From Minisyncoccota bacterium (GTDB taxonomy: Bacteria; Patescibacteriota; Minisyncoccia; Phycocordibacterales; UBA9973): a DNA stretch of 64,000 bases. A model generated the notes under the pieces. That model saw nothing but the letters and a program-made list of their open reading frames with translations. It did no database searches and was not told where the DNA came from. The number at the start of each line of letters is the position of its first letter. Positions within the stretch are counted from its first letter, which is position 1. Positions 1 through 64,000 of the stretch are shown one piece after another. The position numbers and the translations under genes were made by a program. The stretch spans positions 105,383-169,382 of the forward strand of contig JBAZSF010000001.1 of NCBI GenBank assembly GCA_041662525.1, in the 5' to 3' direction.

Positions 1-1
1 A

Positions 2-409
2 ATGACTACTTCAAAAAATTATGATTCGATGGTCAATCAAGTTACAGAAATCTCAAGATCCTTAAAAAGCTTAGCTAAAGAATTAGACGTGCCGGTGCTA
101 GCTCTTTCTCAGCTTAGTCGTGCAGTAGAATCCCGCGGTGGCAAACCTCGCCTCTCTGACCTTCGCGACTCTGGTTCTATCGAACAGGATGCAGATGTCG
201 TAATGTTTATTCACCGCGAAGACAAAGGAAAAGATGAATCAGAAAAAACAAACATTGCTGAAATTTTAGTAGAAAAACACCGCAACGGTCCGACTGGAAA
301 AGTCGAACTTTATTTCGATGAAAAAACTACTACCTTCTTGAACCTTGAAAAAAGTAGTCTAAGCGAATTTGCCCCATCTAAAATAGGCGGAGGACTGGAT
401 GAATTCTAA
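2..409 (+). CDS. dnaB: Replicative DNA helicase DnaB, C-terminal fragment (gene continues upstream of window)
   Basis: Translation carries the conserved DnaB C-terminal RecA-fold motifs 'LSQLSR..E.R....[24 protein letters not shown]'. ORF is open to the window edge. Confidence 0.8.
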
Positions 410-1046
410 AATGGACATTATAGAAAAATTAACTGAAATTTTTAAAGAATTCCCCGGCATTGGAGAGAGACAAGCTAAACGCTTTGTTTATTTTCTGATG
501 TCTAGAAATCCTGCTTATGGTGAAAATTTAGCAGAATTGATAAAAGATTTAAAAAAAGAAACAGCCCAATGTAAAGAGTGTTATAGATTTTTTATTTTAA
601 ATTCCAAAAAAGATAACTTATGTAATAATTGCTCCAGTCCCAATACTGATGCTTCCACGTTAATGATTCTAGAAAAAGATTCTGATCTAGAAAGTATCAA
701 AAAAAGTGGTATCTATCATGGAAAATATTTCATCTTGGGCGGGCTAGTGCCAATAGTTGAAAAAACTACCAAAAGCCGAGTACGAATTGAAGAATTAAAA
801 AAGAAAATTTCTTTGGATAATGATTTAAAAGAAATAATTCTAGCTTTCTCTATAAGCCCACAAGGCAACCATACTGACCAATATGTCCGAGAACAATTAC
901 AGGATATTACAGAGAAATTAAACCCTTCGACTACACTCAGGGCAGGCATAAAAATATCTTCTTTAGGCAAAGGCCTCTCTACTGGCACCGAACTAGAATA
1001 CTCTGACAATGACACTCTCAAAAATGCGCTAAAAAATAGACAATAA
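399..1046 (+). CDS. recR: Recombination protein RecR
   Basis: N-terminal helix-hairpin-helix '[16 protein letters not shown]', C4 zinc finger 'CKEC...C..C', Toprim-like C-terminal region, ~200 aa. Overlaps dnaB stop by 11 nt. Confidence 0.85.
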
Positions 1047-1051
1047 AAAAA

Positions 1052-1069
1052 ATCACCGCAACTGGTGAT
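1052..1069. terminator. Bidirectional rho-independent terminator between convergent recR and rplU
   Basis: Hairpin atcacc-gcaact-ggtgat flanked by an A8 run upstream and a T8 run downstream. Confidence 0.5.
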
Positions 1070-1074
1070 TTTTT

Positions 1075-1401
1075 TTATTTTATAGAAGTAATCTTTACTT
1101 TAAAAAATGGTTGGCGGTGGCCGTTGCGTTTTAGATAGCGGGATTTTTGTTTGTATTTTACAACTAGAATTTTTCGGGCACGGCCGATTTCTGCAATTTC
1201 TCCTGCAACTGATGCGCCTTTGATATAAGGTGTGCCAATAGTGGTGTCTTTGCCATCGTCCACAAGTAAAACTTTATCAAAAGACAACTTGTCCCCCTTT
1301 TTATACTCAACCCCAGTTGTCTTTATTTTCTCAATAGAAACAAGGGTCCCCTCTGAGACTTTGTATTGTTTTCCTCCTGTTTGTATAACTGCAAATTCCA
1401 T
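1075..1401 (-). CDS. rplU: 50S ribosomal protein L21
   Basis: 'MEFAVIQTGGKQYKVSEG' start typical of L21, ~105 aa, basic C-terminus. Confidence 0.88.
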   Translation of the reverse strand: MEFAVIQTGGKQYKVSEGTLVSIEKIKTTGVEYKKGDKLSFDKVLLVDDGKDTTIGTPYIKGASVAGEIAEIGRARKILVVKYKQKSRYLKRNGHRQPFFKVKITSIK

Positions 1402-1454
1402 AAATTACATATTATATGAAATTTCACAAAAAAGCAAGACTTTGTTATACTTAA

Positions 1455-2468
1455 TTGCATATGCAACCAAAAACTATAGAAAAGTATTTTTTCTTCGGAT
1501 TCCTATTTATCATTTTATTTTTCGTTTTTTTAATTTTTCGACCTTTCTGGATTGTACTTGTATTAGGAGCCTCTTTTTCTATAATACTGTTTCCTATATA
1601 TGAATGGCTCAATAGAAAACTTCAAATTTCTTGGTTTGCTTCTCTTTTAACTTTACTCTTTTTCATCGCCGTACTTTGTGCTCCCCTTTTTGGTATTGGA
1701 TCTATAGTCTTTAATCAATCTCAAAATCTTTATCATTCTGTGATAAATAATGGAAATGCTATACCTATTATAAATTCTCTTGGAGAAAAAATTAATCAAA
1801 TATTACCAAGTGGCATAACTTTTGATATAAACGAAAAAATTTCAACTTTCGTTTCTTTTTTAACGAGTAATATTACAAGCATATTCACTTCTACTTTATC
1901 TGTTTTATTCTTATTTGTATTATTACTTTTATCTATTTTTTATTTTTTAAAAGATGGGAAAGAATGGAAGAAGGCAGTGATAAGACTAAGCCCACTTTCA
2001 GATACCGATGATGAAAAAATAATTAGCAAACTTTCACAAACAATAAATAGCGTAATGAAAGGAACTCTTTTTATTGCTCTTGTCCAAGGTATTTTAATGG
2101 GTCTAGGTCTTACTATTTTTGGTGTACAACATGCGGCAATATGGGGTGTAGTGGCAGCTATAACCTCACTGATACCATCTATCGGCACCGCAATGGTTTC
2201 TATCCCAGCTATAATTTTTCTTTTTGCCACAGATCACATCATCTCCGCTATTGGTCTTATGATATGGGCGATACTCGTAGTCGGAACAGTTGATAATTTC
2301 TTAACTCCATACATAATTGGAAAAAAAATAAACATTCCACCATTTATAATTCTTTTTTCTGTTTTAGGTGGAATTGCTCTCTTGGGTCCTGTTGGTATCT
2401 TGATAGGTCCACTTGCGGTGAGTTTACTCTATGTATTAATTGAAATATATCAAAACAAATTTGAGTAA
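1455..2468 (+). CDS. AI-2E family (PerM/UPF0118-like) transporter, multi-pass membrane protein
   Basis: 337 aa, ~8 predicted hydrophobic helices, size and topology of AI-2E family; family call from memory only. Confidence 0.55.
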   Translation: MHMQPKTIEKYFFFGFLFIILFFVFLIFRPFWIVLVLGASFSIILFPIYEWLNRKLQISWFASLLTLLFFIAVLCAPLFGIGSIVFNQSQNLYHSVINNGNAIPIINSLGEKINQILPSGITFDINEKISTFVSFLTSNITSIFTSTLSVLFLFVLLLLSIFYFLKDGKEWKKAVIRLSPLSDTDDEKIISKLSQTINSVMKGTLFIALVQGILMGLGLTIFGVQHAAIWGVVAAITSLIPSIGTAMVSIPAIIFLFATDHIISAIGLMIWAILVVGTVDNFLTPYIIGKKINIPPFIILFSVLGGIALLGPVGILIGPLAVSLLYVLIEIYQNKFE

Positions 2469-2490
2469 CAAGATAAATATAAGATAAATA

Positions 2491-3870
2491 ATGCCATTAA
2501 AATTTTACAACACTCTAACACGAGAAAAAGAAATCTTTACTCCGATTGATCAAAAAGAAGTTCGTATGTATTCCTGTGGTCCAACAGTTTACAATTATAC
2601 CCATATAGGTAATTTGCGTTCTTTCTTTTTTGCTGATCTAATACGTCGTGCTCTTCGATATGAAGGATTTAAAGTAAAGCAAATAATGAATATTACAGAT
2701 ATAGGACATCTCTCTAGTGATGCGGATTCTGGTGAAGATAAAATGACCAAAGGGCTTTTGCGCGAGGGAAAAGAATTAACTCTCGAAAATATGCGTGAGC
2801 TTGCCGAATTTTATACTGAAAGTTTTCGAGCAGATTTAAAAGCATTAAATATCGAAATACCTTCGGGAATGTATTTTGCTAGTGATTATGTAAAAGAAGA
2901 TATCGAACTAATCCAAAAATTAAAAGAAAGAGAATATGCCTATAGCACTAATGATGGTGTATATTTTGATATTTCAAAAATGCCAGACTATGGAGCGCTT
3001 TGGGGTGGTAAAAGAGATTGGAACAAAGAAGGTGCGCGGGTAAATGAAAATTCAGAGAAAAGAAATCCGGAAGATTTTGCTCTTTGGAAATTTAGCAACT
3101 CCATCGGCTTCGAATCCCCTTTTGGCAAGGGTTTCCCAGGTTGGCACATTGAATGTTCAGCTATGGGATTAAAATTTTTAGGAGAACAATTTGATATTCA
3201 CACTGGAGGGATCGATTTAGTTCCGACTCATCACACCAACGAAATAGCTCAATCAGAATGCGCAACGGGTAAAAAACCTTTTGTTAAATTTTGGATGCAC
3301 AGTGAATTTGTTGATACTGGAAATGAAAAAATGTCTAAATCAGCAAATAATTTTTTAAGATTAGATAGCTTGCTTGAAAAAAGCATAAACCCAATAACAT
3401 ATAGATTCTGGCTTTTAATGGCTAGCTACCGCACAAAGGTTAACTTTAGTTGGGAAGCACTAGAAGCATCTGAAACAGCCCTAAAACGCTTATATGGGCT
3501 ATATTTAGAGTTGGGTGATGAGCATGGGCACATACACAAAGAATACCAGAATAAATTCAAAGAATACCTGGAGGATGATCTAGATACCCCACGGGCATTG
3601 TCTTTATTGTGGGATGTTATGAAAGATAAAAACATGTCCGATGGTGATAAAAAAGCTACTATTCTTGATTTTGATAAAGTCCTCGGGCTTGGTTTTGAAA
3701 ATTTAAAAGAAGAAAAAATTCCTGAAGAAATTAAAAAGCTTGTAGATCTGCGTGAAGAAGCCCGTAATAATAAAGATTTTAAAAAATCTGATGAATTACG
3801 AGATAAAATAAATTCTCTTGGTTATGAAGTGAAAGATACTTCTGAAGGTCAAAAAGTTTCCAAGACTTAA
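2491..3870 (+). CDS. cysS: Cysteinyl-tRNA synthetase
   Basis: 'YSCGPTVYNYTHIGNLRSF' (HIGH region) and 'KMSKS' motif; 459 aa. Confidence 0.95.
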   Translation: MPLKFYNTLTREKEIFTPIDQKEVRMYSCGPTVYNYTHIGNLRSFFFADLIRRALRYEGFKVKQIMNITDIGHLSSDADSGEDKMTKGLLREGKELTLENMRELAEFYTESFRADLKALNIEIPSGMYFASDYVKEDIELIQKLKEREYAYSTNDGVYFDISKMPDYGALWGGKRDWNKEGARVNENSEKRNPEDFALWKFSNSIGFESPFGKGFPGWHIECSAMGLKFLGEQFDIHTGGIDLVPTHHTNEIAQSECATGKKPFVKFWMHSEFVDTGNEKMSKSANNFLRLDSLLEKSINPITYRFWLLMASYRTKVNFSWEALEASETALKRLYGLYLELGDEHGHIHKEYQNKFKEYLEDDLDTPRALSLLWDVMKDKNMSDGDKKATILDFDKVLGLGFENLKEEKIPEEIKKLVDLREEARNNKDFKKSDELRDKINSLGYEVKDTSEGQKVSKT

Positions 3871-4448
3871 TTTATTTTGAAAATCTTTTTACGGTAAATA
3901 CAAAAAGCTATTATTATATTTATTGCTATATTGTAAATTCCAAAAGAATAAATAGTAAAAATCCAATTCTTTATAATGAATAATCCTAAAATATTATTAA
4001 AAATGCCCGAAAAATAAACAGTAGACGTTTCGGTTTCCGGAAATTTCCAAGATTTTATAATAGTCGGAACAGCTGCCAAACCATCACTTAATATTGCAAA
4101 TAAAATTGAAATTCCAAGATTGTGAGTAAAGATATAAAAGACTAAAGCTAAAAAAGAAAGTATCCCACAAACTATGTCCAATCTATTTATTTCCCAAATA
4201 GAATTTTTCCTAAAAAGAGAAACGATTATCACTACCACAGGTCCAAACCCAGCTAAAAAAACTGGAAGTACAGAAAGACCAGCTCCGGCTTTAAGCTGAA
4301 AAAATACAGCAATAAGTGGAGCTAGTGCCCAAAGAATCCAAGAAACTAAATTCGGTTTAGTATTACCGTAAAATATATTTTTAAAATAAAAAAAGTACGC
4401 GATTAAGCTAACGATCACTCCGATATAAATAATATTTTCTGGAAGCAT
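3867..4448 (-). CDS. Hypothetical polytopic membrane protein
   Basis: 193 aa, ~6 hydrophobic segments, no recognisable motif. Confidence 0.4.
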   Translation of the reverse strand: MLPENIIYIGVIVSLIAYFFYFKNIFYGNTKPNLVSWILWALAPLIAVFFQLKAGAGLSVLPVFLAGFGPVVVIIVSLFRKNSIWEINRLDIVCGILSFLALVFYIFTHNLGISILFAILSDGLAAVPTIIKSWKFPETETSTVYFSGIFNNILGLFIIKNWIFTIYSFGIYNIAINIIIAFCIYRKKIFKIN

Positions 4449-4452
4449 TTTT

Positions 4453-5571
4453 TTAAATACCTTCTTTTTTAAGTTCTTCTATAATTTCTCTTGATTTGCG
4501 AGAAAGTTTTGATGGTAATTTGATGTTTAATTTTATTAATAAATCCCCTCTTTTGTTTTTTGCAAAAGGTACTCCTTTGCCACGCACACGTAAAATTTCA
4601 TTTATGGAAACTCCTTCTGGAATCGTTACTTCTATTTCTCCATCTAAAGTTTGGATAGGATATTTAACTCCGAGCAAGGCATCAGAAAGTTTTAAATTTA
4701 AATTCATTACTAGATCATTTCCCTCTCGTTTAAACACAGGATGCGGAGCTACATTTATTTTTATATAAAGATCTCCTGTGGTTCCTTTTGAAACTGCTTC
4801 ACCATAACCCGTCATCCGAATCATCTCACCATCACGGATGCCTGCAGGGATAGCAATAGAAACTTCTTCTTCGCGACGAAGCACTCCTTTGCCTTTGCAT
4901 TTATCACAAATTTCTTTTGGTACTTCACCTGCACCTAAACAAACTTCACAGATTTTTGTACTAGCAATATTGCCAAAAATTGTTCTTTTAGATTCACGAA
5001 TTTTCCCCTGACCATTGCAATGTTTGCAGGTTTCCATTTTAGTTCCAGCTTTCGCACCAGAGCCTCCACATGTCTGACATGTGGAAGTTTTAGTAATTAA
5101 AACTTTTCTAGTTATACCAAAAATAGAATCAGCAAAAGAAATCTGAATCTCGGTGGAAATATCTCTTCCTCGACGTGTTTCTTGTCTTCCTCCTCCCATT
5201 CCACCGCCGAAAAAATCACTAAAAATATCATTGAGATTACCCATATCAAAATCTGCCCCACCGTTTTGGAAACCTGAAAAGTCAAAACCTCCGAAACCTC
5301 CTTGCTGTTGTCCTCCACCATACCCTCCTTGTTGCCCCATATTTTCAAAACCTGATCCATACTGATCATATTTTGAGCGTTTAGTATCATCAGAAAGTAC
5401 TTGATAAGCTTCATTTGCTTGTTTAAATTTTGCTTCATTACCATCTTTTTTATCAGGATGATATTTTTGCGCCAACTTATAAAAAGCCTTCTTTATTTCT
5501 TCTTTGGAGGCAGTTTTATTTACACCTAAAATGTTATAATAGTCTTTGTTCATATGATTTTGCAAAATCAT
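4453..5571 (-). CDS. dnaJ: Chaperone DnaJ (Hsp40)
   Basis: J-domain '[32 protein letters not shown]', Gly/Phe-rich linker, four CxxCxGxG zinc-finger repeats. Only 39 nt downstream of ATPase-1 on the same strand. Confidence 0.95.
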
Positions 5572-5610
5572 GCCGCGTAATTGTCCTTTAAAACGTAGCT
5601 ATTTTGGCTA

Positions 5611-7113
5611 TTATATCATAGGTTCGGCCTCTTGTGAAGTTTTAGTTTTTATTTCAGAATCATCTTCTTTACTCTCTCCTTCCTCACTTGTTTCTTTTGA
5701 TTTTCTTTTAGCTCTTCCTTCAATAATCGCTTTTTCTTCTGCACTTCGAATAATAGTAGCTTCTTCTTCAGCAATGAGTTTCGCCGCATCACCTTTTGGT
5801 ATTGAATATTTCCTACGAGACGATGCTATAACCTCCTCTCTATAAGATGGATGTGTGGGTGGTAGAATTCGTAGAGTTTCCGCAGAAAATGGATCATAGG
5901 ATTCACCATCAATAGTCATTTTAATATAAAATTCTCCAACTGCGAGATTGATCATGTCTTTCACATCAAAAAGTGGCGCAAATTCTGGTTTCATTTTAAC
6001 TGCATCTTCACCACCAATACGAAAAGTAATAACACTTCCACAATTACCAAGCACGGCTTGATGAATTTTAGGTAAAATTTGCCCGACATACTGATGCGCC
6101 ATGGTTAAATTCAGCGCATATTTTCTCGCCTCTGATAAAATATTTTCAAAAGTCTGAGTAACTACATTTTGAAACTCATCTACGTATAAATAAAAGTCTG
6201 TACGATCTTTTTCTGGGATAGCGGCACGCTCCATGCCGGCTTGTTTTATTTTTGTCAAAAACATGGAACCAAGAAATGAAGAATTCTCTTCCCCCAGACG
6301 GCCCTTGGAAAGATTAATTAAAATAATTTTTTGTTCATTCATCAATTTACTAATATCAATCTTATTTTGCTTTTGTCCAAAAATATTTCGAAGCAATGGA
6401 TCAGATAAAAATTGCCCAAGCTTATTTACAAGCGGAATGATCGCGTCAGTGTCGAATTTCTCAGACCAATCAGCGAATTCAATAGCGAAGAATCTTTTAA
6501 CCATGTCATCTGTAATATATTCCACCACCTTCTGTCTGTAATTTCTGTCGGTCAACATTGAGATCATTCCTCGCATCGTAGCGTGCGGATAGTCGAGCAG
6601 GGCCAAACAAGTAAAACGAAAAACGTGTTCTAGGCGTGGTGTCCAGTTTGCTCCGAATTGTTTTTGAAAAACTTCGATCAATCCCTGTGTTAATTGAAAT
6701 TTAAATAATGGATCAACATTTGCTAAAGGATTGAAAGAAGCTGGGAAATCTAAATCTGTAGGGTCGATAATGCAAACATCTTCGATACGTTCTTTTGGGA
6801 TATAATCAAGAATTGCGTTTATTTCATCTCCGTGCGGATCAATCAAACAGATACCATGACCATAGGTAATATCTTGACGCATAAAAAGCTCAAGTAATTT
6901 ACTTTTTCCAACACCGGACTTTCCAATAATATAAAGATGCCTTCGGCGATCTACTCTTTTAATACCAAAAACAAATTTCTTTTCTTCTAATGAAGCGACA
7001 TAATTTGTTCGCCCAATAAAAGAAGCGTCCTCAGGGTTAACTTTACCAAAAACTGGTAATTCTGGTGGTGGTGGTCCGTATTTTATTATTTGCACTCGAT
7101 TCAGCTTGGACAT
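5611..7113 (-). CDS. Soluble TrwB/TraD/VirD4-like (type IV coupling protein family) P-loop ATPase, paralog 1, no TM anchor
   Basis: Walker A 'IGKSGVGKS', then 'LIDPHGDE...IIDPTD' (compare remembered TrwB 'GATGTGKS..VIVDPNGD..IILNPYD'), Walker B 'DFYLYVDEFQNV', 'TMAHQYVGQ'. No N-terminal hydrophobic helices; acidic Ser/Glu-rich C-terminal tail. Confidence 0.65.
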   Translation of the reverse strand: MSKLNRVQIIKYGPPPPELPVFGKVNPEDASFIGRTNYVASLEEKKFVFGIKRVDRRRHLYIIGKSGVGKSKLLELFMRQDITYGHGICLIDPHGDEINAILDYIPKERIEDVCIIDPTDLDFPASFNPLANVDPLFKFQLTQGLIEVFQKQFGANWTPRLEHVFRFTCLALLDYPHATMRGMISMLTDRNYRQKVVEYITDDMVKRFFAIEFADWSEKFDTDAIIPLVNKLGQFLSDPLLRNIFGQKQNKIDISKLMNEQKIILINLSKGRLGEENSSFLGSMFLTKIKQAGMERAAIPEKDRTDFYLYVDEFQNVVTQTFENILSEARKYALNLTMAHQYVGQILPKIHQAVLGNCGSVITFRIGGEDAVKMKPEFAPLFDVKDMINLAVGEFYIKMTIDGESYDPFSAETLRILPPTHPSYREEVIASSRRKYSIPKGDAAKLIAEEEATIIRSAEEKAIIEGRAKRKSKETSEEGESKEDDSEIKTKTSQEAEPMI

Positions 7114-7137
7114 ATATTAGTTATTTTAACATAAAAT

Positions 7138-8889
7138 CTAGTAAACCTCTTGCTGATAACATTTTTCGCAATACACTATTTCAGGGCGATCGGGAGCATA
7201 GCTCGTCTCAAACTCTATCTCGCACTTACTTGCTCCATGAGAATGATTTGGTTTAGTACACATACAAGACCTATGCCAGAGTTTCATAGGATTACGCATT
7301 TTCAACCTATTTTCATGACGACACAAAAAACATAACCTAGGTAAAGGTACTCCAAGTTTTCGATATAAATTTAATTCATCTATAGTAATTTTATAAGCCC
7401 CTCTACAATAATTACTGAATTTTCCTTTATTTCCACATCCAATAATTTCTTTTGTAATAGAATTTTTAACATCATCTAAATTATCAGGAAAATTTTTTGA
7501 TTCAATTGTTGTTTTATATTCATTTCCTGATCTTTCACGCCATCGATATCCCATTTTAAGTGCCTGTTCCTTCTCTATGGGAAAATAATCTTGTGCCTGA
7601 GTTTCATTGTAGCAAAAAGTAGAAAGTTCACTGGGAAAAAATTCTCCATATTTGTATATAATTCCTCTCTTGTCCACATAGGGTACTTCATTCATTTGTT
7701 CTTTGATTTTTGGAATTAATTTTTCATATTCTTCTTTAAAGTATTGTTTGTTTAAAATACAATATTTTTTATTTCGCACACCAATACAACCAAATAAATT
7801 TGAAGACCCGTGGCAATTAAAAGAATACTCAATATCATTTGAACCATAGATCACACTGCCAAAAAGATTGCGAAAACCGCCTATTCCTGTATCAAATACC
7901 TCATAAAGCATTTCGCCTTCCCCTACTCCAGGCCCAGAATCATAAGCATCTTTAAGACTTTTTACTGACCAATGTGAATATTTTGAATCTTCAATTTGTC
8001 CATTTGCATCAAAACAAATTTTGCAATTTTTTGTACCTTCTAAGTTATCACCTGTTGAATTTACCACCTTTATTTGAACAGCAAAGCGATGCAATGAATT
8101 AAGATATAATTCTTTAAACTTATTTTTAAGTTCTAAAATAGTTTTATAATCTTTAAGATTATATTCAGCTAATTTTCTGTGATATTCTTCCCTAGAAAGC
8201 TGTTCATTCCACATGCAATATGATTTATTGCGCAAATTAGTACAACCAAAACAATCTGTGCATCCTACGCAATCATAAAGAAAATATGAATCTACGCAAC
8301 TTTTACAATTCAGAGAATAAAGTAAATGATAACTGTCCGAACAAATTACATCTTCATAACAAAGCTCAGAACGATTGACAACATATAAATCTGCAGAATC
8401 TTTTGTCCCGGTAATTCTATTAGAATACAAAGTTCTTTCTATTCTCCATGAACCAGAACACATATAGCAGTCCTTGCTAGCTTCTGCGATATTACAATAA
8501 TCGCTATTTGTTGCATTTACATTTGAAAGGGCTTGGAGGGGAATATTATTTCTTAAATTTTTCCACTGTTCAAAAAAAGGTTTAGAAAAATCATATTCTT
8601 TGCCATAAGAAAGCGGATCCCAGCCATCTCCCCACCAAGCATCAGCACAATACACAGTAAGTTTTTCTTCTGGAGGTAAAAAAGAAATAAGCATTTCGTC
8701 ATGACCTGGCGCATCACATTTTCTTTTGAACAAAGACATCTCGTTACGCCAAGTTATACGTCTGATAGTTCTGCATTCCGGACAAAAAGTCGGAGGTGGA
8801 ACTTTCATCTTTTTATAAAAGTTAAAATCCTCTAGTTCGATGACAAAGTCTTGTTTACAATTTTGGCAATTTTTAGTTTCAGAATTCAT
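7138..8889 (-). CDS. Cysteine-rich (~33 Cys) internally duplicated zinc-ribbon protein, paralog 1 of a 3-member family of unknown function
   Basis: 583 aa. N-terminal ribbon 'CQNCKQDF..FNFYKKMKVPPPTFCPECR' and homologous C-terminal module 'LNLYRKLGVPLPRLCFLCR'. Two central Cys clusters each ending 'CFGC..LRNK.YC..N.Q.S.EEY'. Start is 1 nt after the ATPase-2 stop. Confidence 0.6.
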   Translation of the reverse strand: MNSETKNCQNCKQDFVIELEDFNFYKKMKVPPPTFCPECRTIRRITWRNEMSLFKRKCDAPGHDEMLISFLPPEEKLTVYCADAWWGDGWDPLSYGKEYDFSKPFFEQWKNLRNNIPLQALSNVNATNSDYCNIAEASKDCYMCSGSWRIERTLYSNRITGTKDSADLYVVNRSELCYEDVICSDSYHLLYSLNCKSCVDSYFLYDCVGCTDCFGCTNLRNKSYCMWNEQLSREEYHRKLAEYNLKDYKTILELKNKFKELYLNSLHRFAVQIKVVNSTGDNLEGTKNCKICFDANGQIEDSKYSHWSVKSLKDAYDSGPGVGEGEMLYEVFDTGIGGFRNLFGSVIYGSNDIEYSFNCHGSSNLFGCIGVRNKKYCILNKQYFKEEYEKLIPKIKEQMNEVPYVDKRGIIYKYGEFFPSELSTFCYNETQAQDYFPIEKEQALKMGYRWRERSGNEYKTTIESKNFPDNLDDVKNSITKEIIGCGNKGKFSNYCRGAYKITIDELNLYRKLGVPLPRLCFLCRHENRLKMRNPMKLWHRSCMCTKPNHSHGASKCEIEFETSYAPDRPEIVYCEKCYQQEVY

Positions 8890-8890
8890 G

Positions 8891-10894
8891 CTATTCCAAA
8901 ATTTTTCTTAAAACATCTTCGGGAACTTCCTTTGTTGCTGGTTTTTGAGGTATAGGAGTTGCCGAAGGTGAAGCCGTAGGTCCTGAGTTTGTCGAAGGAG
9001 TGATTTTTTCCTCAATCAAATCTTTTAATTTATTCATATCTTCTGCTGTGGCTGCACGATCTACGCCTATTGGACGAGCAGGTTTTTTTACTTCTTGCAT
9101 TTTATTTTTTAAAGAATCGAGCGAAATAGGAGTTGGGGTTGAAATAGGTGCTGGGGTAGATTTAGCTTCTACCACTACTTTATTTAAAACATCCTTTAAT
9201 GCTGAGGTATCCCTATTTATTGGATAAGTTGACTTGGGCCTGACTGGATAAGTAGGTGTAGGTTTAATTGGGGCTGGTTTGGTAAATACTTTTTTAAAAG
9301 TCTTAATTATTCCAGCAGGTTTTACAGGGGCGGTAGTTTGTTGAAATTCGATACCTAAATCAGCTAGTGGTTTATAAAATTTAGATTCATCATATTTGAT
9401 TTGATCTTGTCCCCTTTTTTCCACCTTTACTTCTCCGGATTTTATTTTTGCAATACATTCTTTACAATAAGCTGCTCGGCCCGGCTCAGGTTTAAAGGGC
9501 ACTGTTTTTTCTAGTTTACAAAGCGAACAAATTACTGGAAATTTTTCTATATTTCCATTGGTAGTATATGTATCACTACCTAATGACATTCCGCTCCATT
9601 CATTAATTTCTCGCTCCACTACCTCCCTAGACCTACAATAAATGGCACGGGAAGATTGTATTACTGCTTCTTCTATTTTTTTATCCCCAGACTTTACCAT
9701 GGGTGGTAAAGTCTTAGCGGAGAATGGACGGGATGTCACACCATCAATCATTAACTTTAAATAAATTTTATAGTTCGGCAAATTAACAATATCTCCCGGA
9801 GTAAATTCTGGATCAAATTCTTTTTCCAAAAAGTCTGCATCGTCCGAACCAACTCTAAAAACTATCATTGTACCTACGTTACCAAAGACAGCATCACGCA
9901 CCGCAGAGCTTTTATCCACCACGAGCTGTGCAGTATACTGATGCGCCACAGTTAGATTTAGTCTGTACTTTCTAGCTTCAGACAAAATACCAGCAAAAGC
10001 ATCTGTCACAAAGTTTTGGAATTCGTCCACATAGAGATAAAAATCTTTTCGATGTTCTTCGGGAATACGCACGCGTTCCATGGCGGCAAGTTGAATCTTA
10101 GTAATGATCATCCCACCCAAAAGCCCAGAATTGTCTTCACCGATGCGTCCTTTGGAAACGTTCACTAGAAATATCTTCCCATCATTCATAATATCAAAAA
10201 TATTAATAGTACTTTTAGATTGACCGACTACGTTTCGAATAATAGAAGTAGAAAGAAATTGTCCGACTTTATTTTGAATCGGAGCGATAGCTTCATTGCG
10301 AAATTTGTCTTGCCAAGCTTCATATTCATGCACCCAAAAAGCTTTGATCACGGGATCTTTTAAATTAGCAATTATTTTTTGACGATAATCCTTGTCCACC
10401 AGCATTCTAGGGATTCCCAAAAGCGTCGTCCCGGGAGTATCTAGCAATGCTAAAATACAATTATTCAAAATGTATTCCATTCGAGCACTCCAAGCATTCG
10501 CCCAGATTTTAGTAAAAATACCCATGAGTCCAGACGCCACTAAATGTTTATATTGCGGATCAATTAATTCTAAAACATTAAAACCAATATGGTAGTCCAC
10601 ATCTGCGGGATTAAAATAAACTACGTCTTTCATGCGCTCCGGCGGAATAGCAGACAAAACTCCTTCGACGAGTTCCCCGTGCGGATCAACCACACAAACA
10701 CCTTCACCGTTCTGAATATTCTGAATGATCATATTAAACATCAATACAGATTTACCCGAACCAGATTTTCCAAGAATATAAACATGCTGACGTCTGTCCT
10801 TGCGCTTGATACCAAAGAGCTGATTTTTATCACGAAAAGTTGTGAGCCCAAGATAAGTAATTTCTCTATTTATAGGTATTTCTGGAAGTTCCAT
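8891..10894 (-). CDS. Soluble TrwB/VirD4-like P-loop ATPase, paralog 2, with C-terminal CxxC..CxxC zinc ribbon and Pro/Thr-rich tail
   Basis: 'ILGKSGSGKS', 'VVDPHGE', 'FYLYVDEFQNFV', 'TVAHQY'. C-terminal 'CSLCKLEKTVPFKPEPGRAAYCKECI' followed by a P/T/S-rich low-complexity region (~230 aa). Confidence 0.65.
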   Translation of the reverse strand: MELPEIPINREITYLGLTTFRDKNQLFGIKRKDRRQHVYILGKSGSGKSVLMFNMIIQNIQNGEGVCVVDPHGELVEGVLSAIPPERMKDVVYFNPADVDYHIGFNVLELIDPQYKHLVASGLMGIFTKIWANAWSARMEYILNNCILALLDTPGTTLLGIPRMLVDKDYRQKIIANLKDPVIKAFWVHEYEAWQDKFRNEAIAPIQNKVGQFLSTSIIRNVVGQSKSTINIFDIMNDGKIFLVNVSKGRIGEDNSGLLGGMIITKIQLAAMERVRIPEEHRKDFYLYVDEFQNFVTDAFAGILSEARKYRLNLTVAHQYTAQLVVDKSSAVRDAVFGNVGTMIVFRVGSDDADFLEKEFDPEFTPGDIVNLPNYKIYLKLMIDGVTSRPFSAKTLPPMVKSGDKKIEEAVIQSSRAIYCRSREVVEREINEWSGMSLGSDTYTTNGNIEKFPVICSLCKLEKTVPFKPEPGRAAYCKECIAKIKSGEVKVEKRGQDQIKYDESKFYKPLADLGIEFQQTTAPVKPAGIIKTFKKVFTKPAPIKPTPTYPVRPKSTYPINRDTSALKDVLNKVVVEAKSTPAPISTPTPISLDSLKNKMQEVKKPARPIGVDRAATAEDMNKLKDLIEEKITPSTNSGPTASPSATPIPQKPATKEVPEDVLRKILE

Positions 10895-10928
10895 ATAGTA
10901 TATATTTTACAACAAAATCACAAAAACA

Positions 10929-10950
10929 AAAAGCCCCTTATGGGGCTTTT
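10929..10950. terminator. Rho-independent terminator downstream of dnaK (minus-strand sense)
   Basis: Hairpin aaagcccc-ttat-ggggcttt; on the minus strand it is followed by a T-run. Confidence 0.6.
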
Positions 10951-11043
10951 CAAAAAATTTAGAAAATAATTTTTTTGAACGGTCTGGCTGGGGTGGGACC
11001 CAGAGAACCGAGGACCTGAGAAAAAATTGATTTTCTAAATTTT

Positions 11044-12948
11044 TTACACCTTTGGTTCTTCGCCTTCGGGACCTTTTTCTTTAAATTCTGCGTCATGAAC
11101 TTCGGCTGGTTGTTCTTCAGGGGCACTAGCGGGAGGAGTTTCTGCTCCAGCTTTCGCCATCGCTTCCCCTATTTTTGACATTTCGGCAGAAAGCTCTTCG
11201 GTGGCTTTTTTAATTCCCTCACCATCAGTGCCATCTTTAACACCTCGCAAAGCAGTTATCTTTGCATTTACTTCATCTTTTAATTCTACAGGGATTTTTG
11301 CTTCATTATCCTTAAGAGCTTTTTCAGCAGTATAAATAATCATTTCTGCTGTATTTTTTACTTCTGCGTTCTCTTTTTTCTTCTTATCTTCCTCTGCGTG
11401 AAGCTCTGCATCAGCTTGCATTTTTTTGATATCTTCTTCTTTGAGTCCAGAGCTTGCTTCAATTTTAATTGATTGAGTTTTACCTGAGGCTTTATCTTTT
11501 GCGGAAACATTTAAGATTCCATTCACATCCACATCAAAAGCAACTTCAATCTGAGGCATCCCGCGAGGTGCTGGTGGAACTCCATCTAAAATAAATCGGC
11601 CGAGAGATTTATTGTCGGACGCCATAGGACGTTCTCCTTGCACGATGTGTATTTCAACAGAAGTCTGATTGTCTGCAGCGGTAGAAAATGTTTGAGACTT
11701 GCTTGATGGGATAGTGGTATTTCTTTCAATCAATTTTGTAGCCACTCCTCCTAAGGTTTCAATACCTAAAGATAGCGGTATTACATCAAGCAGTAAAACA
11801 TCTCGCACATCACCTTGTAACACGCCTGCCTGAACAGCTGCACCGAGTGCTACTACTTCGTCAGGATTAATGGACATATTTGGAGCTTTGCCGAAAAGTT
11901 CTTGCACTGCAGAAACTATCGCTGGCATTCTAGTCTGACCACCCACCATAATAATTTCATTAATTTCATTAATTTTAAATGGAGATGCGTCTAAAGCTCT
12001 TTTGGTAATCTTGATAGAAAGATCAATATACTCTTTGGCTAAAGATTCCAACATCGCTCGAGACATTTTTAGCAATAAATGTTTCGGCCCAGAAGCATCC
12101 GAAGTAATAAACGGAATATTTATTTCAGTTTCTGTCGTAGTGGAAAGTTCATGTTTAGCTTTTTCTGCAGCTTCTTTTAATCTTTGATGCGCTAGAGGGT
12201 CTTTGATCACATCAATACCAGACTCTTTTTTATACTCTTCAGCGATCCAAGAAATTATTTTTCTATCAATATCTCCTCCACCCATATGACTATCCCCATC
12301 AGTAGATTTAACTTCTATCACATCATCGCCTATTTCCAGCACAGACACGTCAAAGGTTCCCCCACCGAAATCGTAGACAACAATCTTTTCATTTTTCTTT
12401 TTATTGAATCCATAAGCAAGCGCAGCAGCAGTCGGCTCATTAATAATACGCTTCACATCCAGACCAGCAATTGCTCCTGCATCTTTGGTAGCTTTTCTTT
12501 GCGCATCATTAAAATATGCTGGTACGGTTATTATCGCTTCAGTAATTTTTTCTCCCAATTTCGCCTCAACATCAGCTTTTATTTTTTGCAAAGTCATTGC
12601 GGAAATTTCTTCTGGTCGATAAAATTTATCTGACATTTTTATTTTTACACCACCTCCTTCTCCTGCTTCAATTTTAAAAGATGCTGTCTCTCGATCTTTT
12701 TGCACTTCCGGATCATCAAATCGATGCCCCATATAACGCTTGATTTCAGCAATGGTATTTTCTGGATTTGTGACCGCTTGTCTTTTTGCAAGAAGACCGA
12801 CAATACGATCTCCATTTTTTGCAGTTGCCACGACAGAAGGTGTCGTACGATTACCTTCCACATTTTCTACTATCTTTGGTGCGCCACCTTCAATGATAGC
12901 GACTGCTGAATTTGTTGTACCTAAATCTATACCTATTATTTTTGACAT
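11044..12948 (-). CDS. dnaK: Chaperone DnaK (Hsp70)
   Basis: '[13 protein letters not shown]', '[10 protein letters not shown]', 634 aa, acidic C-terminus. Confidence 0.97.
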
Positions 12949-13047
12949 ATATTTTATAAGGTTAATTTATAATTTTTAATAATTTTACTAATATTTCGCG
13001 ACCACTAAAAACTTGTATAAACAGAGTATATATGATAGGATGCTTGC

Positions 13048-13563
13048 ATGTCAAGTAATAAAGATTATTCTAATAAAATACTTAAAATTTTAGGTAGAAA
13101 AAATGCTGTTTCTTTGCCAGAACTAAAAGAAAAAATTACTGGAGAAAAATATGCAATCACACGCTGTCTAAAAAATCTTAAAAATTCTGGATTGATAGAA
13201 CAAATACCCTCCCCACAAAATAATTATGCTCGCCTGACAAAACTTGGAAGAAAAAAAATGCATAGTTTAGAGTTGGATAGTGACACAACTCTTGTAAACA
13301 CTTCTTGGGATGGATTTTGGAGAATTATTCTACTTGATCTGCCTGAAAACAGAAAAAATGAACGGGAGTCTCTACGTTACCTTCTTAAAAAGGCTGGCTT
13401 CGTATGTCTAAAAAATTCCGCTTGGATATCCCCATTCCCCTTTGAACATTTATTTACGAATATTAAAAAAGACCTAGGACTTACCACTGAGATAATGATT
13501 ATCGTCACCGAAAATATAGATGAGGAAAGCAAAAAAGTTTTATTTGAAACTTTTGGAAAATAA
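13048..13563 (+). CDS. Short PaaX-like winged-helix transcriptional regulator
   Basis: N-terminal wHTH; C-terminal 'WDGFWRIILLDLPENRKNERESLRYLLKKAGFVCLKNSAWISP' matches the PaaX C-domain pattern 'WDG.W.lv.fd.pe..r..R..lr..L...Gf..l...vw..P'. Confidence 0.5.
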   Translation: MSSNKDYSNKILKILGRKNAVSLPELKEKITGEKYAITRCLKNLKNSGLIEQIPSPQNNYARLTKLGRKKMHSLELDSDTTLVNTSWDGFWRIILLDLPENRKNERESLRYLLKKAGFVCLKNSAWISPFPFEHLFTNIKKDLGLTTEIMIIVTENIDEESKKVLFETFGK

Positions 13564-13626
13564 TTAATAAACTTCCTGCTGATAACCCCGAACGAAAGCA
13601 AAGCTTCGTACAGGGTAGGCATTTTT

Positions 13627-15351
13627 CTAATAAATTTCTTGTTGATAACAACGTTCACAGTAAACTATTTCTGGTCGATCTGGCGCGTAACTAGTCTCAA
13701 ATTCTACTTCACATTTTTGTGTGCCATGTATGTGATTTTTTTTATCACACATACATTGCCTACGAAAAAAAAGAGGTAAATTTCGTAAGGTTAAACGTTC
13801 ATAATGCCGACAATTAATGCAAAAACGCGGTAATGGAAGATTCATTCTTTTTAAAAAATCAAGTTCTGATTTGATTATGCGAAAAGCCCCGGTGCATTCG
13901 TGTTCACAAGACTCATCGTGTGCACATTGAATAGCCTGATTAAGTATGTCATCACTTACATCATTGATATTATCTAAGATGTCTTTATTTTTTAAAGTAA
14001 ATTTATAATTTTGTTTTGTAGTTTCGTACCACGAAAACCCTTTCCTCTTTGCATCTTCTTTACCCAATGGAAAAAATTCGTAAGCAGTAGTTGCTTTGTA
14101 TGGAAAAAAAGAAAATTCACTTGGGAAAAATTCTCCATATTCTTTTGCTTGTTTCATATGTTCAATTATTTTGGGCACTAATTTTACATATTCTTCTTTT
14201 GTGTACTGTTTATTAAAAATACAATATTGCTTATTTCGAAGCGAAACACATCCAAAAAGATCTGATGAATTACTGCAAAAAACACAATAAGTTAAATTTT
14301 TTACATTTGTATAACAATAAGCACTAAATTTTATATTTGATCCCCCATTTCCAACAATAAGACTTTCGTAAATAAGTTCTACATTTTCTCCATAATTTGA
14401 ATAATCATAGCAATCCTTTACAGGTCCCATTAAAATATTTTGGACAAATTTGCTATCTTCCACCATCCTTACACGAAAACAATATTTTGCATTCTTAGAC
14501 CCATAAACATAATCACCAGAAACATTCACATTTTGACGATCGTGAATATATTTTTGCGGGTAATCAAGCCAATGTTTATATACCTCATCTTTTAATACTC
14601 TTAAGGCTTTATTAGAACCTAAATTTAATTCTTTAATATTTTTTAAATAATCTTCTCTAGAATATTGTTTATTAAAAATGCAATATGATTTATTGCGAAG
14701 ATTAATTGAACCAAAACAACTATTGCATCCAATACAATCTTTACACAAAATCATTTCCTGACAACTCTCACAATCAACAGAAAAAAATGTTTTATAACAA
14801 GCTGTAGTATTAATATTTCCATAACTCAATTCACATTGATTTGTCATATGGCTATCAAAGCATTGTTTAGAACCCTTATCCCAAATTAAATATGCAGAAT
14901 CTTCCGCATAAGAGACTCCTCCTCGAACCAAATAACAATTTTTTACATCATGCACATTAGTGCAATAGTAACAATTCACTAAATTATACATAGAATGCGC
15001 AGGTAGTGGCACCCTTAAAAGTAAACTTTTAAACTGTTCGAAAAATGTTTTTGTAAAATCAAAATCACGAGCATACTCAAGTGGATTCCAGGCATCAGAA
15101 ATCCAATAATCTCGATCATATATTTTATAAGGACTTTCTTCGGGAAAAAGTGAAAAAATTTCTTTTCCACCAAGAGCTTCCTTTTTCTTAAATAAATGCC
15201 AATCATTACGCCAGGCCATTCTTCGCTGCATCCTGCATTCCGGACAAAAAGTAGGCGGAGGTACTTTTATCTTTTCATAAAAATTAAAATCCTCCGGCTC
15301 TATGACAAATTCTTTCTTACAATTTTGGCAATTTTTTGTTTCAGATTTCAT
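13627..15351 (-). CDS. Cysteine-rich internally duplicated zinc-ribbon protein, paralog 2
   Basis: 574 aa. First ~45 and last ~30 residues are almost identical to paralog 1 ('MKSETKNCQNCKKEFVIEPEDFNFYEKIKVPPPTFCPECR' and 'KCEVEFETSYAPDRPEIVYCERCYQQEIY'); middle region divergent. Confidence 0.6.
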   Translation of the reverse strand: MKSETKNCQNCKKEFVIEPEDFNFYEKIKVPPPTFCPECRMQRRMAWRNDWHLFKKKEALGGKEIFSLFPEESPYKIYDRDYWISDAWNPLEYARDFDFTKTFFEQFKSLLLRVPLPAHSMYNLVNCYYCTNVHDVKNCYLVRGGVSYAEDSAYLIWDKGSKQCFDSHMTNQCELSYGNINTTACYKTFFSVDCESCQEMILCKDCIGCNSCFGSINLRNKSYCIFNKQYSREDYLKNIKELNLGSNKALRVLKDEVYKHWLDYPQKYIHDRQNVNVSGDYVYGSKNAKYCFRVRMVEDSKFVQNILMGPVKDCYDYSNYGENVELIYESLIVGNGGSNIKFSAYCYTNVKNLTYCVFCSNSSDLFGCVSLRNKQYCIFNKQYTKEEYVKLVPKIIEHMKQAKEYGEFFPSEFSFFPYKATTAYEFFPLGKEDAKRKGFSWYETTKQNYKFTLKNKDILDNINDVSDDILNQAIQCAHDESCEHECTGAFRIIKSELDFLKRMNLPLPRFCINCRHYERLTLRNLPLFFRRQCMCDKKNHIHGTQKCEVEFETSYAPDRPEIVYCERCYQQEIY

Positions 15352-15361
15352 AATCTTACCT

Positions 15362-15406
15362 TTTCCCCTTCTTCCCCTTCACCAGGTGAAGGGGAAGAAG
15401 GGGAAA
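15362..15406. repeat. 45-bp perfect palindrome (22-bp arms, 1-nt centre), GC-rich, between Cys-rich paralogs 3 and 2
   Basis: tttccccttcttccccttcacc a ggtgaaggggaagaaggggaaa, read directly; the two arms are exact reverse complements. Confidence 0.9.
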
Positions 15407-15408
15407 CT

Positions 15409-17097
15409 TTAATTTATATTTTGCTTGTAACATTCTTCACAGGCGATTTTTTGATATCCCCATTCTGGTAAATAATACGCTTCAATATCTTTTTTACAAT
15501 AAAAACATTTATATGAATACGCTTGCAAAACAGTTAAATATTTTAAACTATTTTTTATTCTCACATCAAAATGATAACGCGGGAGCGGTATATTATTTTC
15601 TTTATAAAAAGAAAGTTCATTTTGGGCAATATTAAAACGCCAACCTGTTTCTGGGCATAAAAGTGCCTGAGTGATAATAGTATCCGAAACATCTTTCACA
15701 TCATCAGGAAGTTCGTTTGTAGGCATCCCATCTGTCTGACCTTCTGTTGTATCTTCCCAATAACCACCAATCTTTAGCATATCTTCTTTTTTTGTGTTTG
15801 GAAAATAAAAAAACCCAGTAGAGAAATTAAATGGTCCAAGACTCATGGAATAAGGCAAAAATTTTCCATACTCACCTCTTTTTTTCATATCAGAAATAAT
15901 CTCATCCCGTAATTTTTCATATTCCTCTTTAGAATACTGCTTATTTAAAATACAATATTTCTTTTTCCTCAAACCCACACAACCAAAACAATATTCACAC
16001 TCAATACATAAATCTAAATATTCGGAATATCTAGAAGAAGACCAGCTAGAATATTTGAGAGCATAACCGCTGGGTTGGCAAGAACTACAATTCCCTGATA
16101 TTTCTAAATCCTGACAGCCGGTAATATCAATACAAGATTCCAATCCTCTACCCCTAATACAATTAGAACAATCTTCGGATTCTGAAATCGTAAAACAATT
16201 ATGACAATTTTTACAATCCAATAAATAATCTCCAAAAGAATTATGAACTTTTAAATTAAAATTAGGTCTATGCACTACTTCTTCTTGAACTATTTCTTCA
16301 AAATGTTTTTTATGCTTTTGGATAGAATCATAGGAACCAAGTTGAAATGATTTGATTTTTTTATCATATTCTTCTTTGGAGTATTGAACATTTTCTATGC
16401 AAAAAGATTTATTGCGAAGATTCCAGCACATAAAACAATCCTGACAATTCCGACAGTCATATAAAAAGTAAGAATTTATGCAATCTCGAGAATGTTTAGA
16501 GTAAAAAAGTTTATAAGAATGATGGCACTCAGAAGAGTCAAAACATTTTTCACTATTGTAACAAACTATCACATCAATAGAATTTTTTACATTGATGTTT
16601 CTATATGAATAAAATAAGTTTTCACAATCCACCATAGAACGTGAAAGATAACTATCTTTACAACTCCAAACATCATCGCACCAATCACATCCTGTGCTTT
16701 TACTACCATCTTGATGCGGACGAGGCACTTTTTCTTGGAGATTTTTTAATTGCTCAAAAAATGTTTTTTTCTCATCGTAATCTTCTCCATAATTCATTGC
16801 ATCCCATTTATCGCTGTACCATTCAGAAAGAGTGTAGATTGGATATCTGCTATTCTCCGGCAAAACTGTAATCAAACTTTCTCCAGAAAGATCAGATTTA
16901 CCTTTGCGAAATTTTCCAAATACCCAAAAAGACAAGTGCAATTTTACCCGACAGAAAAAACAAAGTGTCGGCAACTCTATATCAACTTTTTTATATAAAG
17001 ATAATTCTCCTTCTGTAATTAAAAAATTATTTCCACAATGCTCACAAATATTAGTTTGTTGGTTCTTTGTATTCATATACATTGACCCTCGCGGCAC
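15409..17097 (-). CDS. Cysteine-rich internally duplicated zinc-ribbon protein, paralog 3 (most divergent; start codon ambiguous, overlaps grpE 3' end)
   Basis: 562 aa. N-terminal 'CEHCGNNFLITEGELSLYKKVDIELPTLCFFCR', central 'CRNCQDCFMCWNLRNKSFC', 'CFGCVGLRKKKYCILNKQYSKEEY', C-terminal 'CFYCKK...CEECYKQ'. Alternative starts: MYMNT at 17082 or MNT at 17076. Confidence 0.55.
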   Translation of the reverse strand: MPRGSMYMNTKNQQTNICEHCGNNFLITEGELSLYKKVDIELPTLCFFCRVKLHLSFWVFGKFRKGKSDLSGESLITVLPENSRYPIYTLSEWYSDKWDAMNYGEDYDEKKTFFEQLKNLQEKVPRPHQDGSKSTGCDWCDDVWSCKDSYLSRSMVDCENLFYSYRNINVKNSIDVIVCYNSEKCFDSSECHHSYKLFYSKHSRDCINSYFLYDCRNCQDCFMCWNLRNKSFCIENVQYSKEEYDKKIKSFQLGSYDSIQKHKKHFEEIVQEEVVHRPNFNLKVHNSFGDYLLDCKNCHNCFTISESEDCSNCIRGRGLESCIDITGCQDLEISGNCSSCQPSGYALKYSSWSSSRYSEYLDLCIECEYCFGCVGLRKKKYCILNKQYSKEEYEKLRDEIISDMKKRGEYGKFLPYSMSLGPFNFSTGFFYFPNTKKEDMLKIGGYWEDTTEGQTDGMPTNELPDDVKDVSDTIITQALLCPETGWRFNIAQNELSFYKENNIPLPRYHFDVRIKNSLKYLTVLQAYSYKCFYCKKDIEAYYLPEWGYQKIACEECYKQNIN

Positions 17098-17671
17098 GGA
17101 TTACGCGTTCGCCTAGTTTATAGCCTTTTTGAATCACATTTGCGATAGTATGATCTTGTTCTTTTTTATTTGTTTCTACCATATCAATAGACTGATGAAT
17201 ATTGGGATCAAAACTCTCCCCCGTCTCCCCTATTGTTTTTACTCCGTATTCTTCAAAAATGGTATTCATCTGAGCGTAAATATATTCCACGCCTTTTCGC
17301 CAGTTTTCATCCACCTTTTCCCAAGCTTCCTTGTTCGCAAAAGCCATATTAAAACTATCAATCACAGAAAGAAAACGAGTTAAAATTCTCTCTCGCATCG
17401 CTTCTGAAAAAAGTGCTTTTCTATCTTCTTCCTGCTTACGATAATTAACAAAATCTGCTCGCTCTTTCTGCCAGCCAGTTAAATATTCTTCTTTTTCGGC
17501 TTTGCACACTTTTAGATCAGCTCTAAATTTCTTTAAAGTTTTCTTTAAATCTTCTTCTCCGTCTTCGTTAAATTCAAACTCTAAAACCTCAGACGAGTCA
17601 ACAGACTCGTCCCGAGCAGCCTCGAGGGAATCTTTTATTTCGGTATCAATTTTCTTTTCTTCATCTGACAT
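17051..17671 (-). CDS. grpE: Nucleotide exchange factor GrpE
   Basis: 206 aa, acidic N-terminus, coiled-coil 'FRADLKVCKAEKEEYLTGWQKERADFVNYRKQ', C-terminal beta domain 'ANVIQKGYKLGERVIRAARV'. Confidence 0.85.
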   Translation of the reverse strand: MSDEEKKIDTEIKDSLEAARDESVDSSEVLEFEFNEDGEEDLKKTLKKFRADLKVCKAEKEEYLTGWQKERADFVNYRKQEEDRKALFSEAMRERILTRFLSVIDSFNMAFANKEAWEKVDENWRKGVEYIYAQMNTIFEEYGVKTIGETGESFDPNIHQSIDMVETNKKEQDHTIANVIQKGYKLGERVIRAARVNVYEYKEPTN

Positions 17672-17687
17672 ATATTTATCTTAGCAT

Positions 17688-17717
17688 AAAAATACCCCTA
17701 TTTTCAAGGGGTATTTT
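17688..17717. terminator. Rho-independent terminator downstream of rpsI (minus sense)
   Basis: Hairpin aaatacccc-N9-ggggtattt followed by a T-rich run on the minus strand. Confidence 0.55.
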
Positions 17718-17721
17718 AGAA

Positions 17722-18168
17722 CTAACGCTTTGACCACTGAGGTGCCTTACGAGCTTTCTTGAGACCGAATTTTCTTCGTTCTTTAGCTCTCGGATCACGC
17801 TTTAGAAAACCTAATTTTTTCAAACTATCACGCAAAGTAATGTCTGATTCTATAAGAGCGCGGGCAAGCCCGTGGCGAACTGCTTCTGATTGAGAATGGA
17901 TTCCACCACCCGAAACATGCGCTTCTACTCCCCATTTTACATCTGACTTAGTTCCGCTAGTTGAAACTCCTTTTATCATTGGATCCAAAATTAAACGACG
18001 CTGATCTTCTGTTTTAAAATATTCTTTGGCATCTTTACCATTCACTATAAAATGAGCTTTGGTTACTTCTGTGATTCGCACTCTAGCAGTGGAAGTCTTT
18101 CTTCTTCCTACGGCTTCAATATATTTTCCTTTTTTTTCTGTGTCTTTATCCATATTTTTAGTCTTCAA
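17722..18168 (-). CDS. rpsI: 30S ribosomal protein S9
   Basis: C-terminal '...RKFGLKKARKAPQWSKR' signature of S9. Confidence 0.9.
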   Translation of the reverse strand: MKTKNMDKDTEKKGKYIEAVGRRKTSTARVRITEVTKAHFIVNGKDAKEYFKTEDQRRLILDPMIKGVSTSGTKSDVKWGVEAHVSGGGIHSQSEAVRHGLARALIESDITLRDSLKKLGFLKRDPRAKERRKFGLKKARKAPQWSKR

Positions 18169-18586
18169 TTGTTAAATTTTTCATCATAATTCTACGTAAT
18201 TTATTTCCTGGAAGCATTTGATATGTGGCAAGCTTGATTAATTCTTTTAATCCTTTTTTCTCAGCTGTTTCTGTACCTTTTAAAATACGAAGTCCACCAG
18301 GAATACCTGAATATCTAGTATGATAAATTTCAGCCAATTTTTTTGTGGTGATACGAAGCTTACTTGCATTGATTACTTTTACAGGAAAACCAGAGTAAAC
18401 ATTGCGTTCAAAGGTCGCTTTTGTTTTACCCATCAAAGACATCGCCACTTCTGACGCCACCCTGCCCAGGGTTCTACCGCTAGCATCAATTATTTTTACC
18501 TCTCTAACTTTTTTGGTTTCTTTGGTTTTGTTTTTTTCTGTTTTCATTATTTTTTTCAAAATTAATTCAAGATTGACTCTAGACAA
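18158..18586 (-). CDS. rplM: 50S ribosomal protein L13
   Basis: 'IIDASGRTLGRVASEVAMSLMGK' L13 N-terminal signature. Confidence 0.9.
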   Translation of the reverse strand: MSRVNLELILKKIMKTEKNKTKETKKVREVKIIDASGRTLGRVASEVAMSLMGKTKATFERNVYSGFPVKVINASKLRITTKKLAEIYHTRYSGIPGGLRILKGTETAEKKGLKELIKLATYQMLPGNKLRRIMMKNLTIED

Positions 18587-18932
18587 ATTCTATAATTGCC
18601 ATCTTAGCGCCATCCGACTTTCTAGCTCCTAATTTTAAAATTCTTGTATAGCCACCTTTTTTATCAGTATATCTTGGAGCTATCACATCAAAAAGTTTCT
18701 TAACTTCGGAACTGCGGTTTGAAAGCTTTGCAATTATAAGTCTGCGGGTGGCTAAACTACCTCCCTTTGCTCGAGTGACAAGCTTCTCCATGAAAGGTCG
18801 CAACTCACGCGCTTTAGGTTCAGTCGTTTTTATTTTTTCACGCACTATTAAATTGAGCGCTAAAGAATTTAAAAGTGCTTTCTTTTGTGTTTTATTTCTA
18901 CCAAATTTTCTAACGTTATTGTGGTGTCGCAT
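18579..18932 (-). CDS. rplQ: 50S ribosomal protein L17
   Basis: 'MRHHNNVRKFGRNKTQKKALLNSLA...TTEPKARELRPFMEKLVTRAK'. Confidence 0.9.
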   Translation of the reverse strand: MRHHNNVRKFGRNKTQKKALLNSLALNLIVREKIKTTEPKARELRPFMEKLVTRAKGGSLATRRLIIAKLSNRSSEVKKLFDVIAPRYTDKKGGYTRILKLGARKSDGAKMAIIEFV

Positions 18933-18937
18933 ATAAA

Positions 18938-19954
18938 TTATTCTTTTAAGTTCAGGCCAAATTTATTTAAAACTTTCTTTATCTCTGTGATACCTTTTTC
19001 TCCGATCCCCTCGATCTCAAGCAAATCTTCTCTTTTTTTGCGAGCCAATCCTCCTAAAGTTCGAATATTTGCAGAAGTAAGCGCATTCAATGTTCTGGTA
19101 GAAAGATCCAGACTATCTGTACGAGTCTTTAAAACATCAACAAAATCACCTCCTTTTTTATCTTCTGTTTCATCTTTTTCTTCTTCTTTGGAAATCTTTT
19201 TACTAATCTTCACTTCTTCTTCTGTTTCCTTGAAATCAATAATCGACTTCAATTGATTTATCATAATTTCAATAGAACGGGAGAGAGCTTCTCGAGCTGA
19301 AAGTGTACCATCTGTCTCAATGGAAATTCTTAAACGATTGTGGTTTGTTTTATCACCAACACGCATATTTTCAACTTCATAGGCAACTCTGCGAATCGGA
19401 GAAAAAATTGCGTCAACAGCAATAGTACCAACATCCACTTTTTCTTTTTGAAAAGCTTCTTTTGAAATAAAACCTAAACCTTTTTCAATCTTCATTTCTA
19501 TGTTTAAGTTTACTTTCCCAGTAACTTCAACTATATGAAGTTCAGGGTTTAAGATTTCTACTTGTCCACCAGTTTTTGTATCTCCCGCTAAAACATCCTT
19601 AGGACCTTTTACGGAGAGCGTAACTGTTTGAGGTTCATCAGAAATCATTTTGAAACGAATTTTTTTCAAGTTCAAAATCATTACAATAACATCTTCTTTG
19701 ATTCCATCCATAGTCTGAAACTCATGACTTACCCCATCAATCTTTATAGAAGTAATACTAGCACCTGGAAGAGAAGAAAGAATAATTCTTCTTAAGCTGT
19801 TCCCTAATGTATGACCATATCCAGGATAGAGACCATCTATTTCAAATATTCCTTTATTGCCTTCCTCTAAAACAACACGAGGTTTTGAAGGCATAATTAT
19901 TTTATATTCAGGCATAAAAATTTTTATAATTAATTTGTAATAATAATTGTCCAC
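18938..19954 (-). CDS. rpoA: DNA-directed RNA polymerase alpha subunit (true start probably an internal Met near 19894-19915)
   Basis: 'GHTLGNSLRRIILSSLPGASITSIKIDGVSHEF', C-terminal alpha-CTD-like region. Confidence 0.9.
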   Translation of the reverse strand: MDNYYYKLIIKIFMPEYKIIMPSKPRVVLEEGNKGIFEIDGLYPGYGHTLGNSLRRIILSSLPGASITSIKIDGVSHEFQTMDGIKEDVIVMILNLKKIRFKMISDEPQTVTLSVKGPKDVLAGDTKTGGQVEILNPELHIVEVTGKVNLNIEMKIEKGLGFISKEAFQKEKVDVGTIAVDAIFSPIRRVAYEVENMRVGDKTNHNRLRISIETDGTLSAREALSRSIEIMINQLKSIIDFKETEEEVKISKKISKEEEKDETEDKKGGDFVDVLKTRTDSLDLSTRTLNALTSANIRTLGGLARKKREDLLEIEGIGEKGITEIKKVLNKFGLNLKE

Positions 19955-19987
19955 CCTGCCCCATCTAACGAAGCAGAACGGAATAAT

Positions 19988-20590
19988 TTAACGACTATAA
20001 AATTCAAGAACGGCATTAATATTAAGAAAAGTTTCAATATTTTTTGGCTTAGCTAAAATGCGTCCTTCCATATTATTTAAATCAAAACTAACCCAAGTTG
20101 GCGCCGTATAGTCTTTTAATTTATCTGTAAGATTTTCAAAAATTTTCTTTACTTTACTTCCTTCACGAATCTTTATAATATCTCCGATTTTTACTTCAAA
20201 AGAAGGAACAGTTACTTTATGGTTATTTACAATAAAATGCCCATGGGAAACCATTTGTCTAGCTGCACGACGACTAGCACCAAGACCCATTCTGTAAATT
20301 ACATTATCAAGACGAGATTCAAGTCCTTCGTAAAGCTTATCGGCTGTTCCAGCACCTTTAATATTGGAAACTTTTTTAACATAATTAGAAAGTTGACGTT
20401 CTGATATTCCATATGAGAAACGTATTTTTTGCTTTTCAATAAGCTGTACCCCGTACTCAGTAGGAGCTTTTGGACGTTTGCCTCCAGGTAAGGTTTTTGT
20501 AGAAGAAGCTGAAAATTTGGTAGTTTGACATTTATCATAAACACCTGGGCCAAGTCTTCTACAAATTTTAAATTTTGGTTTTGATATCAT
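19988..20590 (-). CDS. rpsD: 30S ribosomal protein S4
   Basis: 'KICRRLGPGVYDKC', S4 domain, 200 aa. Confidence 0.9.
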   Translation of the reverse strand: MISKPKFKICRRLGPGVYDKCQTTKFSASSTKTLPGGKRPKAPTEYGVQLIEKQKIRFSYGISERQLSNYVKKVSNIKGAGTADKLYEGLESRLDNVIYRMGLGASRRAARQMVSHGHFIVNNHKVTVPSFEVKIGDIIKIREGSKVKKIFENLTDKLKDYTAPTWVSFDLNNMEGRILAKPKNIETFLNINAVLEFYSR

Positions 20591-20609
20591 AAATTTTTAT
20601 TCTTATTTT

Positions 20610-21047
20610 TTATACTCGTCTTGGCTTCTTAGCTTTTGGTCCATTGTGAGGCACTGGTGTCGCATCTAGTATAGAAGTAATCTCTATACCATGAGCCATA
20701 AAAGCTCTGACAGCAGGTTCCCGGCCGGACCCAACTCCCAAGATAACCACATCAGCATCTTTTACCCCAAGAGCTTCTGCTTTACCGCCAATAATATCCC
20801 CCACTTTTGATGCTGCGAAAGGAGTTCCCTTTTTTGCTCCTCTAAAACCCAAACTTCCAGCACTTGACCAAAATAATGTATTACCTAATTTATCTGAAAA
20901 AAGAACTTTTGTATTATTAAATGTAGCTTCAACGTGTAAAACACCAGAATTGATTTTCTTTTTTGCTGTTTTAGATGAAACTTTTTTTATTTCTTCTGTT
21001 CCAGCTTCCTCTTTATTTACTTCTTTTGTTATTTTATCTTTTGCCAT
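20610..21047 (-). CDS. rpsK: 30S ribosomal protein S11
   Basis: 'HVEATFNNTKVLFSDKLGNTLFWSSAGSLGFRGAKKGTPFAA'. Confidence 0.9.
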   Translation of the reverse strand: MAKDKITKEVNKEEAGTEEIKKVSSKTAKKKINSGVLHVEATFNNTKVLFSDKLGNTLFWSSAGSLGFRGAKKGTPFAASKVGDIIGGKAEALGVKDADVVILGVGSGREPAVRAFMAHGIEITSILDATPVPHNGPKAKKPRRV

Positions 21048-21080
21048 TTTTTATTTTAATTATTCTAGAAACTTTTTACT

Positions 21081-21461
21081 TTATGTCTTACTCTCTTTTC
21101 TCTTTCCTGAAGCCATTGTTTTTCTGACGTTACCTCTGATAGTTCTAGAATTCGTTTTGGTGCGCTGTCCGCGAACAGGCAATCTTTTCATATGACGCAC
21201 TCCTCGATAACTTTTTATGTCTTTTAATCTTTTTATATTGGAAGCTACTTCTCTTTTTAAATTTCCTTCAATTGATATTTTCTCCACAATCAAACGAATA
21301 TTGTTCTCTTCATCTAAAGTCAAATCTTTTGATTTTTTACCATAGTCAATACCGACTTGATCTAGAATTTTACGAGCAGAAGAAATACCAACACCGTATA
21401 GGCAGGTTAAACCAATTTCAAGTCTTTTTTCATTTGGTACTGTAATTCCTAATATTCTCAT
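21081..21461 (-). CDS. rpsM: 30S ribosomal protein S13
   Basis: 'MRILGITVPNEKRLEIGLTCLYGVG', basic C-terminus. Confidence 0.9.
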   Translation of the reverse strand: MRILGITVPNEKRLEIGLTCLYGVGISSARKILDQVGIDYGKKSKDLTLDEENNIRLIVEKISIEGNLKREVASNIKRLKDIKSYRGVRHMKRLPVRGQRTKTNSRTIRGNVRKTMASGKRKESKT

Positions 21462-21464
21462 AAA

Positions 21465-21575
21465 TTATTGTTTTTGTTTATGTTTAGGATTAGAGCAAAT
21501 TATCCTTAAATGTCTGGCTCTTTTAACCATTTTACAATTGGCACAAATTTTTTTTACTGCTGATTTTATTTTCAT
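21465..21575 (-). CDS. rpmJ: 50S ribosomal protein L36 (absent from the supplied ORF track; found by manual translation)
   Basis: Reverse-strand translation gives [36 protein letters not shown], a canonical L36 with C..C..C..H zinc ribbon, immediately upstream of rpsM. Confidence 0.85.
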
Positions 21576-21699
21576 AAAAAATTCTTATTCAAAACAAGAT
21601 AAAAGAAAAACAGGGAAAATACCCTTATTTTTCAATACTATAACTTTCTAAAAACTATAATTGATATAATACACTATTATTAAAAAAATTACAACCTAA

Positions 21700-21933
21700 T
21701 TACAATCTTTTGATTATTCTACCCTTTCCACCATACGGATCGAGTACCATTTCGACTGAATCCCCAATCAAAACTTTAATTCTATGCATGCGCATTTTTC
21801 CCCCGAGGTATGCTAAAATTTCTTTCTCGCCTTCTGTTTTGTCTTCTATTTTAACTCTGAATAAAGTAGACGGCAAAGCCTCAGTGACCACTCCTCGAGC
21901 TGTTGCTATTTTTTCTTTTCTTAAATCACTCAT
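21700..21933 (-). CDS. infA: Translation initiation factor IF-1
   Basis: 'GVVTEALPSTLFRVKIED...GGKMRMHRIKVLIGDSVEMVLDPYGGKGRI' S1-like OB fold of IF-1. Confidence 0.9.
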   Translation of the reverse strand: MSDLRKEKIATARGVVTEALPSTLFRVKIEDKTEGEKEILAYLGGKMRMHRIKVLIGDSVEMVLDPYGGKGRIIKRL

Positions 21934-22011
21934 GTATATATTATAACTATAGTAAAATTAGATAAAAGAGTCAATAGAAAATTGTTTAATTTATATCCTG
22001 CGTTAATAAAT

Positions 22012-23265
22012 TTATTTTAAATAATCTACAGTCACTTTTATATTTTTAATTTTACTAGGAAGAGATTGAATCCAGGGAGGATTTAATTTTACAAGAGTAG
22101 AATCAATGTTAGAATACTGTGACAAAATTTGGTTAAAATCTTTTTTTGGTTTATTTAATAAATCAACAGTAAATTTATCTATATCTAGTTTCCAAACTAT
22201 TTTAAGAGCACCTGATAAATTAAAATTTATATTCTTCACACTATCAAATAAAATATTTTCTTTATCAGAGAGAGAGAAAGTTAAATCTTTGATATTTGGT
22301 ATATAAACTTCACTTCCATCATATTTATCAATATTATCTTTTGCAATTTTTTGAGTTAGTTTTTGTTCATTAAAAATGATACCGTAAAGCGTTCCTTTTA
22401 GGGTTAAAACTACAGAACCAAGAGGAGATACTGGACCAATTATAAAATCATCAGTTTTTAAGGATGTAGCATTTTTGTATAATAAAAATCCTGGAATTTG
22501 ATTAGAAATTTCATTAAAAAGTTTATTTTCTAAAATTGTCTTTAATTCACGCTCTATTTCTATTTTTTGTAAGTCACTGACTTGATGAGACTTGCCAATA
22601 ATTCCACCAGCTATGTCCCCCACTGATCTGCCGTAAAACTTTTCATATTTAGTCGTTCCCTTAAAACCAGATATTTTAAAATCAAGCGGGGTACTATTAT
22701 AATCCGCTCCCTCTATCGCCGCATAAATACCGACACTGACTTGTCCTGGAGTACCATTTTTCTTCATACCTGGAATCACCACCCTTGTACTCGTTTTGTA
22801 CATTTTGCCATTAGACCCGTCTAGGCGTGTATCGATCGACAATATTTGAGAAGATGAACTAAATTTATTATAAAGAATAATTGAACCTTTAGCTTTTTCA
22901 TTAAAATCTTTTTCTTCTAAAGAAATAGTCTTTGATGCATCTCCAGAGATATGAGTGAGCTCAAAAGGCAAAACATCAACACCAGCATCAATACTGGCGG
23001 ATAAATTTTTATTTAAAACAATGTTTTTTGTTTTTAAAAATACTGAAACTTCAGCTTTTGAAAACAAAAATGAAAAGGCAAAAAAACAAAATATTATAGA
23101 CACCAATGCTACAAACCAAAGCATGTATCGATATTTATTTTTAGAATGTTTAATTTCTTCATCAACCAAATTAACAGAGCGCTCCATTTTTATTGGTTCT
23201 TTTTTAGGGATATACTTTTTATAGTTTTTTACCCTGACCATGTCTTCTAGGAGGTGTTTAGACAT
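22012..23265 (-). CDS. Hypothetical membrane-anchored protein (single N-terminal TM, large extracytoplasmic domain); possible PilN/PilO-like partner of the upstream actin-fold ATPase
   Basis: One TM 'YMLWFVALVSIIFCFFAFSFLF' after a ~45-aa cytoplasmic N-terminus; start is 3 nt after the stop of the PilM/FtsA-like gene. Confidence 0.35.
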   Translation of the reverse strand: MSKHLLEDMVRVKNYKKYIPKKEPIKMERSVNLVDEEIKHSKNKYRYMLWFVALVSIIFCFFAFSFLFSKAEVSVFLKTKNIVLNKNLSASIDAGVDVLPFELTHISGDASKTISLEEKDFNEKAKGSIILYNKFSSSSQILSIDTRLDGSNGKMYKTSTRVVIPGMKKNGTPGQVSVGIYAAIEGADYNSTPLDFKISGFKGTTKYEKFYGRSVGDIAGGIIGKSHQVSDLQKIEIERELKTILENKLFNEISNQIPGFLLYKNATSLKTDDFIIGPVSPLGSVVLTLKGTLYGIIFNEQKLTQKIAKDNIDKYDGSEVYIPNIKDLTFSLSDKENILFDSVKNINFNLSGALKIVWKLDIDKFTVDLLNKPKKDFNQILSQYSNIDSTLVKLNPPWIQSLPSKIKNIKVTVDYLK

Positions 23266-23267
23266 AA

Positions 23268-24467
23268 TTATGCTTGCCCCGATATAGTGGGGTAAATTAA
23301 AAAACGATTAATGTAAACAGAATCAATAATTAAAAAAGGTTCACGAAATACATTTTCCTTAAATGCTACAATTCCTTCAAGAAATTTTTCATTTAAAAAA
23401 ATAGTTTCAAACTTTGATTCTGTTAAAGTATATTGACTAAATTGTTCAGTTTTAATTGTTTCAGAGAAAAAATCTACTAAATCTTTATCAATAATTATAA
23501 AAATAGTTGATGGAATAGAAATGTCATTCGATAAATTAGCCAAGGAGTCTTGAAATTTCTTCAACCATTCGGTTCTTAATTTATTTAAAATTACTGTGAG
23601 TTTTTTAGCCATGGATTCTTCTGCATGTCCATCTCTAAAAAGAGAAATAAGAGATTCAGCCTCACCCAAGGTACAATTTAAATCTAAGGCAACTCCACGT
23701 GTTAAAAAATTACACCCAAGAGGAAAAGACACCGACTCACGCAAGGTATCCTTTTTTATCATAGATATATCCGTCACTTCTCCACCTATTTCTAATAAAA
23801 GAAAATTTTCTTGTTTTTTATATATATCCCGTACTGTTGTAAAAAAAGACAATAGAAAAGAAGAAAATCTTATTTGTTTAAAATGAAAATATTTACCTAT
23901 TGTATTCTCTATTTTTTTTAATATTTGTTCTCCACTCATAGAAACAAAAATATTCATTTCTAATTCTTTAATTTTTTTATTAAAGAACTCAGACGTTTCG
24001 TAACCATTTAGCATTATTTTAATATTTTTAAGTTCAATCATTCGAATTCTGTTATCAATATTACCATATTTCAATGTATGTTCTTCTTCGAAAAGTTTTA
24101 TTTCTTTTTGTATTAATTCATCAGCCAATTTTTCAGTAAATAAAAAGGGTGTATTTTTCTTTAAATTAATTATTCTTGTTTGAGAAATACACCAAGGAGA
24201 AGATAAAACGCAAAAAGTCTGGGAGGGTGTACCCAAGCCTGCTTTGTAAATTTTTTCAACAACAATATCTAGAGATTTTATTGTAGATAATAAAAAATTA
24301 TCAATATTAATCTTTTCTTCTATTTTTATAAACTCTTTAGTAGAAAAAATTATTTTAGGAATTCCAGAGCTTTGTGCCTCCAAAAGTGCTCCATCTACAG
24401 AAGAGGACCTAATATTAAAAACTAGCACTAACTCACTTTTTTCTTTAAATTTAGAAAAAATACTCAT
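23268..24467 (-). CDS. PilM/FtsA-like actin-fold ATPase (start probably ATG at 24467; track start 24503 is a TTG inside a conserved noncoding element)
   Basis: 'LVLVFNIRSSSVDGALLE' (phosphate-1-like) and 'LLLEIGGEVTDISMIKKDTLRESVSFPLGCNFLTRGVALDLNCTLGEAESL' resembling the FtsA/PilM 'DiGggtTDi...ipiGG..it.dIa' motif. Confidence 0.5.
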   Translation of the reverse strand: MSIFSKFKEKSELVLVFNIRSSSVDGALLEAQSSGIPKIIFSTKEFIKIEEKINIDNFLLSTIKSLDIVVEKIYKAGLGTPSQTFCVLSSPWCISQTRIINLKKNTPFLFTEKLADELIQKEIKLFEEEHTLKYGNIDNRIRMIELKNIKIMLNGYETSEFFNKKIKELEMNIFVSMSGEQILKKIENTIGKYFHFKQIRFSSFLLSFFTTVRDIYKKQENFLLLEIGGEVTDISMIKKDTLRESVSFPLGCNFLTRGVALDLNCTLGEAESLISLFRDGHAEESMAKKLTVILNKLRTEWLKKFQDSLANLSNDISIPSTIFIIIDKDLVDFFSETIKTEQFSQYTLTESKFETIFLNEKFLEGIVAFKENVFREPFLIIDSVYINRFLIYPTISGQA

Positions 24468-24486
24468 GTAATAATTATAACAACAA

Positions 24487-24554
24487 ACGAGGAGCATAAA
24501 CAAGTTTATTTGTTTAATGTCCGAGTGCCGTTGTTATATGGTAATCCATATAGC
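24487..24554. promoter_or_regulatory. Conserved ~70-bp promoter/operator module, copy 1: 18-bp palindrome TATATGG-N4-CCATATA plus AAACAA..TTGTTT palindrome, then TATAAT just upstream of the pilM/ftsA-like gene
   Basis: Near-identical to 39620-39688 upstream of clpB (sequences compared directly). Confidence 0.55.
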
Positions 24555-24573
24555 ATAAACAAAAACCAAAAAA

Positions 24574-26214
24574 CTACAGAAGCACAGCTTTTATGCGTCG
24601 TATTCCATGCGCTACTGCCTCTTCTTTTTGAATTTTAAATATACCCAATTCTGAAGTATTGGAAACATGCGGACCACCGCAAAATTCTCTACTAAAATAT
24701 CCAGTTTTTTCATCCCCTATGGAATAAACCTTAACCATATCGCCATATTTTTCATTAAAAGAATGTGTGGCTATTTTTTCTGCATCCACTTTAGACATTT
24801 CCATAAAACCAACTGGTAATTTTTCAGCGATTTTATCATTTACGATTTCTTCTACTTTTTTCTTTTCCTCTTCAGTCATCTTTTGTGAATGGGTAAAATC
24901 AAAACGTAATCGCTCTCCAGTAATATTGCTTCCCTTTTGCATGACATGATTACCGAGCACTTGCCTGAGAGCAGCATTTAATAAATGCGTAGCGGTGTGC
25001 AATTTTTTGGCTTCTTCTCCCCCATCTGCCAATCCTCCCTTAAACATTCCGACCGAAGCTGTTTGAGATAATTTTTGATGATCTGCCATTTTTTTATTAA
25101 AATCATCTAAATCAATTTCTTTTCCTTTTTCTTTCGCTAATTCTTGAGTAAGCTCTATCGGAAAACCATAAGTAGTAAATAAAATAAATGGATCTATCCC
25201 TCTTTCAAATTCTTTTAAACCTTTTGCAAGTGTTTCTCTAAACTTAGTTTCTTCTTTTTCTATTTCTTCTTTGTCATCAAGAATATATACTTCTTTGTAA
25301 ATTTTTTTTATTTTTTCAATTTCTTGTCTTAAAGAATATTTAGAAAATCTAACCGCTCGTCTAATTAATCTTCGAAGAACATATCCTGCACCAGTGTTAG
25401 AGGGAGTAATACCATCTGAAATAATAAAAAGAGCAGCTTTTACATGATCAGCAACAATACGTTCCTCTCTATTTTCTTCATTACTAAAAACGTCAGTACC
25501 ATAAACACTTTTCTTTTTTTGAACAGTGGCAACTAATCGCTCGAAGCCCATCCCTGTATCTATTCCCAAAATATCTAATTTTTTCAAAGTTGCTTCACCT
25601 TTATCTAATTTCTCGCGCGAGCCATCACAAAAATATTCATTAAAAACTATGTTCCAAATTTCAACATCTTGACCGGTATCATTTTTACAATAAATTTCTG
25701 TTGTTGGACCACAGGGACCACAATCTCCCGTAGGCCCCCAAAAAACATCACTGCCCTCTTCACGGATGTCTTTCATCCCTAATTCTTTCCAAATTTTTTC
25801 AGATTCATTATCTCTCGGAACATTTTCACTTCCTTCATAAATTGTGACATACGAAATTTCCAAATTCATTTCTTTAGTAATAAATTCATAAGCGTATTTA
25901 ATTGCCTCTTTTCTTCCATAGCCGCCAAAAGAGAAATTTCCAAGCATTTCAAAAAATGTTAAGTGTGTAGAATCACCAACTTCGTCTATATCTCCAGTAC
26001 GGATACATTTTTGAGCCGTAGTAATATTTCTATTCCCAAAATCTTTATCAGCACTAGCTGGATTAGTATAGTACGGCTTAAACTGTTGCATTCCTGCAGT
26101 CGTAAAAAGCACCGATGGATCATTCTCTGGTACCAGTGAAGCTGAAGGAATTATTTTATGTCCTCTGTTCTCAAAAAATTTTAAAAATTTTAATCTAATT
26201 TCATCTGATTGCAT
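24574..26214 (-). CDS. alaS: Alanyl-tRNA synthetase, short form (546 aa; catalytic and editing motifs present, C-terminal domains absent)
   Basis: 'FLKFFENRGHKIIPSASLVPENDPSVLFTTAGMQQFKPYY' class II catalytic N-terminus; editing-site 'HTATHLLNAAL...CGGPHV'. Confidence 0.85.
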   Translation of the reverse strand: MQSDEIRLKFLKFFENRGHKIIPSASLVPENDPSVLFTTAGMQQFKPYYTNPASADKDFGNRNITTAQKCIRTGDIDEVGDSTHLTFFEMLGNFSFGGYGRKEAIKYAYEFITKEMNLEISYVTIYEGSENVPRDNESEKIWKELGMKDIREEGSDVFWGPTGDCGPCGPTTEIYCKNDTGQDVEIWNIVFNEYFCDGSREKLDKGEATLKKLDILGIDTGMGFERLVATVQKKKSVYGTDVFSNEENREERIVADHVKAALFIISDGITPSNTGAGYVLRRLIRRAVRFSKYSLRQEIEKIKKIYKEVYILDDKEEIEKEETKFRETLAKGLKEFERGIDPFILFTTYGFPIELTQELAKEKGKEIDLDDFNKKMADHQKLSQTASVGMFKGGLADGGEEAKKLHTATHLLNAALRQVLGNHVMQKGSNITGERLRFDFTHSQKMTEEEKKKVEEIVNDKIAEKLPVGFMEMSKVDAEKIATHSFNEKYGDMVKVYSIGDEKTGYFSREFCGGPHVSNTSELGIFKIQKEEAVAHGIRRIKAVLL

Positions 26215-26220
26215 ATATCT

Positions 26221-26691
26221 TTAATTCTTTATTTGATCTATCCCTTCAGAAATTTTCCTAATAGGTTTTTCAATAATATTTATTAAAATCAATATAAGGA
26301 GTACTAATATAGTGACAAAAATAGATAAACTAAAAAATCCAAAACCAGCAGCCATACCAATACCGGCAGTCACCCAAAGCCCACCAGCAGTAGTAAGACC
26401 TCTAAGCTGTGAACCATAAAGCATTATGGAACCAGCTCCTAAGAAACCAATACCTACTACGATTTGGGAAGGGATCATTGTAGGACTTAAACCTGGAAAA
26501 TTTATGTATTTTTGCACCATCGCTTCTGAAATTAATACAAAAACCGCCGAGCCTAAAGAAACAAGGGCATGTGTTTTCATCCCTGCATCCTTATGAACAA
26601 AAAATCTTTCTGCCCCTACCAAGAGTCCCAGCCCTACTGCTACCACTAATTTTAAAATTATTTCACTATTTTGTATAAAAAATTGTTCCAT
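26221..26691 (-). CDS. MgtC/SapB family membrane protein
   Basis: 'GLLVGAERFF...AGMKTHALVSLGSAVFVLIS' MgtC signature, 156 aa, 4-5 TM. Confidence 0.65.
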   Translation of the reverse strand: MEQFFIQNSEIILKLVVAVGLGLLVGAERFFVHKDAGMKTHALVSLGSAVFVLISEAMVQKYINFPGLSPTMIPSQIVVGIGFLGAGSIMLYGSQLRGLTTAGGLWVTAGIGMAAGFGFFSLSIFVTILVLLILILINIIEKPIRKISEGIDQIKN

Positions 26692-26698
26692 AGATTAA

Positions 26699-27889
26699 TC
26701 ATACAACGACTCCACCACCTAAGCAAATATCACCATCATAAATAACACAAGATTGGCCAGAAGCAACCAAAATCGGTTTTTTAAAAAACACTGTTGCCCT
26801 TCGACTACGTTCAGGGCCTTCGGCGACTTTGATTGTACAAGGTAGAAATTCTCCATGATAACGAATTTGCGCTGTGTAAGTTTTATTTGATTCTGGAATC
26901 TTGTTAATCCAATTTATATTTTCTAGATTTATTTTAGAATCAAATTCAACCCCCCTTAATCCCCCCTTATCAGGGGGAAGCTGGGACACATATAAAATAT
27001 TTTTCTTTATATTTTTACCAAATACATAATAAGCCCCATCCGTTGGCATTTTTTTTGTAATGGTAAAACCATGCCTTTCTCCTAGAGTATAAAAAACTAC
27101 TCCATCATGATAGCCGATTTCTTCCCCTTTTTCGTTTAACACTTTACCTTTTTTTTCTTTTATGTAATGTTTCAAAAATTCTTTTAAATCAACTGCTCCT
27201 AAAAAACAAATACCTTGGCTATCTTTTTTTTCTGAAACTGGAAGATTGAATTTTTTAGCAAATTTTCTAACTTCAGTTTTTTTAAAACCTCCAATAGGAA
27301 ATAAAATTTTCTTTAACTGTTCTTGTTTTAGTGTCCATAAAAAATAACTTTGGTCTTTTGTAGGATCATTACCTTTCATTAAAAAACTCAAAGCAGTGCT
27401 TTCTGCGACATTCGCAACCAAAGCTCGGTCAGTCATGTTCAAGATAGAGTGCGAGTCGCAAGAAAGTACCTGATTTGAGTTTTTTGCATAATGTCCTGTA
27501 GCCACAAAAATCTCCGCCGAAGGACGGACAAGCGCACCCAGCAAAAGAGCTTTTTTAAGAAAGGCTCCAAATTTCACCTCTTTATTGCACATCACATCTG
27601 GATTTGGTGTCCTTCCGAGCTTGTATTCTCGAATCATATAATCAGCCACTTCTTTTTTGTACACGTCCTCAAGATCAAAAGTAAGAAATGGGATGTCTAA
27701 AGATGCCGCTACACGCATCGCATCCATCCGTTCTTCTTCTTCATTACAAACTAGAAAATCCGGATGCCAAGTTTTAATAAAAACCCCCACGACTTCATAT
27801 CCTTGTTTTTTAAGCAAAGTAGCCGAAACAGCGCTATCTACACCACCAGACAAACCTACAAAAACTATTTTTTTCTTAATGTTAGTCAT
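26699..27889 (-). CDS. mnmA: tRNA-specific 2-thiouridylase MnmA (with in-frame GC-rich palindromic mini-insertion)
   Basis: PP-loop 'IVFVGLSGGVDSAVSA', 396 aa; insertion encodes 'PPDKGGLRG'. Confidence 0.88.
   Translation of the reverse strand: MTNIKKKIVFVGLSGGVDSAVSATLLKKQGYEVVGVFIKTWHPDFLVCNEEEERMDAMRVAASLDIPFLTFDLEDVYKKEVADYMIREYKLGRTPNPDVMCNKEVKFGAFLKKALLLGALVRPSAEIFVATGHYAKNSNQVLSCDSHSILNMTDRALVANVAESTALSFLMKGNDPTKDQSYFLWTLKQEQLKKILFPIGGFKKTEVRKFAKKFNLPVSEKKDSQGICFLGAVDLKEFLKHYIKEKKGKVLNEKGEEIGYHDGVVFYTLGERHGFTITKKMPTDGAYYVFGKNIKKNILYVSQLPPDKGGLRGVEFDSKINLENINWINKIPESNKTYTAQIRYHGEFLPCTIKVAEGPERSRRATVFFKKPILVASGQSCVIYDGDICLGGGVVV
26944..26980. repeat. C-run/G-run hairpin mini-element (attcaaccccccttaatccccccttatcagggggaag), copy 1, in-frame inside mnmA
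   Basis: Second copy at 45342-45379 (attcaacccccttcttttcccccttatcaggggggaat); ~60% GC in a ~33% GC genome. Confidence 0.8.
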
Positions 27890-27900
27890 AAGATTTTAAA

Positions 27901-28014
27901 CTATAGAATCAAAAAATTCTCTAAAAAGCCCGCATAATTTTCTGCTGAAAATTTGCTTAGACTTCGGCTCGTCAGCCTCCGTATGACTTTTTATAGAACA
28001 TTTTGATTCTATAG
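27901..28014. repeat. MITE-like intergenic element: perfect 14-bp terminal inverted repeats (ctatagaatcaaaa / ttttgattctatag) flanking a core (27933-27981) that recurs inverted at 44454-44506
   Basis: TIRs read directly. Core has 24-nt and 18-nt blocks matching the reverse complement of 44454-44506 (18/18 on cggctcgtcagcctccg). Confidence 0.7.
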
Positions 28015-28536
28015 TTGCATCAGCTTTTTGTAAAGCTCAAAAGTTGCACGCGCATCCGAGAGAGCACTATGAGGGTGCTTATTTTTTATACCAAAATGCA
28101 AACACAATTCACGTAAAGAAAAATGTTCAAAATCTTTATCTTGATGAAATCCTGCCCAAGCGATAGAGATAGTATCTAGTTTGTGATAATGCATAGTATT
28201 CGCAATTCCTGTTTTATTAAAAACATATTCTAAAAACCCAGCATCAAAAGCAACATTGTGGCCAACCATAATACAACTTTTTACTTTTTTAGAAAAAATT
28301 TCTATTGCTTCTTTTAAACTAATTGCATTTTCCCAATCTTGAATATTGAAATGATTCACTTTAATGGCAGCCGGATCAGCATTTTCAATATGTTCTGGCT
28401 TAATTTTTAATTCAAATTCTTCAATCACTTCTAAAGAAGGTGACGTGAGTACACAGCCGATCTCAATAATCTCATGCTTAAGCAAATTAAGACCAGTAGT
28501 TTCTATATCAATAAAAGCAAAATTGTGTTTTCTCAT
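28009..28536 (-). CDS. DnaQ-like DEDDh 3'-5' exonuclease (DNA polymerase III epsilon-like)
   Basis: Exo I 'FAFIDIETTGL', Exo II 'VGHNVAFDAGFL', Exo III 'HSALSDARATFELY'. Confidence 0.8.
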   Translation of the reverse strand: MRKHNFAFIDIETTGLNLLKHEIIEIGCVLTSPSLEVIEEFELKIKPEHIENADPAAIKVNHFNIQDWENAISLKEAIEIFSKKVKSCIMVGHNVAFDAGFLEYVFNKTGIANTMHYHKLDTISIAWAGFHQDKDFEHFSLRELCLHFGIKNKHPHSALSDARATFELYKKLMQL

Positions 28537-28541
28537 GATTT

Positions 28542-29420
28542 TTATTTCAGGTATTTTTTTATATTTTGCTTATGTTCAGAAAAAGTTTTTGCATAATATA
28601 TATTACCATCTTTATCATGAAGATAATAAAGATAAGGAGAATTTTGTGGATGAATAGCAGAAAGTATAGCTACAAGACCAGGGTTCCCGATTGGACTCTT
28701 TGGCAATCCTTTTATTTTATAGGTACTAGGAGCAGCATCTACTTGAAGTGGCATCCCTATTGATATTCTTTTCCATAAAATTCCAGAAATGACTTCTCTG
28801 TCTGTATCTCCTTTTGATTCTTTTTCAATAACTGAAGCCATTATAATGATATCTTTTTCAGATTTACCAGATGAAGCAATCTCAGGAAGGACAGGAAGAA
28901 TTTTTTTCTCAAAATTATTACTCATGGATTTTATTACATCTGTTTCATTTGCATTAGTAAAGAAAAAATAAGTATCTGGAAAAAGATATCCCTCTAAGTC
29001 TTTGGCTTTAATCATAAATTCAGTCTTATTAAAATTTTCCAATTTTGAAACAGCAACATCTGCAATTTGATTAATATCAAAACCTTCTGGAATCGTTATC
29101 ACTACAGGCGCAATATTATGCTCGCCTCCAGTAATACGTCTAGCAATTTCAAAAACAGGTAATTTTTTTTCAAATAAATAATTATTAGATATAATATGCT
29201 TTTCTCCCCCATAGATCATCACAAAAGTTTCAAATATCTGTCTTGAATAAATTACATGCTTCTGTTTTAGTTGCAAGGATACTGTTCGTAAATTCATCCC
29301 AGTTTCTATTTTTATAGTGCTATTAACTGGAAAATCGAATGGCGCGCTTAAAAATAATAAGTAAAAAAATATTAAAAATATAATAACACTTAATATATAA
29401 AAAATATTTTTGTTCTGCAT
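28542..29420 (-). CDS. mltG: Endolytic murein transglycosylase MltG/YceG-like
   Basis: N-terminal TM, C-terminal 'YLYYLHDKDGNIYYAKTFSEHKQNIKKY' YceG signature. Confidence 0.75.
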   Translation of the reverse strand: MQNKNIFYILSVIIFLIFFYLLFLSAPFDFPVNSTIKIETGMNLRTVSLQLKQKHVIYSRQIFETFVMIYGGEKHIISNNYLFEKKLPVFEIARRITGGEHNIAPVVITIPEGFDINQIADVAVSKLENFNKTEFMIKAKDLEGYLFPDTYFFFTNANETDVIKSMSNNFEKKILPVLPEIASSGKSEKDIIIMASVIEKESKGDTDREVISGILWKRISIGMPLQVDAAPSTYKIKGLPKSPIGNPGLVAILSAIHPQNSPYLYYLHDKDGNIYYAKTFSEHKQNIKKYLK

Positions 29421-29429
29421 CGTTTATGT

Positions 29430-30773
29430 TTATATTGGCAAGTTTGTAGGAGGAGAAGCTTCTTTGGATTCAATACGTTCAAGCGTAGGAACTTTCAAGA
29501 TCTGACCTGGGAAGTGCCAAATAGTCGCAAGCTCTTCAACATTTAAAACATAAGTAAAATGATGAGCATATGCGTTTATAATGCCATCAAAAGGAAATTT
29601 CCAAAGATGCTTGGAAAAAAGATGATGGCGAAGAGGTAAATGAAAGAAAGCTCTTTCTTGATACTCATGCAACATTCTATTCGCCAGCATCATTACTGTT
29701 TCTGTAGATGCGGAAAAAATACCACTATAAAAATCTGCCTGAGCTGAATTCGTACGGTAAAATTCATTACAGTCCGGCTTTGCATACTGACGAAACAAAA
29801 GACGCATGTTTCTTCTATTGCTTAGGTTATAAACTTCTTTTTTTGCTATATACATTATTCGAACACCAGTTTCAAAACCTACCTTTGAAGTCTTGGCAGA
29901 TATTGCTGTAATTATATTTTTATAAACATCAGGGGTACGAATTTCTATACGTGCTCCATCATCTTTTACGGCAGTAAAAGGCTTTAATATTTTGAATATT
30001 TCTTTTTTAGACTCTTCTACCCAACTATGTGGAACATCGTCAGTACTTGGTTTTGGCGTAATAACAATCTGAATCCAGGCCTGCTCCCCTTTCTTGAGCG
30101 AGCCAAAAAATTCCACCACCGGAGAGATGGGATCAACTTTAAATTCTTCTTTCGGGTCTTTGTCCAAGCCGAAATCAACGTATGTTTTAATAGGATAAGC
30201 CTGATGTTTTGTCAGTTTAAATTCACACCCCCAGCCATTCCAAGCACTTTTAGGACTAATCTCATCCACTCCTAAAGTATAGTCTTCAACCACTTTTACT
30301 TGAGCCTGAGGATATTGTGCGTACATTTGAGTCTCAATGAGATCTCTGATACGAGTAGGCGTCCTAATATAAAAATGCACTTGTCCTTCGAGAGAGACAA
30401 TCTCCAATGAAAACCAAAGCCAAACGGCTCCTTGCCACCACTCTTCCTTGCCACCTTTTATACTCCAGTGATAAAGAGCATTGGTAAAAAATAGCTCCAT
30501 CGCTTTTGGACTTCGCAACACTTCGCGCGGAGGCACTATTTCAAGCAAGACGTAATCTATGCCGGAGATAAAATCCTGCTGTACATAGTGAAGCCAAAGT
30601 TTCCAAGCAAGCCACCCTAAAAATATTGTTCCAGCTAAAGCCAAAACTCCTATTACAAGATTATATTTCCACACAAAATAACCTAGAATTATAACTACAA
30701 TCCCAATCCAAGATTCTTTTATAAAATTAAAAAATTTTTCCTCAATGCTAGGTTCTGCTTTTACTTCCGCCAT
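29430..30773 (-). CDS. Hypothetical membrane protein (2 N-terminal TM helices plus large soluble domain)
   Basis: 447 aa, no recognisable motif. Confidence 0.4.
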   Translation of the reverse strand: MAEVKAEPSIEEKFFNFIKESWIGIVVIILGYFVWKYNLVIGVLALAGTIFLGWLAWKLWLHYVQQDFISGIDYVLLEIVPPREVLRSPKAMELFFTNALYHWSIKGGKEEWWQGAVWLWFSLEIVSLEGQVHFYIRTPTRIRDLIETQMYAQYPQAQVKVVEDYTLGVDEISPKSAWNGWGCEFKLTKHQAYPIKTYVDFGLDKDPKEEFKVDPISPVVEFFGSLKKGEQAWIQIVITPKPSTDDVPHSWVEESKKEIFKILKPFTAVKDDGARIEIRTPDVYKNIITAISAKTSKVGFETGVRIMYIAKKEVYNLSNRRNMRLLFRQYAKPDCNEFYRTNSAQADFYSGIFSASTETVMMLANRMLHEYQERAFFHLPLRHHLFSKHLWKFPFDGIINAYAHHFTYVLNVEELATIWHFPGQILKVPTLERIESKEASPPTNLPI

Positions 30774-30791
30774 CCATATATTTTAATATGT

Positions 30792-31823
30792 TTACGCTAT
30801 AGAGTAAAGCCCTTTTTTGTCCTTCTTAAAATATTTTGAATTAGCAAGATTTACCAAAATAGTATTTTTTTTGAAGTATCTTTCTTTCATAACTCTTTTG
30901 ATTATTTCATCCTTTGACAATGGCTCTCCTTCTTTTTTAAGAATGTCCTGTATTACTTCACGAGCAATACCTGCCTTATATCCCCATTCAGCAAGAGCAT
31001 ATATTCCCCTGCCAACTAAAATGAATCGGGAATCTTTGATGAGTTCGTTGTGACAAGTGGCGTAATGTATTTTCTTACCAAAAGTTTTAGAAATAGAATC
31101 TGCCACTTCTTTAAAATGCATTGGGGAACCATGGCGTCTCATCACTAGAAAAGCATAATCTTTCACTCCACGAGTGCGAATGTTTGGCGAAGAAGCCTTA
31201 CCCCATTCTCCTAATTCATTTTTTGAAATAGTTTTAGAAATAGAAAGCCATCTTTTTGCCATCTCTGTATCTCTATATTTCTCGGAAACATCTTTCATTT
31301 GGTCAAAAAATCTCTTAATCATTTCTGTTTCTGGGATAAGATCTTCATCCTTTAAACTTATATAAAGTTTTCGAAGAGCTTCGTGAACTTTTTCAGCCAT
31401 ATCATCATCTACACTATAACGAGTATGAAAATGTTCATCTTCACGATGTTTTTTAAAAACATCAGCTAGTACTAAGAAAAAATTAACATGATTTTGAGTA
31501 TTTTTATCTTTAGAAATATAAGGCAAAAATTCATGTTCAGCAACAATAGATCCTAGATTGTGCACTATTTGTTTTAATTCATCAAAAACAGCCTGCTCAT
31601 TTTTGTAGGCATCAGACTTTTTAATAAGATTAATAGCTGCCTCTTCAACTTGACGAACACGTTCTCTTGTAATTTTATATTTTTTCCCAATCTCTTCGAG
31701 AGTCTTTTTCTTTCCATCAGCAGTTAGACCAAAACGGTTCATTACGACGTCTAGAGTACGACTAGGTAAATGCGATGTTATTCTTTTAGTTATTTTTTGA
31801 GGTTTAAAAGTTATTGTTGCCAT
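30792..31823 (-). CDS. DNA-binding protein with N-terminal sigma-70 region-4-like HTH and C-terminal HARE-HTH-like domain
   Basis: 'TLEEIGKKYKITRERVRQVEEAAINLI' (sigma r4 pattern) and 'MRRHGSPMHFKEVADSI...HNELIKDSRFILVGRGIYALAEWGY' (HARE-HTH pattern). Confidence 0.45.
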   Translation of the reverse strand: MATITFKPQKITKRITSHLPSRTLDVVMNRFGLTADGKKKTLEEIGKKYKITRERVRQVEEAAINLIKKSDAYKNEQAVFDELKQIVHNLGSIVAEHEFLPYISKDKNTQNHVNFFLVLADVFKKHREDEHFHTRYSVDDDMAEKVHEALRKLYISLKDEDLIPETEMIKRFFDQMKDVSEKYRDTEMAKRWLSISKTISKNELGEWGKASSPNIRTRGVKDYAFLVMRRHGSPMHFKEVADSISKTFGKKIHYATCHNELIKDSRFILVGRGIYALAEWGYKAGIAREVIQDILKKEGEPLSKDEIIKRVMKERYFKKNTILVNLANSKYFKKDKKGLYSIA

Positions 31824-31866
31824 ATTATTTTCTTACCCCGTAGTGAGCCTTGCTCTACTACTGGGA

Positions 31867-33711
31867 TTATCTCTTTGATTTAGCTCTCTCTATTTCAGTT
31901 AAATATCTTTTGCGAAGTCTAACAGATTTTGGTGTAATTTCTAAATATTCATCTCCATTCATAACCTCCAATCCTCGTTCAATACTTAAAATAAAAGTAG
32001 GATTCAAAGTTATGGCTTCATCAGTACCAGAAGCTCGCATGTTAGTAAGTTGTTTGCCTTTTGTAGGATTAACAGACATGTCTTCTCCTTTCAAAACATT
32101 ACCAACAACCATACCTTCATACACATCTGTACCGTGACCTATATACAGTATACCACGTTCTTGTAAGTTTGCAAGAGAAAAAGCGACTGCTTTACCAGAA
32201 ACCATTGAAGACATAGAACCATATTCCCTCTTTTTTATTTCTCCAGCGTATTCTCTAAAACCAGTAACCCTTGAACTCATTATGCCTTCTCCTTTAGTGT
32301 CTATAATAAATTCACTGCGATACCCTAAAAGTCCGCGTGTTGGTATATCAAAAATAATCCTAGCAATACCTTCCTTTTCCACCATATCTTTCATAATGCC
32401 ACGTCTTTTACCAATTTTTTCAATGACACTTCCAGAAAATTCCATTGGAACATCGATGACTAACTCTTCATATGGTTCTGTCTTCACTCCATCGTGCTCT
32501 TTTATAATAACTTCTGGCTGAGAAACTTGCATTTCAAAACCTTCTCTTCTCATATTTTCAAGCAGTATCGCAATATGAAGTTCTCCTCGGCCATATACTT
32601 TAAAAAATGAAGGACCTGATTTATCTTCTTGAACTGGGGAAAAATCAACTTTTAATCCAACGTTTATCTCTAATTCTTTTTCCAATCTTTCTTTGATTTG
32701 TCTGGAGGTAACAAACTTGCCTTCAAGGCCAGCAAAAGGAGAATCATTTACTAAAAAATTAAGCGAAAGAGTCGGCTCATCAATAGCAATGTGTGGCAAT
32801 ATCTCTACGCTCTCGTCTTCGCAAATTGTTTCTCCGATATAAATATCTGGAATTCCAGCCAAAAGAACGATATCCCCCGAAGAGGCAGAATCTGTTTCTT
32901 TTCTGTTTATGCCTTCAAATATAAAAAGCTTTGTAATTTTTCCTTTTCTTGTACCACTCTCGCCTTTTATAAAAACCTGACTACCAGATGTTATTTTTCC
33001 AGAATAAATCCTAGCCACTGCCATTCTGCCTAGAAAATTATCATAACCCAAATTAAAAACTTGCGAGGACATTTTTCCTTCCTCATTAATAGAAGCAGGT
33101 GGAACTTTTTCTAATATTAAATCCAATAAAGGTGAAAGGCCTGCACTGAGCGAAGTCGAAGTGTCTGTAGACTCATCACCTAAATTTTTAAATGCTTTTC
33201 CTTGTCGCCCAATTGCATAGATTGTTTCAAAATTTGCTTGCTCTTCATTTGCGCCTAATTCAAAAAATAATTCCAAAATTTCTTCATGTACTCTATGCGG
33301 ATCAGCTGCCGGCTTATCAATTTTATTAATGACCACTATTGGTTTAAGACCTAATTCTAAAGATTTTTTCAAAACAAATCTAGTTTGTGGCATTGGCCCT
33401 TCTACCGCATCCACCAATAAAAGCACAGAATCTATGGCACGCAAAACACGCTCTACTTCAGAACCGAAATCCGCATGGCCAGGAGTATCCACGATATTTA
33501 TCTTCGTTGCGGGACGTCCTGAGTCTTTCGAAGGATAGTAAATAGAAGTATTTTTAGAATAAATAGTAATACCACGTTCTTTTTCTAGATCGTTTGAATC
33601 CATGGAAAGTCCTTCATCTTGAAGACCACCATTTTGCTTCATTAATGCATCAGTCAAGGTTGTCTTGCCATGATCCACGTGAGCTATTATTGCTATATTT
33701 CTAATTTCCAT
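31867..33711 (-). CDS. typA: Translational GTPase TypA/BipA
   Basis: 'IRNIAIIAHVDHGKTTLTDALM', 'DTPGHADF', 614 aa with BipA-specific C-terminal domain. Confidence 0.9.
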   Translation of the reverse strand: MEIRNIAIIAHVDHGKTTLTDALMKQNGGLQDEGLSMDSNDLEKERGITIYSKNTSIYYPSKDSGRPATKINIVDTPGHADFGSEVERVLRAIDSVLLLVDAVEGPMPQTRFVLKKSLELGLKPIVVINKIDKPAADPHRVHEEILELFFELGANEEQANFETIYAIGRQGKAFKNLGDESTDTSTSLSAGLSPLLDLILEKVPPASINEEGKMSSQVFNLGYDNFLGRMAVARIYSGKITSGSQVFIKGESGTRKGKITKLFIFEGINRKETDSASSGDIVLLAGIPDIYIGETICEDESVEILPHIAIDEPTLSLNFLVNDSPFAGLEGKFVTSRQIKERLEKELEINVGLKVDFSPVQEDKSGPSFFKVYGRGELHIAILLENMRREGFEMQVSQPEVIIKEHDGVKTEPYEELVIDVPMEFSGSVIEKIGKRRGIMKDMVEKEGIARIIFDIPTRGLLGYRSEFIIDTKGEGIMSSRVTGFREYAGEIKKREYGSMSSMVSGKAVAFSLANLQERGILYIGHGTDVYEGMVVGNVLKGEDMSVNPTKGKQLTNMRASGTDEAITLNPTFILSIERGLEVMNGDEYLEITPKSVRLRKRYLTEIERAKSKR

Positions 33712-33744
33712 ATTTTTTTATTTTTATTTTTGTATTAACGAAAC

Positions 33745-33766
33745 AAAAAAGCCCTAGGGCTTTTTT
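33745..33766. terminator. Rho-independent terminator (hairpin gccc-ta-gggc between A6 and T6 runs)
   Basis: aaaaaagccctagggctttttt. Confidence 0.55.
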
Positions 33767-33841
33767 GTAATCCATTTTATAATAACATAGTTTTTAAAAA
33801 ACAACAAGTTTAAAGAATTAGATTGGTTATTTTTTAATTTT

Positions 33842-34267
33842 TTAAATATTAATATTTTTTGTAACTATTTTTACTGTTTTAGCAGTTAGAATATTTGTTG
33901 TTTTATCTAAATTCCCAACGACAATTACTTTTTCCCCAACCAAAAGATCGGTGGCTAAAGATGAAATTCCATCTTTTTTATATGCAGTTAATGTATTTGT
34001 TACAATATCTACTGAGGAGGTTACTTTAGTTCTTGAATTTTTTATATTTACTGTAAAACCCGTATTAGTTAAAGCATAAACAATTCCCACTACTGTATTA
34101 TTTTGTTTTTTAGGTTCCTTTTTTCTTTTATCTTTATTTTGTTTTTGGTAAGTTGAATGTACATTTTTAATCCCTAAATCTTGTGGTGTTGAAGCAAAAA
34201 TACTAGAACCAGACACTAATAATGATATAGTTAACGCCCCAGTTGCTATATGTTTTTTGTATTTCAT
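33842..34267 (-). CDS. Hypothetical secreted beta-rich protein
   Basis: Signal peptide 'ALTISLLVSGSSIFAS', Lys-rich linker, Thr/Val-rich strands. Confidence 0.4.
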   Translation of the reverse strand: MKYKKHIATGALTISLLVSGSSIFASTPQDLGIKNVHSTYQKQNKDKRKKEPKKQNNTVVGIVYALTNTGFTVNIKNSRTKVTSSVDIVTNTLTAYKKDGISSLATDLLVGEKVIVVGNLDKTTNILTAKTVKIVTKNINI

Positions 34268-34296
34268 ACTAATAATAATATAAATACTAGATGAAT

Positions 34297-35376
34297 TTAT
34301 TGTGAAGAAATAGGTAAACCTGTCTGCGCAGGCAGAGAAATTATCACATTTGTGCCTTTATTTTCTTGACTTTTTATAGAAATCGAACCTCCATGATTTT
34401 CAATAATCTTTTTTGACAAAGTAAGTCCCAACCCTGCACCACTTGTGCTTCGAGACACATCCCCTCGGAAAAAAGGATCGAATATTTTGTTTAAAACATC
34501 TTTTTGAATACCAATACCATTATCACTAATAGTCAATACATAATTATTCAAAATAATTTTATCTGATATTATTATCGTTCCATCTGGTGGAGTATACTTT
34601 ATAGCATTATCTAAAATATTAAAAAATACACGACTTAATTCTATTTGATTACCTTGTATGATTACTGAAATTTCCCTCGGCTGTAGCTCATCTGTGGGTG
34701 AAGCTAATTTTGTTTCAATGTTTATATTTTTTACATTAGCTAAATTTCTATTTTTTTCTACAATAGATTTTACTAACTCATTGATATGTACGGGCTGATA
34801 TCCTATTTGTATCGATGTTGTATCGTATTTTGATAGATCAAGTAAACTATTGCTAAGTTTTGAAAATTCTATCATCTCATCCAATGTATTTTCTAATGTT
34901 TTTTTAGCTCCAAGAAGATCCAATTTTTTATTATTAAGACTAACCTCGAGACCAGAAATAATTACTGCGATAGGAGTACGAAGCTCATGAGACGCATCAG
35001 CGATAAATCTTTTTTGTTTTTGCATGTTAGATTTGATCGGTTCCAATGTTTTATAAGTAAGTAAAAATCCTAAAATAATCACAAAAAATATTATGATGGC
35101 ATCTATCATCAAAAAACGACTGAGTAATATATCCTGGGTTCTGCTGATAATTAATTGAGAAATTTGTGGATCAAGTATCCTTTCTTCTAAGATTGACTGT
35201 GAAAAATTTGAAAGAATTACATTATAAAGTACGATACTAGAACTACCTAAAATCACTATTGCTGTGATTGAATAATAAAAAGTAAGTCTAAGTCGGGCTG
35301 CAAAAAATCCATCATTTTTGCGATTAGCCTTCCATTTTATAACCAACTCCTCTAATTGTTCGTATGATTTTTCCAT
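34297..35376 (-). CDS. Sensor histidine kinase (HisKA + HATPase_c)
   Basis: H-box 'FIADASHELRTPIAV', N/G boxes 'DNAIKYTPPDG', 'DNGIGI', 'GLGL'; 2 TM. Confidence 0.85.
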   Translation of the reverse strand: MEKSYEQLEELVIKWKANRKNDGFFAARLRLTFYYSITAIVILGSSSIVLYNVILSNFSQSILEERILDPQISQLIISRTQDILLSRFLMIDAIIIFFVIILGFLLTYKTLEPIKSNMQKQKRFIADASHELRTPIAVIISGLEVSLNNKKLDLLGAKKTLENTLDEMIEFSKLSNSLLDLSKYDTTSIQIGYQPVHINELVKSIVEKNRNLANVKNINIETKLASPTDELQPREISVIIQGNQIELSRVFFNILDNAIKYTPPDGTIIISDKIILNNYVLTISDNGIGIQKDVLNKIFDPFFRGDVSRSTSGAGLGLTLSKKIIENHGGSISIKSQENKGTNVIISLPAQTGLPISSQ

Positions 35377-35992
35377 TATCTTTAATTTTTTTTCTTAAAT
35401 TTTTTATATGCACATCGACAGTATTACTAAAAGAAGAATCTGCAAAATCCCAGGCATGAGAGTAAAGTTCATCTCGAGTAATTACTTTATTTTTATTACG
35501 TATTAGATACTCGAGCACCATGAATTCTTTGAGCGTAAGAGAAATAATTTTATTTTTATAAGTGACTATTCTACTTGTTGTGTTAATGCTGAGATCTCCT
35601 AAAATAAGTATATCAGGAAAAGATTGTTTTGGACGCCGAAGCAGAGCATGGATACGGGCAAGGAGTTCTTTAAAAGCAAAAGGTTTTGATAGATAGTCAT
35701 CTGCCCCAGCATCAAGACCAGTAACTTTATCATCAATAGTATCAAGAGCGGTAAGCATTAACACAGGGATTACAATACCATTTTCTCGCCAATTATTACA
35801 AATTAAAACTCCGTCTTTCCCAGGAAGCATTCTATCTAGAACCACAAGATCATATTCATCACGATTAAACAATATACGATTTTCTGCAACCAAGCCATCT
35901 CCTATCACATCAACAACATAACCCTCTTGAGTAAGGCCCTGTTTCAAATTTTCAGCTAATTTTTTATTATCTTCAACGACTAATATCTTCAT
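35324..35992 (-). CDS. OmpR-family response regulator
   Basis: Receiver 'MKILVVEDNKKLAE...DLVVLDRMLPGKDG', winged-helix C-terminus 'IRTIRGVGYK'. Confidence 0.88.
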   Translation of the reverse strand: MKILVVEDNKKLAENLKQGLTQEGYVVDVIGDGLVAENRILFNRDEYDLVVLDRMLPGKDGVLICNNWRENGIVIPVLMLTALDTIDDKVTGLDAGADDYLSKPFAFKELLARIHALLRRPKQSFPDILILGDLSINTTSRIVTYKNKIISLTLKEFMVLEYLIRNKNKVITRDELYSHAWDFADSSFSNTVDVHIKNLRKKIKDNGKIIRTIRGVGYKMEG

Positions 35993-36079
35993 ATATCTCT
36001 ATGATAACACTTTAAAAGTGAAATCTTCATGAAGCATTCCCCTATCCCAGAAATAAAATTTTACTCTTTACTTTAGACA

Positions 36080-36454
36080 TTATGAAAGATATAGCTTACT
36101 GTCTTTACTCAAAAGACGATGTGTTTCATTTATTAAATCTTTAAATTCACTTTCCTCGTTTTCCTTCAGAGAATTAATCTCTTTCACAATTTGATTGAGC
36201 CGAGACATTTTTTGAGGATAAGTTTTAAATTCAGTTTGTTTTTGTTTATAATCATCTTTAACTTTAGTGTTTGGATTATTTAAATATTCTTCAGTTGTTA
36301 TTATTGGATTATGTTTTAAATCCCTTAATACTTCATTGAAATTAATACCATTTTTAAAAGTTAAAGCAAAACCAATAAATTCATTAAAATAATCCTCAAA
36401 CTTAAAATCATCTGGCACTGAATATATATCTTCTTTTGGAGCTTTTTCGTTCAT
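36080..36454 (-). CDS. Hypothetical protein
   Basis: 124 aa ORF with coherent coding signal, no motif. Confidence 0.35.
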   Translation of the reverse strand: MNEKAPKEDIYSVPDDFKFEDYFNEFIGFALTFKNGINFNEVLRDLKHNPIITTEEYLNNPNTKVKDDYKQKQTEFKTYPQKMSRLNQIVKEINSLKENEESEFKDLINETHRLLSKDSKLYLS

Positions 36455-36525
36455 GTTTTGTATTATAACAGTTCCAACGTCTACTACACCAGCAAGAATA
36501 AATCTTTTAAATTAAGGCTCTAAAA

Positions 36526-36546
36526 TTTGTGCGCCGGGAAGGAATT
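36526..36546 (-). repeat. Duplicated tRNA-Tyr 3'-end fragment (ttgtgcgccgggaagga), same orientation as the tRNA
   Basis: 17/17 match to the tRNA-Tyr acceptor/T-arm 3' end at 36701-36730. Confidence 0.7.
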
Positions 36547-36631
36547 TCTCCCTCGACTAAATTTTTGCCGTCGCAAAAATTTGTCTGGGCACCGACTCAT
36601 AAAATTTTCTACTAAAAATTTATATTCCGTC

Positions 36632-36649
36632 GTTCGAATCCTTCCCGCG
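36632..36649 (+). repeat. Second tRNA-Tyr T-loop/acceptor fragment (gttcgaatccttcccgcg), inverted relative to the tRNA
   Basis: Matches the sense sequence GGTTCGAATCCTTCCCGGCG but lies on the opposite strand; followed by a 9-bp hairpin gcgagcaaa/tttgctcgc. Confidence 0.6.
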
Positions 36650-36709
36650 AGCAAAGCAGTTTGCTCGCTCCTTTACACAAAACAAAAATCCCTTTCGGGA
36701 TTTGTTTTG

Positions 36710-36792
36710 TGCGCCGGGAAGGATTCGAACCTTCGTAGCCCGAAGGCGAGGGATTTACAGTCCCTTGTATTTGACCGCTCTACCACCGACGC
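36710..36792 (-). tRNA. tRNA-Tyr (anticodon GTA), class II with long variable arm, CCA not encoded
   Basis: Manual fold: acceptor GCGUCGG/CCGGCGC, D-arm GGTAGAGCGG, anticodon loop CUGUAAA, long variable arm, T-loop GGTTCGAATCC. Confidence 0.85.
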
Positions 36793-36846
36793 GTAAATAC
36801 AAAATATCACAAAATTATATTTTTTGCATCTTTTACCTCCTTACTT

Positions 36847-39579
36847 TTAAACCGAAGATCGAGATCGCACACGAATTGAGCTTTTTATTTTTCTTGCCCG
36901 TCCTCCGGCGGGGCCTTTTTTTGTTTCAACAACAATTTCGTTATTTTTCTCAGAAACAAATACAGTGTCCCCTTTGGATACTTTGTTTGAAATAATATAA
37001 GACGCAACTGAATTCAAAATCTTATTCTGAATCAAACGGTTCAGTGGTCTCGCTCCATAATGTGGGTTATATCCTTCTTTTGCTAAATAAGAAAGTGCTC
37101 CATCAGAAATCTCAAAATTTATTCCTTTGGCTTTCAGACGATCAACTACAACCTTGATACGCAAATTGACTATTTCTTTTAGAGCAATTTCCGACAAAAC
37201 ATCAAAGACAATAATCTCATCTAAGCGATTCAAAAATTCTGGACGAAAATTATCTTTTAACGCTTCTGTCACTTTTTCTTTCATACTACCATAATCTTGT
37301 TTTTGAGAATTATTAGAAAATCCAATTGATTCCATCTTTTCTACAAATTGTGAACCGATATTAGAAGTCAAAATTATAATAGTATTTTTGAAATTTACTA
37401 CTCTTCCTTTACCATCAGTCAGTCGCCCTTCATCAATAACCTGCAGAAGCATGTTAAAAACTTCTGGATGAGCTTTTTCAATTTCATCAAAGAGAATCAC
37501 CGCATATGGACGATGCCGAACAGCTTCAGTCAATTGACCAGCCTCATCGTATCCCACATATCCTGGCGGAGACCCAATGAGCTTGGACATAGAATGTCTC
37601 TCTGTATATTCAGACATATCCACCCGAATAATCGCACTCTCATCATTAAACATAAATTGCCCAAGTGCCTTTGTGAGTTCAGTCTTACCGACACCTGATG
37701 GACCTAGAAAAATAAAAGAACCGATTGGTCGATTTGGATCTCCGATACCAGCACGAGAACGACGAATAACATCAGCCACGCGCCCGATAGCAGCGTCCTG
37801 ACCCACCACTCTCTTTTTTAGTTCAACCTCCATCTTTTCAAGCTTTTCACGTTCTTCTTCAAGCATCTTTGTGAGTGGTATTCCCGTCCAACGAGCCACC
37901 ACCTCGGCGATATCTTCAGCAGTGATTTCTTCTTTTAAAATTCTACGAGATTTTTGCAATTTCTTTAATCGTGCGAGTTTTATATCGAGCTCTTTCTGAA
38001 GGGTAGGTATTTTCCCATAACGTAATTCAGCAGCTAAAGTAAGATCCGCTTTCATTTCTGCATCTTCGGCTTCCAAACGAATACTTTCGAGTTCTTTCTT
38101 AATACCTCTGATTTCTAATACGATTGTTTTTTCGTTCTGCCATTTTAATTCCAATTCTTTTGTCTTCTCAGACAAATTACCTATTTCTTTGTCTATTTCT
38201 TTAATTCTATTTTTTATTTCATTATTTTTTCCTTGTACTTTTTCTTTTTGTTTTTCTTCTCCACTCGAAGAACTGATCTCTTTTTTGAGAGCTTCTTTTT
38301 CGATTTCTAAACGCATTGTTTTTTTGTTCGCATCTTCTAAAATCGGTGGCTTATTTTCAAGCATTATCTTTAATGAAGAAGAAGCTTCATCAATCAAGTC
38401 CACAGCTTTGTCTGGTAAAAATCTGTTTGTAATATAACGAGAAGACAGATTGACCGCAGACACGATAGCATCATCAGTAATTCTGATACCATGGAAAAGT
38501 TCATACTTTTCTTTAAGCCCACGAAGAATTGTAATGGTATCTTCTATGCTAGGTTCATCGATATAAACAGGCTGGAAACGGCGTGCTAATGCAGGGTCTT
38601 TCTCAATATGTTTTTGATATTCTCGCAAGGTAGTGGCGCCAATAGCTCGAAGTTCTCCACGAGAAAGCGCTGGCTTCAACATATTTGAAGCATCCATTGT
38701 GCCTTCGGCTCCGCCTGCACCGACAATAGTGTGGATCTCATCAATAAAAAGAATTATTTTTCCAGCAGATCGTTCGATCTCTTTCATAATGCCTTTCAAT
38801 CTTTCTTCAAATTCTCCACGGTATTTTGTACCGGCCACAAGCATTCCTAAATCAAGAGAAACAATTTCTTTATCTTTTAAAGATTCAGGAACATTATTTT
38901 TTGCAATCAATTGGGCTAGCCCTTCCACTACAGCAGTTTTTCCAGTCCCCGCCTCCCCTATCAAAATAGGATTATTTTTTGTTCGACGTGAGAGAATCTG
39001 CATTATGCGAGTGATTTCACTATCCCGACCAATGACTGGATCTAATTTATCTTCTTTAGCCAACTTTGTTAAATTGCGAGTATATTTTACCAATAATTTA
39101 AATTTCTTTGGCTCGGAAACATCTGTGATATTTTGACTACGGAGTTCTCCTAAAACTTTCATTACTTGATCTTTGTGAATCCTAAATCTAGCCAAAGTCT
39201 CACGTGCTTCACTTGTGACTTCGAGAATTGAGATAAAGAGATGTTCTGTTGAAACAAAATCATCTTTCATAAACTCTGCCAGTTTAGCTGACTGTTCTAT
39301 AACTTGTGCTAAATCAGGATTGAGATAAATCTGATACGAAGGTGAGATGGTGCTACGTGCTTCTGGTAATTCAATTAATTCTAAAACAGAATCAGTCAAA
39401 AGCATTGTATCGATTTCCAATTTATCTAAAATAGAGTTCACCATAGATTCCTCTTGTAGTAAAAGTGCACCGAGCAAATGCAATGAAGAAACATGGTTCA
39501 TACCACGTTCGATAGCCAGCTCATGGGCTTTTTTAATGGCATCTTTGGCTTTAGTTGTAAATTTATTTAATGGTGGCAT
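36847..39579 (-). CDS. clpB: ClpB disaggregase (two AAA+ modules with coiled-coil middle domain)
   Basis: Clp-N repeats, Walker A 'GEAGTGKT' and 'GPSGVGKT', long coiled-coil M domain between NBD1 and NBD2, 910 aa. Confidence 0.9.
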
Positions 39580-39619
39580 ATTTTTTTAATTTAAATTATA
39601 TATTTATATTATAGCAATA

Positions 39620-39688
39620 AATGAGGAGCAGAAACAAATTTATTTGTTTAATGTCCGAATGTAGTTGCTATATGGTAATCCATATACA
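39620..39688. promoter_or_regulatory. Conserved ~70-bp promoter/operator module, copy 2, upstream of clpB (TATATGG-N4-CCATATA palindrome at 39669-39686)
   Basis: aatgaggagcagaaacaaatttatttgtttaatgtccgaatgtagttgctatatggtaatccatata is ~85% identical to 24487-24554; followed on the minus strand by a TATAAT-like box and the clpB ATG. Confidence 0.55.
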
Positions 39689-39711
39689 CTACGTGTCAAG
39701 TATATGAAGTT

Positions 39712-40500
39712 TTACTGAAGTTTAGATGAAGAAATATCTGTCTTTGTAGAATTTCCTGCTCCTAAAACATCATTAATAGTTTTGATTGAAACAAAATTTG
39801 TCACATCACTAAAGAGAGCAATACCGAGGGCTTCCCCATTTAAGTTAAGAACTAGTCCTCCAGCATTTGATTTTGTAACATTAATATCAATATTCTTATT
39901 TCCTTCATAAATAGAAGAGGAAATGTTACTACCTAAAACTAAAACTTTTTGTCCCTCTTTCATTTTACTTAAATCTCCAAAAACTGGTACCGTAAAAGAT
40001 AATTTATTCTTCTCATCGAGCGGAGATCCTATTTTAAGAAAAGAAAATCCAGACTTGTCAGTTGATATAAAATCCGCTTTAAATTTTCCACTATCATTTT
40101 TTACATAATAAACTTCTTTATCAAGAATAAATGTTGAATCGGTTACAATAATTCCATCAGTAGAAATAGCAAATCCTCGCCCAGCCCCTATTTCAATAGT
40201 TTTAAGATCCGCATCTTGTGCTTCCTTCGTTATAGAAAATACAGATGATTTATTTTTAGCAATTGCGTCTACTACTAAATCTTCTTCTTTAATAATTACT
40301 GTTTGAACTGTAGTTTTTCCTTCGACTTGCTCTATTTTTTCAATTGTTTGTTGAACAACACGATTAATCGGTGTAGTAAAAGACGCTGGTGCTTGTTGCA
40401 TCAAAGTCACAGTCGTTATACCTGTAGCTATAGAAGTGACAAAGCTAAGCAAAATAGCGAGTAATATAAGTTGGGTTTTATTTAATTCCTTAATATCCAT
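39712..40500 (-). CDS. Membrane-anchored HtrA/S1C trypsin-fold homolog lacking the catalytic triad (pseudo-protease)
   Basis: N-terminal TM. 'GAGRGFAISTDGIIVTDSTFI' where HtrA has 'GSGfii..dGyIvTNnHVv' (His lost); 'SGFSFLKI' for 'sDlAvlKi' (Asp lost); 'SNAGGLVLNLNGEALGI' for 'GNSGGPLvNl.GevIGI' (Ser to Ala). Confidence 0.5.
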   Translation of the reverse strand: MDIKELNKTQLILLAILLSFVTSIATGITTVTLMQQAPASFTTPINRVVQQTIEKIEQVEGKTTVQTVIIKEEDLVVDAIAKNKSSVFSITKEAQDADLKTIEIGAGRGFAISTDGIIVTDSTFILDKEVYYVKNDSGKFKADFISTDKSGFSFLKIGSPLDEKNKLSFTVPVFGDLSKMKEGQKVLVLGSNISSSIYEGNKNIDINVTKSNAGGLVLNLNGEALGIALFSDVTNFVSIKTINDVLGAGNSTKTDISSSKLQ

Positions 40501-40503
40501 ATT

Positions 40504-41745
40504 CTAATCATACCATTTTTTTAATTTAGTCAAAATTTTTGATAAAACTTTTACAGTATAGTCTATATCCTTTTTAGTTGTATCTCTACCTAAAGAAAAA
40601 CGTACTCCGCCCAACTCGTCATTTACCAAGGGTTCCCCTTGGTATTGCACTTGACGAATTGCTTTAATGACATCTGAGCCTCCGCTTTCTCCGCTTTTGC
40701 AAGCGCTTTTAGCTGAAGCCATAATTCCCTTATCAGAAAGCTCAATAACCAAAAGATCACTCGGGATATTGGCAAATGTTACGTTTACATTATTCGGCAA
40801 TCTATTTACTAAATCGCCATTTACTATACAGTTATTCGGACGTTGGACGTCCGAAATTCGGACGTCCAACGTCCGAAAAAAATAATCTCGCAACTTAATC
40901 AAACGTTTTACTTCTTTTTCTTTTATTTTTTGTACTGATTTCAATGCTCGAGAAAACTTTAAAATCTCCGGCAAATTTTCTGTCCCTGGACGAATTCCCC
41001 CTTCTTGATCTCCCCCACCAAACACCTTCGCAAGATTAACTGTTTTCTTTTTATAAAGAATTCCGACCCTGCCGGCTCCTTCTATTTTTGAACCAGAAAG
41101 TGAAAGCAAATCTACCCCTAATTTTTCAACATTCAGACCTAAATAATTTACCGCTTGCACTGCATCAGTATGGAAAATAGGAAAAAGAGTTAAGTTTATT
41201 TTTTTATAATATCTAATTATCTTTGCAATTTCCTTTATGGGTTGAATTGTGCCGATTTCATTATTCACATACATTACTGAAACAAGCACAGTATTTTTTT
41301 TAATTTCCTTTTTTATTTTTTGGGGATCTACTATTCCATTTGCTTCCACTGGTACGATAGTTATTTCTGCTAGTTTTCTTTTTGCTAATAATTTATAAGT
41401 CTCAAGAACGGATGGATGTTCTATGTTCGTCGTTATGATATGTGGTAAAACTTTTCCTTGCCAATTTAAAACCACCCCTTGAATTGCGAGATTATTACTC
41501 TCCGTTCCGCCACTGGTAAAAATAATTTCTTCTGGCCTAGCACCTAAAATATCAGAAACTTCTCTCCGCGCAATTTGAAGTTTAATTTTTGCCTCTACTC
41601 CAGCAGAATGCACAGAACTAGGGTTTGCTCTCGCGCTAGCGGCATAATCAAAATAGATATATTTATTTGGTTTTTTATTTGAGCTGTTATTTGATTTGGG
41701 CATAAAAATAGTATATATTGAAAATACATGAACACAAAGCTTCAA
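40504..41745 (-). CDS. Cysteine desulfurase (NifS/IscS-like, class V aminotransferase) carrying an in-frame 43-bp palindromic insertion
   Basis: 'IYFDYAASARANPSSVHSAG', PLP-Lys region 'SLSGSKIEGAG', active-site Cys 'SAKSACKSGESG'; 413 aa. Confidence 0.85.
   Translation of the reverse strand: MKLCVHVFSIYTIFMPKSNNSSNKKPNKYIYFDYAASARANPSSVHSAGVEAKIKLQIARREVSDILGARPEEIIFTSGGTESNNLAIQGVVLNWQGKVLPHIITTNIEHPSVLETYKLLAKRKLAEITIVPVEANGIVDPQKIKKEIKKNTVLVSVMYVNNEIGTIQPIKEIAKIIRYYKKINLTLFPIFHTDAVQAVNYLGLNVEKLGVDLLSLSGSKIEGAGRVGILYKKKTVNLAKVFGGGDQEGGIRPGTENLPEILKFSRALKSVQKIKEKEVKRLIKLRDYFFRTLDVRISDVQRPNNCIVNGDLVNRLPNNVNVTFANIPSDLLVIELSDKGIMASAKSACKSGESGGSDVIKAIRQVQYQGEPLVNDELGGVRFSLGRDTTKKDIDYTVKVLSKILTKLKKWYD
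40835..40877. repeat. 43-bp near-perfect GC-rich palindrome ttcggacgttggacgtccgaa-a-ttcggacgtccaacgtccgaa (four alternating CGGACGT/ACGTCCG units) inside the cysteine desulfurase ORF
   Basis: Read directly; encodes 'FFRTLDVRISDVQRP', about 7 aa longer than the remembered IscS 'LWNGIKDIEEVYLNGD' segment. Confidence 0.85.
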
Positions 41746-42183
41746 ATTGCTTTTTTTATTCTCTATGGAATTGCTATCCTAATTGGCGCTATCTGGATTA
41801 TTATTACCGAAAAGCGTCTAAAAAAATTTTTTCTTGGTAAAAAAGCCAAAGATCTAGAAGATACTATTATTTCATTAGAAAATAGTATTGTTGAATTAAG
41901 TAGAACAAAGAACTCTATGCAAAAAGATATTACCATAATAAATGGTAAACTTAAAAAAAGTATTCGTGGACTTGAGACAATCCGCTTCAATCCTTTTCCT
42001 GATCAGGGTAGCAACCAAAGTTTTGCAATTGGAATGCTAAATGAAGAAAATGACGGTTTAGTAATTTCAAGTTTATATTCTCGTGAACGAATGAGCGTCT
42101 TTGCTAAACCTATCAAAGGTGGAAAATCTGAATACGAGCTCACTGCTGAAGAAAAAGAGGTTTTGAAAAAAATTCAAATATAA
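41728..42183 (+). CDS. Small membrane protein, DUF4446-like
   Basis: N-terminal TM, coiled-coil, 'RFNPFPDQGSNQSFAIGMLNEENDGLVISSLYSRERMSVFAK'; family call from memory. Confidence 0.4.
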   Translation: MNTKLQIAFFILYGIAILIGAIWIIITEKRLKKFFLGKKAKDLEDTIISLENSIVELSRTKNSMQKDITIINGKLKKSIRGLETIRFNPFPDQGSNQSFAIGMLNEENDGLVISSLYSRERMSVFAKPIKGGKSEYELTAEEKEVLKKIQI

Positions 42184-43703
42184 TGGAAAAAAATAAACAA
42201 AAAGAAAATATAATAAATCGGCCGCCAGTTGTGGTGGTCATGGGTCATATCGATCATGGTAAATCAACCTTACTTGATTACATAAGAAAGACGACTATCA
42301 CAGAAAAAGAAACTGGAGGAATAACACAAAAAATTTCTGCTTATGAGGTTGTCCATCAAAATAAAAAGATAACCTTCTTGGACACCCCCGGACACGAAGC
42401 TTTTTCAAAAATGCGCGAACGTGGTGCCAAGATAGCCGACATTGCTATCTTAGTCGTCTCGGCAGAAGATGGTGTAAAACCACAAACAATTGAAGCTTGG
42501 AAAACTATTGTAGAATCAAACACTCCATGCATTGTCGCTATAAATAAAATAGATAAACCAAGCGCTAATATAGAAAAAACAAAAACAGAATTAGCAGAAA
42601 ATGAAATCTATTTAGAAAATTATGGGGGCAAAATTCCTTTTGTAGAAATTTCTGCAAAAACTGGTATAGGAATAGAGGACCTTCTCTCCCTTATTTTAAT
42701 CCTAGCAGAGATGGAAAATTTAATTGGAGATAGCTCACTTCTTGCTTCTGGTTTTGTGATTGAAGTAAATCTGGATTCTAAGCGTGGAATACTAGCAACC
42801 TTAATTATAAAAAATGGGTCTATAAAAAATGGGATGACCGTCACAGTCGCAAATGCTATGTGCTCCACCCGGATAATAGAAAATTTCTTAGGAAAAACAA
42901 TAAACGAAGCTACTTTCTCTTCCCCTATCCGCATAGTCGGTTTTGATAAAATGCCTAAAGTGGGTGCGCCATTTAAAACTTTTCAAAACAAAATAGATGC
43001 TGTAAAATTTATAGAAAAATTACCCCTTAGTCCTACAGGCACTCTCCCCCACCAAGAAGAAGATTTTGGAATTGGTAAAAAAATTATACCTATAATATTA
43101 AAAGCTGATGTCTCCGGCTCAATTGAAGCAATTGAAAAAGAAATTTCTAAAATAAATTCCAAACTCGGCGTCACTTCAAATAAAAATGCAGAATTCAGAA
43201 TTGTCGGAAAAGGCATCGGACCTATTTCTGAATCTGATATAAAAGGAGTATCCTCTGGCGCAGATGCTATCGTTATAGGATTTAATGTAAAAGCTGACAA
43301 AAGTGCTATCAACACCGCCCAAAACAGAGGTATCACAATTTCTTTCTTTGATATTATTTATAAAATGACAGAATGGCTAGAAGTACAGATGGAAGAAAGA
43401 AGACCTAGAGTTGAGACCTTGGAAACAACAGGCCGCGCAAAGATCATTCGAGCATTTAGTCGCACCAAAGAACGTCAAATATTGGGAGGCAAAGTTGTAG
43501 AAGGACAAATCAATATAAATAGCACCATTAGAATAATGCGCCGAGAATTTGAAATTGGCCGTGCCAAAATAGTTAATCTAGAAAAAAATAAAGTAAAAAC
43601 TAGTGAGATTTCAGAAGGTTCTGAATTCGGAATGATGATTGAATCAAAAATAGAAGTTGTCGCTGGAGATATATTAGAATCTTTTTCCATAACCCAAAAA
43701 TGA
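42183..43703 (+). CDS. infB: Translation initiation factor IF-2 (short form, 506 aa)
   Basis: G-domain 'VVVVMGHIDHGKSTLLD', 'DTPGHEAF', 'NKIDK', followed by beta-barrel domains; start overlaps stop of upstream gene. Confidence 0.88.
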   Translation: MEKNKQKENIINRPPVVVVMGHIDHGKSTLLDYIRKTTITEKETGGITQKISAYEVVHQNKKITFLDTPGHEAFSKMRERGAKIADIAILVVSAEDGVKPQTIEAWKTIVESNTPCIVAINKIDKPSANIEKTKTELAENEIYLENYGGKIPFVEISAKTGIGIEDLLSLILILAEMENLIGDSSLLASGFVIEVNLDSKRGILATLIIKNGSIKNGMTVTVANAMCSTRIIENFLGKTINEATFSSPIRIVGFDKMPKVGAPFKTFQNKIDAVKFIEKLPLSPTGTLPHQEEDFGIGKKIIPIILKADVSGSIEAIEKEISKINSKLGVTSNKNAEFRIVGKGIGPISESDIKGVSSGADAIVIGFNVKADKSAINTAQNRGITISFFDIIYKMTEWLEVQMEERRPRVETLETTGRAKIIRAFSRTKERQILGGKVVEGQININSTIRIMRREFEIGRAKIVNLEKNKVKTSEISEGSEFGMMIESKIEVVAGDILESFSITQK

Positions 43704-44032
43704 CCGAAAAAAATCAGCGAAATGAAAAAGTCGCGAAGGAAATAAAAGAACTCTCCGCCCAATTTTTAGGACGTGAAAATAATAGAACTTCGCTTATCAC
43801 CGTCACGGGAGCTAACACCTCCCCTGATCTTAAAAGGGCCACCATCCTCATCACAGTGCTTCCAAACTCTAAAGAAAAGTCTGCCTTGGATTTTGTAAAA
43901 CGAAGACTTAAAGATTTACGAGAATATTTGAAAAAAAATATGCCCATAAAAATAATCCCTTTCCTTGATGTTGCCATAGATCTAGGAGAAAAAAATAGAC
44001 AAAAAATTGACGAATTGCTTCGAAATAGTTAG
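43700..44032 (+). CDS. rbfA: Ribosome-binding factor A
   Basis: 110 aa directly after infB; 'RNEKVAKEIKELSAQFL...SLITVTGANTSPDLKRATILITVL' KH-like RbfA pattern. Confidence 0.75.
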   Translation: MTEKNQRNEKVAKEIKELSAQFLGRENNRTSLITVTGANTSPDLKRATILITVLPNSKEKSALDFVKRRLKDLREYLKKNMPIKIIPFLDVAIDLGEKNRQKIDELLRNS

Positions 44033-44043
44033 ATTGTTTGTAT

Positions 44044-44115
44044 GGCCTGGTAGCCAAGTGGTAAGGCATTCCTCTGCAAAAGGAATATACGGCGGTTCGA
44101 TTCCGCCCCAGGCCT
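44044..44115 (+). tRNA. tRNA-Cys (GCA)
   Basis: Manual fold: acceptor GGCCUGG/CCAGGCC, D-loop AGCCAAGUGGUAAGGC, anticodon loop CUGCAAA, T-loop GGTTCGATTCC. Confidence 0.85.
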
Positions 44116-44237
44116 CAAAAAATTAAATAGTTTTAATTTTTTGCTGATTTGCTGAAAGCAAAATTGCCGATGTGAGACAAAGTCGAACAGGCAATAAGAA
44201 AAGAAGTATGTTAAAATATTTTAGGATAAATAAAATT

Positions 44238-44319
44238 GCCCGAGTGGCGGAACTGGTATACGCGCACGACTTAAAATCGTGTCTCGTAAGGGATGTGGGT
44301 TCGATTCCCACCTCGGGCA
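44238..44319 (+). tRNA. tRNA-Leu (TAA), class II
   Basis: Acceptor GCCCGAG/CUCGGGC, anticodon loop CUUAAAA, long variable arm, T-loop GGTTCGATTCC. Confidence 0.85.
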
Positions 44320-44353
44320 CAATGCGTTAGGCAAGGCCTAACGCAAAAGTTTT

Positions 44354-44426
44354 GCGCCCTTAGCTCAGCTGGTAGAGCAGATCCCTCTTAAGGATAAGGT
44401 CGAAGGTTCGATCCCTTCAGGGCGCA
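44354..44426 (+). tRNA. tRNA-Lys (CTT)
   Basis: Acceptor GCGCCCU/AGGGCGC, D-arm TAGCTCAGCTGGTAGAGC, anticodon loop CUCUUAA, T-loop GGTTCGATCCC. Confidence 0.8.
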
Positions 44427-44453
44427 CAAAGTGCAAGGGCACTTTGTGCGAGC

Positions 44454-44506
44454 CGGAGGCTGACGAGCCGAGGCGGGGTCGCGCAAAAATTCAGCAGAAT
44501 TTTATG
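44454..44506. repeat. Inverted copy of the ~50-bp repeat core also found at 27933-27981
   Basis: cggaggctgacgagccg...gcaaaaattcagcagaattttatg is the reverse complement of cataattttctgctgaaaatttgc...cggctcgtcagcctccg. Confidence 0.7.
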
Positions 44507-44529
44507 TGTGACCACAAGTTTATAAATTT

Positions 44530-44611
44530 GCCGGGATGGCGGAATTGGTATACGCGCTAGTCTTAGGAACTAGTGGGGCAACCCTTGGGAGTTCGAGTCT
44601 CCCTCCCGGCA
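44530..44611 (+). tRNA. tRNA-Leu (TAG), class II
   Basis: Acceptor GCCGGGA/UCCCGGC, anticodon loop CUUAGGA, long variable arm, T-loop GGTTCGAGTCC. Confidence 0.85.
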
Positions 44612-44655
44612 CAAAATATATGGGTATTAGGCACACTTGACATTTATATTGATAA

Positions 44656-45342
44656 GTGCTATACTACACATGTATGAATAAAACAAACTACAAATCAATA
44701 TTTTTTGGCTTATCAATGTTAGCTTTTAGTTTATGGGTCACACCCGTAAAAGTTCTTGCTACAGCTGGTTATGTTGATAATCCAACCCCTTATATTACAT
44801 ACATCACCCCAAATTCTAGTAATGGTAATATTGGATCAAACTTAGTCATTGCGATTACAGGAAATGGATTTATTCCAAGCTCAATCGTTAGAGTCAATGG
44901 TTCTGATCGCAAAACAACTTTTATAGATTACTCCCATATTCTAGTTAGAATAAATCCAAATGATACCTACAACACTGATGGATTCTACATTAATATTTTC
45001 AATGGATTTCCTGGAGGAGGATATTCTAATTCAGCATTATTTACCATAAATAATAACAACAATGACTCCTCTACTATAACCAGAACTAATACGAACACAG
45101 GAAACAATACCTATAACTCAAACAGCACTTATTCAAATACAAATCAAACAGATACTACTAATACAAATTCAGACTCTAGCAACCTCGCTTCCGCAGCTAT
45201 TTTCGGATCAAATAACTTCCTCCCTTCCGGCTTGATCCAGTGGATATTGTTTGCCATAGTAATTCTACTTATCGTCATCCTTGCAAGAAAAGTTTTCGGG
45301 GCTACAGCAAAATACAACGAAGCACCGATGAAGACTCCGTAA
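44656..45342 (+). CDS. Cell-surface protein: signal peptide, Ig-like (IPT/TIG-like) domain, Asn/Thr/Ser-rich low-complexity stalk, C-terminal TM anchor
   Basis: 'ITYITPNSSNGNIGSNLVIAITGNGFIPSSIVRVNGS', then 'NNNNNDSSTITRTNTNTGNNTYNSNSTYSNTNQTDTTNTNSDSS', then C-terminal 'IQWILFAIVILLIVILARKVF'. Confidence 0.45.
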   Translation: MLYYTCMNKTNYKSIFFGLSMLAFSLWVTPVKVLATAGYVDNPTPYITYITPNSSNGNIGSNLVIAITGNGFIPSSIVRVNGSDRKTTFIDYSHILVRINPNDTYNTDGFYINIFNGFPGGGYSNSALFTINNNNNDSSTITRTNTNTGNNTYNSNSTYSNTNQTDTTNTNSDSSNLASAAIFGSNNFLPSGLIQWILFAIVILLIVILARKVFGATAKYNEAPMKTP

Positions 45343-45379
45343 TTCAACCCCCTTCTTTTCCCCCTTATCAGGGGGGAAT
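45342..45379. repeat. C-run/G-run hairpin mini-element, copy 2 (intergenic, starts at stop codon of the surface-protein gene)
   Basis: attcaacccccttcttttcccccttatcaggggggaat; see copy 1 at 26944-26980. Confidence 0.8.
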
Positions 45380-45570
45380 TAACAAAAAACGGAAGCCTTG
45401 CTTTCGTTTTTTGTGCTTGACTTTTTCATATTAGGTGTGGTATAATAAGTGTTGAAAAATTCGTTGAAAAAAGAATAGGAAATAAAGACGAAGGGTTTCT
45501 CTTCGTTAAAGAATATAGAGGATTTTTCCTCTAAAAATTTTGAAAGCGCTTCAGCGCAAGGAGAAGAAAA

Positions 45571-46566
45571 ATGATAGAAATAGGATTATTTTTTTTGGTG
45601 ATATTAATGCTATTCCCATTCACAGCGTATTCACTCTCAACTCTTGATGTTTTTTTTACCCGCCTAGAAAGCGGTAGCATTAAGTTTATTAAAACTGGGG
45701 ATGGACTCCGGGAGATAATCTATAATACCCCTGGATACAAACTAGTGGATGGAAAATCTGGAATAAAAGAATTCCAGCCCACAGACGAAAAACAAAAACG
45801 TCCATGGTTGGGACTATACTGGATTGGGTTGCCACCTTTTGCAAAAGTGCATAAATTCAAAATAACAAAGGAGACCGAAAATCCAACGGGGAAAACACCA
45901 GAAGATTGGATTCTGGGAGGCAAAGAAGAGTTCATTGTAGATAGCCTTAGATTTATTTTTCCACGGCCTTATGTATTGAAGGCAGTGGAACTGAAAGACA
46001 GAACATCGGTTGATGTTCTGGTATTAGCGAAGTTTGAAGTTGTAAGACCTTTCGTTCCTGTTTTTTATTTCAAAGGCAAATTTTTTGAAAACGCGGGGGC
46101 TGACATTAGGGCCACTATAATAGACATTCTCAAGGAATATACTCTTGAGAAGTTTGTTACAGAAGCAAAAAAAGGAGAAGAGGGAGGGGTTCTTGCTGTA
46201 ATGAAAGAACCTAATGGAATTTTCAATAAAACCCTAATAGAGCAAGTTGGACTTCGTATTACTGGGATTTCGATCCCACAATACGACCCATCTGACAAAG
46301 CATTAAGGGAAGCTATGAACGCCCGGACTATTGCTAAAGAGCAGGGTCAGGCAATAATAGCAACAGCGAACGCAAACGCGGAAGCACAAGAGCGTCTTGC
46401 GATTGCTCAAAGAATTCAAATTAAAGAAATGGTTGAGGGCTTTGGTGGAGACACCAAAGCTACAGCAGAAGTTATGAGAGCACAAGCGCTCGCAGGAGGG
46501 AGTATAACAACACTGGTAGACGGTAAAGCGTCAGCTGTTGTGCCTGTAGGGGGTGAAAAATCATGA
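45571..46566 (+). CDS. SPFH/band-7 (stomatin/flotillin-like) membrane protein
   Basis: N-terminal TM, SPFH body, C-terminal Ala/Glu-rich coiled coil 'AKEQGQAIIATANANAEAQERLAIAQ'. Confidence 0.65.
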   Translation: MIEIGLFFLVILMLFPFTAYSLSTLDVFFTRLESGSIKFIKTGDGLREIIYNTPGYKLVDGKSGIKEFQPTDEKQKRPWLGLYWIGLPPFAKVHKFKITKETENPTGKTPEDWILGGKEEFIVDSLRFIFPRPYVLKAVELKDRTSVDVLVLAKFEVVRPFVPVFYFKGKFFENAGADIRATIIDILKEYTLEKFVTEAKKGEEGGVLAVMKEPNGIFNKTLIEQVGLRITGISIPQYDPSDKALREAMNARTIAKEQGQAIIATANANAEAQERLAIAQRIQIKEMVEGFGGDTKATAEVMRAQALAGGSITTLVDGKASAVVPVGGEKS

Positions 46567-47132
46567 TTCATCTGATTTGGATCATCCCGATAGGGATGAT
46601 AATATTTATCATCGCGTCCACTAAGTGGCGCCCACGAATTCCCAATATCCCGCACTTTCATTGGGGATGGCTTGTACCAATTGTGATAGTAGTAGTGGTT
46701 GTAGTTGGTTACTACCTCTACTCATCACATAAGGCAACAGCAAAAGTGGATAAAAAGCAAATGAAAAACGTCCTCGTGTGCAAAGACGAGGAGACCGAAA
46801 AGTGGGTGAAAATCCCACCAGGTTTTTACAAGGAAGGGGGTTCGGGAGAGTGTGTCGAGGGCACACCTCCGCCGCCTCCGGCACGGGCAACCAGAACTGC
46901 AGGAAAACATAAAACACTTTATGTTTTCCTGCCTGATGGGTGTATCACAAAACACCTTTCGGGAAATTGGGAAAGGTATCCCAAGGGAGGAGCAATAAAA
47001 TTCCTAAACTCCCAAGGGAAAGTAGTCTTGATTGACGAACCAGGTACTTATGTACCCTCGTCATTACCTGCAGGAGAGTACAAGATCTGCAAGGTAAGCC
47101 TCGATGCATGGGGCGTCGAGATCTGGGAATAA
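46563..47132 (+). CDS. Membrane protein translationally coupled (ATGA overlap) to the SPFH gene; candidate short NfeD-like partner
   Basis: 2 N-terminal TM helices, Pro-rich linker 'GTPPPPPARA', C-terminal beta-rich domain; GC content (~50%) clearly above genome average. Confidence 0.4.
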   Translation: MIHLIWIIPIGMIIFIIASTKWRPRIPNIPHFHWGWLVPIVIVVVVVVGYYLYSSHKATAKVDKKQMKNVLVCKDEETEKWVKIPPGFYKEGGSGECVEGTPPPPPARATRTAGKHKTLYVFLPDGCITKHLSGNWERYPKGGAIKFLNSQGKVVLIDEPGTYVPSSLPAGEYKICKVSLDAWGVEIWE

Positions 47133-47197
47133 AAACCGCCTGACCAGCGGAAAAGAGGCAAAAGGAGGTAAGGCCACAATCGCGCTGGCCACGCACA

Positions 47198-47231
47198 AAG
47201 GGCAGTCTCGTTTACGAGACTGCCCTTTCTT
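47198..47231. terminator. Strong bidirectional terminator (14-bp stem aaagggcagtctcg-ttta-cgagactgcccttt)
   Basis: Read directly, followed by a T-run. Confidence 0.65.
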
Positions 47232-47251
47232 AGTTCTTTTTAATTATTTGA

Positions 47252-47548
47252 TTACCTCAATTGCACTTTACTATTCTTTGGATCTATTTGATCTGATATT
47301 CCTAAAGTATTCAATACAATACTGAGAATAGTCCAAACTCCCATCATAATAGTAATACCGATAATTCCCCAGATCATATGACTTTTACCAGTTGTCTTTT
47401 TCTCTTCATTTTCTTGATTGGAAAGAAATTCAAACATTCCATAAAGAAAATACACAATAGCTAAAGCAAAAAGAAGTCCGATAAGTGGGTTTATGATCAT
47501 GTTATCAACATTCCGAATAAATTCATTTAAGCTAGTGGCTTGAAACAT
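47252..47548 (-). CDS. VirB2/TrbC-like (T4SS pilin-type) small membrane protein, no cleavable signal peptide
   Basis: Two hydrophobic helices separated by a charged loop 'SNQENEEKKTTGKSHMIWGIIGITIMMGVW'; same module as four neighbouring genes. Confidence 0.45.
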   Translation of the reverse strand: MFQATSLNEFIRNVDNMIINPLIGLLFALAIVYFLYGMFEFLSNQENEEKKTTGKSHMIWGIIGITIMMGVWTILSIVLNTLGISDQIDPKNSKVQLR

Positions 47549-47592
47549 AAACTATTTTTGTAGACAAAAAATCCATATTATAATTTAATTTA

Positions 47593-47976
47593 TTACTGTT
47601 GTATTGTCGGCAAAATAATACTTGAATCATTAGTCCCTGTAAGATTAAAAGTATTAGTTAAAATATTTACAAGCCCCCACAAAGCTACAATAACAGCTAA
47701 ACCAATAACGCCGTAAATTATTCTGTCTCTACCTTTTGACTTTGCTTCTTCATCATCAGAGATTACATAACTGACAACTCCCCACACAAAGAAAACTACT
47801 GCTAAAGCAATTAAAACTGGAACAACAGCATTAAGAAGCTGACCAATTTTACATAATACTCCTCCTAAATTTTCAATTGGTCCTGCATTACAAGTAGCAC
47901 CAGTAGTAGCTGCTAATGCAGCAATAGGCATAAAGCTTAAAACAAAACCTGACAATACAATTAATTTCTTTTTCAT
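47593..47976 (-). CDS. VirB2/TrbC-like pilin-type protein (signal peptide + 2 TM with charged loop)
   Basis: 'MKKKLIVLSGFVLSFMPIAALAA', two Cys in the mature N-terminus, 'VVFFVWGVVSYVISDDEEAKSKGRDRIIYGVIGLAVIVALWGLVNIL'. Confidence 0.5.
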   Translation of the reverse strand: MKKKLIVLSGFVLSFMPIAALAATTGATCNAGPIENLGGVLCKIGQLLNAVVPVLIALAVVFFVWGVVSYVISDDEEAKSKGRDRIIYGVIGLAVIVALWGLVNILTNTFNLTGTNDSSIILPTIQQ

Positions 47977-47978
47977 AA

Positions 47979-48040
47979 TTGATTTTACGAAATCATGTCG
48001 CGCAATCGTCCATTAAAGCGCGACTTAAACTAATAATAAA
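47979..48040. promoter_or_regulatory. Conserved 5' leader/promoter element of pilin-like genes, copy 1 (contains GTCGCGC...GCGCGAC inverted repeat ~25 nt upstream of ATG)
   Basis: ttgattttacgaaatcatgtcgcgcaatcgtccattaaagcgcgac... is ~90% identical to 49691-49755. Confidence 0.6.
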
Positions 48041-48107
48041 AGCGACCTTATAATAATAAACTAATAATGTTCTTTAATTATACCCCCTCCAAAAAATCAA
48101 AGCAAAT

Positions 48108-48917
48108 TTATTGAGGAGGAATAACTTTTGGAAGAACGTTCATGCCACTAATACCAAAAGTACTTCCCAATATTCCTACTAATCCCCAGACAGACAACAT
48201 CACTGCCAAGGCAATAATCCCCCAGATCATAAATTGCTTGCCTTGTTCCCTCTTTGCCTCTTCATCAGCATTAATAATAAAAAATTGCACTACACCCCAA
48301 ACAAACATCACGGTAGCTAAAGCAAAAATCAAAGGAATAATTGAATCATTGATAATTTTAGTGATATAACACAATACATCTTGAAATTTTGGTTCACCAG
48401 CGAGACTGCAAGTGGTGCCATTCCCCCCAGTCACAGCTAAAGTAGAAATAGATGGAGGAGTAGCGCCACTAAGACCGAAAGTATTTACGACAATATTCAC
48501 TAAACCCCACAAACCAACGACAACCGCAAAGCCGATAATACCGTAAATTATCCTGTCTTTCCCTTTTTCCTTTGCCGCTTCTTCGTCAGAGATGACGTAT
48601 TGCACTACCCCCCAGACAAAATAAACCACTCCCAAAGCAATCAAAACTGGAAGAATAGAATTTAGAAGTTGCTTTAATTGACATATTATTTTTCCAAGAC
48701 CAGTTAAAGCATTACAAGATGAAGACAATTGTCCTGATGGTATACATGGTTGATTTGTAGCTATATTAGTTATAGGATCCACGATACAAGATTCATTAGG
48801 ATTAGGTACAGAAGCGTGAATTCCAAAAATTGGAATAAATAACCCAAAAAGTATAACTAATATAGTAATACCAAAACTAAATTTAAATATTTTTTTCTTC
48901 ATAAATTTACAATGCAA
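48108..48917 (-). CDS. Tandem-fused double pilin-like protein (two VirB2-like modules in one polypeptide); start probably MKKKIF at 48902
   Basis: Module 1 '...VLIALGVVYFVWGVVQYVISDEEAAKEKGKDRIIYGIIGFAVVVGLWGLVNIV'; module 2 '...LIFALATVMFVWGVVQFFIINADEEAKREQGKQFMIWGIIALAVMLSVWGLVGIL'. Confidence 0.5.
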   Translation of the reverse strand: MHCKFMKKKIFKFSFGITILVILFGLFIPIFGIHASVPNPNESCIVDPITNIATNQPCIPSGQLSSSCNALTGLGKIICQLKQLLNSILPVLIALGVVYFVWGVVQYVISDEEAAKEKGKDRIIYGIIGFAVVVGLWGLVNIVVNTFGLSGATPPSISTLAVTGGNGTTCSLAGEPKFQDVLCYITKIINDSIIPLIFALATVMFVWGVVQFFIINADEEAKREQGKQFMIWGIIALAVMLSVWGLVGILGSTFGISGMNVLPKVIPPQ

Positions 48918-49272
48918 GCACTGTCGCTGATATCATTTTAGCGATAGCCCATGATCCTAATAATATTCCTGCACCGACTATAGTCCAAGTAAGAGCGTCT
49001 TTGGCTTTGGTAATTGCTTCTGGATTACCTCTCGCCGACACAAAAAGAAAACCACAGTAAATAATAGCTAGAGCTATGATAGGTATGCTGATTTTTAGCG
49101 CACCTTCTAAGATAGTTTGAATAAGGCCTGGAATTGAAGTAAAACGACCTTCTCCTAATGGATTAACAATTTTGCCTTGAGTAGGATCAGAATTGGGACC
49201 ATCAGCAAAAGAAATAATAGGAACGATAAACACATAAACAATTAAAACTAATTTCTGCCAATTTTTTTTCAT
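48907..49272 (-). CDS. VirB2/TrbC-like pilin-type protein (start trimmed to MKKNWQKL signal peptide)
   Basis: 'MKKNWQKLVLIVYVFIVPIISFA' then 'IPIIALAIIYCGFLFVSARGNPEAITKAKDALTWTIVGAGILLGSWAIAKMI'. Confidence 0.5.
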   Translation of the reverse strand: MKKNWQKLVLIVYVFIVPIISFADGPNSDPTQGKIVNPLGEGRFTSIPGLIQTILEGALKISIPIIALAIIYCGFLFVSARGNPEAITKAKDALTWTIVGAGILLGSWAIAKMISATVLAL

Positions 49273-49288
49273 AAAATTTATAATTATA

Positions 49289-49690
49289 TTATATACCATC
49301 TGATAAAGGATTAAAACCAAGCCAACTACCTTCATAACCCAAGATTGATAATACTGTCCGAATAATTAAAAAAGCAGCTACCGCGATGATCAACCCAAAG
49401 ACTGCATTAAAAAAGATACCTTTTGCTTTTGTTCTAGCGCCTGCTACCTCCCCACCTGCTGTTATTAAAAGAAAACCAGCATAAGCAAACATTATAGCTG
49501 CTATAGGTATAACCAGATTAAAAAGAATAAAATGAATGACTTTATTTATTAGTGCCATAAAGGCATTAAAGTCACAAAGTTTTTCAGCTGAATTATCACA
49601 GGGAACTAAACCATCTGCTAAAGAAAGAGCTGGCACGATAAGAATTAAAAATATTAAGATTGAGATTATAATTTTTTTTGTTTTTTGCAT
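49289..49690 (-). CDS. VirB2/TrbC-like pilin-type protein
   Basis: Signal peptide 'ILIFLILIVPALSLA', 2 Cys, 'IPIAAIMFAYAGFLLITAGGEVAGARTKAKGIFFNAVFGLIIAVAAFLII'. Confidence 0.5.
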   Translation of the reverse strand: MQKTKKIIISILIFLILIVPALSLADGLVPCDNSAEKLCDFNAFMALINKVIHFILFNLVIPIAAIMFAYAGFLLITAGGEVAGARTKAKGIFFNAVFGLIIAVAAFLIIRTVLSILGYEGSWLGFNPLSDGI

Positions 49691-49755
49691 TTGATTTTAC
49701 GAAATCATGTCGCGCAATCGTCCACTAAAGCGTGACGCTATTTAAATAATAAAAG
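49691..49755. promoter_or_regulatory. Conserved 5' leader/promoter element of pilin-like genes, copy 2 (overlaps 3' end of the solute-binding-protein gene)
   Basis: ttgattttacgaaatcatgtcgcgcaatcgtccactaaagcgtgacg... matches 47979-48040. Confidence 0.6.
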
Positions 49756-51024
49756 ACTCAATTTGGTGTTTGCATCTTTGATCGCATCTGCTACCGACAT
49801 ATTGTTAGAAATCACTGCATTGATCATTTCACTAAAAATAGTATCAGTATTTTTAGATGCTGGGTCAAGCCAACTCTTTGCATATAGTGCTGAATCGTAA
49901 AAAATAGGAGAGTATGCATCTTGTGGTTTAATAGCAAGCAAATCTCTGCGTGCGGGAGGCATACCTGTTACCGTCGAAAATTTTGAAGCAAAATCCCCCG
50001 TAGCCATCAAGCTCGCAGCGAGAAAAGCTGTGCTGATATTTTTAGAAAAAGAAGAAATAGCAACTCCGGTCACTCTGGCTCCAGTTACTTTAGCAGTAGA
50101 ATTCTTAATTTGAGGCATAGGGGCAACAAAGAAATTTTGATTAGGATTTCTTTTTACCATAGATTGAAGTTCAGATGCATATCCAAAGTAGAAAGCTAAA
50201 TCCTCCCTTGAAAAAGCGTCATTGGAATTTGGGAAAGATCTATTCCAGGAATACACTGCATTGTTTGGATTGGCAAAATCTGTATAGAATTTTAACATTG
50301 AAGGAAGGTTAAAGCTTCCAATAGACGAACCTAAAGTCGAACTCAAAACTCCATCTTTTTCTTTTACTATAGGGTTACCTGCCTGCATAAAAAGAGTAGC
50401 GAGTATGTCTTTGAAATGAACTATGTTTGAAGAATATCCAAATGCTAATGCGCTTTTTGTTATTTTGTTTGAATCATCTTTTTTGGTAAGAGTAGGCACG
50501 ATATTTACCATCTCTTCCCAAGAAGATGGAGGATAAATAATTCCATTTGCATCAAGGATGCTCCTATTGTAATACATCATAAGCGGATCAATAGAGATTG
50601 GGAAAGCTAAAATACCGCTACCAGTTAGAAACACTTCTCCCGCGCCTGCAAAATTATTCTTAAATGAGGTCAAAGAATAACTCTGATACGGAATAGTAAA
50701 AATTTTATTAGTGTAATGAAAAACTAAATCATCAGACAAGAAAAACATATCTGGTCCTGTCCCAGAAGCAGAAGCTTCTAGTAGGTCTTGGTCAAAAGTG
50801 TCGGCAGATTTTTGTACATAAGTGACAACAAAAGTAGGATTAGCATTATTAAAATCCCTCATTACGTTAGATATTGTTGCATTTGGTACTGTTCCCCATA
50901 AAACTACTTTACCGAGACTCCCTGTACTAGTCTTCCCGACTGGGATTGCGCCAGAAAAAACCAAAACACCCAAAATAGCTGCAGCAATAAATATAACCAA
51001 AAAGATTATTTGAAAATTCTTCAT
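49738..51024 (-). CDS. Extracellular solute-binding protein (ABC-transporter SBP family 1-like), N-terminally membrane-anchored
   Basis: N-terminal TM 'IIFLVIFIAAAILGVLVF', 428 aa; weak family-level call. Confidence 0.45.
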   Translation of the reverse strand: MKNFQIIFLVIFIAAAILGVLVFSGAIPVGKTSTGSLGKVVLWGTVPNATISNVMRDFNNANPTFVVTYVQKSADTFDQDLLEASASGTGPDMFFLSDDLVFHYTNKIFTIPYQSYSLTSFKNNFAGAGEVFLTGSGILAFPISIDPLMMYYNRSILDANGIIYPPSSWEEMVNIVPTLTKKDDSNKITKSALAFGYSSNIVHFKDILATLFMQAGNPIVKEKDGVLSSTLGSSIGSFNLPSMLKFYTDFANPNNAVYSWNRSFPNSNDAFSREDLAFYFGYASELQSMVKRNPNQNFFVAPMPQIKNSTAKVTGARVTGVAISSFSKNISTAFLAASLMATGDFASKFSTVTGMPPARRDLLAIKPQDAYSPIFYDSALYAKSWLDPASKNTDTIFSEMINAVISNNMSVADAIKDANTKLSLLLFK

Positions 51025-51536
51025 TCCTTAATTAATATCATACCATAATGATGCTCTCCTGCATCAATTTCTCTATCCACAACAAAACCTTTTTTCTGAA
51101 ACATCTCTAAGGATTTATCTTTAGAGATAATAGTAGTGCCACTCATGATCGAAGACTCGGACCAGTCAATCAACAATATTTTCCCTTTTGGTTTCAATAT
51201 TCTTTTTATCTCTTCAATAAACTTTTCTTTATTTTCCACTTGAAAAAGTATATTTGAAGCGATAACTGCATCTGCTATGCCATCACCGATTTTTGTCCCA
51301 CCCAGCTTCTCCACATCTCCTAAAATAATTTCAACATTATCTAGATGGAGCTCCGATATTTTTCTTTTAATAGTATCTAAAAAATCTTTTTGTAATTCAA
51401 CTGCATACACTTTTCCTTTTGGTACAAGCTCTCCCAGTGCAACAGAGTAATACCCAGTCCCCGCTCCTAAATCCGCCACGATACTATCCTCTCTTAATCC
51501 AAAAGCTTTTAAATTTTTTACAGGATTAGTGAACAT
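51021..51536 (-). CDS. Class I SAM-dependent methyltransferase
   Basis: Motif I 'VADLGAGTGYYSVAL', acidic motif II 'YAVELQ', 171 aa. Confidence 0.7.
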   Translation of the reverse strand: MFTNPVKNLKAFGLREDSIVADLGAGTGYYSVALGELVPKGKVYAVELQKDFLDTIKRKISELHLDNVEIILGDVEKLGGTKIGDGIADAVIASNILFQVENKEKFIEEIKRILKPKGKILLIDWSESSIMSGTTIISKDKSLEMFQKKGFVVDREIDAGEHHYGMILIKE

Positions 51537-51545
51537 GATTGTATT

Positions 51546-54020
51546 TTAAACACAAGCCAAAGAAGCAATGCCGTCGCCAGCGCGCAAACGCATTATCGTC
51601 ACCCCTTGAGTCTGGCGACCAAGAGAGGAAATATCTTTTAAGGCTGTCCTGATAACTTGCCCTTTTTTAGACATGGCGATTAATTCCACTTCTTCTCCCG
51701 TTAAAACTTTTGCCACAATGAGTTTACCGGTTTTAGAAGTTACTTTGGCCGTTTTCACACCCGAACCACCACGTTTTTGTACTTTATATTCTTTTAAGCT
51801 TGTCTTTTTACCAAAACCATTTGCACTCATTGTAAGAAATGCACCTGTCTCGCCACCTTTTTTCTGACTATTCTTTATGACATCAACCCCTATTACTTCG
51901 TCAGCTTTACTAAGTCTAATACCACTGACCCCTCCAGCCGTCCTGCCCATTTCACGTACATCAGACTCTTTAAATCTAATTGATTGGCCATTCGTCGTGG
52001 CAATCATGACTTCATCACCTTTCTCTACGGAAAGTGCTGAAATGAGTTGATCGTCTTTATCTAGACGAATAGCTATGATACCGCTCCTACGTACATCTTT
52101 GAAACTTTCAGAAGACATTTTTTTTGCTGTACCATTTTTAGTAACCAGCATAAGTGAAGAAGAAGTTTTAGTTAAATCTTTCGGCATGGCAAGAATTGAG
52201 GTCACTTTTTCCTCTCCAGAAAGCGCCAAAAAATTCATTATTGATTTCCCCTTAGTTGCTCTACGGCCTTCAGGGATATCATACATTTTCATTTGATAAA
52301 CTTTACCAAGGTTTGTAAAGAAAAGCAGATTGCTATGAGTAGAACCAGAAACAAGCATCGTGACAAAATCTTCTTCCTTGGTTTCAAGATCAACCACTCC
52401 GACTCCTCCTCTTTTTTGAGCGCGATATTCAGATGGGTCTGTGCATTTTACATACCCTCCAGCTGTGAGCACGAGCATTGTCTCTTTTTCTGGAATCAAA
52501 TCCTCATCAGAAATTTCTTTCACTCCGCCTTTGACTATCCTCGTTCGACGTTCATCTGCATATTTCTCTCGGATTTCTTTTAATTCATCAGCGATCACTT
52601 TTAATATTTTTTTTGAACTAGAAAGCAAATCTTTCATTGATGCAATAAATTTTTGTTTTTCGGCAAGCTCGTCTTCCACTGCTTTTCTCTCCAGTCCGGC
52701 CAATTTGGCCAATTTCATTTCCAAAATAGCAGTCGCCTGTAAATCTGAAAATTTAAATTCTTTTATTAAATTTAATTTAGCAATTTGAGAATTCTTGGAT
52801 CCACGGATAATAGTAATAACACGATCTATCTTGTCTAATGCTTTTTTCAAGCCAAGTAAAATATGTTCACGCTCCTCGGCTTTTCTCAGATCATAAGCAG
52901 TCCTTCTTTTTACAACCTCTTTTCTATGCTCGATAAATAAAGCTAAGATGGATTTCAAGGACAAAGTTTGCGGTACTCCATCCACCAAAGCAACCATATT
53001 AAAATTGAAATTGGATTCGAGTTGAGTATTTTTATAAATATAATTTAAAACTTTTTCAGGATGAGCGCTTGGTTTTAAATCAATCACTACCCTAATATCT
53101 TTTGTAGACTCATCCCGAAGCCCCTTGATACCTTCAAGCTTTTTTTCTTGAACTAATTCTGCAATACTGATTATTAAATTAGCTTTATTTACCCTAAAAG
53201 GAATAGAAGTAATGATGATAGAAAAATTACCATCTTTTTGTTCTACTATTTCCGCTTCACCTCGACAGACTACTCCACCCCTACCTGATCCGTATGCGTG
53301 AAGCATGTCTTTGTATCCATAAGCAATTCCACCAGTCGGAAAATCTGGACCTTTGACAAATTGCATTAGATCTTCAGTCGTCGCATCACTGTTTTCGATT
53401 AAATAATTTGTCGCATCTAAAATTTCTGCCAAGTTGTGCGAAGGAATATTTGTCGCCATACCGACAGCGATACCGAGCGTACCGTTCAAAAGTAAAGCCG
53501 GAACAGCTGACGGTAAGACTATTGGCTCTTTGCGAGTTTGATCATAGTTTGGACGAAAATCGACAGTTTCTTTTTCTAAATCTCTTAACAATTCGTTTGA
53601 AATCTTCATCATCTTTGCCTCCGTATAACGCATAGCAGCTGCATTATCTCCATCGATGGAACCAAAGTTCCCTTGTCCCCAAATCAAAGGGTAACGATAA
53701 GAAAATTCTTGCGCCATGCCAACCATCGTATCGTAAACAGCCGTATCTCCGTGTGGATGATATTTTCCGAGCACATCTCCGACAATCGCGGCTGACTTTC
53801 TAAAACGTGCCGAGGAAGTAAGCCCCATTTCGTTCATACCAAATAAAATCCTGCGATGCACAGGCTTTAAACCATCTCGGACATCTGGTAAAGCACGGGA
53901 AGTAATAACCGTCATAGCATAGGCGATATAAGATTCTTTCATTTCCGCTACGATATCAATGGGCAGAATTGTATCTGTTTTTATTTCTTCATTTGATTCT
54001 GATGTAGATTTTTTTGCCAT
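51546..54020 (-). CDS. gyrA: DNA gyrase subunit A
   Basis: '[27 protein letters not shown]' catalytic-Tyr region, C-terminal beta-pinwheel repeats, 824 aa. Confidence 0.95.
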
Positions 54021-54021
54021 C

Positions 54022-54231
54022 TTATTGCCCAGTTAGATTATCTTTTAATATAGAAAGTGGTTTTAAATCCTGACTTATTTTTGCTCGAGTGTCTATATTC
54101 GTCAAAGTTGTTCCTAGAGAATAAATCCAAAACAAAAATAAAATAACTGCGCAGATGATTATGGCAATATGTAAAATATGTCTCTTGATGTGTTCAGGCT
54201 GTTTTCTAATATGATGAATCGCTTTTCTCAT
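54022..54231 (-). CDS. Small hypothetical membrane protein
   Basis: 69 aa, one TM, tightly packed between gyrA and the MBL hydrolase gene. Confidence 0.35.
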
Positions 54232-54878
54232 GTTGTTTTTAATATTATTACTTCTCCTTCTTTGTTGTCTAAATCTTTTCTCTTTAGGGTTAATTTATCT
54301 ACTACCTCCGCTTTTTCTTCTCCTATTTCTTTCAAAAATACTTTCAATGTATTCTCATCATAATCCATTGGAATTATTAATTTCGGCTCAAGTGATGATG
54401 CTAGCTTGGCTGCAGTTTTAGCGTCTAGTAAACCTGTCTCCTTTCCACCTATTGGAATAAAAAGAATGTCTGGACTACTTAATGCTTCACGTGATTCTTT
54501 AGATAATTCTCCTTCAGACAACGCTCCTAAAAATAAAATATCAATATTATCAACCGACAAAGAATAAATAGTATTAATGTGTTTTTTACCGGCAATCAAT
54601 GAATGCGACAAAAGTCCTTTAATAAAAATTTCTTTTATTTCGTAATCCCCTGGTCCATTAATAACAAAAGGAGCTCGCTCGCCATGGCTCAGTTGTTCAA
54701 TTCCATTATAATCAGGATGGTTTGTAGTTACTAAAGCAATATCTGCACCAAAGTGTGCTCCCATGCCATTTTTAGAACTCTTGCTCTCTTTGCTTATGGG
54801 ATTAAAAGCGAGAACCATCTCGCCTTGTTGTATTTTAAAAAATTGTTTACCGAAATATGTGATTATCATTATTTGCAT
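54228..54878 (-). CDS. Metallo-beta-lactamase-fold hydrolase (UPF0173-like)
   Basis: MBL-type motifs 'HFGADIALVTTNHPDYNG', 'ILFIPIGG'; 216 aa. Confidence 0.6.
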   Translation of the reverse strand: MQIMIITYFGKQFFKIQQGEMVLAFNPISKESKSSKNGMGAHFGADIALVTTNHPDYNGIEQLSHGERAPFVINGPGDYEIKEIFIKGLLSHSLIAGKKHINTIYSLSVDNIDILFLGALSEGELSKESREALSSPDILFIPIGGKETGLLDAKTAAKLASSLEPKLIIPMDYDENTLKVFLKEIGEEKAEVVDKLTLKRKDLDNKEGEVIILKTT

Positions 54879-55001
54879 TCTAGCATATTTTTTGTTAGAG
54901 TAAAAGTATTAAAAGCAGTATTTAGGGTAACCCTATTGAGTGTAAGTCCCTCCTTAGAACCTAAACCTTATATCCGCTTTAAGGCGGATGTTTTAATTAT
55001 T

Positions 55002-56078
55002 ATGGAAAATGAAGAAATAAAAGAAAATTTAGTTTTAAGCTCGATAGTAGATAGAAGCACAAATAAACCAGAAATTGATTCTCTGGTAGAAGGTCCAGTA
55101 ATTTTGATAGAAAAATCTTCCGTATATTTAGACCTAGCACCCTTTGGTATAGGTATTATTTATGGCCGAGAATTTATCAATGCAAAAGATGTCATAAACA
55201 ATATTAGTCTAGGTGATATCATCAAAGCAAAAATTGTTGAAACAGAAAACGAAGATGGTTATACCGAACTTTCCTTAAAAGAAGCTAGACAAGCTCTCGC
55301 TTGGAGTGAAGCTGAGAAAGCAATCAAAGCAAAAACAATTTTAAATTTAGAAGTAAAAGATGCGAACAAAGGAGGCCTCATCTTGGAATGGCAAGGTATC
55401 CAAGGATTTCTCCCTGCTTCACAACTCAAATCTGATCATTATCCTCGAGTATTAGATTCAGACAAAGATAAGATATTAAAGGAACTAAAAAAACTTATTG
55501 GGGAACACATTTCTGTGATGATTATTTCCACCCTTCCAAAAGAAGGAAAATTAATCTTTTCTGAAAAAGACAATAATCCTGAAGAGAAAAAGGAAATTTT
55601 AAGCAAATATAATGTTGGTGACAATCTAGATTGTACTGTTGCAGGCATAGTTGATTTTGGAATATTCTTGAAACTAGAAGACGGATTGGAAGGGCTTGTT
55701 CATATTTCTGAGCTTGATTGGGGATTAGTAGAAGACCCAAGAAATATTTTTAAAGTTGGAGATAAAATAAAAGCTAAAGTAATTGAAATAAAAGATGGAA
55801 AAATATCTCTTTCCGTTAAAGCCCTCAAAGAAAATCCATGGAAAGAATTTGAAGGAAAATTAAAGAAAGGAGATATCATCAAAGGTGTAGTCATCAAATA
55901 CAATAAACACGGAGCTCTCGTATCTATCAAAGAAGGTGTGGCTGGACTTGTACACAATTCCACCTTCGCTTCTGAAGCAAAGCTTCGCGAGAAATTAGAG
56001 CTTGGAAAGAATTATAATTTCCAGATCACTTTGTTTGAACCAAAAGATCAAAAGATGACATTGATACATTTGGAATAA
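55002..56078 (+). CDS. rpsA: 30S ribosomal protein S1, short 4xS1-domain form (track ORF 54753-56078 starts too early, overlapping the divergent MBL gene)
   Basis: From 'MENEEIKEN': four S1 OB repeats ('GDIIKAKIVE', 'LNLEVKDANKGGLILEW', 'NLDCTVAGIVDFGIFLKLEDGLEGLVHISEL', 'GDIIKGVVIKYNKHGALVSIKEGVAGLVH'). Confidence 0.75.
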   Translation: MENEEIKENLVLSSIVDRSTNKPEIDSLVEGPVILIEKSSVYLDLAPFGIGIIYGREFINAKDVINNISLGDIIKAKIVETENEDGYTELSLKEARQALAWSEAEKAIKAKTILNLEVKDANKGGLILEWQGIQGFLPASQLKSDHYPRVLDSDKDKILKELKKLIGEHISVMIISTLPKEGKLIFSEKDNNPEEKKEILSKYNVGDNLDCTVAGIVDFGIFLKLEDGLEGLVHISELDWGLVEDPRNIFKVGDKIKAKVIEIKDGKISLSVKALKENPWKEFEGKLKKGDIIKGVVIKYNKHGALVSIKEGVAGLVHNSTFASEAKLREKLELGKNYNFQITLFEPKDQKMTLIHLE

Positions 56079-56100
56079 ATAAACTAAACAAAAAAAATCC

Positions 56101-56132
56101 CGCATAATGCGGGATTTTTTTTGTTTATGTAG
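56101..56132. terminator. Bidirectional rho-independent terminator (aaaaaaatcccgcat-aa-tgcgggatttttttt)
   Basis: Perfect 10-bp GC-containing stem flanked by A-run and T-run. Confidence 0.7.
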
Positions 56133-56727
56133 TTGAATTTTTAGGAGTCACCGCCAAGTCTGTGTCTACCTCTCCAATGTTATCCATAATAGATATTACC
56201 TGTTCTGCATATTTAGGAATAATAGAAGGTGGATTGTAGGCATGGAGAATTCCTTTAGTGGTTTTATCATCATAATGTTTTGCTGTCTTTGGATTATTCC
56301 CGCCCAAATTTCTAGCTACAGTTTCGATAGCGCCATCAATTGACTTAAAGCCTATCTTGCATGAACCCCAGCCGAAAGGATTATTTTTTACTCTTTTACA
56401 AGCAAATTTCCCTCCAGTGGATTCTCGCACAGCAATAGCTGGCAACAAACGCCAGTCAAGGTCGTTCTTTTCCGCCTCTTCTACCATTTTCATACCAGTT
56501 CCTTTAAGTGGCATACCGCGTTCAGAAAAATATGCATCAATAGCATCAGCCTTTGATTTTAGAGTTTGGTCAATTTGCTGATCATCTACTGGGGCAATAA
56601 ATGAAACTTGTGGTTGATTTACCACATTAAGACCAGTATTCGGAAAAGTTCCGAAAGGGGTCATCATTGTCATTATTGGTAAAATAATAAACGACTCCAC
56701 GAACCTTATTGTTTTTGTTTTTTTCAT
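56125..56727 (-). CDS. Secreted peptidoglycan hydrolase, glucosaminidase (FlgJ/muramidase-like) domain
   Basis: Signal peptide, 'LLPAIAVRESTGGKFACKRVKNNPFGWGSCKIGF' resembling the glucosaminidase 'ESgwG.S.la...NN.FGik' motif. Confidence 0.5.
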   Translation of the reverse strand: MKKTKTIRFVESFIILPIMTMMTPFGTFPNTGLNVVNQPQVSFIAPVDDQQIDQTLKSKADAIDAYFSERGMPLKGTGMKMVEEAEKNDLDWRLLPAIAVRESTGGKFACKRVKNNPFGWGSCKIGFKSIDGAIETVARNLGGNNPKTAKHYDDKTTKGILHAYNPPSIIPKYAEQVISIMDNIGEVDTDLAVTPKNSTT

Positions 56728-56974
56728 AATAAGCGGTTATGCTCCGCCAAACCAAAAACTGTGTAAAAACTAAAAAACCCTTACATAATAAGCTTTCGCC
56801 TATACTGTAAGGATGTACTAAAATAGTATCATATTTAATTACAAAAGTCAATAGTTATACAACATTTTTACTATATGTCAAACTAAAAAAAGCTTGTAAA
56901 ATAAGGTTATTTTAACACATACCTATTGACAACTGAGACTAAAAATAGAATAATAATGAGCTTGGGGATAAATC

Positions 56975-58318
56975 CTAAACAAGTTTAAATACTTCTTCAG
57001 CTACCTTATATGCTTCCCCTGCTCCCATCGTTATAAATACGTCTTTTTCACCTAATTTTAGATTCCTAACATAGTCTTCAGCTGTCTCGAAATCTTTAAA
57101 AGCAGTGGCTTCCCCTTTATGATTCCTTATGGCAGTAGCTAATTTATCACTGGAGATATCTGGATCAGGATTTTCACGAGCAAAAAAGATTGGTAATAGA
57201 AAAACATTATCCGCATCATCAAAACAAGTCACAAATTCATCAAAAAGAGCTTTGGTTCGGCTATACAGATGTGGCTGAAAAAGAACAGTAATATTTTTAT
57301 CTCCTTTTGGGTAAAGTTCTCGCAAAGCTTCTAGGCTTGCTTTTACTTCAGTCGGATGATGAGCATAGTCATCATAAACAATAGCCCCCTCTTTGGTAAC
57401 TCCTTTTTTCTCCAATCTACGCCAAGTGCCAGAAAATTCACTCAGTGCTTTTTGAGCAACTTCTTCTTCGATATTTAAAATATCAGCCACAGCCATAGCA
57501 CAAGCAGCATCCATTCGGTTATGAACTCCAGGCACAGAAAGCTGTGGAACTTTTTCTAAATATTCTAAATAATTCACAACTTTTGCTCTGTATTTCTCCT
57601 TTGATTCTTTTTTTAATATATTAGAAGTCGCAACATCGCTCAAATTGCAAACTATAAAATCATCAGTCTGCATTGCCATATCTCTAAAAGCGGATTCTAT
57701 GTCAGCTAGGTCTTTGTAATAATCCAAATGATCTGCCTCTATGTTCGTAATAACTAAAATTTTTGGCTTTATGTTTAAAAAAGATCTTTCATATTCGCAA
57801 GCTTCAACCACAAAATACTCACTTTTACCAACTATTAAATTTGATTTAGATTCTTTTAATAAAGAACCGACAATTACAGAGGGATCTTTATTTGCTTCAA
57901 TTAAAACCTTGCCAATCATCGCCGTAGTCGTGGTCTTGCCGTGGGTGCCAGAGACTGCAATAGTATATTTATTTGCTGTTACAATCCCCAAAGTTTCTGG
58001 ATAACTTAACATCTGAATATTTGAGTTTTGTAATTTTTTAAAAAATTCTGGGTCATATTTAGTAATTGAAATAGAATAAATAACTAGCTCAATATCTTTT
58101 GGAATCAATTCCATCGCTTGTCCTAACACTATTTTTGCCCCAAGCTTTTCTAGCTCGTCAGTTATTCCACTCATAGAAATATCGGACCCAAAAACCTCTT
58201 TCCCCTCGAGGAGCATCATTCGAGCAATAGCGGAGATACCGATCCCCCCAATTCCGACAAAGAAAACTTTTTTAATTTTTGATAAATCTAGATTCACCAT
58301 TAAGCTAATATACCACAA
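56975..58318 (-). CDS. murC: UDP-N-acetylmuramate--L-alanine ligase
   Basis: 'VFFVGIGGIGISAIARMM', 'VSGTHGKTTTTAMI', 447 aa. Confidence 0.9.
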   Translation of the reverse strand: MWYISLMVNLDLSKIKKVFFVGIGGIGISAIARMMLLEGKEVFGSDISMSGITDELEKLGAKIVLGQAMELIPKDIELVIYSISITKYDPEFFKKLQNSNIQMLSYPETLGIVTANKYTIAVSGTHGKTTTTAMIGKVLIEANKDPSVIVGSLLKESKSNLIVGKSEYFVVEACEYERSFLNIKPKILVITNIEADHLDYYKDLADIESAFRDMAMQTDDFIVCNLSDVATSNILKKESKEKYRAKVVNYLEYLEKVPQLSVPGVHNRMDAACAMAVADILNIEEEVAQKALSEFSGTWRRLEKKGVTKEGAIVYDDYAHHPTEVKASLEALRELYPKGDKNITVLFQPHLYSRTKALFDEFVTCFDDADNVFLLPIFFARENPDPDISSDKLATAIRNHKGEATAFKDFETAEDYVRNLKLGEKDVFITMGAGEAYKVAEEVFKLV

Positions 58319-58343
58319 AGACTTAATATGCTAAACTACAGAA

Positions 58344-59180
58344 ATGAAAATTGGAATTTTTGATTCAGGATTGGGAGGACTTATTATCACTCAAGCTATC
58401 CGTAAAACAATGCCCGAATATGACTATGTATATTTCGGGGATACGAAAAGATTACCTTATGGAAATAAATCACACGAAGCAATATATGAATTCACAGAAA
58501 ACGCTGTGAATTATCTTTTTCGTAAAGAAAATTGCGCTATTGTAATAATCGCTTGTAATACAGCTTCTGCTAGAGCCTTACGAGAATTACAACAGAAATA
58601 TTTACCCGCCTTGAATCGCATTGGGCGAGGCAGGCCGAAAAATTTTAAAGACAGGAAAATACTTGGGGTTTTAATTCCAACCGCTGAAATAGCTTCAAAT
58701 TATAAAAAAGTTGGTATATTAGCAACGTTGGGCACAGTAGCTTCAAACACTTGGGTAGAAGAAATAAAAAAAATAAATAATCAAACAAAAGTTTTCCAAA
58801 ACCCTGCACCAATGCTCGTACCACTTATAGAAGCAGGAGAAAATACAATGACAAAACCATTTCTTTTAAAATATCTAAGACCTTTGAAAAATAAAAAATT
58901 AAATGCGCTAGTTTTAGGATGTACTCACTACCCTATCTTAAAAAATGAAATAAGAAAAATTATTTCTAAAGATATAAAAATAATTTCTCAAGATGAAATA
59001 GTTCCTAAAAAGTTAAAAGAATACATGGAAAGGCATCCAGAAATTACTGATAAGTTATCAAAAAATAAAACTATGAAAATATTAGTTACTGATCAGACAC
59101 AAAATATAAATATAATGGTCAAGAAATGGTTCGGCAAAACCAAAATAAATGTTATTTCAGACTCTTCACTATCTTTGTGA
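58344..59180 (+). CDS. murI: Glutamate racemase
   Basis: 'IGIFDSGLGGLII', 'DYVYFGDTKRLPYGNKS', 'IACNTASA', 'LGCTHYP'. Confidence 0.9.
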   Translation: MKIGIFDSGLGGLIITQAIRKTMPEYDYVYFGDTKRLPYGNKSHEAIYEFTENAVNYLFRKENCAIVIIACNTASARALRELQQKYLPALNRIGRGRPKNFKDRKILGVLIPTAEIASNYKKVGILATLGTVASNTWVEEIKKINNQTKVFQNPAPMLVPLIEAGENTMTKPFLLKYLRPLKNKKLNALVLGCTHYPILKNEIRKIISKDIKIISQDEIVPKKLKEYMERHPEITDKLSKNKTMKILVTDQTQNINIMVKKWFGKTKINVISDSSLSL

Positions 59181-60543
59181 ACTTATCTCCTCTGTCATAT
59201 TCATTAGAAAAATATTTTCCAAAAGAAGAAAATGCTGGACTGTATAAAATAGTTTCCCCTTTTTTTGCCACAGAAAATGCTCTTTTGACAGTATTAGAAA
59301 GACCTTCCTCTTCATAAACATCAAGCCCTTTTTTCTTAAATTCAAATACTTTTGCGCGGATAAGATCAGTACCTCTTTCTTTAAACAAAACAACTTTAGA
59401 GCAAAATTTAGGAATTTCAAGAAGCAATTTAGACATATCTAAGAATTTTTTATCACCTCCAATTATTAAAACCACATTGCGTTTCTTTGTATTACCTACT
59501 GCTTGCAACGCTGCAATAGTAGCCTCGGGAGTTGTCGAACTGTTATCATTATAAATTTTTATTCCATTTATGTTACGTAAAAATTCAAGTCTACCTGATA
59601 AAGGAGCAAAGGTTGTTAAAGATTTTTTTATTTTTATATCTGATATAGATAATGCTCTAGCAACTTCGACTGCAAGTTCTGCATTATATTCATTGTGAGC
59701 CCCGGGCAAATTGAATTTCCAACGCTTATTTTTTAATTTGGACAGTCTTTCTTCTGGAACAATTATTTTACTTTTTATCTTTTCTTTATTTTCTTTTTGC
59801 CATTTTTTAATAAAAAATAATGCTTGCTTACCAATAATCAATATGTCTTCTTTTTTTTGATATTTAAAAATATTAGCTTTATCTGAAAAATATTTCTTCA
59901 TCGCTTTGCCTGTGGTGAGCGTAGCCGAACCATAGTAATTCATATGATCTCCAAAAAAAGTGGTAAAAACAGAAATATTGGGAGAAATTTTACCATCACC
60001 AAATCCTTGAAGTTGCCACGAATCTAATTCTAGGACTGCCACTTCTTTATTCTTTACTTGTTTTAATAGTTGAAGATTGGAAACACCTCGCACGTTTCCT
60101 CCTAAAATAACTTTTTTACCAACAAATTCAAGAATATGCGCAATCATATGTGTCACCGAAGATTTTCCACGTGTTCCAGTTACAGCTATTATCGGAACAC
60201 CAGCAAGTTTAGAAAAAAGTGATGCACTCATTTCAATTGGAATTTTATTTTTTACAGCTTCTTTTACATAGATTGAATCAAGTGATACTCCCGCAGCTTT
60301 CAAAATAAAATCACAATTTCTAAAATCTTCTAATCTGTGTTCACCCAAAACATATTCTATATCTTTAAATTTTTTTAATTTATTTAAAGATTCTTTTAAT
60401 TGTTCTTCGGTTTTTAAATCTGTAATAGTTAGTTTCGCTCCACATTCTGCCAAAAACATAGCATCCCCAACCCCTCTTCCAAGCAAACCAAGCCCCATCA
60501 CAGTTACCCTCTTATCTTTAAAAATTTCTTTATAATTAACCAT
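59152..60543 (-). CDS. murD: UDP-N-acetylmuramoylalanine--D-glutamate ligase
   Basis: 'VTVMGLGLLGRGV', 'AVTGTRGKSSVTHMI', 463 aa. Confidence 0.88.
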   Translation of the reverse strand: MVNYKEIFKDKRVTVMGLGLLGRGVGDAMFLAECGAKLTITDLKTEEQLKESLNKLKKFKDIEYVLGEHRLEDFRNCDFILKAAGVSLDSIYVKEAVKNKIPIEMSASLFSKLAGVPIIAVTGTRGKSSVTHMIAHILEFVGKKVILGGNVRGVSNLQLLKQVKNKEVAVLELDSWQLQGFGDGKISPNISVFTTFFGDHMNYYGSATLTTGKAMKKYFSDKANIFKYQKKEDILIIGKQALFFIKKWQKENKEKIKSKIIVPEERLSKLKNKRWKFNLPGAHNEYNAELAVEVARALSISDIKIKKSLTTFAPLSGRLEFLRNINGIKIYNDNSSTTPEATIAALQAVGNTKKRNVVLIIGGDKKFLDMSKLLLEIPKFCSKVVLFKERGTDLIRAKVFEFKKKGLDVYEEEGLSNTVKRAFSVAKKGETILYSPAFSSFGKYFSNEYDRGDKFTKIVKSLK

Positions 60544-60563
60544 AAAACCATACTATCACAAAA

Positions 60564-61811
60564 TCACAAAAAAGCTTTTTGAAATTCTTCCATATCATTA
60601 AAATGATGTTTTATGCCTTTTATTTCTTGATAATCTTCGTGTCCTTTGCCGGCGCAAAGAATTATGTCTCCTTTTTGCGCTATTTTAACTGCTTCTAATA
60701 TCGCTTCATGACGGCTGGTAATAGCTTTTACTTTTTTCAAAACTTCAATAGACAAACCTTCTTTCATTTGATCAATAATTTTATCTGGGTCTTCACTTCG
60801 AGGATTATCTGAAGTAAAGATTGCAAAATCAGAAAAAGTCGCGCCAATATGACCCATGATTTTTCTTTTCATAGGATCTCTATCTCCTCCACAACCAAAA
60901 ACAGAAATTATTTTACTATTTTCTTTTTTTATCTCTTTGATAGCCATCAAGATTTTTTCTAAAGCATCTGGGGTATGAGCATAATCCACAATAACTAAAA
61001 CTCCATTAGAAGACATAAAATGTTCAAAACGTCCACGAGGAGGCTCAATATTTTCTAAAATATTTTTTACTTTGTCCATATCAAAGCCAAGTAATTCACA
61101 AGCGCTCCAGACTGCGAGTAAATTATAAGCATTGAACTTGCCGAGAAGTTTTGAATTAACTTCTATGCCATTAAAATTCAAAACTAATCCTGAAAAATCA
61201 AGCCTAATAATTTCGGCATGAAAATCCTCTCCACCATTAAACCCATAAGACACTCTTCCTGTTTTAATTTCTTCAAGCATTTTTCCACCGTATTCATCAT
61301 CCGTATTAGAAAGCGCGAAAGCATGCAAAGGAAGCATTTTAAAGAATTTCTTTTTCGCTCCAAAATAATTCTCAAAATTTTTATGATAATCCAAGTGATC
61401 ATGTGTAAGATTCGTAAAAATTCCTCCAGTAAAATTTATTCCCGCCACTCGATTTTGATCCAGGGCATGCGAACTCACTTCCATAAAAACATATTCGCAA
61501 CCCTTCTCCATCATTTCATTTAATAATTTATACAGATTTATAGGGTCAGGTGTTGTACCTGGAACTGGTCTACCCTCTTTTGTAAGAACCACTTCTCCAT
61601 TTATTATATTTTCTACAGTGCTTATAAGACCAGCTTTATACCCAAGACCTATCGCAATTTTATAAAGAAGTGTAGCTGTCGTTGTTTTTCCGTTTGTCCC
61701 TGTCACCCCGACAATTTTGATTTTTTTTGATGGATTGCCAAAAAAATGCATCCCAGCCAACAACACGATCCCTCGTCTTTTGAGTTTAAGATTTTTAATT
61801 ATTTTTTGCAT
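60564..61811 (-). CDS. murE: UDP-MurNAc-tripeptide ligase MurE (DNPR motif suggests meso-DAP adding), N-terminally short (415 aa)
   Basis: 'VGVTGTNGKTTTATLL', C-terminal 'FTSDNPRSEDP' (DNPR signature). Confidence 0.8.
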   Translation of the reverse strand: MQKIIKNLKLKRRGIVLLAGMHFFGNPSKKIKIVGVTGTNGKTTTATLLYKIAIGLGYKAGLISTVENIINGEVVLTKEGRPVPGTTPDPINLYKLLNEMMEKGCEYVFMEVSSHALDQNRVAGINFTGGIFTNLTHDHLDYHKNFENYFGAKKKFFKMLPLHAFALSNTDDEYGGKMLEEIKTGRVSYGFNGGEDFHAEIIRLDFSGLVLNFNGIEVNSKLLGKFNAYNLLAVWSACELLGFDMDKVKNILENIEPPRGRFEHFMSSNGVLVIVDYAHTPDALEKILMAIKEIKKENSKIISVFGCGGDRDPMKRKIMGHIGATFSDFAIFTSDNPRSEDPDKIIDQMKEGLSIEVLKKVKAITSRHEAILEAVKIAQKGDIILCAGKGHEDYQEIKGIKHHFNDMEEFQKAFL

Positions 61812-62043
61812 TGGGCTTTATTAAAATTTCTTGTTCTACTTTTTTAAATCTTTCTATTTCTTTTCCGTCTAAAATAATACTTTCCAAAAACATATGTTTG
61901 GGTCTAACCCAAATACCGCCATCTTCTAAATGCATATAAATAACTAAATGATCTTGAGTCTCGCTATCTTTAGCTTCAAAAAGAACCTTTACCTTAGTCC
62001 CTTTATAATGTTTATAAATTTCTCCGATTTCTAAACTTTTCAT
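61795..62043 (-). CDS. DUF1653-like small protein
   Basis: 'GEIYKHYKGTKVKVLFEAKDSETQDHLVIYMHLEDGGIWVRPKHMF' matches the remembered DUF1653 pattern 'YRHYKG..Y.V...A.hsEt.E..VvY...W.RP..mF'. Confidence 0.5.
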   Translation of the reverse strand: MKSLEIGEIYKHYKGTKVKVLFEAKDSETQDHLVIYMHLEDGGIWVRPKHMFLESIILDGKEIERFKKVEQEILIKPNAKNN

Positions 62044-62056
62044 TTTTTTAAATTTT

Positions 62057-62419
62057 CTAAATTAGATTTTCACTTTTTTTATTTTCTCTTGGAAGAATAT
62101 TATAATGTTTATTTATATATAAAAGATCACTCATAACTTTACGGATAGATGTAAGTTGTAATTCTCGCATTTCAGAAGTTACATTTTCATTTTTTATAGT
62201 TTCTTCAAAAAAACGTAAAATACTTGTAAGGGTTGTTGTGTAATCTCCGGCCTCTAAATGAAAAATTAGACTCTTGTGATCAGAGGCTTGCTCTAATTCA
62301 AGAGAGTATACGTTGGCTGACCCATCTTTTATAAGCAAATATTTAGAGAGATTTACACCATGTGATTGATTTTCCATATTTTTTAATTGTATATTAGACC
62401 CTTCGTTTTCTATGTGCAT
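62057..62419 (-). CDS. Hypothetical protein
   Basis: 120 aa, no motif. Confidence 0.3.
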   Translation of the reverse strand: MHIENEGSNIQLKNMENQSHGVNLSKYLLIKDGSANVYSLELEQASDHKSLIFHLEAGDYTTTLTSILRFFEETIKNENVTSEMRELQLTSIRKVMSDLLYINKHYNILPRENKKSENLI

Positions 62420-62442
62420 AACTTTTGTTTAATAAATATATT

Positions 62443-63999
62443 TTAATTCACCAAAGATTTTCTATGCTGAGGTGCGTTGATCATTCCACATTTCTTCCAT
62501 TTATAGCATTCACCTGTAGCTGGATTGATCGCTCCACAAGGACAAGGATCATTTCTTCCAATCCCTGTTCCATTTACAGATAAATCCTTTTCCCCTGCCT
62601 GCGCAGACAGACCTCCAAATTCACCTAGTTCTTCCTGACTAGTAATTAAAGTTTGTTTTGATGTATTTTCTTCTGCTTTTATATTTACAACGTTATCGGT
62701 GTTTATGTTATTTATAAGTGAAAAAACCTGCTCTTTAAAAGCTTCTTCCATTTCTTTAAACATCGCTAAGCCATCTTTTTTGTATTCTACGATAGGTTCA
62801 CGTTGCCCATAAGCTCGCAAATTCACCGATGAACGCAAATAATCCATCGCCTCCAAATGTTCCATCCAAAGCATATCATTTGCGTAAAAAGCAATCCTTC
62901 TAGCAGTTTCAAAAAATGCCTCGTCGCCAAGTTTCGTTCTTTTTTCTTCTAAAATTTTATCGAAACCTTCTCTGGTCACTGATATATTTTTGAGCAAAAC
63001 TTCAATTTCTGTTTTATCTGCTCGTAACATTTTTTGTCTTCTTTCGTAAATTATCTTGCGTTGATGGTTCATCACATCGTCATATTCAAGAGTATTTTTT
63101 CTTGCATCAAAATGGAAACCTTCAATTTTAGCTTGGGCTCCTTCTAAGGTCTTACTAATAAAACGATTTTCTATCGGCTGGTCCTCTGCTATACCGAAAC
63201 GCCCCATCATTGTTTTAATTTTTTCTGAACCGAACACTCGCATTAAATCATCGTCTAGTGAAACATAAAATTGTGTAGCACCCGGATCACCCTGTCTACC
63301 AGCACGTCCCCTTAGCTGGTTATCAATTCTTCTTGCTTCATGTCTCTCTGTCCCTAAAACGAAAAGCCCTCCAACACTTTTTACAAATTCATATTCTTCT
63401 GCAACTTGTGGATTACCTCCGAGTTTAATATCTATTCCGCGTCCAGCCATATTTGTAGCGATAGTCACTGCTCCCCTGCGACCCGCTTGAGCAATTATTT
63501 CACCTTCTTTCTCATGATTCTTTGCATTCAAAATCGTGTGTTGCACACCTTCTTGTTTTAAATACATAGAAAGCAATTCATTTTTCTCGATAGAAATAGT
63601 ACCGATCAGCACAGGCTCTCCTTTTGAATTTAATTCTTTTACTTTTCTGGCAATTGCTTGAAATTTACCTTTTTCTGTTTGAAAAATTAAATCACTATGA
63701 TCCATACGAACAACAGGACTATTTGTAGGAATCACAATAACATCTAGTCCGTAAACTTTTAAAAATTCTTCAGCTGAAGTTGCTGCTGTACCAGTCATAC
63801 CGGAAAGCTTTTTATAAAATCTAAAATAATTTTGAAAAGTAATAGAACCAGATGAGCGAGTTTCTTTTTCAATCTTTACGCCTTCTTTTGCTTCGATTGC
63901 TTGATGAATACCTTCACTCCAACGCCTACCTGGCTGTAGACGTCCAGTAAAAGGGTCCACGATGATGACTTCTCCTTCTTTCACGACATAATCCTTGTC
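62443..63999 (-). CDS. secA: Protein translocase ATPase SecA, C-terminal ~520 aa (N-terminus lies beyond the window end)
   Basis: 'GMTGTAATSAEEF', 'TNMAGRGIDIKLGG', helical scaffold/wing, C-terminal zinc-binding 'CPCGAINPATGECYKWKKCG'. ORF remains open to position 64000. Confidence 0.9.
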   Translation of the reverse strand, partial: DKDYVVKEGEVIIVDPFTGRLQPGRRWSEGIHQAIEAKEGVKIEKETRSSGSITFQNYFRFYKKLSGMTGTAATSAEEFLKVYGLDVIVIPTNSPVVRMDHSDLIFQTEKGKFQAIARKVKELNSKGEPVLIGTISIEKNELLSMYLKQEGVQHTILNAKNHEKEGEIIAQAGRRGAVTIATNMAGRGIDIKLGGNPQVAEEYEFVKSVGGLFVLGTERHEARRIDNQLRGRAGRQGDPGATQFYVSLDDDLMRVFGSEKIKTMMGRFGIAEDQPIENRFISKTLEGAQAKIEGFHFDARKNTLEYDDVMNHQRKIIYERRQKMLRADKTEIEVLLKNISVTREGFDKILEEKRTKLGDEAFFETARRIAFYANDMLWMEHLEAMDYLRSSVNLRAYGQREPIVEYKKDGLAMFKEMEEAFKEQVFSLINNINTDNVVNIKAEENTSKQTLITSQEELGEFGGLSAQAGEKDLSVNGTGIGRNDPCPCGAINPATGECYKWKKCGMINAPQHRKSLVN

Positions 64000-64000
64000 A

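Follow-up and report, generated by a model that had tools for sequence, protein, structure and literature searches.

Two co-oriented genes for Cys-rich proteins are separated by a perfect palindrome of 45 bp, and the question is whether this sequence is a conserved regulatory or processing signal, a terminator, or an element that was inserted into the spacer. We examined it in the window, meaning the entire stretch of 64 kb that was analysed, and in related genomes.

The palindrome and its surroundings

The locus comprises, in order, grpE, a Cys-rich ORF, the palindrome, a second Cys-rich ORF, a PaaX/MarR-like gene and dnaK. The relevant features are listed here, with p1 and p3 denoting members of the Cys-rich arrays of related genomes.

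17051-17671, minus strand: grpE
15409-17097 (ORF), minus strand: upstream Cys-rich paralog, ortholog of p1 (81-89%), with its stop codon at 15409-15411
15362-15406, both strands alike: perfect palindrome of 45 bp, 22-nt arms with a central A/T at 15384
15362-15383, window strand: left arm TTTCCCCTTCTTCCCCTTCACC, 100% complementary to the right arm
15385-15406, window strand: right arm GGTGAAGGGGAAGAAGGGGAAA, with a single A at 15384 between the arms
15385-15406, minus strand: 5' arm in the mRNA sense, UUUCCCCUUCUUCCCCUUCACC, pyrimidine-rich, 2 nt past the UAA of the upstream gene
15362-15383, minus strand: 3' arm in the mRNA sense, GGUGAAGGGGAAGAAGGGGAAA, purine-rich
15352-15361, minus strand: unpaired 10-nt leader from the stem to the AUG, AGGUAAGAUU
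13627-15351 (ORF), minus strand: downstream Cys-rich paralog, ortholog of p3 (81-83%), with its ATG at 15349-15351
13048-13563, plus strand: divergent gene for a PaaX_M/MarR-type regulator, synteny conserved

The Cys-rich ORFs encode paralogous proteins that share 32% identity (E = 3e-82). For the downstream one, a protein of a 'Candidatus Paceibacterota' MAG matches at 100%, and the next matches among 5.8 billion proteins stand at 83%, 82% and 81%. The true start of the upstream gene is probably the ATG at 17079, which would yield 556 aa, as in the relatives.

The palindrome fills most of the 57-nt gap (15352-15408) between the upstream stop codon and the downstream ATG. Read along the mRNA, 2 nt separate the UAA from the stem, and 10 nt separate the stem from the AUG. 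The original prediction had described a GC-rich palindrome with perfect 22-bp arms in a 57-nt gap between paralogs, and the complementarity of the arms, the base composition and the ORF map all confirmed this description. The GC content is 53% (24/45), as compared to 31-35% in the neighbouring 2-kb bins and ~34% in the genome. The RNA folding that had been proposed as a check gave -41.4 kcal/mol for the minus-strand RNA of 15340-15430, against a shuffle mean of -19.2 (z = -6.7), and 0 of 200 shuffles folded as well. The predicted structure contains 22 Watson-Crick pairs, or 21 pairs and a tri-loop in the minimum-energy fold, and this stem reaches the length of an RNase III substrate, which is at least 20 bp of uninterrupted dsRNA or about two helical turns. 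By our own estimate, a perfect 22-bp hairpin would arise by chance in 64 kb of the same composition with a probability of ~3e-7.

No other site in the 64-kb window matches an arm with up to 3 mismatches, and dinucleotide shuffles of the window produced zero arm matches. With up to 5 mismatches, the arms have zero matches in 822 kb of related loci. BLAST searches of plasmids and phages returned nothing, and a viral collection contained nothing that fitted the gapped palindrome pattern or the 3' half of the CCCCTCTCC family described below. In Rfam, no family reached its gathering threshold in the palindrome region; the E-value mode gave generic hairpin matches only, to eukaryotic miRNA precursors (e.g. 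40.5 bits against a threshold of 96). At the ends of the palindrome there is no target-site duplication, the sense flanks being ...TTAAAG and AGGTAAG... with a 2-nt AG repeat at most. The arms do constitute the terminal inverted repeats of a MITE, as those of any palindrome trivially would.

Public metagenome contigs scanned with a 19-mer of the arm gave at least 120 matching stretches. Among the matches listed, the sole true second copy lies at the same locus, on contig L081 (Ga0172379_10053446; 3.5 kb), which is 99.94% identical to window positions 14284-17790 and has the palindrome unchanged. The 119 other listed matches are coding coincidences (...VKGKKG...) without a partner arm, in contigs with a GC content of 0.28-0.77 that are mostly higher in GC. 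Thus, no exact copy of the palindrome at another locus is found among the metagenome matches listed.

The same junction in related genomes

The comparison covered 79 related loci, drawn from species-representative genomes. The gene order in L001/L002 and L003 is grpE - p1 - p2 - p3 - paaX - dnaK, and the two window genes correspond to p1 and p3, without p2. The Cys-rich family forms tandem arrays whose content varies among genomes: one or two extra paralogs lie between p1 and p3 in L001/L002, L003, L126 and L136, and the number of paralogs after grpE ranges from 1 to 4 (one in L157, three in L126 and four in L136).

By grpE and p1, L203 is the sister of the window (89%, as compared to 78-84% for the other relatives), and there, as in the window, p1 lies directly next to p3. 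The L203 p1|p3 spacer of 49 nt (TAA-T-ATGAAATTAGAATTTACAGACGTCCAACGTCTGGAGAGTTATCCACAT-ATG) is unrelated to the palindrome and carries a different, small GACGTCCAACGTC hairpin. The palindrome is absent from this same junction in L203 and from every other relative sampled; as far as these sequences go, it is confined to the species of the window. Given that L203 has the junction with an unrelated spacer, the p1|p3 junction is older than the palindrome. A presence/absence difference at an orthologous site, as known for MITEs, is therefore found here. In p3, the window and L203 share only 82% identity, no closer than the other relatives, so that relatedness shifts exactly at the p1|p3 junction, a comparison that involves four genomes.

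Two further explanations of the junction were considered. The palindrome might have been the scar of a deletion of the middle paralog, but L203 also lacks that paralog and yet has a different spacer, and this idea was dropped. Similarly, an origin of the upstream gene as a p1/p2 chimera by unequal recombination was rejected: its C-terminus is p1-like to the last residues.

GC-rich palindromic elements in Paceibacteria

A search of the related loci for the C-run/C-run/G-run/G-run layout of the palindrome revealed a bipartite hairpin, ACCTCTCCCC-AA-CCCCTCTCC-loop-GGAGAGGGG-AAAGCAA-GGGGTGAGGTG, which we refer to as the CCCCTCTCC family. The element is ~90% identical across genomes, whereas the neighbouring proteins are merely 45-55% identical. 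Its copies are located as follows.

L003 and L151: in the gap separating a VirD4-like from a Cys-rich gene
L126: between p1 and the next paralog
L180: upstream of rnc, the RNase III gene
L129: in-frame inside uvrA

The junction of the VirD4-like and Cys-rich genes exists in both filled and empty forms: it reads TAG-AAA-[~70 nt]-ATG in L003, but TAG-AAA-ATG in L001 and TAG-C-ATG in the window, and it is also empty in L127. No consistent target-site duplication was seen around the copies of the family. The genome of the window itself carries a related element. Contig L205 is 99.97% identical to the right end of the window, and thus represents the same genome; it allowed 4.6 kb to be read beyond that end. 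About 3.8 kb past the window, and about 52 kb from the palindrome, it contains a MITE-like element of ~155 nt, with 21-nt terminal inverted repeats (ACCTCACCCCTGCCCCTCTCC / GGAGAGGGGTCAGGGGTGATGT) that are the arms of the CCCCTCTCC family, and a core of ~100 nt. This element folds at -70 kcal/mol. Other hairpin cores, namely CCTGCCTGC..GCAGGCAGG, GACGTCCAACGTC and GAAGCCTTGCTTC, recur across genomes at unrelated sites. The GACGTCCAACGTC core of the L203 spacer is also contained in a second long palindrome of the window (40832-40880, 24-nt arms), which lies inside a cysteine desulfurase gene.

Insertions of this kind are also found within conserved genes. In L132, uvrA contains an in-frame, GC-rich palindromic insert of 48 nt (AAGGTCGGACCTT...AAGGTCCGACCTT) that is missing from the 75%-identical L129 ortholog, while a 54-nt palindrome in L132 uvrC is translated through as YPYPASPYVGGGAKGGGG. 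An alignment of 15 Paceibacteria MnmA proteins displayed three insertion hot spots, the rest of the protein being 73% identical; in the wider match list, MnmA proteins range from 349 to 431 aa. The inserts at the hot spots include one of 7 residues with 67% GC (27512-27532) that is present in the window alone. There is also a 33-residue insert (27383-27481) that folds at -40 kcal/mol, and its peptide is present at two different sites in the ortholog P0123. A further insert in mnmA is one of two mini-elements of the window.

26942-26980, minus strand: mini-element in mnmA, encoding LPPDKGGLRGVEF, an in-frame insertion shared with only 2/14 aligned orthologs
45343-45378, plus strand: mini-element CCCCCTTCTTTTCCCCCTTATCAGGGGGG, starting 5 nt past the stop codon of ORF 44656-45342

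The original prediction had likened the palindrome to these mini-elements (placed by it at 26944 and 45342). They are real copies of each other, and the former is indeed in-frame in mnmA. The element at 45343-45378 has the C-run/C-run/G-run layout, as does the palindrome. However, the covariance model described below, R1, misses both, and the likeness to the palindrome is architectural; judged by layout, the mini-elements at 26942 and 45343 may possibly be its relatives.

Whether the palindrome belongs to the CCCCTCTCC family was examined with R1, which was built from the L003, L126 and L151 copies only and searched against 884 kb on both strands. The training copies scored 85-89 bits and L180 scored 39.5, while unrelated long hairpins were unmatched. 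The palindrome was the sole match in the window (24 bits, E = 0.003), in an alignment register that differs from the manual one. The layouts correspond: the palindrome reads CCCC-TTCTT-CCCCTTCACC-T-GGTGAAGGGG-AAGAA-GGGG-AAAAGGTAAGATT-ATG, and the family reads CCCC-AA-CCCCTCTCC-loop-GGAGAGGGG-AAAGCAA-GGGG-TGAGGTGAATTT-ATG, with an AGGT box before the ATG in both. The 3' arm together with the leader is identical at 26/36 positions to the 3' half of the family, in a test that is inflated by a composition gradient. The 3' arm alone did not reach significance against L126 and L151 in composition-preserving shuffles (p ~0.1) and fared worse against L180, L205 and L129, and the similarity of the 5' half to the family was not significant. 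Since the similarity of the arm alone is no better than that of composition-matched shuffles, we lowered the claim of family membership, for which the sequence comparison is suggestive. The reading of the palindrome as a lineage-specific, GC-rich palindromic insertion is independent of this membership.

The search for copies and conservation that the original prediction had called for therefore gave a divided answer. The palindrome is not conserved, and no exact copy is among the matches listed, but related elements do exist in the relatives. Taken together, these results weaken the readings as a conserved regulatory site, but not that as a selfish element.

Origin and possible effect of the palindrome

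We consider it about an even proposition that the palindrome arose when a short GC-rich element, similar to REPs, MITEs or Rickettsia palindromic elements (RPEs), inserted recently, and in this species only, into the variable spacer of the tandem Cys-rich paralogs. The context favours an insertion, because the genomes of Paceibacteria relatives contain several families of short GC-rich palindromes, which occupy an orthologous site in one genome and are missing from it in another, and which are also inserted in-frame within uvrA, uvrC and mnmA. Among the four candidate functions offered by the original prediction, the selfish palindromic element is the best supported: the palindrome is lineage-specific, L203 has a different hairpin, and such elements come and go in the relatives. 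The evidence neither favours nor argues against an RNase III site or an attenuator, two of the other candidates, although the 22-bp stem would be long enough for RNase III. Judging by the comparison of relatives, the palindrome is most likely not a conserved regulatory switch. Its origin could lie in recent copying of DNA, by insertion or by hairpin-templated template switching, and the perfect pairing points to such a recent event at the DNA level rather than to long-term selection at the RNA level. A palindrome made locally by a template switch, without mobile ancestry, would look the same.

The main alternative, which we regard as doubtful but worth serious consideration, is an intercistronic RNA structure that evolved for its purpose without mobile ancestry and was selected to set the expression ratio of the paralogs. 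Possible mechanisms include an RNase III site, a 3'-end stabilizer for the upstream cistron, and a device that couples or uncouples translation. The 22-bp stem has the length of a minimal RNase III substrate and is placed 2 nt past the stop codon and 10 nt before the AUG. Moreover, a single stem-loop together with a short A-rich leader makes up the typical spacer between tandem Cys-rich members, and the 38 spacers of this kind are more structured than 149 other same-strand spacers (median z of -2.7 vs -1.2; Mann-Whitney p = 0.006). The spacers upstream of p3 in the relatives also bear hairpins, with other sequences. On the other hand, the spacer that occupies this junction in the sister L203 is unrelated, and stems under long selection usually tolerate G-U pairs or mismatches, whereas a perfect symmetry of 22 bp suggests recent copying of DNA. 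With a single sequence, covariation cannot be measured.

It is improbable that the palindrome borders a paralog 'cassette' as a recombination site, with the hairpins serving as exchange points at which paralogs are shuffled, deleted or replaced. This idea has loose analogies in the attC sites of integrons and in the G-rich sequence that initiates recombination in the pilin variation of Neisseria. If it held, which we rate as improbable likewise, the hairpins, including the palindrome, would be the break-and-join points of a new programmed variation of gene arrays in ultra-small bacteria. At the same low level of belief, paralogs of an abundant family that is specific to Patescibacteria and often stands beside a VirD4-like coupling ATPase would be gained, lost and exchanged through this system. 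Cassette shuffling would thereby explain the variation in array size, with 1-4 paralogs after grpE in different genomes, the excess of structure in the array spacers, and the abrupt change in how closely the window and L203 are related, which falls precisely on the p1|p3 junction. The same hairpin element is also found ahead of different paralogs in different genomes. However, no integrase or recombinase was identified beside the arrays, and the hairpins of the Cys-rich spacers differ in sequence junction by junction, without a common core. The CCCCTCTCC family and the in-gene elements are found outside a Cys-rich context as well, namely ahead of rnc and within uvrA and uvrC, and the discontinuity is based on four genomes. 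Integron attC sites resemble the present hairpins in being structured, sequence-diverse palindromes between co-oriented genes in variable arrays. They differ from them in that no integrase was identified here and that conserved R/L boxes and extrahelical bases are lacking; all of the 'cassettes' belong to one paralog family, and the elements are found outside the arrays as well.

It is quite improbable that the palindrome is a transcription terminator, whether for the upstream Cys-rich gene, where it would have to work without a U-tract, or for antisense (plus-strand) transcription. Like a Rho-independent terminator, the palindrome is a GC-rich stem-loop just past a stop codon. On the plus strand, the stem is followed by a U-rich tail (CUUUAAUUUAUAUUUUG), and the scan reported a terminator-like signal with 20 pairs and then ACTTTAATTT. 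Unlike such a terminator, however, it has a 22-bp stem, and on the minus (sense) strand no U-tract lies within 0-2 nt of it: the stem is followed by AAAAGGUAAGAUUAUG, the tail being AAAAGGUAAGAUU. The lack of a clean T-tract, stated by the original prediction, holds for the sense strand. Ordinary terminators of the genome combine a short stem with a clean U-tract, for example at 10927-10952 (after dnaK), 45382-45414 and 56085-56127 of the window, and a stem of 22 bp is far longer than theirs. The clear terminators of the window have stems of 7-15 bp; at the three sites named, 11-21 A/T-extended pairs surround short GC cores. As for antisense transcription, the nearest plus-strand gene (13048-13563) is 1.8 kb off, and none ends near the palindrome.

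Still less credible is a DNA operator of a dimeric regulator, such as the PaaX/MarR-like protein encoded 1.8 kb away at 13048-13563. The dyad symmetry is perfect, and the synteny of the regulator gene is conserved. However, the regulator is kept in all of the relatives while the palindrome is not, and the proposed protein-binding operator has no support. Furthermore, GC-rich arms of 22 bp are much longer than typical half-sites, and the site lies between two co-oriented coding regions with no recognizable promoter. Finally, an assembly or sequencing artefact can practically be dismissed: chimeric reads or graph errors can make perfect palindromes, but the separate contig L081, 2 SNPs apart over 3.5 kb, has the identical 45 bases, and the flanks are two distinct intact genes rather than inverted copies.

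If the palindrome is a young insertion, as we prefer to read it, it may still affect the processing, stability or translation of the mRNA, by analogy with known hairpin elements. It is probably co-transcribed with both Cys-rich genes, because these are co-oriented, 57 nt apart and not separated by a sense-strand terminator. In such a transcript the palindrome is predicted to form a 22-bp stem (about -40 kcal/mol), and the most likely result would be an intercistronic barrier. The stem might block 3'-to-5' exonucleases, serve as a full-length substrate of RNase III, or both, and the mRNA levels or the translation of the two Cys-rich paralogs would thus be uncoupled. A search of the 64-kb window for the RNase III gene rnc found none, which is uninformative for a span of that size.

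In E. coli operons, REP hairpins uncouple the abundance of neighbouring cistrons, and Correia elements do so in Neisseria. The REP/BIME sequences of enterobacteria, of which those between malE and malF stabilize the mRNA upstream, resemble the palindrome in being short (35-45 nt) and GC-rich, in lacking a U-tract and in lying directly after a stop codon, between genes that are here probably co-transcribed; by analogy, the palindrome would be expected to protect the mRNA of the upstream gene and to make expression differ within the operon. REPs are imperfect palindromes, whereas the present one is perfect. REP/BIME sequences also number in the hundreds, are conserved in sequence and have an associated RAYT transposase, while no exact copy of the palindrome elsewhere is among the matches listed. 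The Correia/NEMIS elements and MITEs share with the present elements the terminal inverted repeats, which give a long hairpin if co-transcribed, and the L205 element is MITE-like. In Neisseria, Correia/NEMIS hairpins are cut by RNase III and alter the expression of neighbouring genes. The Correia elements differ, however, in their length of 100-155 bp, their TA target duplication and their hundreds of copies; the palindrome comprises only two arms and one central base, with no visible target duplication.

Comparable behaviour of palindromes is known from Rickettsia. The RPEs likewise reside in a reduced, AT-rich genome, both in intergenic regions and in-frame in conserved genes, and are present or absent among orthologs, as observed here for uvrA, uvrC and mnmA. 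On the other hand, RPEs measure 100-150 bp and form defined families in an alphaproteobacterium, whereas the elements described here measure 20-155 nt, are GC-rich and occur in Patescibacteria. The palindrome itself is intergenic rather than within a gene.

Taken alone, the palindrome is a small insertion of probably recent origin, and any effect it has would be confined to the two Cys-rich genes. More broadly, Paceibacteria, whose genomes have about 35% GC and are under 1 Mb, appear to hold several families of short, GC-rich palindromic elements. These turn over rapidly among close relatives, occupy operon spacers directly against start and stop codons, and are tolerated in-frame in the essential genes uvrA, uvrC and mnmA. 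This looks like a population of RPE- or MITE-like GC-rich hairpins that is apparently undescribed: in a limited full-text collection, the term 'palindromic element' was not combined with Patescibacteria, Parcubacteria or CPR in any paper, and there was nothing on terminators in these bacteria. If the interpretation is correct, gene callers and protein-family alignments for Paceibacteria would be affected, and the elements would provide markers of strain-level evolution. They would also make it possible to study, in a natural setting, what strong hairpins do to expression in bacteria in which Shine-Dalgarno (SD) sites are mostly missing.

The leader of the downstream Cys-rich gene contains an SD-like AAGGU at 15358-15362. 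The AAAGGT box noted by the original prediction is present in the sequence, but a 4-nt SD core precedes just 8 of the 61 ORF starts in the window, and most leaders are A/T-rich; given this rarity, reasoning based on SD sites is weak here. Sequestration of the SD site or translational coupling was considered and kept as a possibility only, as the box is outside the stem in a genome that rarely uses such sites. Outright sequestration of the downstream start is unlikely, because the leader and the SD-like AAGGU lie just outside the stem. The stem of the palindrome abuts the 30S footprint of the downstream gene.

The paralog junction and its upstream leaders

Identity between the window and its sister lineage (L203) is 89% in grpE and in the first of the two Cys-rich paralogs that follow it, p1, and falls to 82% in the second, p3. 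Because this drop coincides exactly with the palindrome-bearing spacer (window 15352–15408, L203 10000–10048), it suggests a recombination breakpoint at the p1|p3 junction.

In several genomes, p3-type paralogs are directly preceded by a conserved AT-rich hairpin, CTACTTTA-CTTAAC-TAAAGTAG, at the following sites in related loci:

L001, 5000–5037
L204, 500–532
L136, 3140–3172 and 4960–4991
L134, 1561–1613

What is left of this hairpin's 3' arm (TAAAGTAGATT) in the window may be the leader AAAGGTAAGATT. Across the whole window, most ORF starts have A/T-rich leaders, and Shine-Dalgarno cores (GGAG, GAGG, AGGA, AGGT or GGTG, no more than 20 nt upstream of the start) are scarce, being found at 8 of the 61 starts.

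The Cys-rich family and a coupling ATPase

Cys-rich genes were examined at these locations:

Window 13627–17097 and 7138–8889
Related loci L001–L003 and L124–L203

The encoded proteins, of about 555–590 residues, carry treble-clef-like CxxC...CxxC modules at each end and match Pfam weakly. They belong to a very large family of the Patescibacteria (about 8000 matches at E≤1e-10), and their tandem arrays comprise one to six paralogs, with a membership that varies among close relatives. In the window, a gene for a VirD4/TraG-type coupling ATPase (8891–10894; domains TrwB_AAD_bind, DUF87, T4SS-DNA_transf, TraG-D_C and a treble-clef zinc finger) is directly followed by the paralog at 7138–8889, and the same order occurs in several genomes (L001, L003, L127, L137 and L151). 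This recurrent adjacency is a hint that the Cys-rich family is functionally connected to a type IV secretion-like system.

Palindromes and hairpins within coding sequences

Palindromic or hairpin-forming segments also occur within genes:

40832–40880, second long palindrome, within an IscS/NifS-like cysteine desulfurase gene (ORF 40504–41745, minus strand)
27512–27532, mnmA insert of 7 residues, 67% GC, only in the window's genome
27383–27481, mnmA insert of 33 residues, fold of -40 kcal/mol
26942–26980, mnmA insert corresponding to a C-run/G-run mini-element, coding for LPPDKGGLRGVEF
L132 ~1085–1135 and 3407–3461, and L129 1436–1491, GC-rich palindromic insertions, in frame, in uvrA/uvrC

The desulfurase palindrome has 24-nt arms with 96% complementarity (about -38.6 kcal/mol) and is translated as ...FFRTLDVRISDVQRPNN..., at a point where the protein has about six residues more than solved homologs. 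Its core, GACGTCCAACGTC, recurs in the p1|p3 spacer of L203 (10015–10035), directly 3' of the p3 stop in the same locus (11777–11813), and in L125 (10611–10633).

The several hairpin-forming inserts in mnmA (26699–27889) are in frame and lie at hot spots that vary across the Paceibacteria orthologs (349–431 aa); the peptide HGSHSILNMADRALVA of the 33-residue insert is present at two separate sites in one ortholog, P0123. The uvrA gene of L132 carries a 48-nt GC-rich palindromic insert, which its ortholog in L129 lacks. The L129 uvrA bears an in-frame copy of the CCCCTCTCC family of bipartite hairpins. In L132 uvrC, the GC-rich insertion is translated as YPYPASPYVGGGAKGGGG.

Intergenic hairpin elements

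Further elements lie between genes:

Window, within 45343–45414, mini-element CCCCCTTCTTTTCCCCCTTATCAGGGGGG, beginning 5 nt past the stop codon of ORF 44656–45342
L180 2448–2510, CCCCTCTCC bipartite hairpin copy, 32 nt ahead of rnc, which encodes RNase III
L205 ~700–855 (same species), MITE-like element of ~155 nt, ~3.8 kb past the window's right end

The mini-element is followed by a classical terminator (45382–45414), whose core, GAAGCCTTGCTTTC, is found again in hairpins of other genomes, L001 (4956–4985) and L180 (8240–8289), the latter a palindrome with 25-bp arms. Since E. coli rnc is autoregulated via a hairpin in its own leader, the position of the hairpin upstream of L180 rnc may, by analogy, be significant. 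The MITE-like element, which sits between two co-oriented genes, has 21-nt terminal inverted repeats (ACCTCACCCCTGCCCCTCTCC / GGAGAGGGGTCAGGGGTGATGT), an AT-rich core and a fold of -70 kcal/mol.

Follow-up and report, generated by a model that had tools for sequence, protein, structure and literature searches.

The window, the 64-kb stretch of DNA analyzed here, holds two copies of a short non-coding module, each placed between co-directional minus-strand genes and just upstream of one of them. Copy 1 lies between alaS, its upstream neighbor (24574–26214), and a gene for an FtsA/PilM-like actin-fold ATPase (23268–24467, minus strand, 399 aa), and copy 2 between a trypsin-like peptidase gene (39712–40500), again the upstream neighbor, and clpB (36847–39579, minus strand). 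A repeat search of the window pairs 24474–24552 with 39608–39686 as a 79-nt direct repeat of 89% identity; the two similar segments described in an earlier note are thus real, and longer than first noted. Both contain the two inverted repeats reported there: TATATGG-N4-CCATATA occurs at exactly two sites in the window, 24535–24552 and 39669–39686 (0.23 chance matches expected at ≤2 mismatches), and AAACAA-N6-TTGTTT is found at 24498–24515 and 39632–39649. Both also have a TATAAT near a start codon, which is very probably a −10 box, and the idea of a common promoter-bearing module stands. When run over the whole window with filters off, a covariance model of the element finds only copies 1 and 2 (108 and 101 bits; next hit ≤21 bits).

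The unit measures ∼73–79 bp and consists of a 55-nt hairpin body, a TATA, a TGG-N4-CCA segment, and a further TATA; its minus-strand end reads TTGnTATAAT. In copy 1, the −10 hexamer of the FtsA/PilM-like gene (24474–24479, minus strand) is made up of a host-derived AT (24474–24475) and a proximal junction TATA (24476–24479), the TG of the extended −10 is at 24482–24481, and a 6-nt spacer (24468–24473) leads to the ATG at 24467. The body (24480–24534) forms a long irregular hairpin and is followed by the short palindrome TATATGG-TAAT-CCATATA (P4, 24535–24552), in which a central TATA (24535–24538), TGGTAATCCA (24539–24548), and a distal junction TATA (24549–24552) can be told apart. Copy 2 is built in the same way, with a TATAAT on the minus strand at 39608–39613 (host AT 39608–39609, junction TATA 39610–39613), a 55-nt body at 39614–39668, and the same TATATGG-TAAT-CCATATA palindrome at 39669–39686 with its distal junction TATA at 39683–39686.

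The TATAAT of the element stands 6 nt from the neighboring ATG in 51 and 7 nt in 29 of 126 loci among the matches listed (80 of 126 together). Among 718 element-free ORFs of the same genomes, TGnTAnnnT before the first ATG likewise shows a sharp peak, with 60 cases at 6 nt, 28 at 7 nt, and about 0–1 at other offsets. Boxes of the form TRTGnTAnnnT are seen 6–7 nt before the start codons of a large share of genes in the window and in loci L002–L161, and the internal genes of operons there carry Shine-Dalgarno sequences of the GGAG type. Extended −10 boxes 6–7 nt before the ATG are the rule in these Paceibacteria, in which, judging from sequence, the first genes of operons appear to give leaderless mRNAs. 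The TATAAT of the element would be an active promoter, and because this geometry is general here, transcripts from it are probably leaderless. Copy 2 is an exception: its TATAAT (39613–39608) lies 28 nt from the clpB ATG at 39579, so the leaderless geometry fails there; a further TATAAT on the minus strand (39600–39595) lies 15 nt before the same ATG. For the FtsA/PilM-like gene, the preference for ATG 24467 over the TTG at 24503 is borne out by the N termini MSIFSK, MGIFSK, and MGIFGE, which align in the comparison with the orthologs of L022, L011, and L054; the TTG is placed inside the conserved non-coding element.

Homologs were collected in two scans. A 19-base pattern run against one genome per species returned 40 stretches, 31 of which are full-length homologs, all from Paceibacterota, Nomurabacteria, or Patescibacteria MAGs (some labeled Saccharibacteria); the other stretches match by chance and contain no further part of the element. 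A different pattern run against metagenome contigs gave at least 120 loci, and all those among the matches listed carry the element (49–108 bits), while the covariance model gives nothing on chance-match loci used as controls. The element is thus known from >150 Paceibacterota/Nomurabacteria loci and from no other group among the collections scanned; a viral origin was rejected, the sole match in a viral contig being a chance match within coding sequence. Rfam 15 at gathering thresholds finds five tRNAs in the whole window and no family matching the element, and a search of 24400–24620 at E-values up to 10 returns noise only. We met no description of it in the CPR/Patescibacteria literature searched (open-access PubMed Central and bioRxiv), and it is an unreported family of candidate-phyla bacteria. 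Its copy number is low: there are two copies in the 64-kb window and one to three per genome or long contig, most matching GTDB genomes having one match and two genomes having two, and contigs of 250–813 kb having single matches, all of which are lower bounds given the strict patterns used.

On the plus strand, the consensus reads ATTATAnCAAYAAAYGAGGAGCAT-AAACAA-(loop)-TTGTTT-A-ATGTCCGARYGNN-RTTGn'TATATGG-TAAT-CCATATA-nCA and folds into two hairpins. The long one begins with P1 (8 bp; 24477–24484 paired with 24530–24537 in copy 1, 39611–39618 with 39664–39671 in copy 2), followed by an AA/GNN internal loop, P2a (2 bp; 24487–24488 with 24525–24526), and a tandem G-A/A-G mismatch (24489–24490 opposite 24523–24524) that lies within CGAG/CGAG and is invariant. 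Beyond it come P2b (GGA/TCC; 24491–24493 with 24520–24522), a bulged G (24494), P2c (CAT/ATG; 24495–24497 with 24517–24519), a bulged A, and P3 (24498–24504 with 24509–24515; 39632–39638 with 39643–39649 in copy 2, the core of which, GAGGAGCA, is at 39623–39630). The second, short hairpin is P4 (7 bp), in which loops of 3, 4, and 14 nt were met. Across 33 genome copies, 97.6% of the cells are paired and 8 pairs have changes on both sides; across 89 distinct metagenome copies among the matches listed, 96.4% are paired and 19 of 27 pairs are doubly changed. None of 500 shuffles reaches any of these measures, slid controls are 25%–48% paired, and RNAalifold finds the same helices independently. 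The apex of P3 varies in length by +3 to +12 nt with pairing kept, folding z-scores range from −2.5 to −3.7, and as DNA the two strands fold equally well (−11.2 kcal/mol).

Because the covariation is this strong, the palindromes are to be understood as base-paired stems and not as protein half-sites, which bears directly on the proposal of the earlier note that they are operators of an unknown dimeric transcription factor with a small heat-shock regulon that includes clpB. The location upstream of genes would suit an operator, as would the pattern TTGnTATATGG-N4-CCATATAnCAA, in which n varies independently on the two arms like an uncontacted base. However, the stems covary while the half-sites are not conserved as such, the arm-to-arm distance differs by the same +3 to +12 nt, the loops of P4 are of three sizes, ∼1 Mb of related DNA holds no P4 without the remainder of the element, and a host-derived flank, described below, accounts for the independent n. 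The genes downstream encode thymidylate synthase (ThyA), Ddl, PilM, PilB, PilD, RRF, PBP1, TyrRS, MltG, lytic transglycosylases, a VirD4-like ATPase, ClpB, and many others; 116 Pfam families are represented among 104 downstream proteins, the commonest being PilM/FtsA (7), RRF (5), and Ddl (5), and there is no heat-shock enrichment. Moreover, the element is missing at dnaK, dnaJ, and grpE, all of which are in this window, and orthologous genes in other genomes do without it. Genome-wide copies at random positions away from gene starts, which the earlier note had held in advance against its own proposal, were not seen. Copies do keep close to gene starts, but the reason is the position of the element within promoters and not a role as operator. 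The operator model is already largely refuted, and we consider it highly improbable. It was right, on the other hand, that the sequence is neither a CIRCE nor a CtsR site, as reading both copies and 150 homologs confirms, and it is not an HspR-HAIR site either. The CIRCE consensus is TTAGCACTC-N9-GAGTGCTAA, the CtsR direct repeat is GGTCAAA, and HAIR is CTTGAGT-N7-ACTCAAG; all that copy 1 has is a GAGTGC fragment, which is not conserved, reading GAATGT, GAACGC, or GAGCGC in other copies.

A conserved secondary structure with covariation is also what is expected of a structured RNA, and the element might be an RNA gene of ∼85 nt on the plus strand of the window or a cis-acting RNA made on the minus strand by read-through or as a 5′ leader. 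Every helix covaries, the apical stem is variable in length, the folding z-scores are negative, and the plus strand is favored by tandem G-A mismatches, purine bulges, and some CUUG loops. In functional RNAs, G-U intermediates dominate. Here, G-U exceeds A-C on the plus strand only slightly (19 versus 13 over distinct arm combinations) and not significantly, with transversion mismatches equally common: the ratio of G-U to A-C to other mismatches is 12:7:9 in P1 and 7:6:7 in P2a, and unconstrained columns give 45 G-U versus 36 A-C. An assignment to the plus strand by an excess of G-U over A-C, seen in a first small set, was dropped when it was lost in larger, less biased sets. The A-U, U-A, and G-C states of a pair are about equally frequent, and A-U to U-A flips, atypical of RNA, are common. 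Nor are the signals of an RNA gene in place: no conserved promoter is found to the left of the element on the plus strand, where the sole signal is the start codon of the neighbor (CAT), no terminator follows P4, which is without a U-tract, and the orientation is always locked to the neighboring gene start. An internal promoter for an RNA spanning the whole hairpin was rejected, the internal −10-like boxes being TATATG, which lacks the essential final T, as was a symmetric plus-strand −10, which would start transcription at A16, inside P1. Read-through RNA cannot be general, because canonical GC-rich terminators often lie immediately upstream of the element in the minus sense. With no match in Rfam either, we regard an RNA as quite improbable; the absence of a G-U excess and of a promoter and terminator of its own makes a structure at the DNA level likelier than an RNA gene. 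We favor pairing that acts in DNA, in a single-stranded intermediate, a cruciform, or a correction templated by the opposite arm, and the invariant purine-rich irregularities hint that the fold of the plus strand is the form recognized.

Several other readings of the hairpin were tried. SRP RNA, 6S RNA, a K-turn, a sarcin-ricin motif, and known ribozymes were rejected from sequence, since the apex is variable and has no GNRA loop, and the three-base bulge is missing because the tandem G-A mismatches are flanked by covarying pairs. A small plus-strand ORF (MSECRCYMVIHIA/…) has three of the four differences between the window copies at synonymous positions, yet homologs contain stops (e.g., L004), the mini-ORF MSECRCYMVIHI is interrupted in homologs, and the synonymous-like pattern is explained by the covariation of the stem. 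A role as intrinsic terminator was set aside as well: scoring gave no terminator-like site, GC-rich terminators are often found ahead of the element, and P1 would be left unexplained. An invertible promoter switch does not agree with the ∼150 copies, which all share one internal orientation.

The origin of the element is best seen by comparing filled and empty sites. Several orthologs of the downstream genes in other genomes have plain TGnTATAAT-N6-ATG promoters with the element absent. The divergent pilB-polA spacer is empty in L012, has the element adjoining pilB in L007 and L036, and has it in the opposite orientation, adjoining polA, in L158; when the element is excised in silico at the flanking TATAs with one TATA kept, the L007, L036, and L158 spacers become colinear with that of L012, and the insertion points are the TATAs of the respective −10 hexamers. 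The same excision turns window copy 1 into TATGC-TATAAT-N6-ATG and the syntenic copies in L022 and L011 into TATGA-TATAAT-N7-ATG and TGTGC-TATAAT-N6-ATG, matching the empty orthologous site of L054/L086 (TATGA-TACAAT-N6-ATG). In copy 1, the minus-sense GTTTATGC at 24553–24560 is the orphaned upstream half of the original host promoter, and joined to TATA and AT it restores TATGCTATAAT. Over 121 sites, the distal flank beyond P4 matches the upstream half of a generic promoter in composition (T at −5 in.66 versus.67, a purine-rich −4, TG in 74%–75%), is unlike the element's own proximal copy R-T-T-G-n, and has a variable base that does not covary with the stem, all as expected if the flank is host DNA. 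The element is therefore present or absent at orthologous sites with colinear flanks, as an insertion element would be. The arms of P1, TATAnCAAC/GTTGnTATA, form inverted repeats with TA/TATA at their borders, and one side has an extra TGG-N4-CCA-TATA module; with three TATAs present, it is ambiguous where exactly the element ends and whether TA or TATA is duplicated. The element has no coding capacity and no linked transposase, and no gene is recurrently linked to it, the best protein family being found at 10 of ∼150 loci.

Tandem and decayed units occur in L006, L013, L023, L028, L047, L067, L076, L091, L125, L155, and L092; the second units of tandems begin exactly at the distal TATA and are often decayed, which fits another insertion at the same target. 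In one fully decayed copy, the gene still has a promoter. In L069, a P4-like mini-palindrome on the plus strand (∼1790–1802, ATGGAGTACCAT), which lacks the long hairpin, immediately precedes a gene start and may be the remnant of an element or part of one.

These observations are best explained by a Correia/MITE-like, non-autonomous element that has the −10 box as its target and restores the promoter into which it inserts, and we put the probability that it is an insertion element supplying a working promoter at roughly 0.65. It would insert into the −10 hexamer of an extended −10 promoter already in place (TRTGn-TATA|AT), 6–7 nt before an ATG. Insertion would move the original TRTGn-TATA half to the far side, where the host TATA and the TGG-N4-CCATATA of the element would form P4 as a junction palindrome, and on the near side the TTGn-TATA of the element would meet the host AT-N6/7-ATG and recreate TTGnTATAAT. 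The gene would keep a consensus promoter because TTGnTATAAT is recreated at the junction. We infer that the element moves, or formerly moved, by way of a DNA intermediate that depends on the stems and might be a single-stranded hairpin or involve identical terminal repeats. The very low copy number speaks against an insertion element, classical MITE and REP families having tens to hundreds of copies; many dispersed copies per genome, as in MITEs, are not seen. Another point against it is that no transposase was identified in the ∼8-kb loci covered.

The element is more conserved than the proteins around it. At syntenic sites, it is 86%–97% identical, as compared with 34%–43% at the four-fold sites (saturated) of the adjacent gene, and it reaches 97% identity beside proteins that are only 39% identical. 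An identity so far above that of four-fold sites speaks for purifying selection in place, and so for a function at the host level or in cis that goes beyond selfish persistence. One explanation, which we consider unlikely, is that the element is a domesticated regulatory device acting at the DNA level, in which extrusion of a hairpin or cruciform, or a structure-specific protein, sequesters or exposes the −10 and extended −10, coupling expression to supercoiling or to a putative factor; insertion would then be a matter of history, and the present conservation would reflect host function. Besides the conservation in place, greatly above the neutral expectation, such a device would account for the left arm of P1 being the extended −10 region itself, for mismatch statistics that are strand symmetric, as if both strands must fold, for the tolerated changes of apex length, and for the juxtaposed invariant CGAG/CGAG motifs, which are sensible only when folded. 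It has to contend with the four conserved irregularities, which break the palindrome and so disfavor cruciform extrusion, with downstream genes that form no coherent set, and with decayed copies whose gene retains its promoter. Under the preferred reading of a promoter-supplying insertion, the strong conservation would come from what mobility requires or from a secondary role for the host at the promoter; the constraint may come from continuous turnover that filters for transposition-competent copies, or from function in place. The low copy number, together with an invariant asymmetric core (the tandem CGAG/CGAG G-A mismatches, the bulged G, and the AA/GNN internal loop), argues that the folded form is read by something specific.

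Going further, it is conceivable, and we suggest it only tentatively, that the element is a new type of active mobile DNA for ultra-compact genomes or, alternatively, that its folded core now serves, by co-option, as a switch of DNA structure at the rebuilt promoter. If mobile, it would carry an internal TATA-containing guide that recognizes the TATA of a core promoter −10 box; in copy 1 this guide would be the central TATA (24535–24538), able to pair with either junction TATA (in P1 or in P4). Insertion would occur in one orientation and rebuild an extended −10 leaderless promoter, the host gene would still be expressed, excision would be precise, and a putative HUH-like or structure-specific enzyme would read the invariant G-A/bulged-G core.

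Known systems offer partial parallels. Palindrome-associated elements derived from IS200/IS605 depend for their function on imperfect DNA hairpins with extrahelical bases and transpose as single strands, inserting beside a fixed tetranucleotide in a strand-specific orientation, with precise excision possible; the element found here differs in the positions of its hairpins relative to its ends, and its inverted-repeat-like P1 arms and apparent TATA duplication are atypical of that family. In single-stranded-DNA promoters (Frpo of the F plasmid, rolling-circle sso, the M13 minus-strand origin), the stem of a long imperfect hairpin reconstitutes −35-like (TTG) and −10-like boxes; these act on plasmid or phage single-stranded DNA, whereas the present element is chromosomal, stands before housekeeping genes, and has a normal duplex promoter. 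An integron attC site, which would have R″/R′ core sites (RYYYAAC / GTTRRRY), one ORF per site in a cassette array, and an integrase or a cluster of attC sites, was rejected, as only the CAAC/GTTG of the core sites fits, housekeeping genes (alaS, clpB, frr, tyrS, and others) flank the element, and the window copies lie 15 kb, about a dozen genes, apart. Also rejected were oriC, dif, and parS: the GC skew stays negative throughout both copies, with no switch, neither the parS nor the dif consensus is present, and copies can be multiple or in tandem.

The closest likeness is to the CREE/NEMIS of Neisseria, which are non-coding palindromes of 69–157 bp with inverted-repeat ends beginning in TATA, inserted at TA with duplication, filled or empty between genomes, able to form hairpins and to create a promoter at their end for the adjacent gene, without an encoded transposase, and present in 100–250 copies per genome at many kinds of site, including coding sequence, in one genus only (PMC2649163). 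Shared with the present element are the small non-coding palindrome, the TATA ends, the filled and empty sites, the promoter at one end, the hairpins, and the lack of an encoded transposase. In contrast to CREE, there are one to three copies here, lying inside −10 boxes at leaderless distance from the ATG, with ∼90% conservation across a class-level clade; the motifs of the internal loops are invariant, and a second hairpin spans the junction. In minus sense (24552–24535), the element starts with TATATGGATTACC, which agrees with the Correia repeat end TATAG[CT]GGATTAAC at 11 of 12 positions (PMC2649163), probably by chance. Like ERIC/IRU, REP/BIME, and RUP/BOX (PMC2229807, PMC10969869), the element is an imperfect intergenic palindrome with compensatory stem changes and partial or tandem copies, and its sequence is kept across species while its locations differ; those families differ in being usually multi-copy and in lying in transcribed 3′ or inter-cistronic regions, outside the core promoter. 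No report of ERIC/REP/BOX-type palindromic repeats from Patescibacteria was found in the open-access PubMed Central or bioRxiv literature searched. Highly similar promoter regions before unrelated genes, within and between genomes, have been described as promoter reuse or putative mobile promoters (PMC3575422), a statistical catalog without element anatomy, whereas the present unit is defined together with its junctions and its target, the −10 TATA. What sets the element apart from Correia repeats is the targeting of the −10 TATA, the rebuilt extended −10 leaderless promoter, the low copy number, the class-wide conservation, and the internal-loop core.

A plausible but wrong regulon idea thus gives way to a defined element, and one gene start is mended. 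If −10 targeting and self-repair of the promoter are true, this would be mobile DNA that persists harmlessly in genomes with scant intergenic space. The element could also serve as a portable promoter and as a marker for organisms still without genetic tools.

The window holds other features of related kinds. A second, sequence-unrelated upstream module in minus sense, GTCGCGC-N14-GCGCGAC followed by ATGATTTCGTAAAATCAATTATG, without an Rfam match, is found at 5540–5599, 47965–48024, and 49677–49736; it lies upstream of two T4SS-pilin genes (47593–47976 and 49289–49690) and at the annotated start of dnaJ (4453–5571), whose real start may be a downstream ATG. At 27899–28016, a 118-bp unit has 30-nt inverted-repeat ends that are 90% complementary (AACTATAGAATCAAAA…/…TTTTGATTCTATAGTT) and adjoins the TAAAAT-CTT-ATG of an mnmA-like gene (26699–27889); it may be another palindromic insertion beside a −10 box. 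The chaperone genes dnaJ, dnaK, grpE, and clpB (4453–17671 and 36847–39579) are interleaved with two VirD4/TraG-like ATPase genes (5611–7113 and 8891–10894) and with three unannotated paralogs of ∼570 aa (7138–8889, 13627–15351, and 15409–17097). A tRNA-Tyr gene (36709–36792, minus strand) lies just downstream of clpB, and a cluster of tRNA genes (Cys, Leu, Lys, Leu) is found on the plus strand at 44044–44612.

Follow-up and report, generated by a model that had tools for sequence, protein, structure and literature searches.

In-frame GC-run hairpin modules in mnmA of a Candidatus Paceibacterota genome and their relation to genes for DUF559 endonucleases

Introduction

So far, "protein-coding palindromes" have been considered peculiar to Rickettsia, with no enzyme known to mobilise them. 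According to a 2024 review (PMC10969869), which summarises Ogata et al. 2000 and 2002, the Rickettsia palindromic elements (RPEs) are palindromes found in intergenic DNA and in frame within genes, and the review treats such in-frame insertion as exceptional for the RPEs among MITEs. RPEs are stop-free selfish repeats of ~100–150 bp, confined to Rickettsia, that lie in frame in unrelated housekeeping genes, where their translation adds loops that the protein fold accommodates. Prokaryotic MITEs as a whole (PMC10969869; PMC2229807) are small and without coding capacity, have inverted ends, reach many copies per genome, and occasionally give rise to in-frame fusions.

Two further systems combine repeats or hairpins with an enzyme gene. 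In the REP/RAYT system (REPtrons, REPINs; PMC3733652), the gene of a DNA-cleaving enzyme, a Y1 HUH transposase, is bracketed by inverted short palindromes; solo repeats far outnumber the gene, and REPs are essentially extragenic. Vsr-like homing endonucleases invade coding genes (PMC2677866), and I-Bth0305I, the homing endonuclease of a group I intron, also belongs to the Vsr/DUF559 clade (PMC3424549). Such enzymes place a Vsr fold in a selfish element that invades conserved genes, with hairpins beside the endonuclease ORF; they split the host gene or reside in introns or split inteins, and they are mostly phage-associated.

Palindromes within coding sequence are also found in organelles. Hairpin-forming inverted repeats lie inside the coding sequence of the AT-rich, compact mitochondrial genomes of Nematomorpha (PMC6649704). 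These palindromes have no associated nuclease gene. The GC clusters of yeast mitochondrial DNA are likewise hairpin inverted repeats inside the coding sequence of an AT-rich, compact organellar genome, again with no nuclease gene known to be associated with them.

Here, we describe a short palindromic module present in two copies in a stretch of 64 kb, referred to below as the window, from a Candidatus Paceibacterota (CPR) MAG. The first-pass annotation of the window had noticed one copy in frame in mnmA and one at a stop codon, and had likened their behaviour to that of RPEs.

Two module copies in the window

Copy 1 (26944–26980, minus strand) is attcaaccccccttaatccccccttatcagggggaag as presented and CTTCCCCCTGATAAGGGGGGATTAAGGGGGGTTGAAT in the sense of mnmA, where it runs C-run / TGATAA loop / G-run / ATTAA / G-run / TTGAA. 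Inspection of the sequence and the ORF confirmed both its position and its in-frame translation, LPPDKGGLRGVEF. Copy 2 (45342–45379, plus strand), attcaacccccttcttttcccccttatcaggggggaat, runs TTCAA / C-run / TTCTTTT / C-run / TTATCA / G-run on the plus strand, copy 1 having the same orientation. Both are solo half-modules. They have in common the hairpin core CCCCCT-TATC-AGGGGG (26962–26977 in copy 1, without strand), an exact 16-nt match (CCCCCTTATCAGGGGG), and an exact 11-nt head (ATTCAACCCCC). Since the spacer between head and core is variable, calling the copies near-identical was somewhat generous.

Copy 2 begins at a stop codon, as had been reported: its first base is the last base of the TAA that closes a 228-aa ORF without a Pfam match (44656–45342, plus strand). 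It is thus intergenic, in a 3′-UTR position. Next on its 3′ side comes a distinct hairpin followed by a T-run (45382–45414, plus strand), which resembles a strong intrinsic terminator; a promoter-like site (45417–45446) lies 3′ of that hairpin. Because the terminator-like hairpin follows directly, and copy 2 itself is followed by AATTAAC, copy 2 is not itself the terminator.

By chance, 0.07 matches to the 16-mer core would be expected in the window, and the observed count was reached in 0 of 100 shuffles; the 11-mer head alone was not significant. The folding energies of the two single modules are ordinary for their composition (z of -0.5 and -1.5), so that the significance of the copies rests on the sequence family and not on energy. 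Throughout the 64 kb, no further module copy was found, even with a loosened definition, tblastn detected no homolog of the DUF559 endonuclease considered below, and an Rfam 15 scan returned tRNAs only, plus spurious sub-threshold matches, with nothing for the module. As the window contains no DUF559 gene and just two half-modules, both of them solo, copies 1 and 2 are most likely non-autonomous.

The module as an insertion in MnmA

The host gene of copy 1 (26699–27889, minus strand) is a 396-aa ORF for MnmA, the tRNA 2-thiouridine synthase. Pfam identifies its tRNA_Me_trans HUP, PRC-barrel, and C-terminal barrel domains, and MnmA chains in the PDB match the product at E ~1e-76. The module occupies residues ~304–316, in the context ...SQLPPDKGGLRGVEFDS... 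(the peptide spanning it is ...SQLPPDKGGLRGVEFDSK...), which places it in the interdomain linker, since the PRC-barrel ends at residue ~303 and the C-terminal barrel starts at residue ~319. The module segment is absent from the MnmA orthologs in the PDB, relative to which the net extra length is only ~5 aa.

MnmA orthologs at 66–85% identity are 349–431 aa long. In an alignment of 31 Paceibacteria sequences, a strongly conserved core is accompanied by four indel hot spots, which are occupied by a small recurring set of peptide cassettes. Across 92 parsable orthologs, the linker is hypervariable (14 to 50 aa); the focal cassette is found there in nine (~10%) and is absent from the others. It is translated in two reading frames, as PPDKGGLRGVE and, in P0042 and P0074, as SPLIRGR.GGG. 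The carriers are scattered on a neighbour-joining tree of conserved MnmA columns, and P0005, a member of the small MnmA clade to which the window belongs, is without the cassette. The first-pass annotation had suggested an alignment of this kind, on the reasoning that an ancestral protein segment would be present in all orthologs. Judged from the alignment, the segment is a lineage-patchy inserted sequence and not ancestral, and the two frames, the scattered carriers, and the cassette-free P0005 indicate that it was probably acquired more than once. Being common to some orthologs, the insertion is not private to this genome.

At the DNA level, GATAAGGGGGGATTAAGGGGGGTTGAATT is the same in the window and three orthologs, and the flanking codons differ. 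Twenty-nine nucleotides of the module are identical across those orthologs, and all 10 of its 10 codons agree in the four lineages, compared with 49–68% at identical residues elsewhere in mnmA. In two of the orthologs, L001 and L004, the C-run arm of the hairpin has decayed. The codon identity is at odds with a purely neutral old relic and suggests nucleotide-level constraint or recent homogenisation. The module codons are rare in the rest of mnmA, and the genomes are AT-rich. For the window's MnmA, AlphaFold gave a weak model (pLDDT 63). Its segments with pLDDT below 50 include the cassettes, but also several stretches outside them, so the model hints only weakly at a loop placement.

A repeat family in many phyla

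The module, ~32 nt long, has the form C5-6 TGATAA G5-6 N3-7 G5-6 TTGAA. The pattern CTGATAAGGGGGN{4,10}GGGGGTTGAA, which has 22 specified bases, was run against one genome for each GTDB species and matched 94 stretches; a single genome often contributed many contigs. Carriers were found among Poribacteria, Nitrospirota/Nitrospina, "Troglogloeales", Deltaproteobacteria, and Binatia, in Nitrospinota, and in Gallionella/Sideroxyarcus/Sulfurimicrobium/Nitrosomonadales (Gallionellaceae included); within the CPR, they comprise Saccharibacteria, Peregrinibacteria, Doudnabacteria, and Nomurabacteria. Two features outside the search pattern recur around the matches. The upstream C-run, which completes the hairpin, is conserved, and a second, inverted variant module (AACCCCTCCC..CCTCCCCTTATCAGGGGAGG) very often lies 10–25 nt away. 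The paired inverted modules form composites of ~75–85 nt, arranged A-spacer-B or B-A, and that of L002 folds with z = -3.4. Among 86 distinct hairpins, 55 of the 97 cases of a T in the C-arm are mirrored by an A, with 5–12 in shifted controls; thus, the stem covaries across the family.

The family is apparently undescribed in Rfam and in the searchable literature. Rfam holds no relevant family, the module's sequence motifs retrieved no paper in full-text searches, and a conceptual search returned nothing on in-frame palindromes in CPR or on repeats flanking DUF559 genes. A 52-aa composite query against a database of 5.8 billion proteins matched only nine tiny hypothetical ORFs. Viral contigs gave 0 module matches, and phage records only three distant DUF559 matches. 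All TGATAA-type copies come from MAGs. An assembly artefact was set aside as an explanation: the independent assemblies of ENA, JGI, Logan, and NCBI contain copies, closed long-read chromosomes do too, and a variant module type occurs in isolate plasmids.

Several known kinds of element were considered and set aside. The ATTCAAC/GTTGAAT ends fit by eye the R''/R' core of integron attC sites (RYYYAAC...GTTRRRY); the context is wrong, however, as the copies lie in housekeeping genes or in tandem arrays of 40–107 nt and not at cassette boundaries. The tandem copies of Poribacteria have a period of only 40–45 nt, which does not suit CRISPR/TIGR-like arrays. An intramolecular triplex formed by the mirror G-runs is indistinguishable from a direct-repeat or long-hairpin logic.

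Related copies are dispersed in intergenic DNA as well as inside genes. Long ORFs run straight through about 25 of ~100 module copies, which lie in them in either orientation and in several frames. The hosts verified with Pfam or the PDB are LigA, MiaA, RecG, GatB, a P-type ATPase, trigger factor, a GT2 glycosyltransferase, an M23 peptidase, a radical-SAM protein, ThiL, RluA, HsdR, and CysRS, and MnmA is a host in two further Nomurabacteria genomes. In CysRS, conserved motifs flank a clean insertion of 9 aa (27 nt); LigA has, relative to the E. coli protein, a 19-aa composite insertion and a second module. The modules explain odd P/G-rich insertions (…PPDKGGLRGVE…, …PLIRG…, …PPLSGG…, …PPYQGG…) in conserved proteins of MAG genomes. 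Insertions of this kind inflate and diversify conserved proteins, which matters for annotation, for alignment-based phylogeny, and for structure prediction in the CPR.

The likeness to RPEs drawn by the first-pass annotation therefore stands as regards behaviour, namely, residence in intergenic DNA and in frame in many unrelated conserved genes. It does not extend to membership of the Rickettsia RPE family, from which the element is set apart by its host, Candidatus Paceibacterota, and by its length of ~37 nt, and to which no relationship in sequence is expected. It also understates the case, because the family spans phyla and is linked with the gene of a DUF559 endonuclease.

DUF559 endonuclease genes bracketed by modules

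Three loci outside the window show the arrangement. At L063, a miaA ORF contains the module, an in-frame DUF559 domain, and an inverted module; at L067, a module-DUF559 unit lies in frame within a DNA-methylase ORF; and at L043, in Nomurabacteria, the class of the window, [A-sp-B]-DUF559-[A-sp-B] lies between housekeeping genes. The module-flanked ORF of the related loci matches Pfam PF04480 at E = 1e-26 to 1e-30 and PDB 3HRL at E = 4e-20, and is thus predicted to have the Vsr/DUF559 PD-(D/E)XK nuclease fold.

Among 80 DUF559 homolog loci taken from a metagenome scan, 11 have module hairpins no more than 150 nt from the DUF559 ORF, including all six of the closest homologs, set against a background of one module match in 155 kb elsewhere in these loci. 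The other 69 homologs are without this motif, so the link is limited to a subfamily. Two topologies are seen around the gene, B-ORF-A and AB-ORF-AB. The same bracketing design, with the loop AGAATT/AATTCT, occurs on plasmids of isolate Pseudanabaena, where the repeats are unannotated. Since the loop type shifts with the DUF559 lineage, from the TGATAA type to the AGAATT type of Pseudanabaena, it is suggested that the gene and its flanking modules are one co-evolving unit. For part of DUF559, a large family whose function is unknown, this provides a concrete hypothesis of what the proteins do.

Like RPEs, the modules are short, stop-free palindromic selfish repeats, in frame in unrelated housekeeping genes and translated as extra loops that the fold tolerates; they differ in being ~30 nt long (~80 nt as composites), based on GC-runs, spread over many phyla, and associated with DUF559. 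The likeness to REP/RAYT lies in an enzyme gene bracketed by inverted palindromes and in the excess of solo repeats, but the enzyme is PD-(D/E)XK Vsr-like (DUF559) and not a Y1 HUH transposase, and the modules are often in frame within genes. In contrast to the Vsr-like homing endonucleases, the host ORF remains continuous and the element, sometimes with the whole endonuclease, is translated through; there is no intron or intein, and no viral copies were found among the contigs searched. The A-spacer-B and B-A composites have the terminal inverted repeats and small non-coding size of MITEs. The unit is, however, much shorter, its associated ORF is a DUF559 nuclease-fold protein and not an autonomous transposase relative, and no DDE transposase partner was identified. 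In ~25 composite flanks, no consistent target-site duplication was seen, the element boundaries being approximate; no transposition or homing event and no pair of filled and empty alleles was observed. The palindromes of Nematomorpha and the yeast GC clusters are organellar and unrelated to the module in sequence. In-frame palindromic selfish DNA and repeat-bracketed nuclease genes are known kinds of element; to the extent checked, this variant of them is undescribed.

Proposed origin of the window copies

Given the observed bracketing, the in-frame residence in many conserved genes, and the covariation of the stem, we consider it probable that copies 1 and 2 derive, as solo half-modules, from a palindromic selfish element associated with DUF559; they would have been retained because one entered MnmA in frame, at a permissive linker, and the other a 3′ UTR. 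The complete unit would be a small gene for a DUF559 (Vsr-like PD-(D/E)XK) endonuclease bracketed by inverted GC-run hairpin modules. The endonuclease would recognise or cut the hairpin- or cruciform-forming modules, and repair of the break would spread module copies, and sometimes the gene too, to new sites. Recombination or deletion between the flanking modules could then remove the ORF and leave solo composites or half-modules. Where the genome is compact and intergenic DNA scarce, the survivors would be stop-free copies that keep the frame in permissive loops; as C-runs are translated into Pro-Pro and G-runs into Gly-Gly, the outcome would be flexible loops rich in P and G. In the window, one module would have settled in the tolerant interdomain linker of MnmA, where it is translated with the enzyme, and the other in a 3′ UTR, both presumably as passengers without a function of their own.

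It is tempting to go further and propose that DUF559 genes and GC-run hairpin modules form an unrecognised, cross-phylum class of selfish element that colonises essential genes by read-through and leaves Pro/Gly loops behind. We offer this wider proposal tentatively, as something that might be true and that we would stop short of calling probable. If it holds, such elements would occasionally leave a whole nuclease domain in a housekeeping protein, with no need for introns or inteins. RPE-like behaviour is now seen in the CPR and at least half a dozen other phyla, and with a candidate enzyme, which makes the mechanism of in-frame palindromes accessible to experiment.

Most modules are solo, and a DUF559 gene lies near only 3 of the 94 module loci. 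Another agent could then move the modules, for example a Y1 transposase of the IS200/RAYT type, or recombination by the host at hairpins. DUF559 would in that case be cargo, or a homing gene that targets repeats already in place. The B-ORF-A and AB-ORF-AB topologies are explicable by homing into a B-A target, the lack of a target-site duplication is as in IS200/IS605, and a Y1_Tnp gene adjoins alaS in the ortholog locus L001. However, that gene, the sole Y1_Tnp seen, is not adjacent to any module, the window has none, and the gene that modules do bracket is DUF559. The GTAG or CGTC head of REPtrons is missing from the modules, which end in AACCCC.../...GGGGTTGAA, and the change of loop type with DUF559 lineage is likewise difficult to reconcile with an independent agent, which we regard as unlikely.

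The family-wide covariation, the position of copy 2 immediately 5′ of a terminator, a site at which REP-like stabilisers act, and module codons better conserved than synonymous sites elsewhere in mnmA are also what would be expected if the host kept the module for its own use, as an mRNA hairpin (a 3′-end stabiliser in copy 2, a translational pause in mnmA), as a protein-binding DNA site, or as a useful P/G linker of MnmA. Such a role is quite doubtful in view of the ~90% of close MnmA orthologs, and all solved MnmAs, that do without the module, the decayed C-arm in L001 and L004, the unexceptional fold energy of the single module, and the low confidence of its segment in the AlphaFold model; moreover, occurrence at unrelated positions of unrelated proteins, in both orientations, fits poorly with a gene-specific role. 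Finally, an ordinary lineage-specific linker, with the second copy and the outside matches as a coincidence of chance or composition, would suit a linker whose length varies anyway between 14 and 50 aa and a hairpin of ordinary energy. It is very hard to square with the low expectation for the 16-mer, with a 22-base pattern that recurs in 94 stretches together with a C-run and a partner module that were not scanned for, with 29 nt identical across orthologs, with codons rare in the gene and genomes that are AT-rich, or with the module hairpins near DUF559 ORFs in 11 of 80 loci, and we give it hardly any credence. The DUF559-associated element remains our preferred reading.

Other in-frame elements in mnmA

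The same mnmA gene has at least three more in-frame cassettes besides the focal module. The largest is a 99-nt coding palindrome, NSNQVLSCDSHSILNMTDRALVANVAESTALSF (27383–27481, minus strand), which belongs to a different family and shows the same behaviour. It folds with z = -5.1. In 12 copies, 92% of the cells of a 29-pair stem are paired and 17 pairs have changes on both sides; the stem score was reached by 0 of 500 shuffles, and slid controls were 42–47% paired. Depending on the genome, this palindrome lies at two different sites of mnmA, and its closest analogue is the coding palindromes of Nematomorpha mitochondria. A third cassette, ALVRPSAEIF, contains the mini-hairpin ccgtccttcggcgg (27506–27535, minus strand), and a fourth, KVAEGPERSRRATV, is a GC-rich island (26789–26830, minus strand); both are patchy among orthologs.

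The MnmA of Paceibacteria is thus a mosaic of in-frame mini-elements, and recurrent cassettes account for much of its variation in length (349–431 aa). Were the wider proposal on DUF559 units correct, this protein, with its four cassettes including the covarying 99-nt palindrome, would showcase how such elements shape CPR proteins. In the window, one cassette lies in intergenic DNA just after dnaK; other genomes carry it in frame within mnmA.

In-frame cassettes in mnmA

The minus-strand mnmA gene (26699-27889) carries, at 27383-27481, a 99-nt near-perfect coding palindrome whose translation is a cassette of the form …LLSHGSHSILNMADRALVAN…ES…, that is, a short segment read in frame within MnmA. 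This palindrome occupies two distinct sites of mnmA, depending on the genome. The sequence of its outer stem varies among copies while complementarity is kept, with both sides changed in 17 of 29 pairs, and its stem score was reached by none of 500 shuffles.

Two further cassettes lie in the same gene. The GC-rich KVAEGPERSRRATV cassette (26789-26830) has a counterpart in 11 of the 92 MnmA orthologs compared, and AlphaFold confidently predicts a portion of it as a short helix. The small CCGTCCTYCGGCGG hairpin cassette (27506-27535) is found in only 4/92 orthologs, and a second site for it lies at 36893-36911, in the C-terminal tail of ClpB (ORF 36850-39585). The two sites are 89% identical and are read in opposite orientations, as ALVRPSAEI in MnmA and as GPAGGRARK in ClpB.

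Just downstream of the dnaK stop (11044), intergenic DNA at 10974-11025 translates as FFSGPRFSGS, which matches a cassette present in frame in the mnmA of other Paceibacteria (orthologs P0005, P0027, and P0013). The segment represents a further element family, with copies both intergenic and in frame.

Read-through units and arrays in other genomes

Larger insertions are also translated through. In a Saccharibacteria locus (L063:1236-2651) the MiaA reading frame, and in a Binatia locus (L067:422-3241) that of a DNA-methylase ORF, runs through an entire DUF559 endonuclease domain together with the GC-run hairpin modules that flank it; these insertions are of about 150 aa, with neither intein nor intron. 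Six Poribacteria loci (L050, L059, L016, L069, L086, and L060) contain tandem arrays of the module, with a period of 40-45 nt or about 78-107 nt, and some ORFs of 700-900 aa include TPLIRGDKGGLN as a repeated unit. Longer lineage-specific palindromes carry the module at their tip in both Poribacteria and Deltaproteobacteria.

Other structured and repeated sequences of the window

A perfect 39-nt GC-rich palindrome, CCCCTTCTTCCCCTTCACCAGGTGAAGGGGAAGAAGGGG (15365-15403; -34.9 kcal/mol), separates the paralogous genes 15409-17097 and 13627-15351, both on the minus strand, and has a CCCCTTCTT..CCCC motif in common with the module copy at 45342-45379. Repeat families D1-D4, D10, and D12 correspond to diverged paralogous gene copies, 7560-8890 versus 14050-16420, with DNA identity of 60-78%.

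A strongly structured spacer of 80% GC (44430-44497) fills the tRNA-Lys/tRNA-Leu gap in a four-tRNA cluster and has no match in Rfam. The 83% GC island at 46831-46905, which encodes ...EGGSGECVEGTPPPPPARATRTAG... within ORF 46563-47132, is surrounded by sequence of 33-40% GC and may be another in-frame insertion.

Finally, a 79-nt repeat that folds as a hairpin is present in two copies, 89% identical, with compensatory differences between them. One (39608-39686) lies upstream of clpB; the other (24474-24552) lies directly 3′ of alaS, overlapping the listed 5′ end of an FtsA-like ORF (23268-24503). In the latter copy's place, ortholog locus L001 has an IS200-like Y1 transposase gene, which is absent from the window.

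What the first reader, a model, noticed from the sequence alone, without database searches (positions are those of the whole stretch)
40835..40877. 43-bp palindrome of alternating CGGACGT/ACGTCCG units inside the cysteine desulfurase gene
ttcggacgttggacgtccgaa-a-ttcggacgtccaacgtccgaa is an almost perfect palindrome at ~58% GC lying in-frame in the NifS/IscS-like ORF (encoding 'FFRTLDVRISDVQRP'). The protein segment is ~7 aa longer than the corresponding IscS region I recall. It is either another in-frame palindromic mobile mini-element or a protein-binding site array embedded in coding sequence; ACGT cores are typical of some TF or restriction sites.
Basis: seen in the sequence. Interest (0 to 1): 0.55.

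Follow-up and report, generated by a model that had tools for sequence, protein, structure and literature searches.

The report
In-frame REP hairpin pair in gene
The 43-base palindrome is a back-to-back pair of a small repeated DNA hairpin, of the kind moved by a dedicated transposase, that sits in-frame in a tolerant surface loop of an essential enzyme gene in an ultra-small (Patescibacteria) bacterium.

Summary
Window 40835-40877 is a 43-nt palindrome, perfect except for its centre base. It is made of two 21-nt hairpins, TTCGGACGT-NNN-ACGTCCGAA, and lies in-frame in a cysteine desulfurase gene.

It is not a one-off. The same 21-nt hairpin is a dispersed repeat in Patescibacteria genomes. It occurs between genes and in-frame, in all three reading frames, in many housekeeping genes. 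An almost identical pair (two changed bases at one end) sits in a GMP synthase gene, and an exact pair differing only in its centre base lies in another, unidentified ORF.

In seven related loci the hairpin, or a stem variant with compensatory changes, flanks and also lies inside a RAYT-like tyrosine transposase gene. The element is therefore a REP dimer (REPIN-like).

The desulfurase loop is hypervariable. Orthologues carry this pair, other palindromes, or nothing, and the closest relative (81% identical) carries a different palindrome. Where the pair is shared, it is 87-93% identical at the DNA level, while third codon positions elsewhere in the gene match only 42-51%. One orthologue has a compensatory change that preserves the long hairpin.

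No transposase gene lies in this window, and mobility is inferred, not shown.

Verdict: a new member of a known kind, with some unusual features. Interest is moderate.

The parts
40835..40877 (.). REP dimer (REPIN-like): two 21-nt hairpin units in head-to-head orientation with a 1-nt spacer. It can fold as one 20-bp hairpin or as two 9-bp hairpins.
40835..40855 (.). REP unit 1: TTCGGACGT-TGG-ACGTCCGAA (9-bp stem, 3-nt loop)
   Evidence: Exact copies occur in 28 further Patescibacteria loci.
40857..40877 (.). REP unit 2: TTCGGACGT-CCA-ACGTCCGAA (same stem, complementary loop)
40504..41745 (-). Host gene: class-V aminotransferase-fold cysteine desulfurase (NifS/IscS-like). The likely start is the ATG at 41703. 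The REP dimer encodes residues 276-290 (FRTLDVRISDVQRPN), counted from that ATG.
   Evidence: PF00266 homologues; PDB cysteine desulfurases, E=1.5e-65; AF2 model: the insert lies at the end of helix 261-283 and in the following coil
40624..40644 (.). Second in-frame hairpin in the same gene, with the same 9-3-9 geometry but a different sequence: TACCAAGGG-TTC-CCCTTGGTA, encoding YQGEPLV. This stretch is also extra relative to solved homologues. Its family is unknown.
   Evidence: No further copy was found in the loci held.

Best explanation
The palindrome is a head-to-head dimer of a 21-nt repetitive palindromic element (a REP). A dimer of this kind corresponds to a REPIN. The family is spread through Patescibacteria, especially Paceibacteria.

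Its cognate enzyme is a RAYT-like HUH/Y1 single-strand DNA transposase, encoded elsewhere in such genomes. That gene is flanked by the same hairpin and also contains it.

Inferred mechanism, by analogy with characterised RAYT/REP and IS200/IS605 systems: the hairpin forms in single-stranded DNA, for example at the replication fork. The transposase recognises, cuts and rejoins it, which disperses copies around the genome.

The unit is 21 nt, exactly 7 codons, and has no stop codon in any of the six frames. Copies that land in permissive protein loops therefore survive as short peptide insertions.

Here a dimer sits at a helix-to-strand junction on the surface of the cysteine desulfurase. It is translated as RTLDVRISDVQRP and is most likely neutral for the enzyme.

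Shown: the anatomy, the repeat family, the intragenic in-frame copies, the association with RAYT genes, the variability of the orthologous loop, and DNA-level conservation of the palindrome.

Inferred: mobilisation by the RAYT, translation of the insert, and neutrality for the host.
For: 1. Dispersed family. Scanning one genome per species for TTCGGACGTNNNACGTCCGAA gave 52 loci.
- About 37 of them are Patescibacteria, although this group is a small share of the 596 Gb searched.
- My estimate of the chance expectation for the whole collection is about 9 sites.
- One Paceibacterota genome, JBAZRK01, has 15 exact copies, 7 of them within 2.2 kb.

2. Same element in other genes.
- Copies lie in-frame in UvrB, PurH, GuaA, GatB, MurB, thioredoxin reductase, ParB, a glycosyltransferase and other desulfurase sites.
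- They are read in all three frames, as SDVGRPN, FGRPTSE or IRTLDVR.
- 22 of 40 elements lie in ORFs of at least 200 aa.
- A TGG/CCA dimer with the same 'a' spacer, differing from the window's only by two changed bases at one end, occurs in GuaA (L026); an exact pair of units with a 't' spacer occurs in L031.

3. Dimer polarity. 9 of 11 dimers have complementary loops, and 8 of 11 have 22-nt spacing.

4. RAYT link.
- Loci retrieved by the hairpin alone contain Y1 transposase genes in L011, L036, L052, L010, L030 and L032.
- Pfam Y1_Tnp scores above the gathering threshold.
- NCBIfam REP_Tyr_transpos is the only family hit, though below its cut-off.
- JGI names close relatives 'REP element-mobilizing transposase RayT'.
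- Each gene has hairpins upstream, inside and at its 3' end.
- In L139 and L140, RAYTs with a variant internal hairpin (GGGTGT/ACACCC, two compensatory pairs) are flanked by that same variant.

5. Turnover at the desulfurase loop.
- Orthologues carry this REP, three other palindromes, or none. The types are interspersed on the protein tree.
- The nearest relative, P0001/L133 at 81% aa identity, has a different palindrome.

6. DNA-level conservation. Between the window and L048, L134 and L136, the palindrome is 87-93% identical. Its third codon positions match at 80-93%, against 42-51% in the rest of the gene.
Against: - No RAYT gene is present in the 64-kb window.
- The dimer is the only intact copy of the family in the window.
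- No near-identical strain with an empty site was found, so insertion is inferred from distant orthologues only.
- No target-site duplication or conserved unpaired GTAG/CGTC tag could be defined.
- A 43-nt dimer is not a multiple of three. The event must therefore have involved +2 or -1 nt or replacement of native codons. The native helix residues (KKLxxL in orthologues) are indeed missing here.
- Several distant orthologues carry the pair in the same loop. The compensatory outer-arm change in L134 (TTCGG..CCGAA to TGCGG..CCGCA) could equally mean long-term selection on the hairpin.
Confidence: 0.8

Rival explanations
1. The hairpin at this position is an old, vertically inherited structured element kept by selection for a host function. 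Possible functions include an mRNA stability or RNase III site, a translational pause aiding folding of the small domain, or a regulatory DNA cruciform. On this view it is no longer a passive mobile-element copy.
For: - Many orthologues carry some hairpin in exactly this loop.
- The palindrome is far better conserved than synonymous sites.
- A compensatory change keeps the long hairpin in L134.
- The RNA fold is very stable, at -38.7 kcal/mol.
Against: - Orthologues with no hairpin exist (L058, L061, P0072, P0059).
- The closest relative has an unrelated palindrome.
- The same hairpin sits in many other genes and in intergenic DNA.
- The insertion point differs by 3 codons between orthologue groups.
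- No terminator-like tail and no Rfam family were found.
- Arm-to-arm correction by template switching could produce compensatory changes without selection.
Confidence: 0.12
2. The palindrome arose locally, by inverted or tandem duplication of a 21-nt stretch through replication template switching. It is unrelated to any mobile family.
For: - The two halves differ only by loop inversion.
- Loop flips (TGG to CCA) are seen between orthologues: window Q versus L048 G, and the RAYT of L011 versus L036. This shows that template-switch-type events do act on these hairpins.
Against: - The identical 21-mer occurs in dozens of unrelated genes and genomes and beside RAYT genes.
- An almost identical dimer (same spacer, two changed bases at one end) occurs in GuaA of another genome, and an exact pair of units with a different centre base occurs in L031.
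Confidence: 0.03
3. The units are paired DNA-uptake signal sequences for natural transformation, as with Neisseria DUS inverted pairs. Alternatively they are an array of binding sites for a transcription factor or a restriction-modification enzyme.
For: - Patescibacteria encode competence and type IV pilus genes (established knowledge).
- The 9-mer TTCGGACGT resembles the complement of the Neisseria DUS, TTCAGACGGC (my observation).
- The element contains GACGTC and ACGT cores.
Against: - Free-standing half-sites are essentially absent: 30 of 31 lie in full hairpins in JBAZRK01 loci.
- The window has no exact half-site outside the palindrome.
- Copy density is far below that of uptake sequences.
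- Stem variants change by compensatory pairs together with their RAYT. That points to structure recognition, not recognition of a linear word.
Confidence: 0.03
4. The palindrome is an assembly or sequencing artefact, such as a chimeric fold-back.
For: Perfect palindromes can arise from fold-back artefacts in some library types.
Against: - It is in-frame within an intact, well-conserved gene.
- The same structure appears at the same site in independent assemblies from different projects (L048, L134/L135, L136).
Confidence: 0.01

Closest known systems
REP / REPIN elements with RAYT transposases (E. coli BIMEs, Pseudomonas REPINs; Nunvar 2010, Bertels & Rainey 2011 PMC3116915, Ton-Hoang 2012, Messing 2012 PMC3479197)
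   Same: - It is a short palindromic repeat dispersed in the genome.
- Inverted dimers can form a larger hairpin.
- A mostly single-copy Y1/HUH transposase gene is flanked by its cognate hairpins.
- Hairpin sequence and transposase co-vary between lineages.
   Different: - It occurs in Patescibacteria. No report was found in the library searched.
- The stem is a perfect 9 bp with a 3-nt loop, and no unpaired GTAG-type tag was detected.
- The dimer spacer is only 1 nt.
- About half of the copies are intragenic.
- The RAYT carries a cognate hairpin in-frame inside its own coding sequence.
- The RAYT scores below NCBIfam's RAYT cut-off.
Intragenic REPs (Di Nocera et al. 2013, PMC3733652) and Rickettsia palindromic elements (RPE; Ogata et al. 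2000)
   Same: - Palindromic repeats are inserted in-frame in housekeeping genes of a reduced genome, including uvrB and other repair genes.
- They occur as singles or dimers adding roughly 7-30 aa, and head-to-head dimers predominate (versus 18, 66).
   Different: - The sequence family is unrelated, and the unit is much shorter than RPE-1 (about 100-150 bp, from my own knowledge).
[quoted passage not shown] Here a RAYT is clearly associated.
- The loop is 3 nt, against 4-5 nt in the CGTC families.
IS200/IS605 insertion sequences and their miniature derivatives
   Same: Both use a Y1 HUH transposase that recognises subterminal DNA hairpins in single-stranded DNA (Pfam Y1_Tnp).
   Different: - The proteins here are about 219-237 aa and carry RAYT-type motifs (YHxxNRG, NHxHxxL, YxHxNP, WSS).
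- The dispersed units are bare 21-nt hairpins, not elements with distinct left and right ends.
Neisseria DUS inverted pairs, dRS3 and Correia elements
   Same: These are short GC-rich repeats that often occur as inverted pairs and are sometimes found inside genes.
   Different: - The unit here is the hairpin, not a linear word.
- No TIR/TSD structure of MITE type was seen.

Membership tests
REP (repetitive extragenic palindrome) | Short (20-40 bp) palindromic unit present in many dispersed copies per genome | tested here: met
   The 21-nt unit has 15 exact copies in the JBAZRK01 genome and 35 exact CCA/TGG copies in the loci held. Within this window only the dimer is present.
REP (repetitive extragenic palindrome) | Conserved unpaired tetranucleotide tag (GTAG or CGTC) at one foot of the hairpin | tested here: not met
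   Flank profiles of 35 copies show only an A/T preference at positions -1 and +1. CGTC occurs, but inside the stem.
REP (repetitive extragenic palindrome) | Predominantly extragenic location | tested here: not met
   22 of 40 elements lie within ORFs of at least 200 aa, including the window copy.
REPIN-RAYT system | Cognate RAYT (Y1/HUH tyrosine transposase) gene flanked by the REP | tested here: met
   This holds in related genomes: L011, L036, L052, L010, L030, L032, L139 and L140, with Pfam Y1_Tnp above cut-off. It could not be tested for the window's own genome, because no RAYT lies in the 64 kb.
REPIN-RAYT system | Two REPs in inverted orientation that together form a longer hairpin (the replicative unit) | tested here: met
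   The window dimer folds as a 20-bp hairpin. 9 of 11 dimers have complementary loops.
REPIN-RAYT system | RAYT belongs to the curated REP-associated tyrosine transposase family | tested here: inconclusive
   NCBIfam NF047646 is the only hit, but at 24-37 bits against a cut-off of 80. phmmer found no solved structure. JGI calls relatives RayT.
REPIN-RAYT system | RAYT-dependent cleavage or mobilisation of the hairpin | not testable with these tools
   This needs biochemistry or population and time-series data.
Rickettsia-type in-frame palindromic elements (RPE) | In-frame insertion in conserved protein genes, at sites tolerated by the fold | tested here: met
   In-frame copies occur in UvrB, PurH, GuaA, GatB, MurB, TrxB, ParB and the desulfurase. 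The window insert lies at the end of helix 261-283 and in the following coil, where the model's confidence falls (10-residue block 281-290 has mean pLDDT 61). It is extra relative to PDB homologues.
Rickettsia-type in-frame palindromic elements (RPE) | Sequence relationship to the RPE families | not tested
   No RPE sequences were compared. Unit length and loop size differ from the published descriptions.
MITE | Terminal inverted repeats plus a direct target-site duplication | tested here: not met
   No direct duplication flanks the copies. Flanks are instead sometimes complementary to each other.
Cysteine desulfurase (host gene) | Aminotran_5 fold with the PLP lysine and catalytic cysteine regions | tested here: met
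   PDB cysteine desulfurases match at E=1.5e-65 over residues 22-395. Invariant K206 and C335 are seen in the 63-sequence alignment.

The most novel reading that the evidence does not exclude
Patescibacteria may harbour a REP-RAYT system adapted to coding DNA.

Its unit would be a stop-free, 7-codon hairpin module that is repeatedly written into permissive protein loops. The copies would be kept palindromic by an active process, either RAYT-dependent or arm-to-arm template-switch correction.

The transposase gene itself carries its cognate hairpin in-frame at one conserved position: in all 120 closest Paceibacterota RAYTs by alignment (61 with the exact SDV[G/Q/R]RP peptide, about 40 with the SGV-type stem variant, the rest more divergent), and also in Saccharibacteria RAYTs. 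This suggests autoregulation or a 'master copy'.

On this reading the element in the desulfurase is one visible product of a long-lived, possibly domesticated generator of protein-loop variation in ultra-small genomes.
Probability: 0.2. Interest if true: 0.75.

Novelty: new member of a known kind. Interest (0 to 1): 0.5.

Why it matters
REP/RAYT systems have been studied almost entirely in Proteobacteria. There the repeats are extragenic, and their function is still debated.

This finding shows a REP family and its RAYT in Patescibacteria, which have some of the smallest and most streamlined bacterial genomes. About half of the copies sit inside essential genes as translated 7- or 14-residue inserts. 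This parallels the in-frame palindromic elements of Rickettsia, another reduced genome.

Practical consequences:
- These inserts inflate apparent protein divergence.
- They create hypervariable loops in alignments.
- They should be masked in phylogenomics of these lineages.

The conserved hairpin inside the RAYT gene also gives a concrete handle for testing how RAYTs recognise and regulate their REPs.

Tried and rejected
- A viral-contig scan for the hairpin found nothing, so there is no sign of a phage origin.
- An Rfam scan of the gene gave only far-sub-threshold generic miRNA-precursor hairpin matches. No known RNA family fits.
- The terminator scan does not call the palindrome, because neither strand has a T-tail after it. 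It is not an intrinsic terminator.
- phmmer of the RAYT against PDB sequences found nothing, even at E=10.
- The metagenome scan with the desulfurase returned only about 7 close orthologues. Orthologue DNA had to be fetched one protein at a time.
- I tried to show that the other palindromes at this loop are multi-copy families too. These are types B (HSNILTN), C (MSKTVFD) and D (FSRVLG..LENF), plus the window's second hairpin.
  - The loci held contain too little sequence to decide.
  - The only positive hint is a type-C-like hairpin 11 nt upstream of a Y1_Tnp gene in L138.
- The NJ tree of 121 desulfurases is star-like. It shows that insert types are interspersed, but it cannot count independent insertions.
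- No target-site duplication or flanking tag could be defined.
- Literature searches for REP/RAYT or in-frame palindromes in Patescibacteria/CPR found no relevant paper in the held library. This is not proof that none exists.
Full report
**The observation**

Window 40835-40877 reads TTCGGACGTTGGACGTCCGAA-A-TTCGGACGTCCAACGTCCGAA. It equals its own reverse complement except at the unpaired centre base, and its GC content is 55.8% in a window of about 34% GC. The repeat finder extends the arms to 24 nt at 96% complementarity.

The structure is nested. Each 21-nt half is itself a 9-bp stem with a 3-nt loop, and the two loops (TGG and CCA) are complementary. The sequence can therefore fold either as two small hairpins or as one 20-bp hairpin. 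The long form is the predicted minimum: -38.7 kcal/mol as RNA with z=-7.9, and -27.1 kcal/mol as DNA with z=-9.3. The 21-mer with up to three mismatches is expected 0.01 times in shuffles of the window and occurs twice.

The palindrome lies in-frame in ORF 40504..41745 on the minus strand and encodes FRTLDVRISDVQRPN.

**The host gene**

The ORF is a cysteine desulfurase. Its homologues carry PF00266, and solved cysteine desulfurases match at E=1.5e-65 over almost the full length. The best solved homologue has a 6-residue gap exactly at this site.

An AlphaFold2 model built on 63 homologues has mean pLDDT 74. It places the insert at the end of helix 261-283 and in the following coil before strand 292-294. 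Confidence drops there, to 61 for the block 281-290.

The best protein hits are from Candidatus Paceibacterota and Nomurabacteria, so the window comes from a Patescibacteria (CPR) genome. Gene order around the desulfurase (IF-2, DUF4446 protein, desulfurase, ClpB, BipA) is conserved in relatives.

**The hairpin is a dispersed repeat**

I scanned one genome per species (596 Gb) for TTCGGACGTNNNACGTCCGAA and obtained 52 loci. My estimate of the chance expectation for 18 fixed bases in the whole collection is about 9 sites. The high-GC actinobacterial and other hits are at roughly that level.

About 37 loci are AT-rich Patescibacteria: Paceibacterota, Nomura-, Campbell-, Taga-, Jorgensen- and Nealsonbacteria, and Saccharibacteria. 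Several of these genomes are multi-copy. JBAZRK01 has 15 exact copies, seven of them within 2.2 kb. Paceibacteria copies use the loop CCA/TGG and Saccharibacteria copies use CGG/CCG.

The unit is the hairpin and not the 9-mer. In JBAZRK01 loci 30 of 31 half-sites lie inside full hairpins. In the window the exact 9-mer occurs only inside the palindrome.

**Many copies are in-frame inside genes**

Intergenic copies are often extended by copy-specific complementary flanks and look like terminator hairpins. However, 22 of 40 elements lie inside ORFs of at least 200 aa.

The host genes are ordinary housekeeping genes: UvrB, PurH, GuaA, GatB (twice), MurB, thioredoxin reductase, ParB, a methyltransferase, a glycosyltransferase, and desulfurases at this and at another site.

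All three reading frames are used, giving SDV[G/Q]RPN, FGR[P/W]TSE or IRT[L/S][D/N]VR. The constraint is therefore on the DNA and not on a peptide. The unit is 21 nt, exactly 7 codons, and the dimer has no stop codon in any of the six frames.

Among 62 elements there are 11 dimers. Eight have 22-nt spacing and nine have complementary loops, so they are head-to-head palindromic dimers like the window's. A dimer with the same TGG/CCA loops and the same 'a' spacer, differing only by two changed bases at its far end, sits in GuaA of a different genome (L026). An exact pair of units with a 't' centre base instead of 'a' sits in an unidentified 141-aa ORF (L031).

**Link to a transposase**

Loci retrieved only through the hairpin contain homologous genes of about 220-237 aa in L011, L036, L052, L010, L030 and L032.
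- These match Pfam Y1_Tnp (IS200-like transposase) above the gathering score.
- They hit only NCBIfam 'REP-associated tyrosine transposase', although below its cut-off.
- They show the RAYT motifs YHxxNRG, NHxHxxL, YxHxNP and, in Saccharibacteria, WSS.
- More than 3,000 relatives exist, the top ones all from Paceibacterota. Several are named 'REP element-mobilizing transposase RayT' by JGI.

Every such gene has the hairpin upstream (-20 to -90), inside the coding sequence (+160 to +250) and at its 3' end (+675 to +745).

The internal copy sits at one aligned position in all 120 closest homologues. In 61 of them it reads SDV[G/Q/R]RP. In about 40 others it reads SGV[G/Q]HP or a close variant, which is a stem variant (GGGTGT/ACACCC) differing by two compensatory base pairs; the remaining fifth carry more divergent peptides at the same position. 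The G/Q alternation corresponds to loop inversion.

In L139 and L140, whose RAYTs carry the variant internally, the flanking and neighbouring hairpins are the same variant. Hairpin and transposase thus co-vary, as described for REP classes and RAYTs in pseudomonads.

No RAYT is encoded in the 64-kb window.

**The orthologous site**

In 120 desulfurase homologues of 64-81% identity, the segment between RDYF and NGD ranges from 8 to more than 30 residues. I sorted the inserts into types:
- Type A is this REP or its stem variant, for example IRTLDVRFTDVQRPN and RVLDTRKTGVQHPN.
- Type B is HSNILTN..M.
- Type C is MSKTVFD, which occurs single or doubled.
- Type D is FSRVLG..LENF.
- Some orthologues have no insert.

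Wherever DNA was available, types A to D are palindromes and the short versions are not. The types are interspersed on a poorly resolved NJ tree. The window's nearest relative (P0001/L133, 81% aa and 83% nt) carries type D. The position of type A also differs by three codons between orthologue groups.

The same protein has other hypervariable loops that hold palindromes:
- L138's desulfurase carries three, two of them dimers of further hairpin families: one with the 9-3-9 geometry and one 7-3-7.
- L045's desulfurase carries a type A unit after NLAIQG.
- The window's own gene has a second 9-3-9 hairpin at 40624-40644.

The simplest reading is a high supply of hairpin insertions that are filtered by selection down to a few permissive loops. 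Targeting of existing hairpins cannot be excluded.

**DNA-level behaviour**

I compared the window with three orthologues that share the dimer (L048, L134, L136; 68-72% nt identity). The palindrome is 87-93% identical. Its third codon positions match at 80-93%, against 42-51% elsewhere in the gene.
- In L134 both outer arms changed together (TTCGG..CCGAA to TGCGG..CCGCA). This weakens each small hairpin but preserves the long one.
- In L136 the changes lie at the apex of the long hairpin.
- L048 has the second loop inverted, giving G instead of Q.

So the 43-nt palindrome evolves as one unit. Three processes could produce this pattern: repeated re-insertion of the family consensus, arm-to-arm correction by template switching, or selection. 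The data do not separate them.

**Mechanism**

By analogy with RAYT/REP and IS200/IS605 biochemistry (established knowledge; PMC3479197, PMC3116915), the hairpin forms in single-stranded DNA and is recognised and cut by the HUH tyrosine transposase. This disperses copies. Seven-codon, stop-free units that land in tolerant loops persist as translated inserts. Here the dimer replaced part of the native helix end (KKLxxL in orthologues), and the model predicts that it extends that helix.

I rate this explanation at 0.8. The anatomy, the repeat family, the intragenic copies, the RAYT association and the site variability are shown. Mobilisation, translation and neutrality are inferred.

**Rival explanations**

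- A selected host function of the hairpin (0.12) draws on the conservation and the compensatory change. Against it stand the hairpin-free orthologues, the different element in the closest relative, the absence of a terminator tail and the absence of an Rfam family.
- A purely local duplication is contradicted by the dispersed identical copies.
- An uptake-sequence or binding-site array is contradicted by the absence of free half-sites and by the compensatory stem variants.
- An assembly artefact is contradicted by independent assemblies that show the same structure.

**Comparison with known systems**

The element works like a REP/REPIN with its RAYT. Intragenic REPs and Rickettsia RPEs are precedents for in-frame copies in housekeeping and repair genes, with head-to-head dimers predominating (PMC3733652).

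It departs from the textbook definition in four ways:
- No unpaired GTAG or CGTC tag was found.
- About half of the copies are intragenic.
- The dimer spacer is 1 nt.
- The RAYT is divergent and carries an internal cognate hairpin.

I found no paper on REP/RAYT or in-frame palindromes in Patescibacteria in the held library.

**Verdict**

It is a new member of a known kind, with a few unusual features worth following up. Interest is 0.5.

Noticed in passing
L011 2623-2643, L036 6230-6250, L030 1570-1590, L032 2533-2553, L139/L140 about 10183; proteins P0121-P0240: Every RAYT of this family carries its cognate hairpin in-frame at one conserved position, between the YHIYNRG strand and the HUH motif. 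Of the 120 closest homologues, 61 read SDV[G/Q/R]RP and about 40 read SGV[G/Q]HP or a close variant, with loop flips and compensatory stem variants; the rest are more divergent at that position. In several loci the stem is extended by 9-12 further copy-specific complementary bases. An internal REP inside a RAYT gene is not something I know from described systems. It might act in autoregulation.
   Followed up: partly
window 40624-40644: A second in-frame hairpin lies in the same desulfurase gene. It has the same 9-bp stem and 3-nt loop geometry but a different sequence: TACCAAGGG-TTC-CCCTTGGTA, encoding YQGEPLV. The segment is also extra relative to solved homologues. No other copy was found in the loci held.
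   Followed up: partly
window 33508-33534 (BipA/TypA gene 31867-33711, minus strand): The window's BipA is nearly identical to that of L133 and L138 but has exactly 7 extra residues (PSKDSGRPA versus KD). The extra stretch contains GGACGTCC, the only other occurrence of that 8-mer in the window. It may be a decayed single REP unit. A second, 8-residue insert (TSTSLSAG) lies further on in the same protein.
   Followed up: partly
L138 10211-10258, 10507-10546, 10860-10880; L138 35-55: One orthologous desulfurase carries three in-frame palindromic modules from three different hairpin families, two of them as palindromic dimers. In the same locus a Y1_Tnp gene has a TGTCAAAG..CTTTGACA hairpin 11 nt upstream of its start. 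This suggests that several REP families, each with its own RAYT, exist in Paceibacteria.
   Followed up: partly
L011 2130-2144 and 2877-2891; L036 and L052 RAYT 3' ends: A conserved motif, (A)GTTTTCCACA, lies next to the hairpins that bracket the RAYT genes. It may mark the true ends of the RAYT cassette.
   Followed up: no
L008, L012, L035, L039, L049 (Amycolatopsis spp.): The same 9-nt stem occurs in a conserved longer hairpin, GGAGGAT-TTCGGACGT-T[GC]A-ACGTCCGAA-ATCCTCC, at five loci in two Amycolatopsis genomes. This may be an unrelated actinobacterial REP-like family that shares the core by chance.
   Followed up: no
window 15362-15406: A perfect 45-nt palindrome, TTTCCCCTTCTTCCCCTTCACC-A-GGTGAAGGGGAAGAAGGGGAAA, lies in the short gap between two tandem paralogous cysteine-rich genes (13627-15351 and 15409-17097, both on the minus strand). 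Its halves are not themselves hairpins, so it belongs to a different kind of element from the REP dimer.
   Followed up: no
window 56085-56127: A perfect 43-nt AT-rich palindrome with a GC core, TAAACAAAAAAAATCCCGCAT-N-ATGCGGGATTTTTTTTGTTTA, lies between convergent ORFs. It looks like a bidirectional intrinsic terminator.
   Followed up: no
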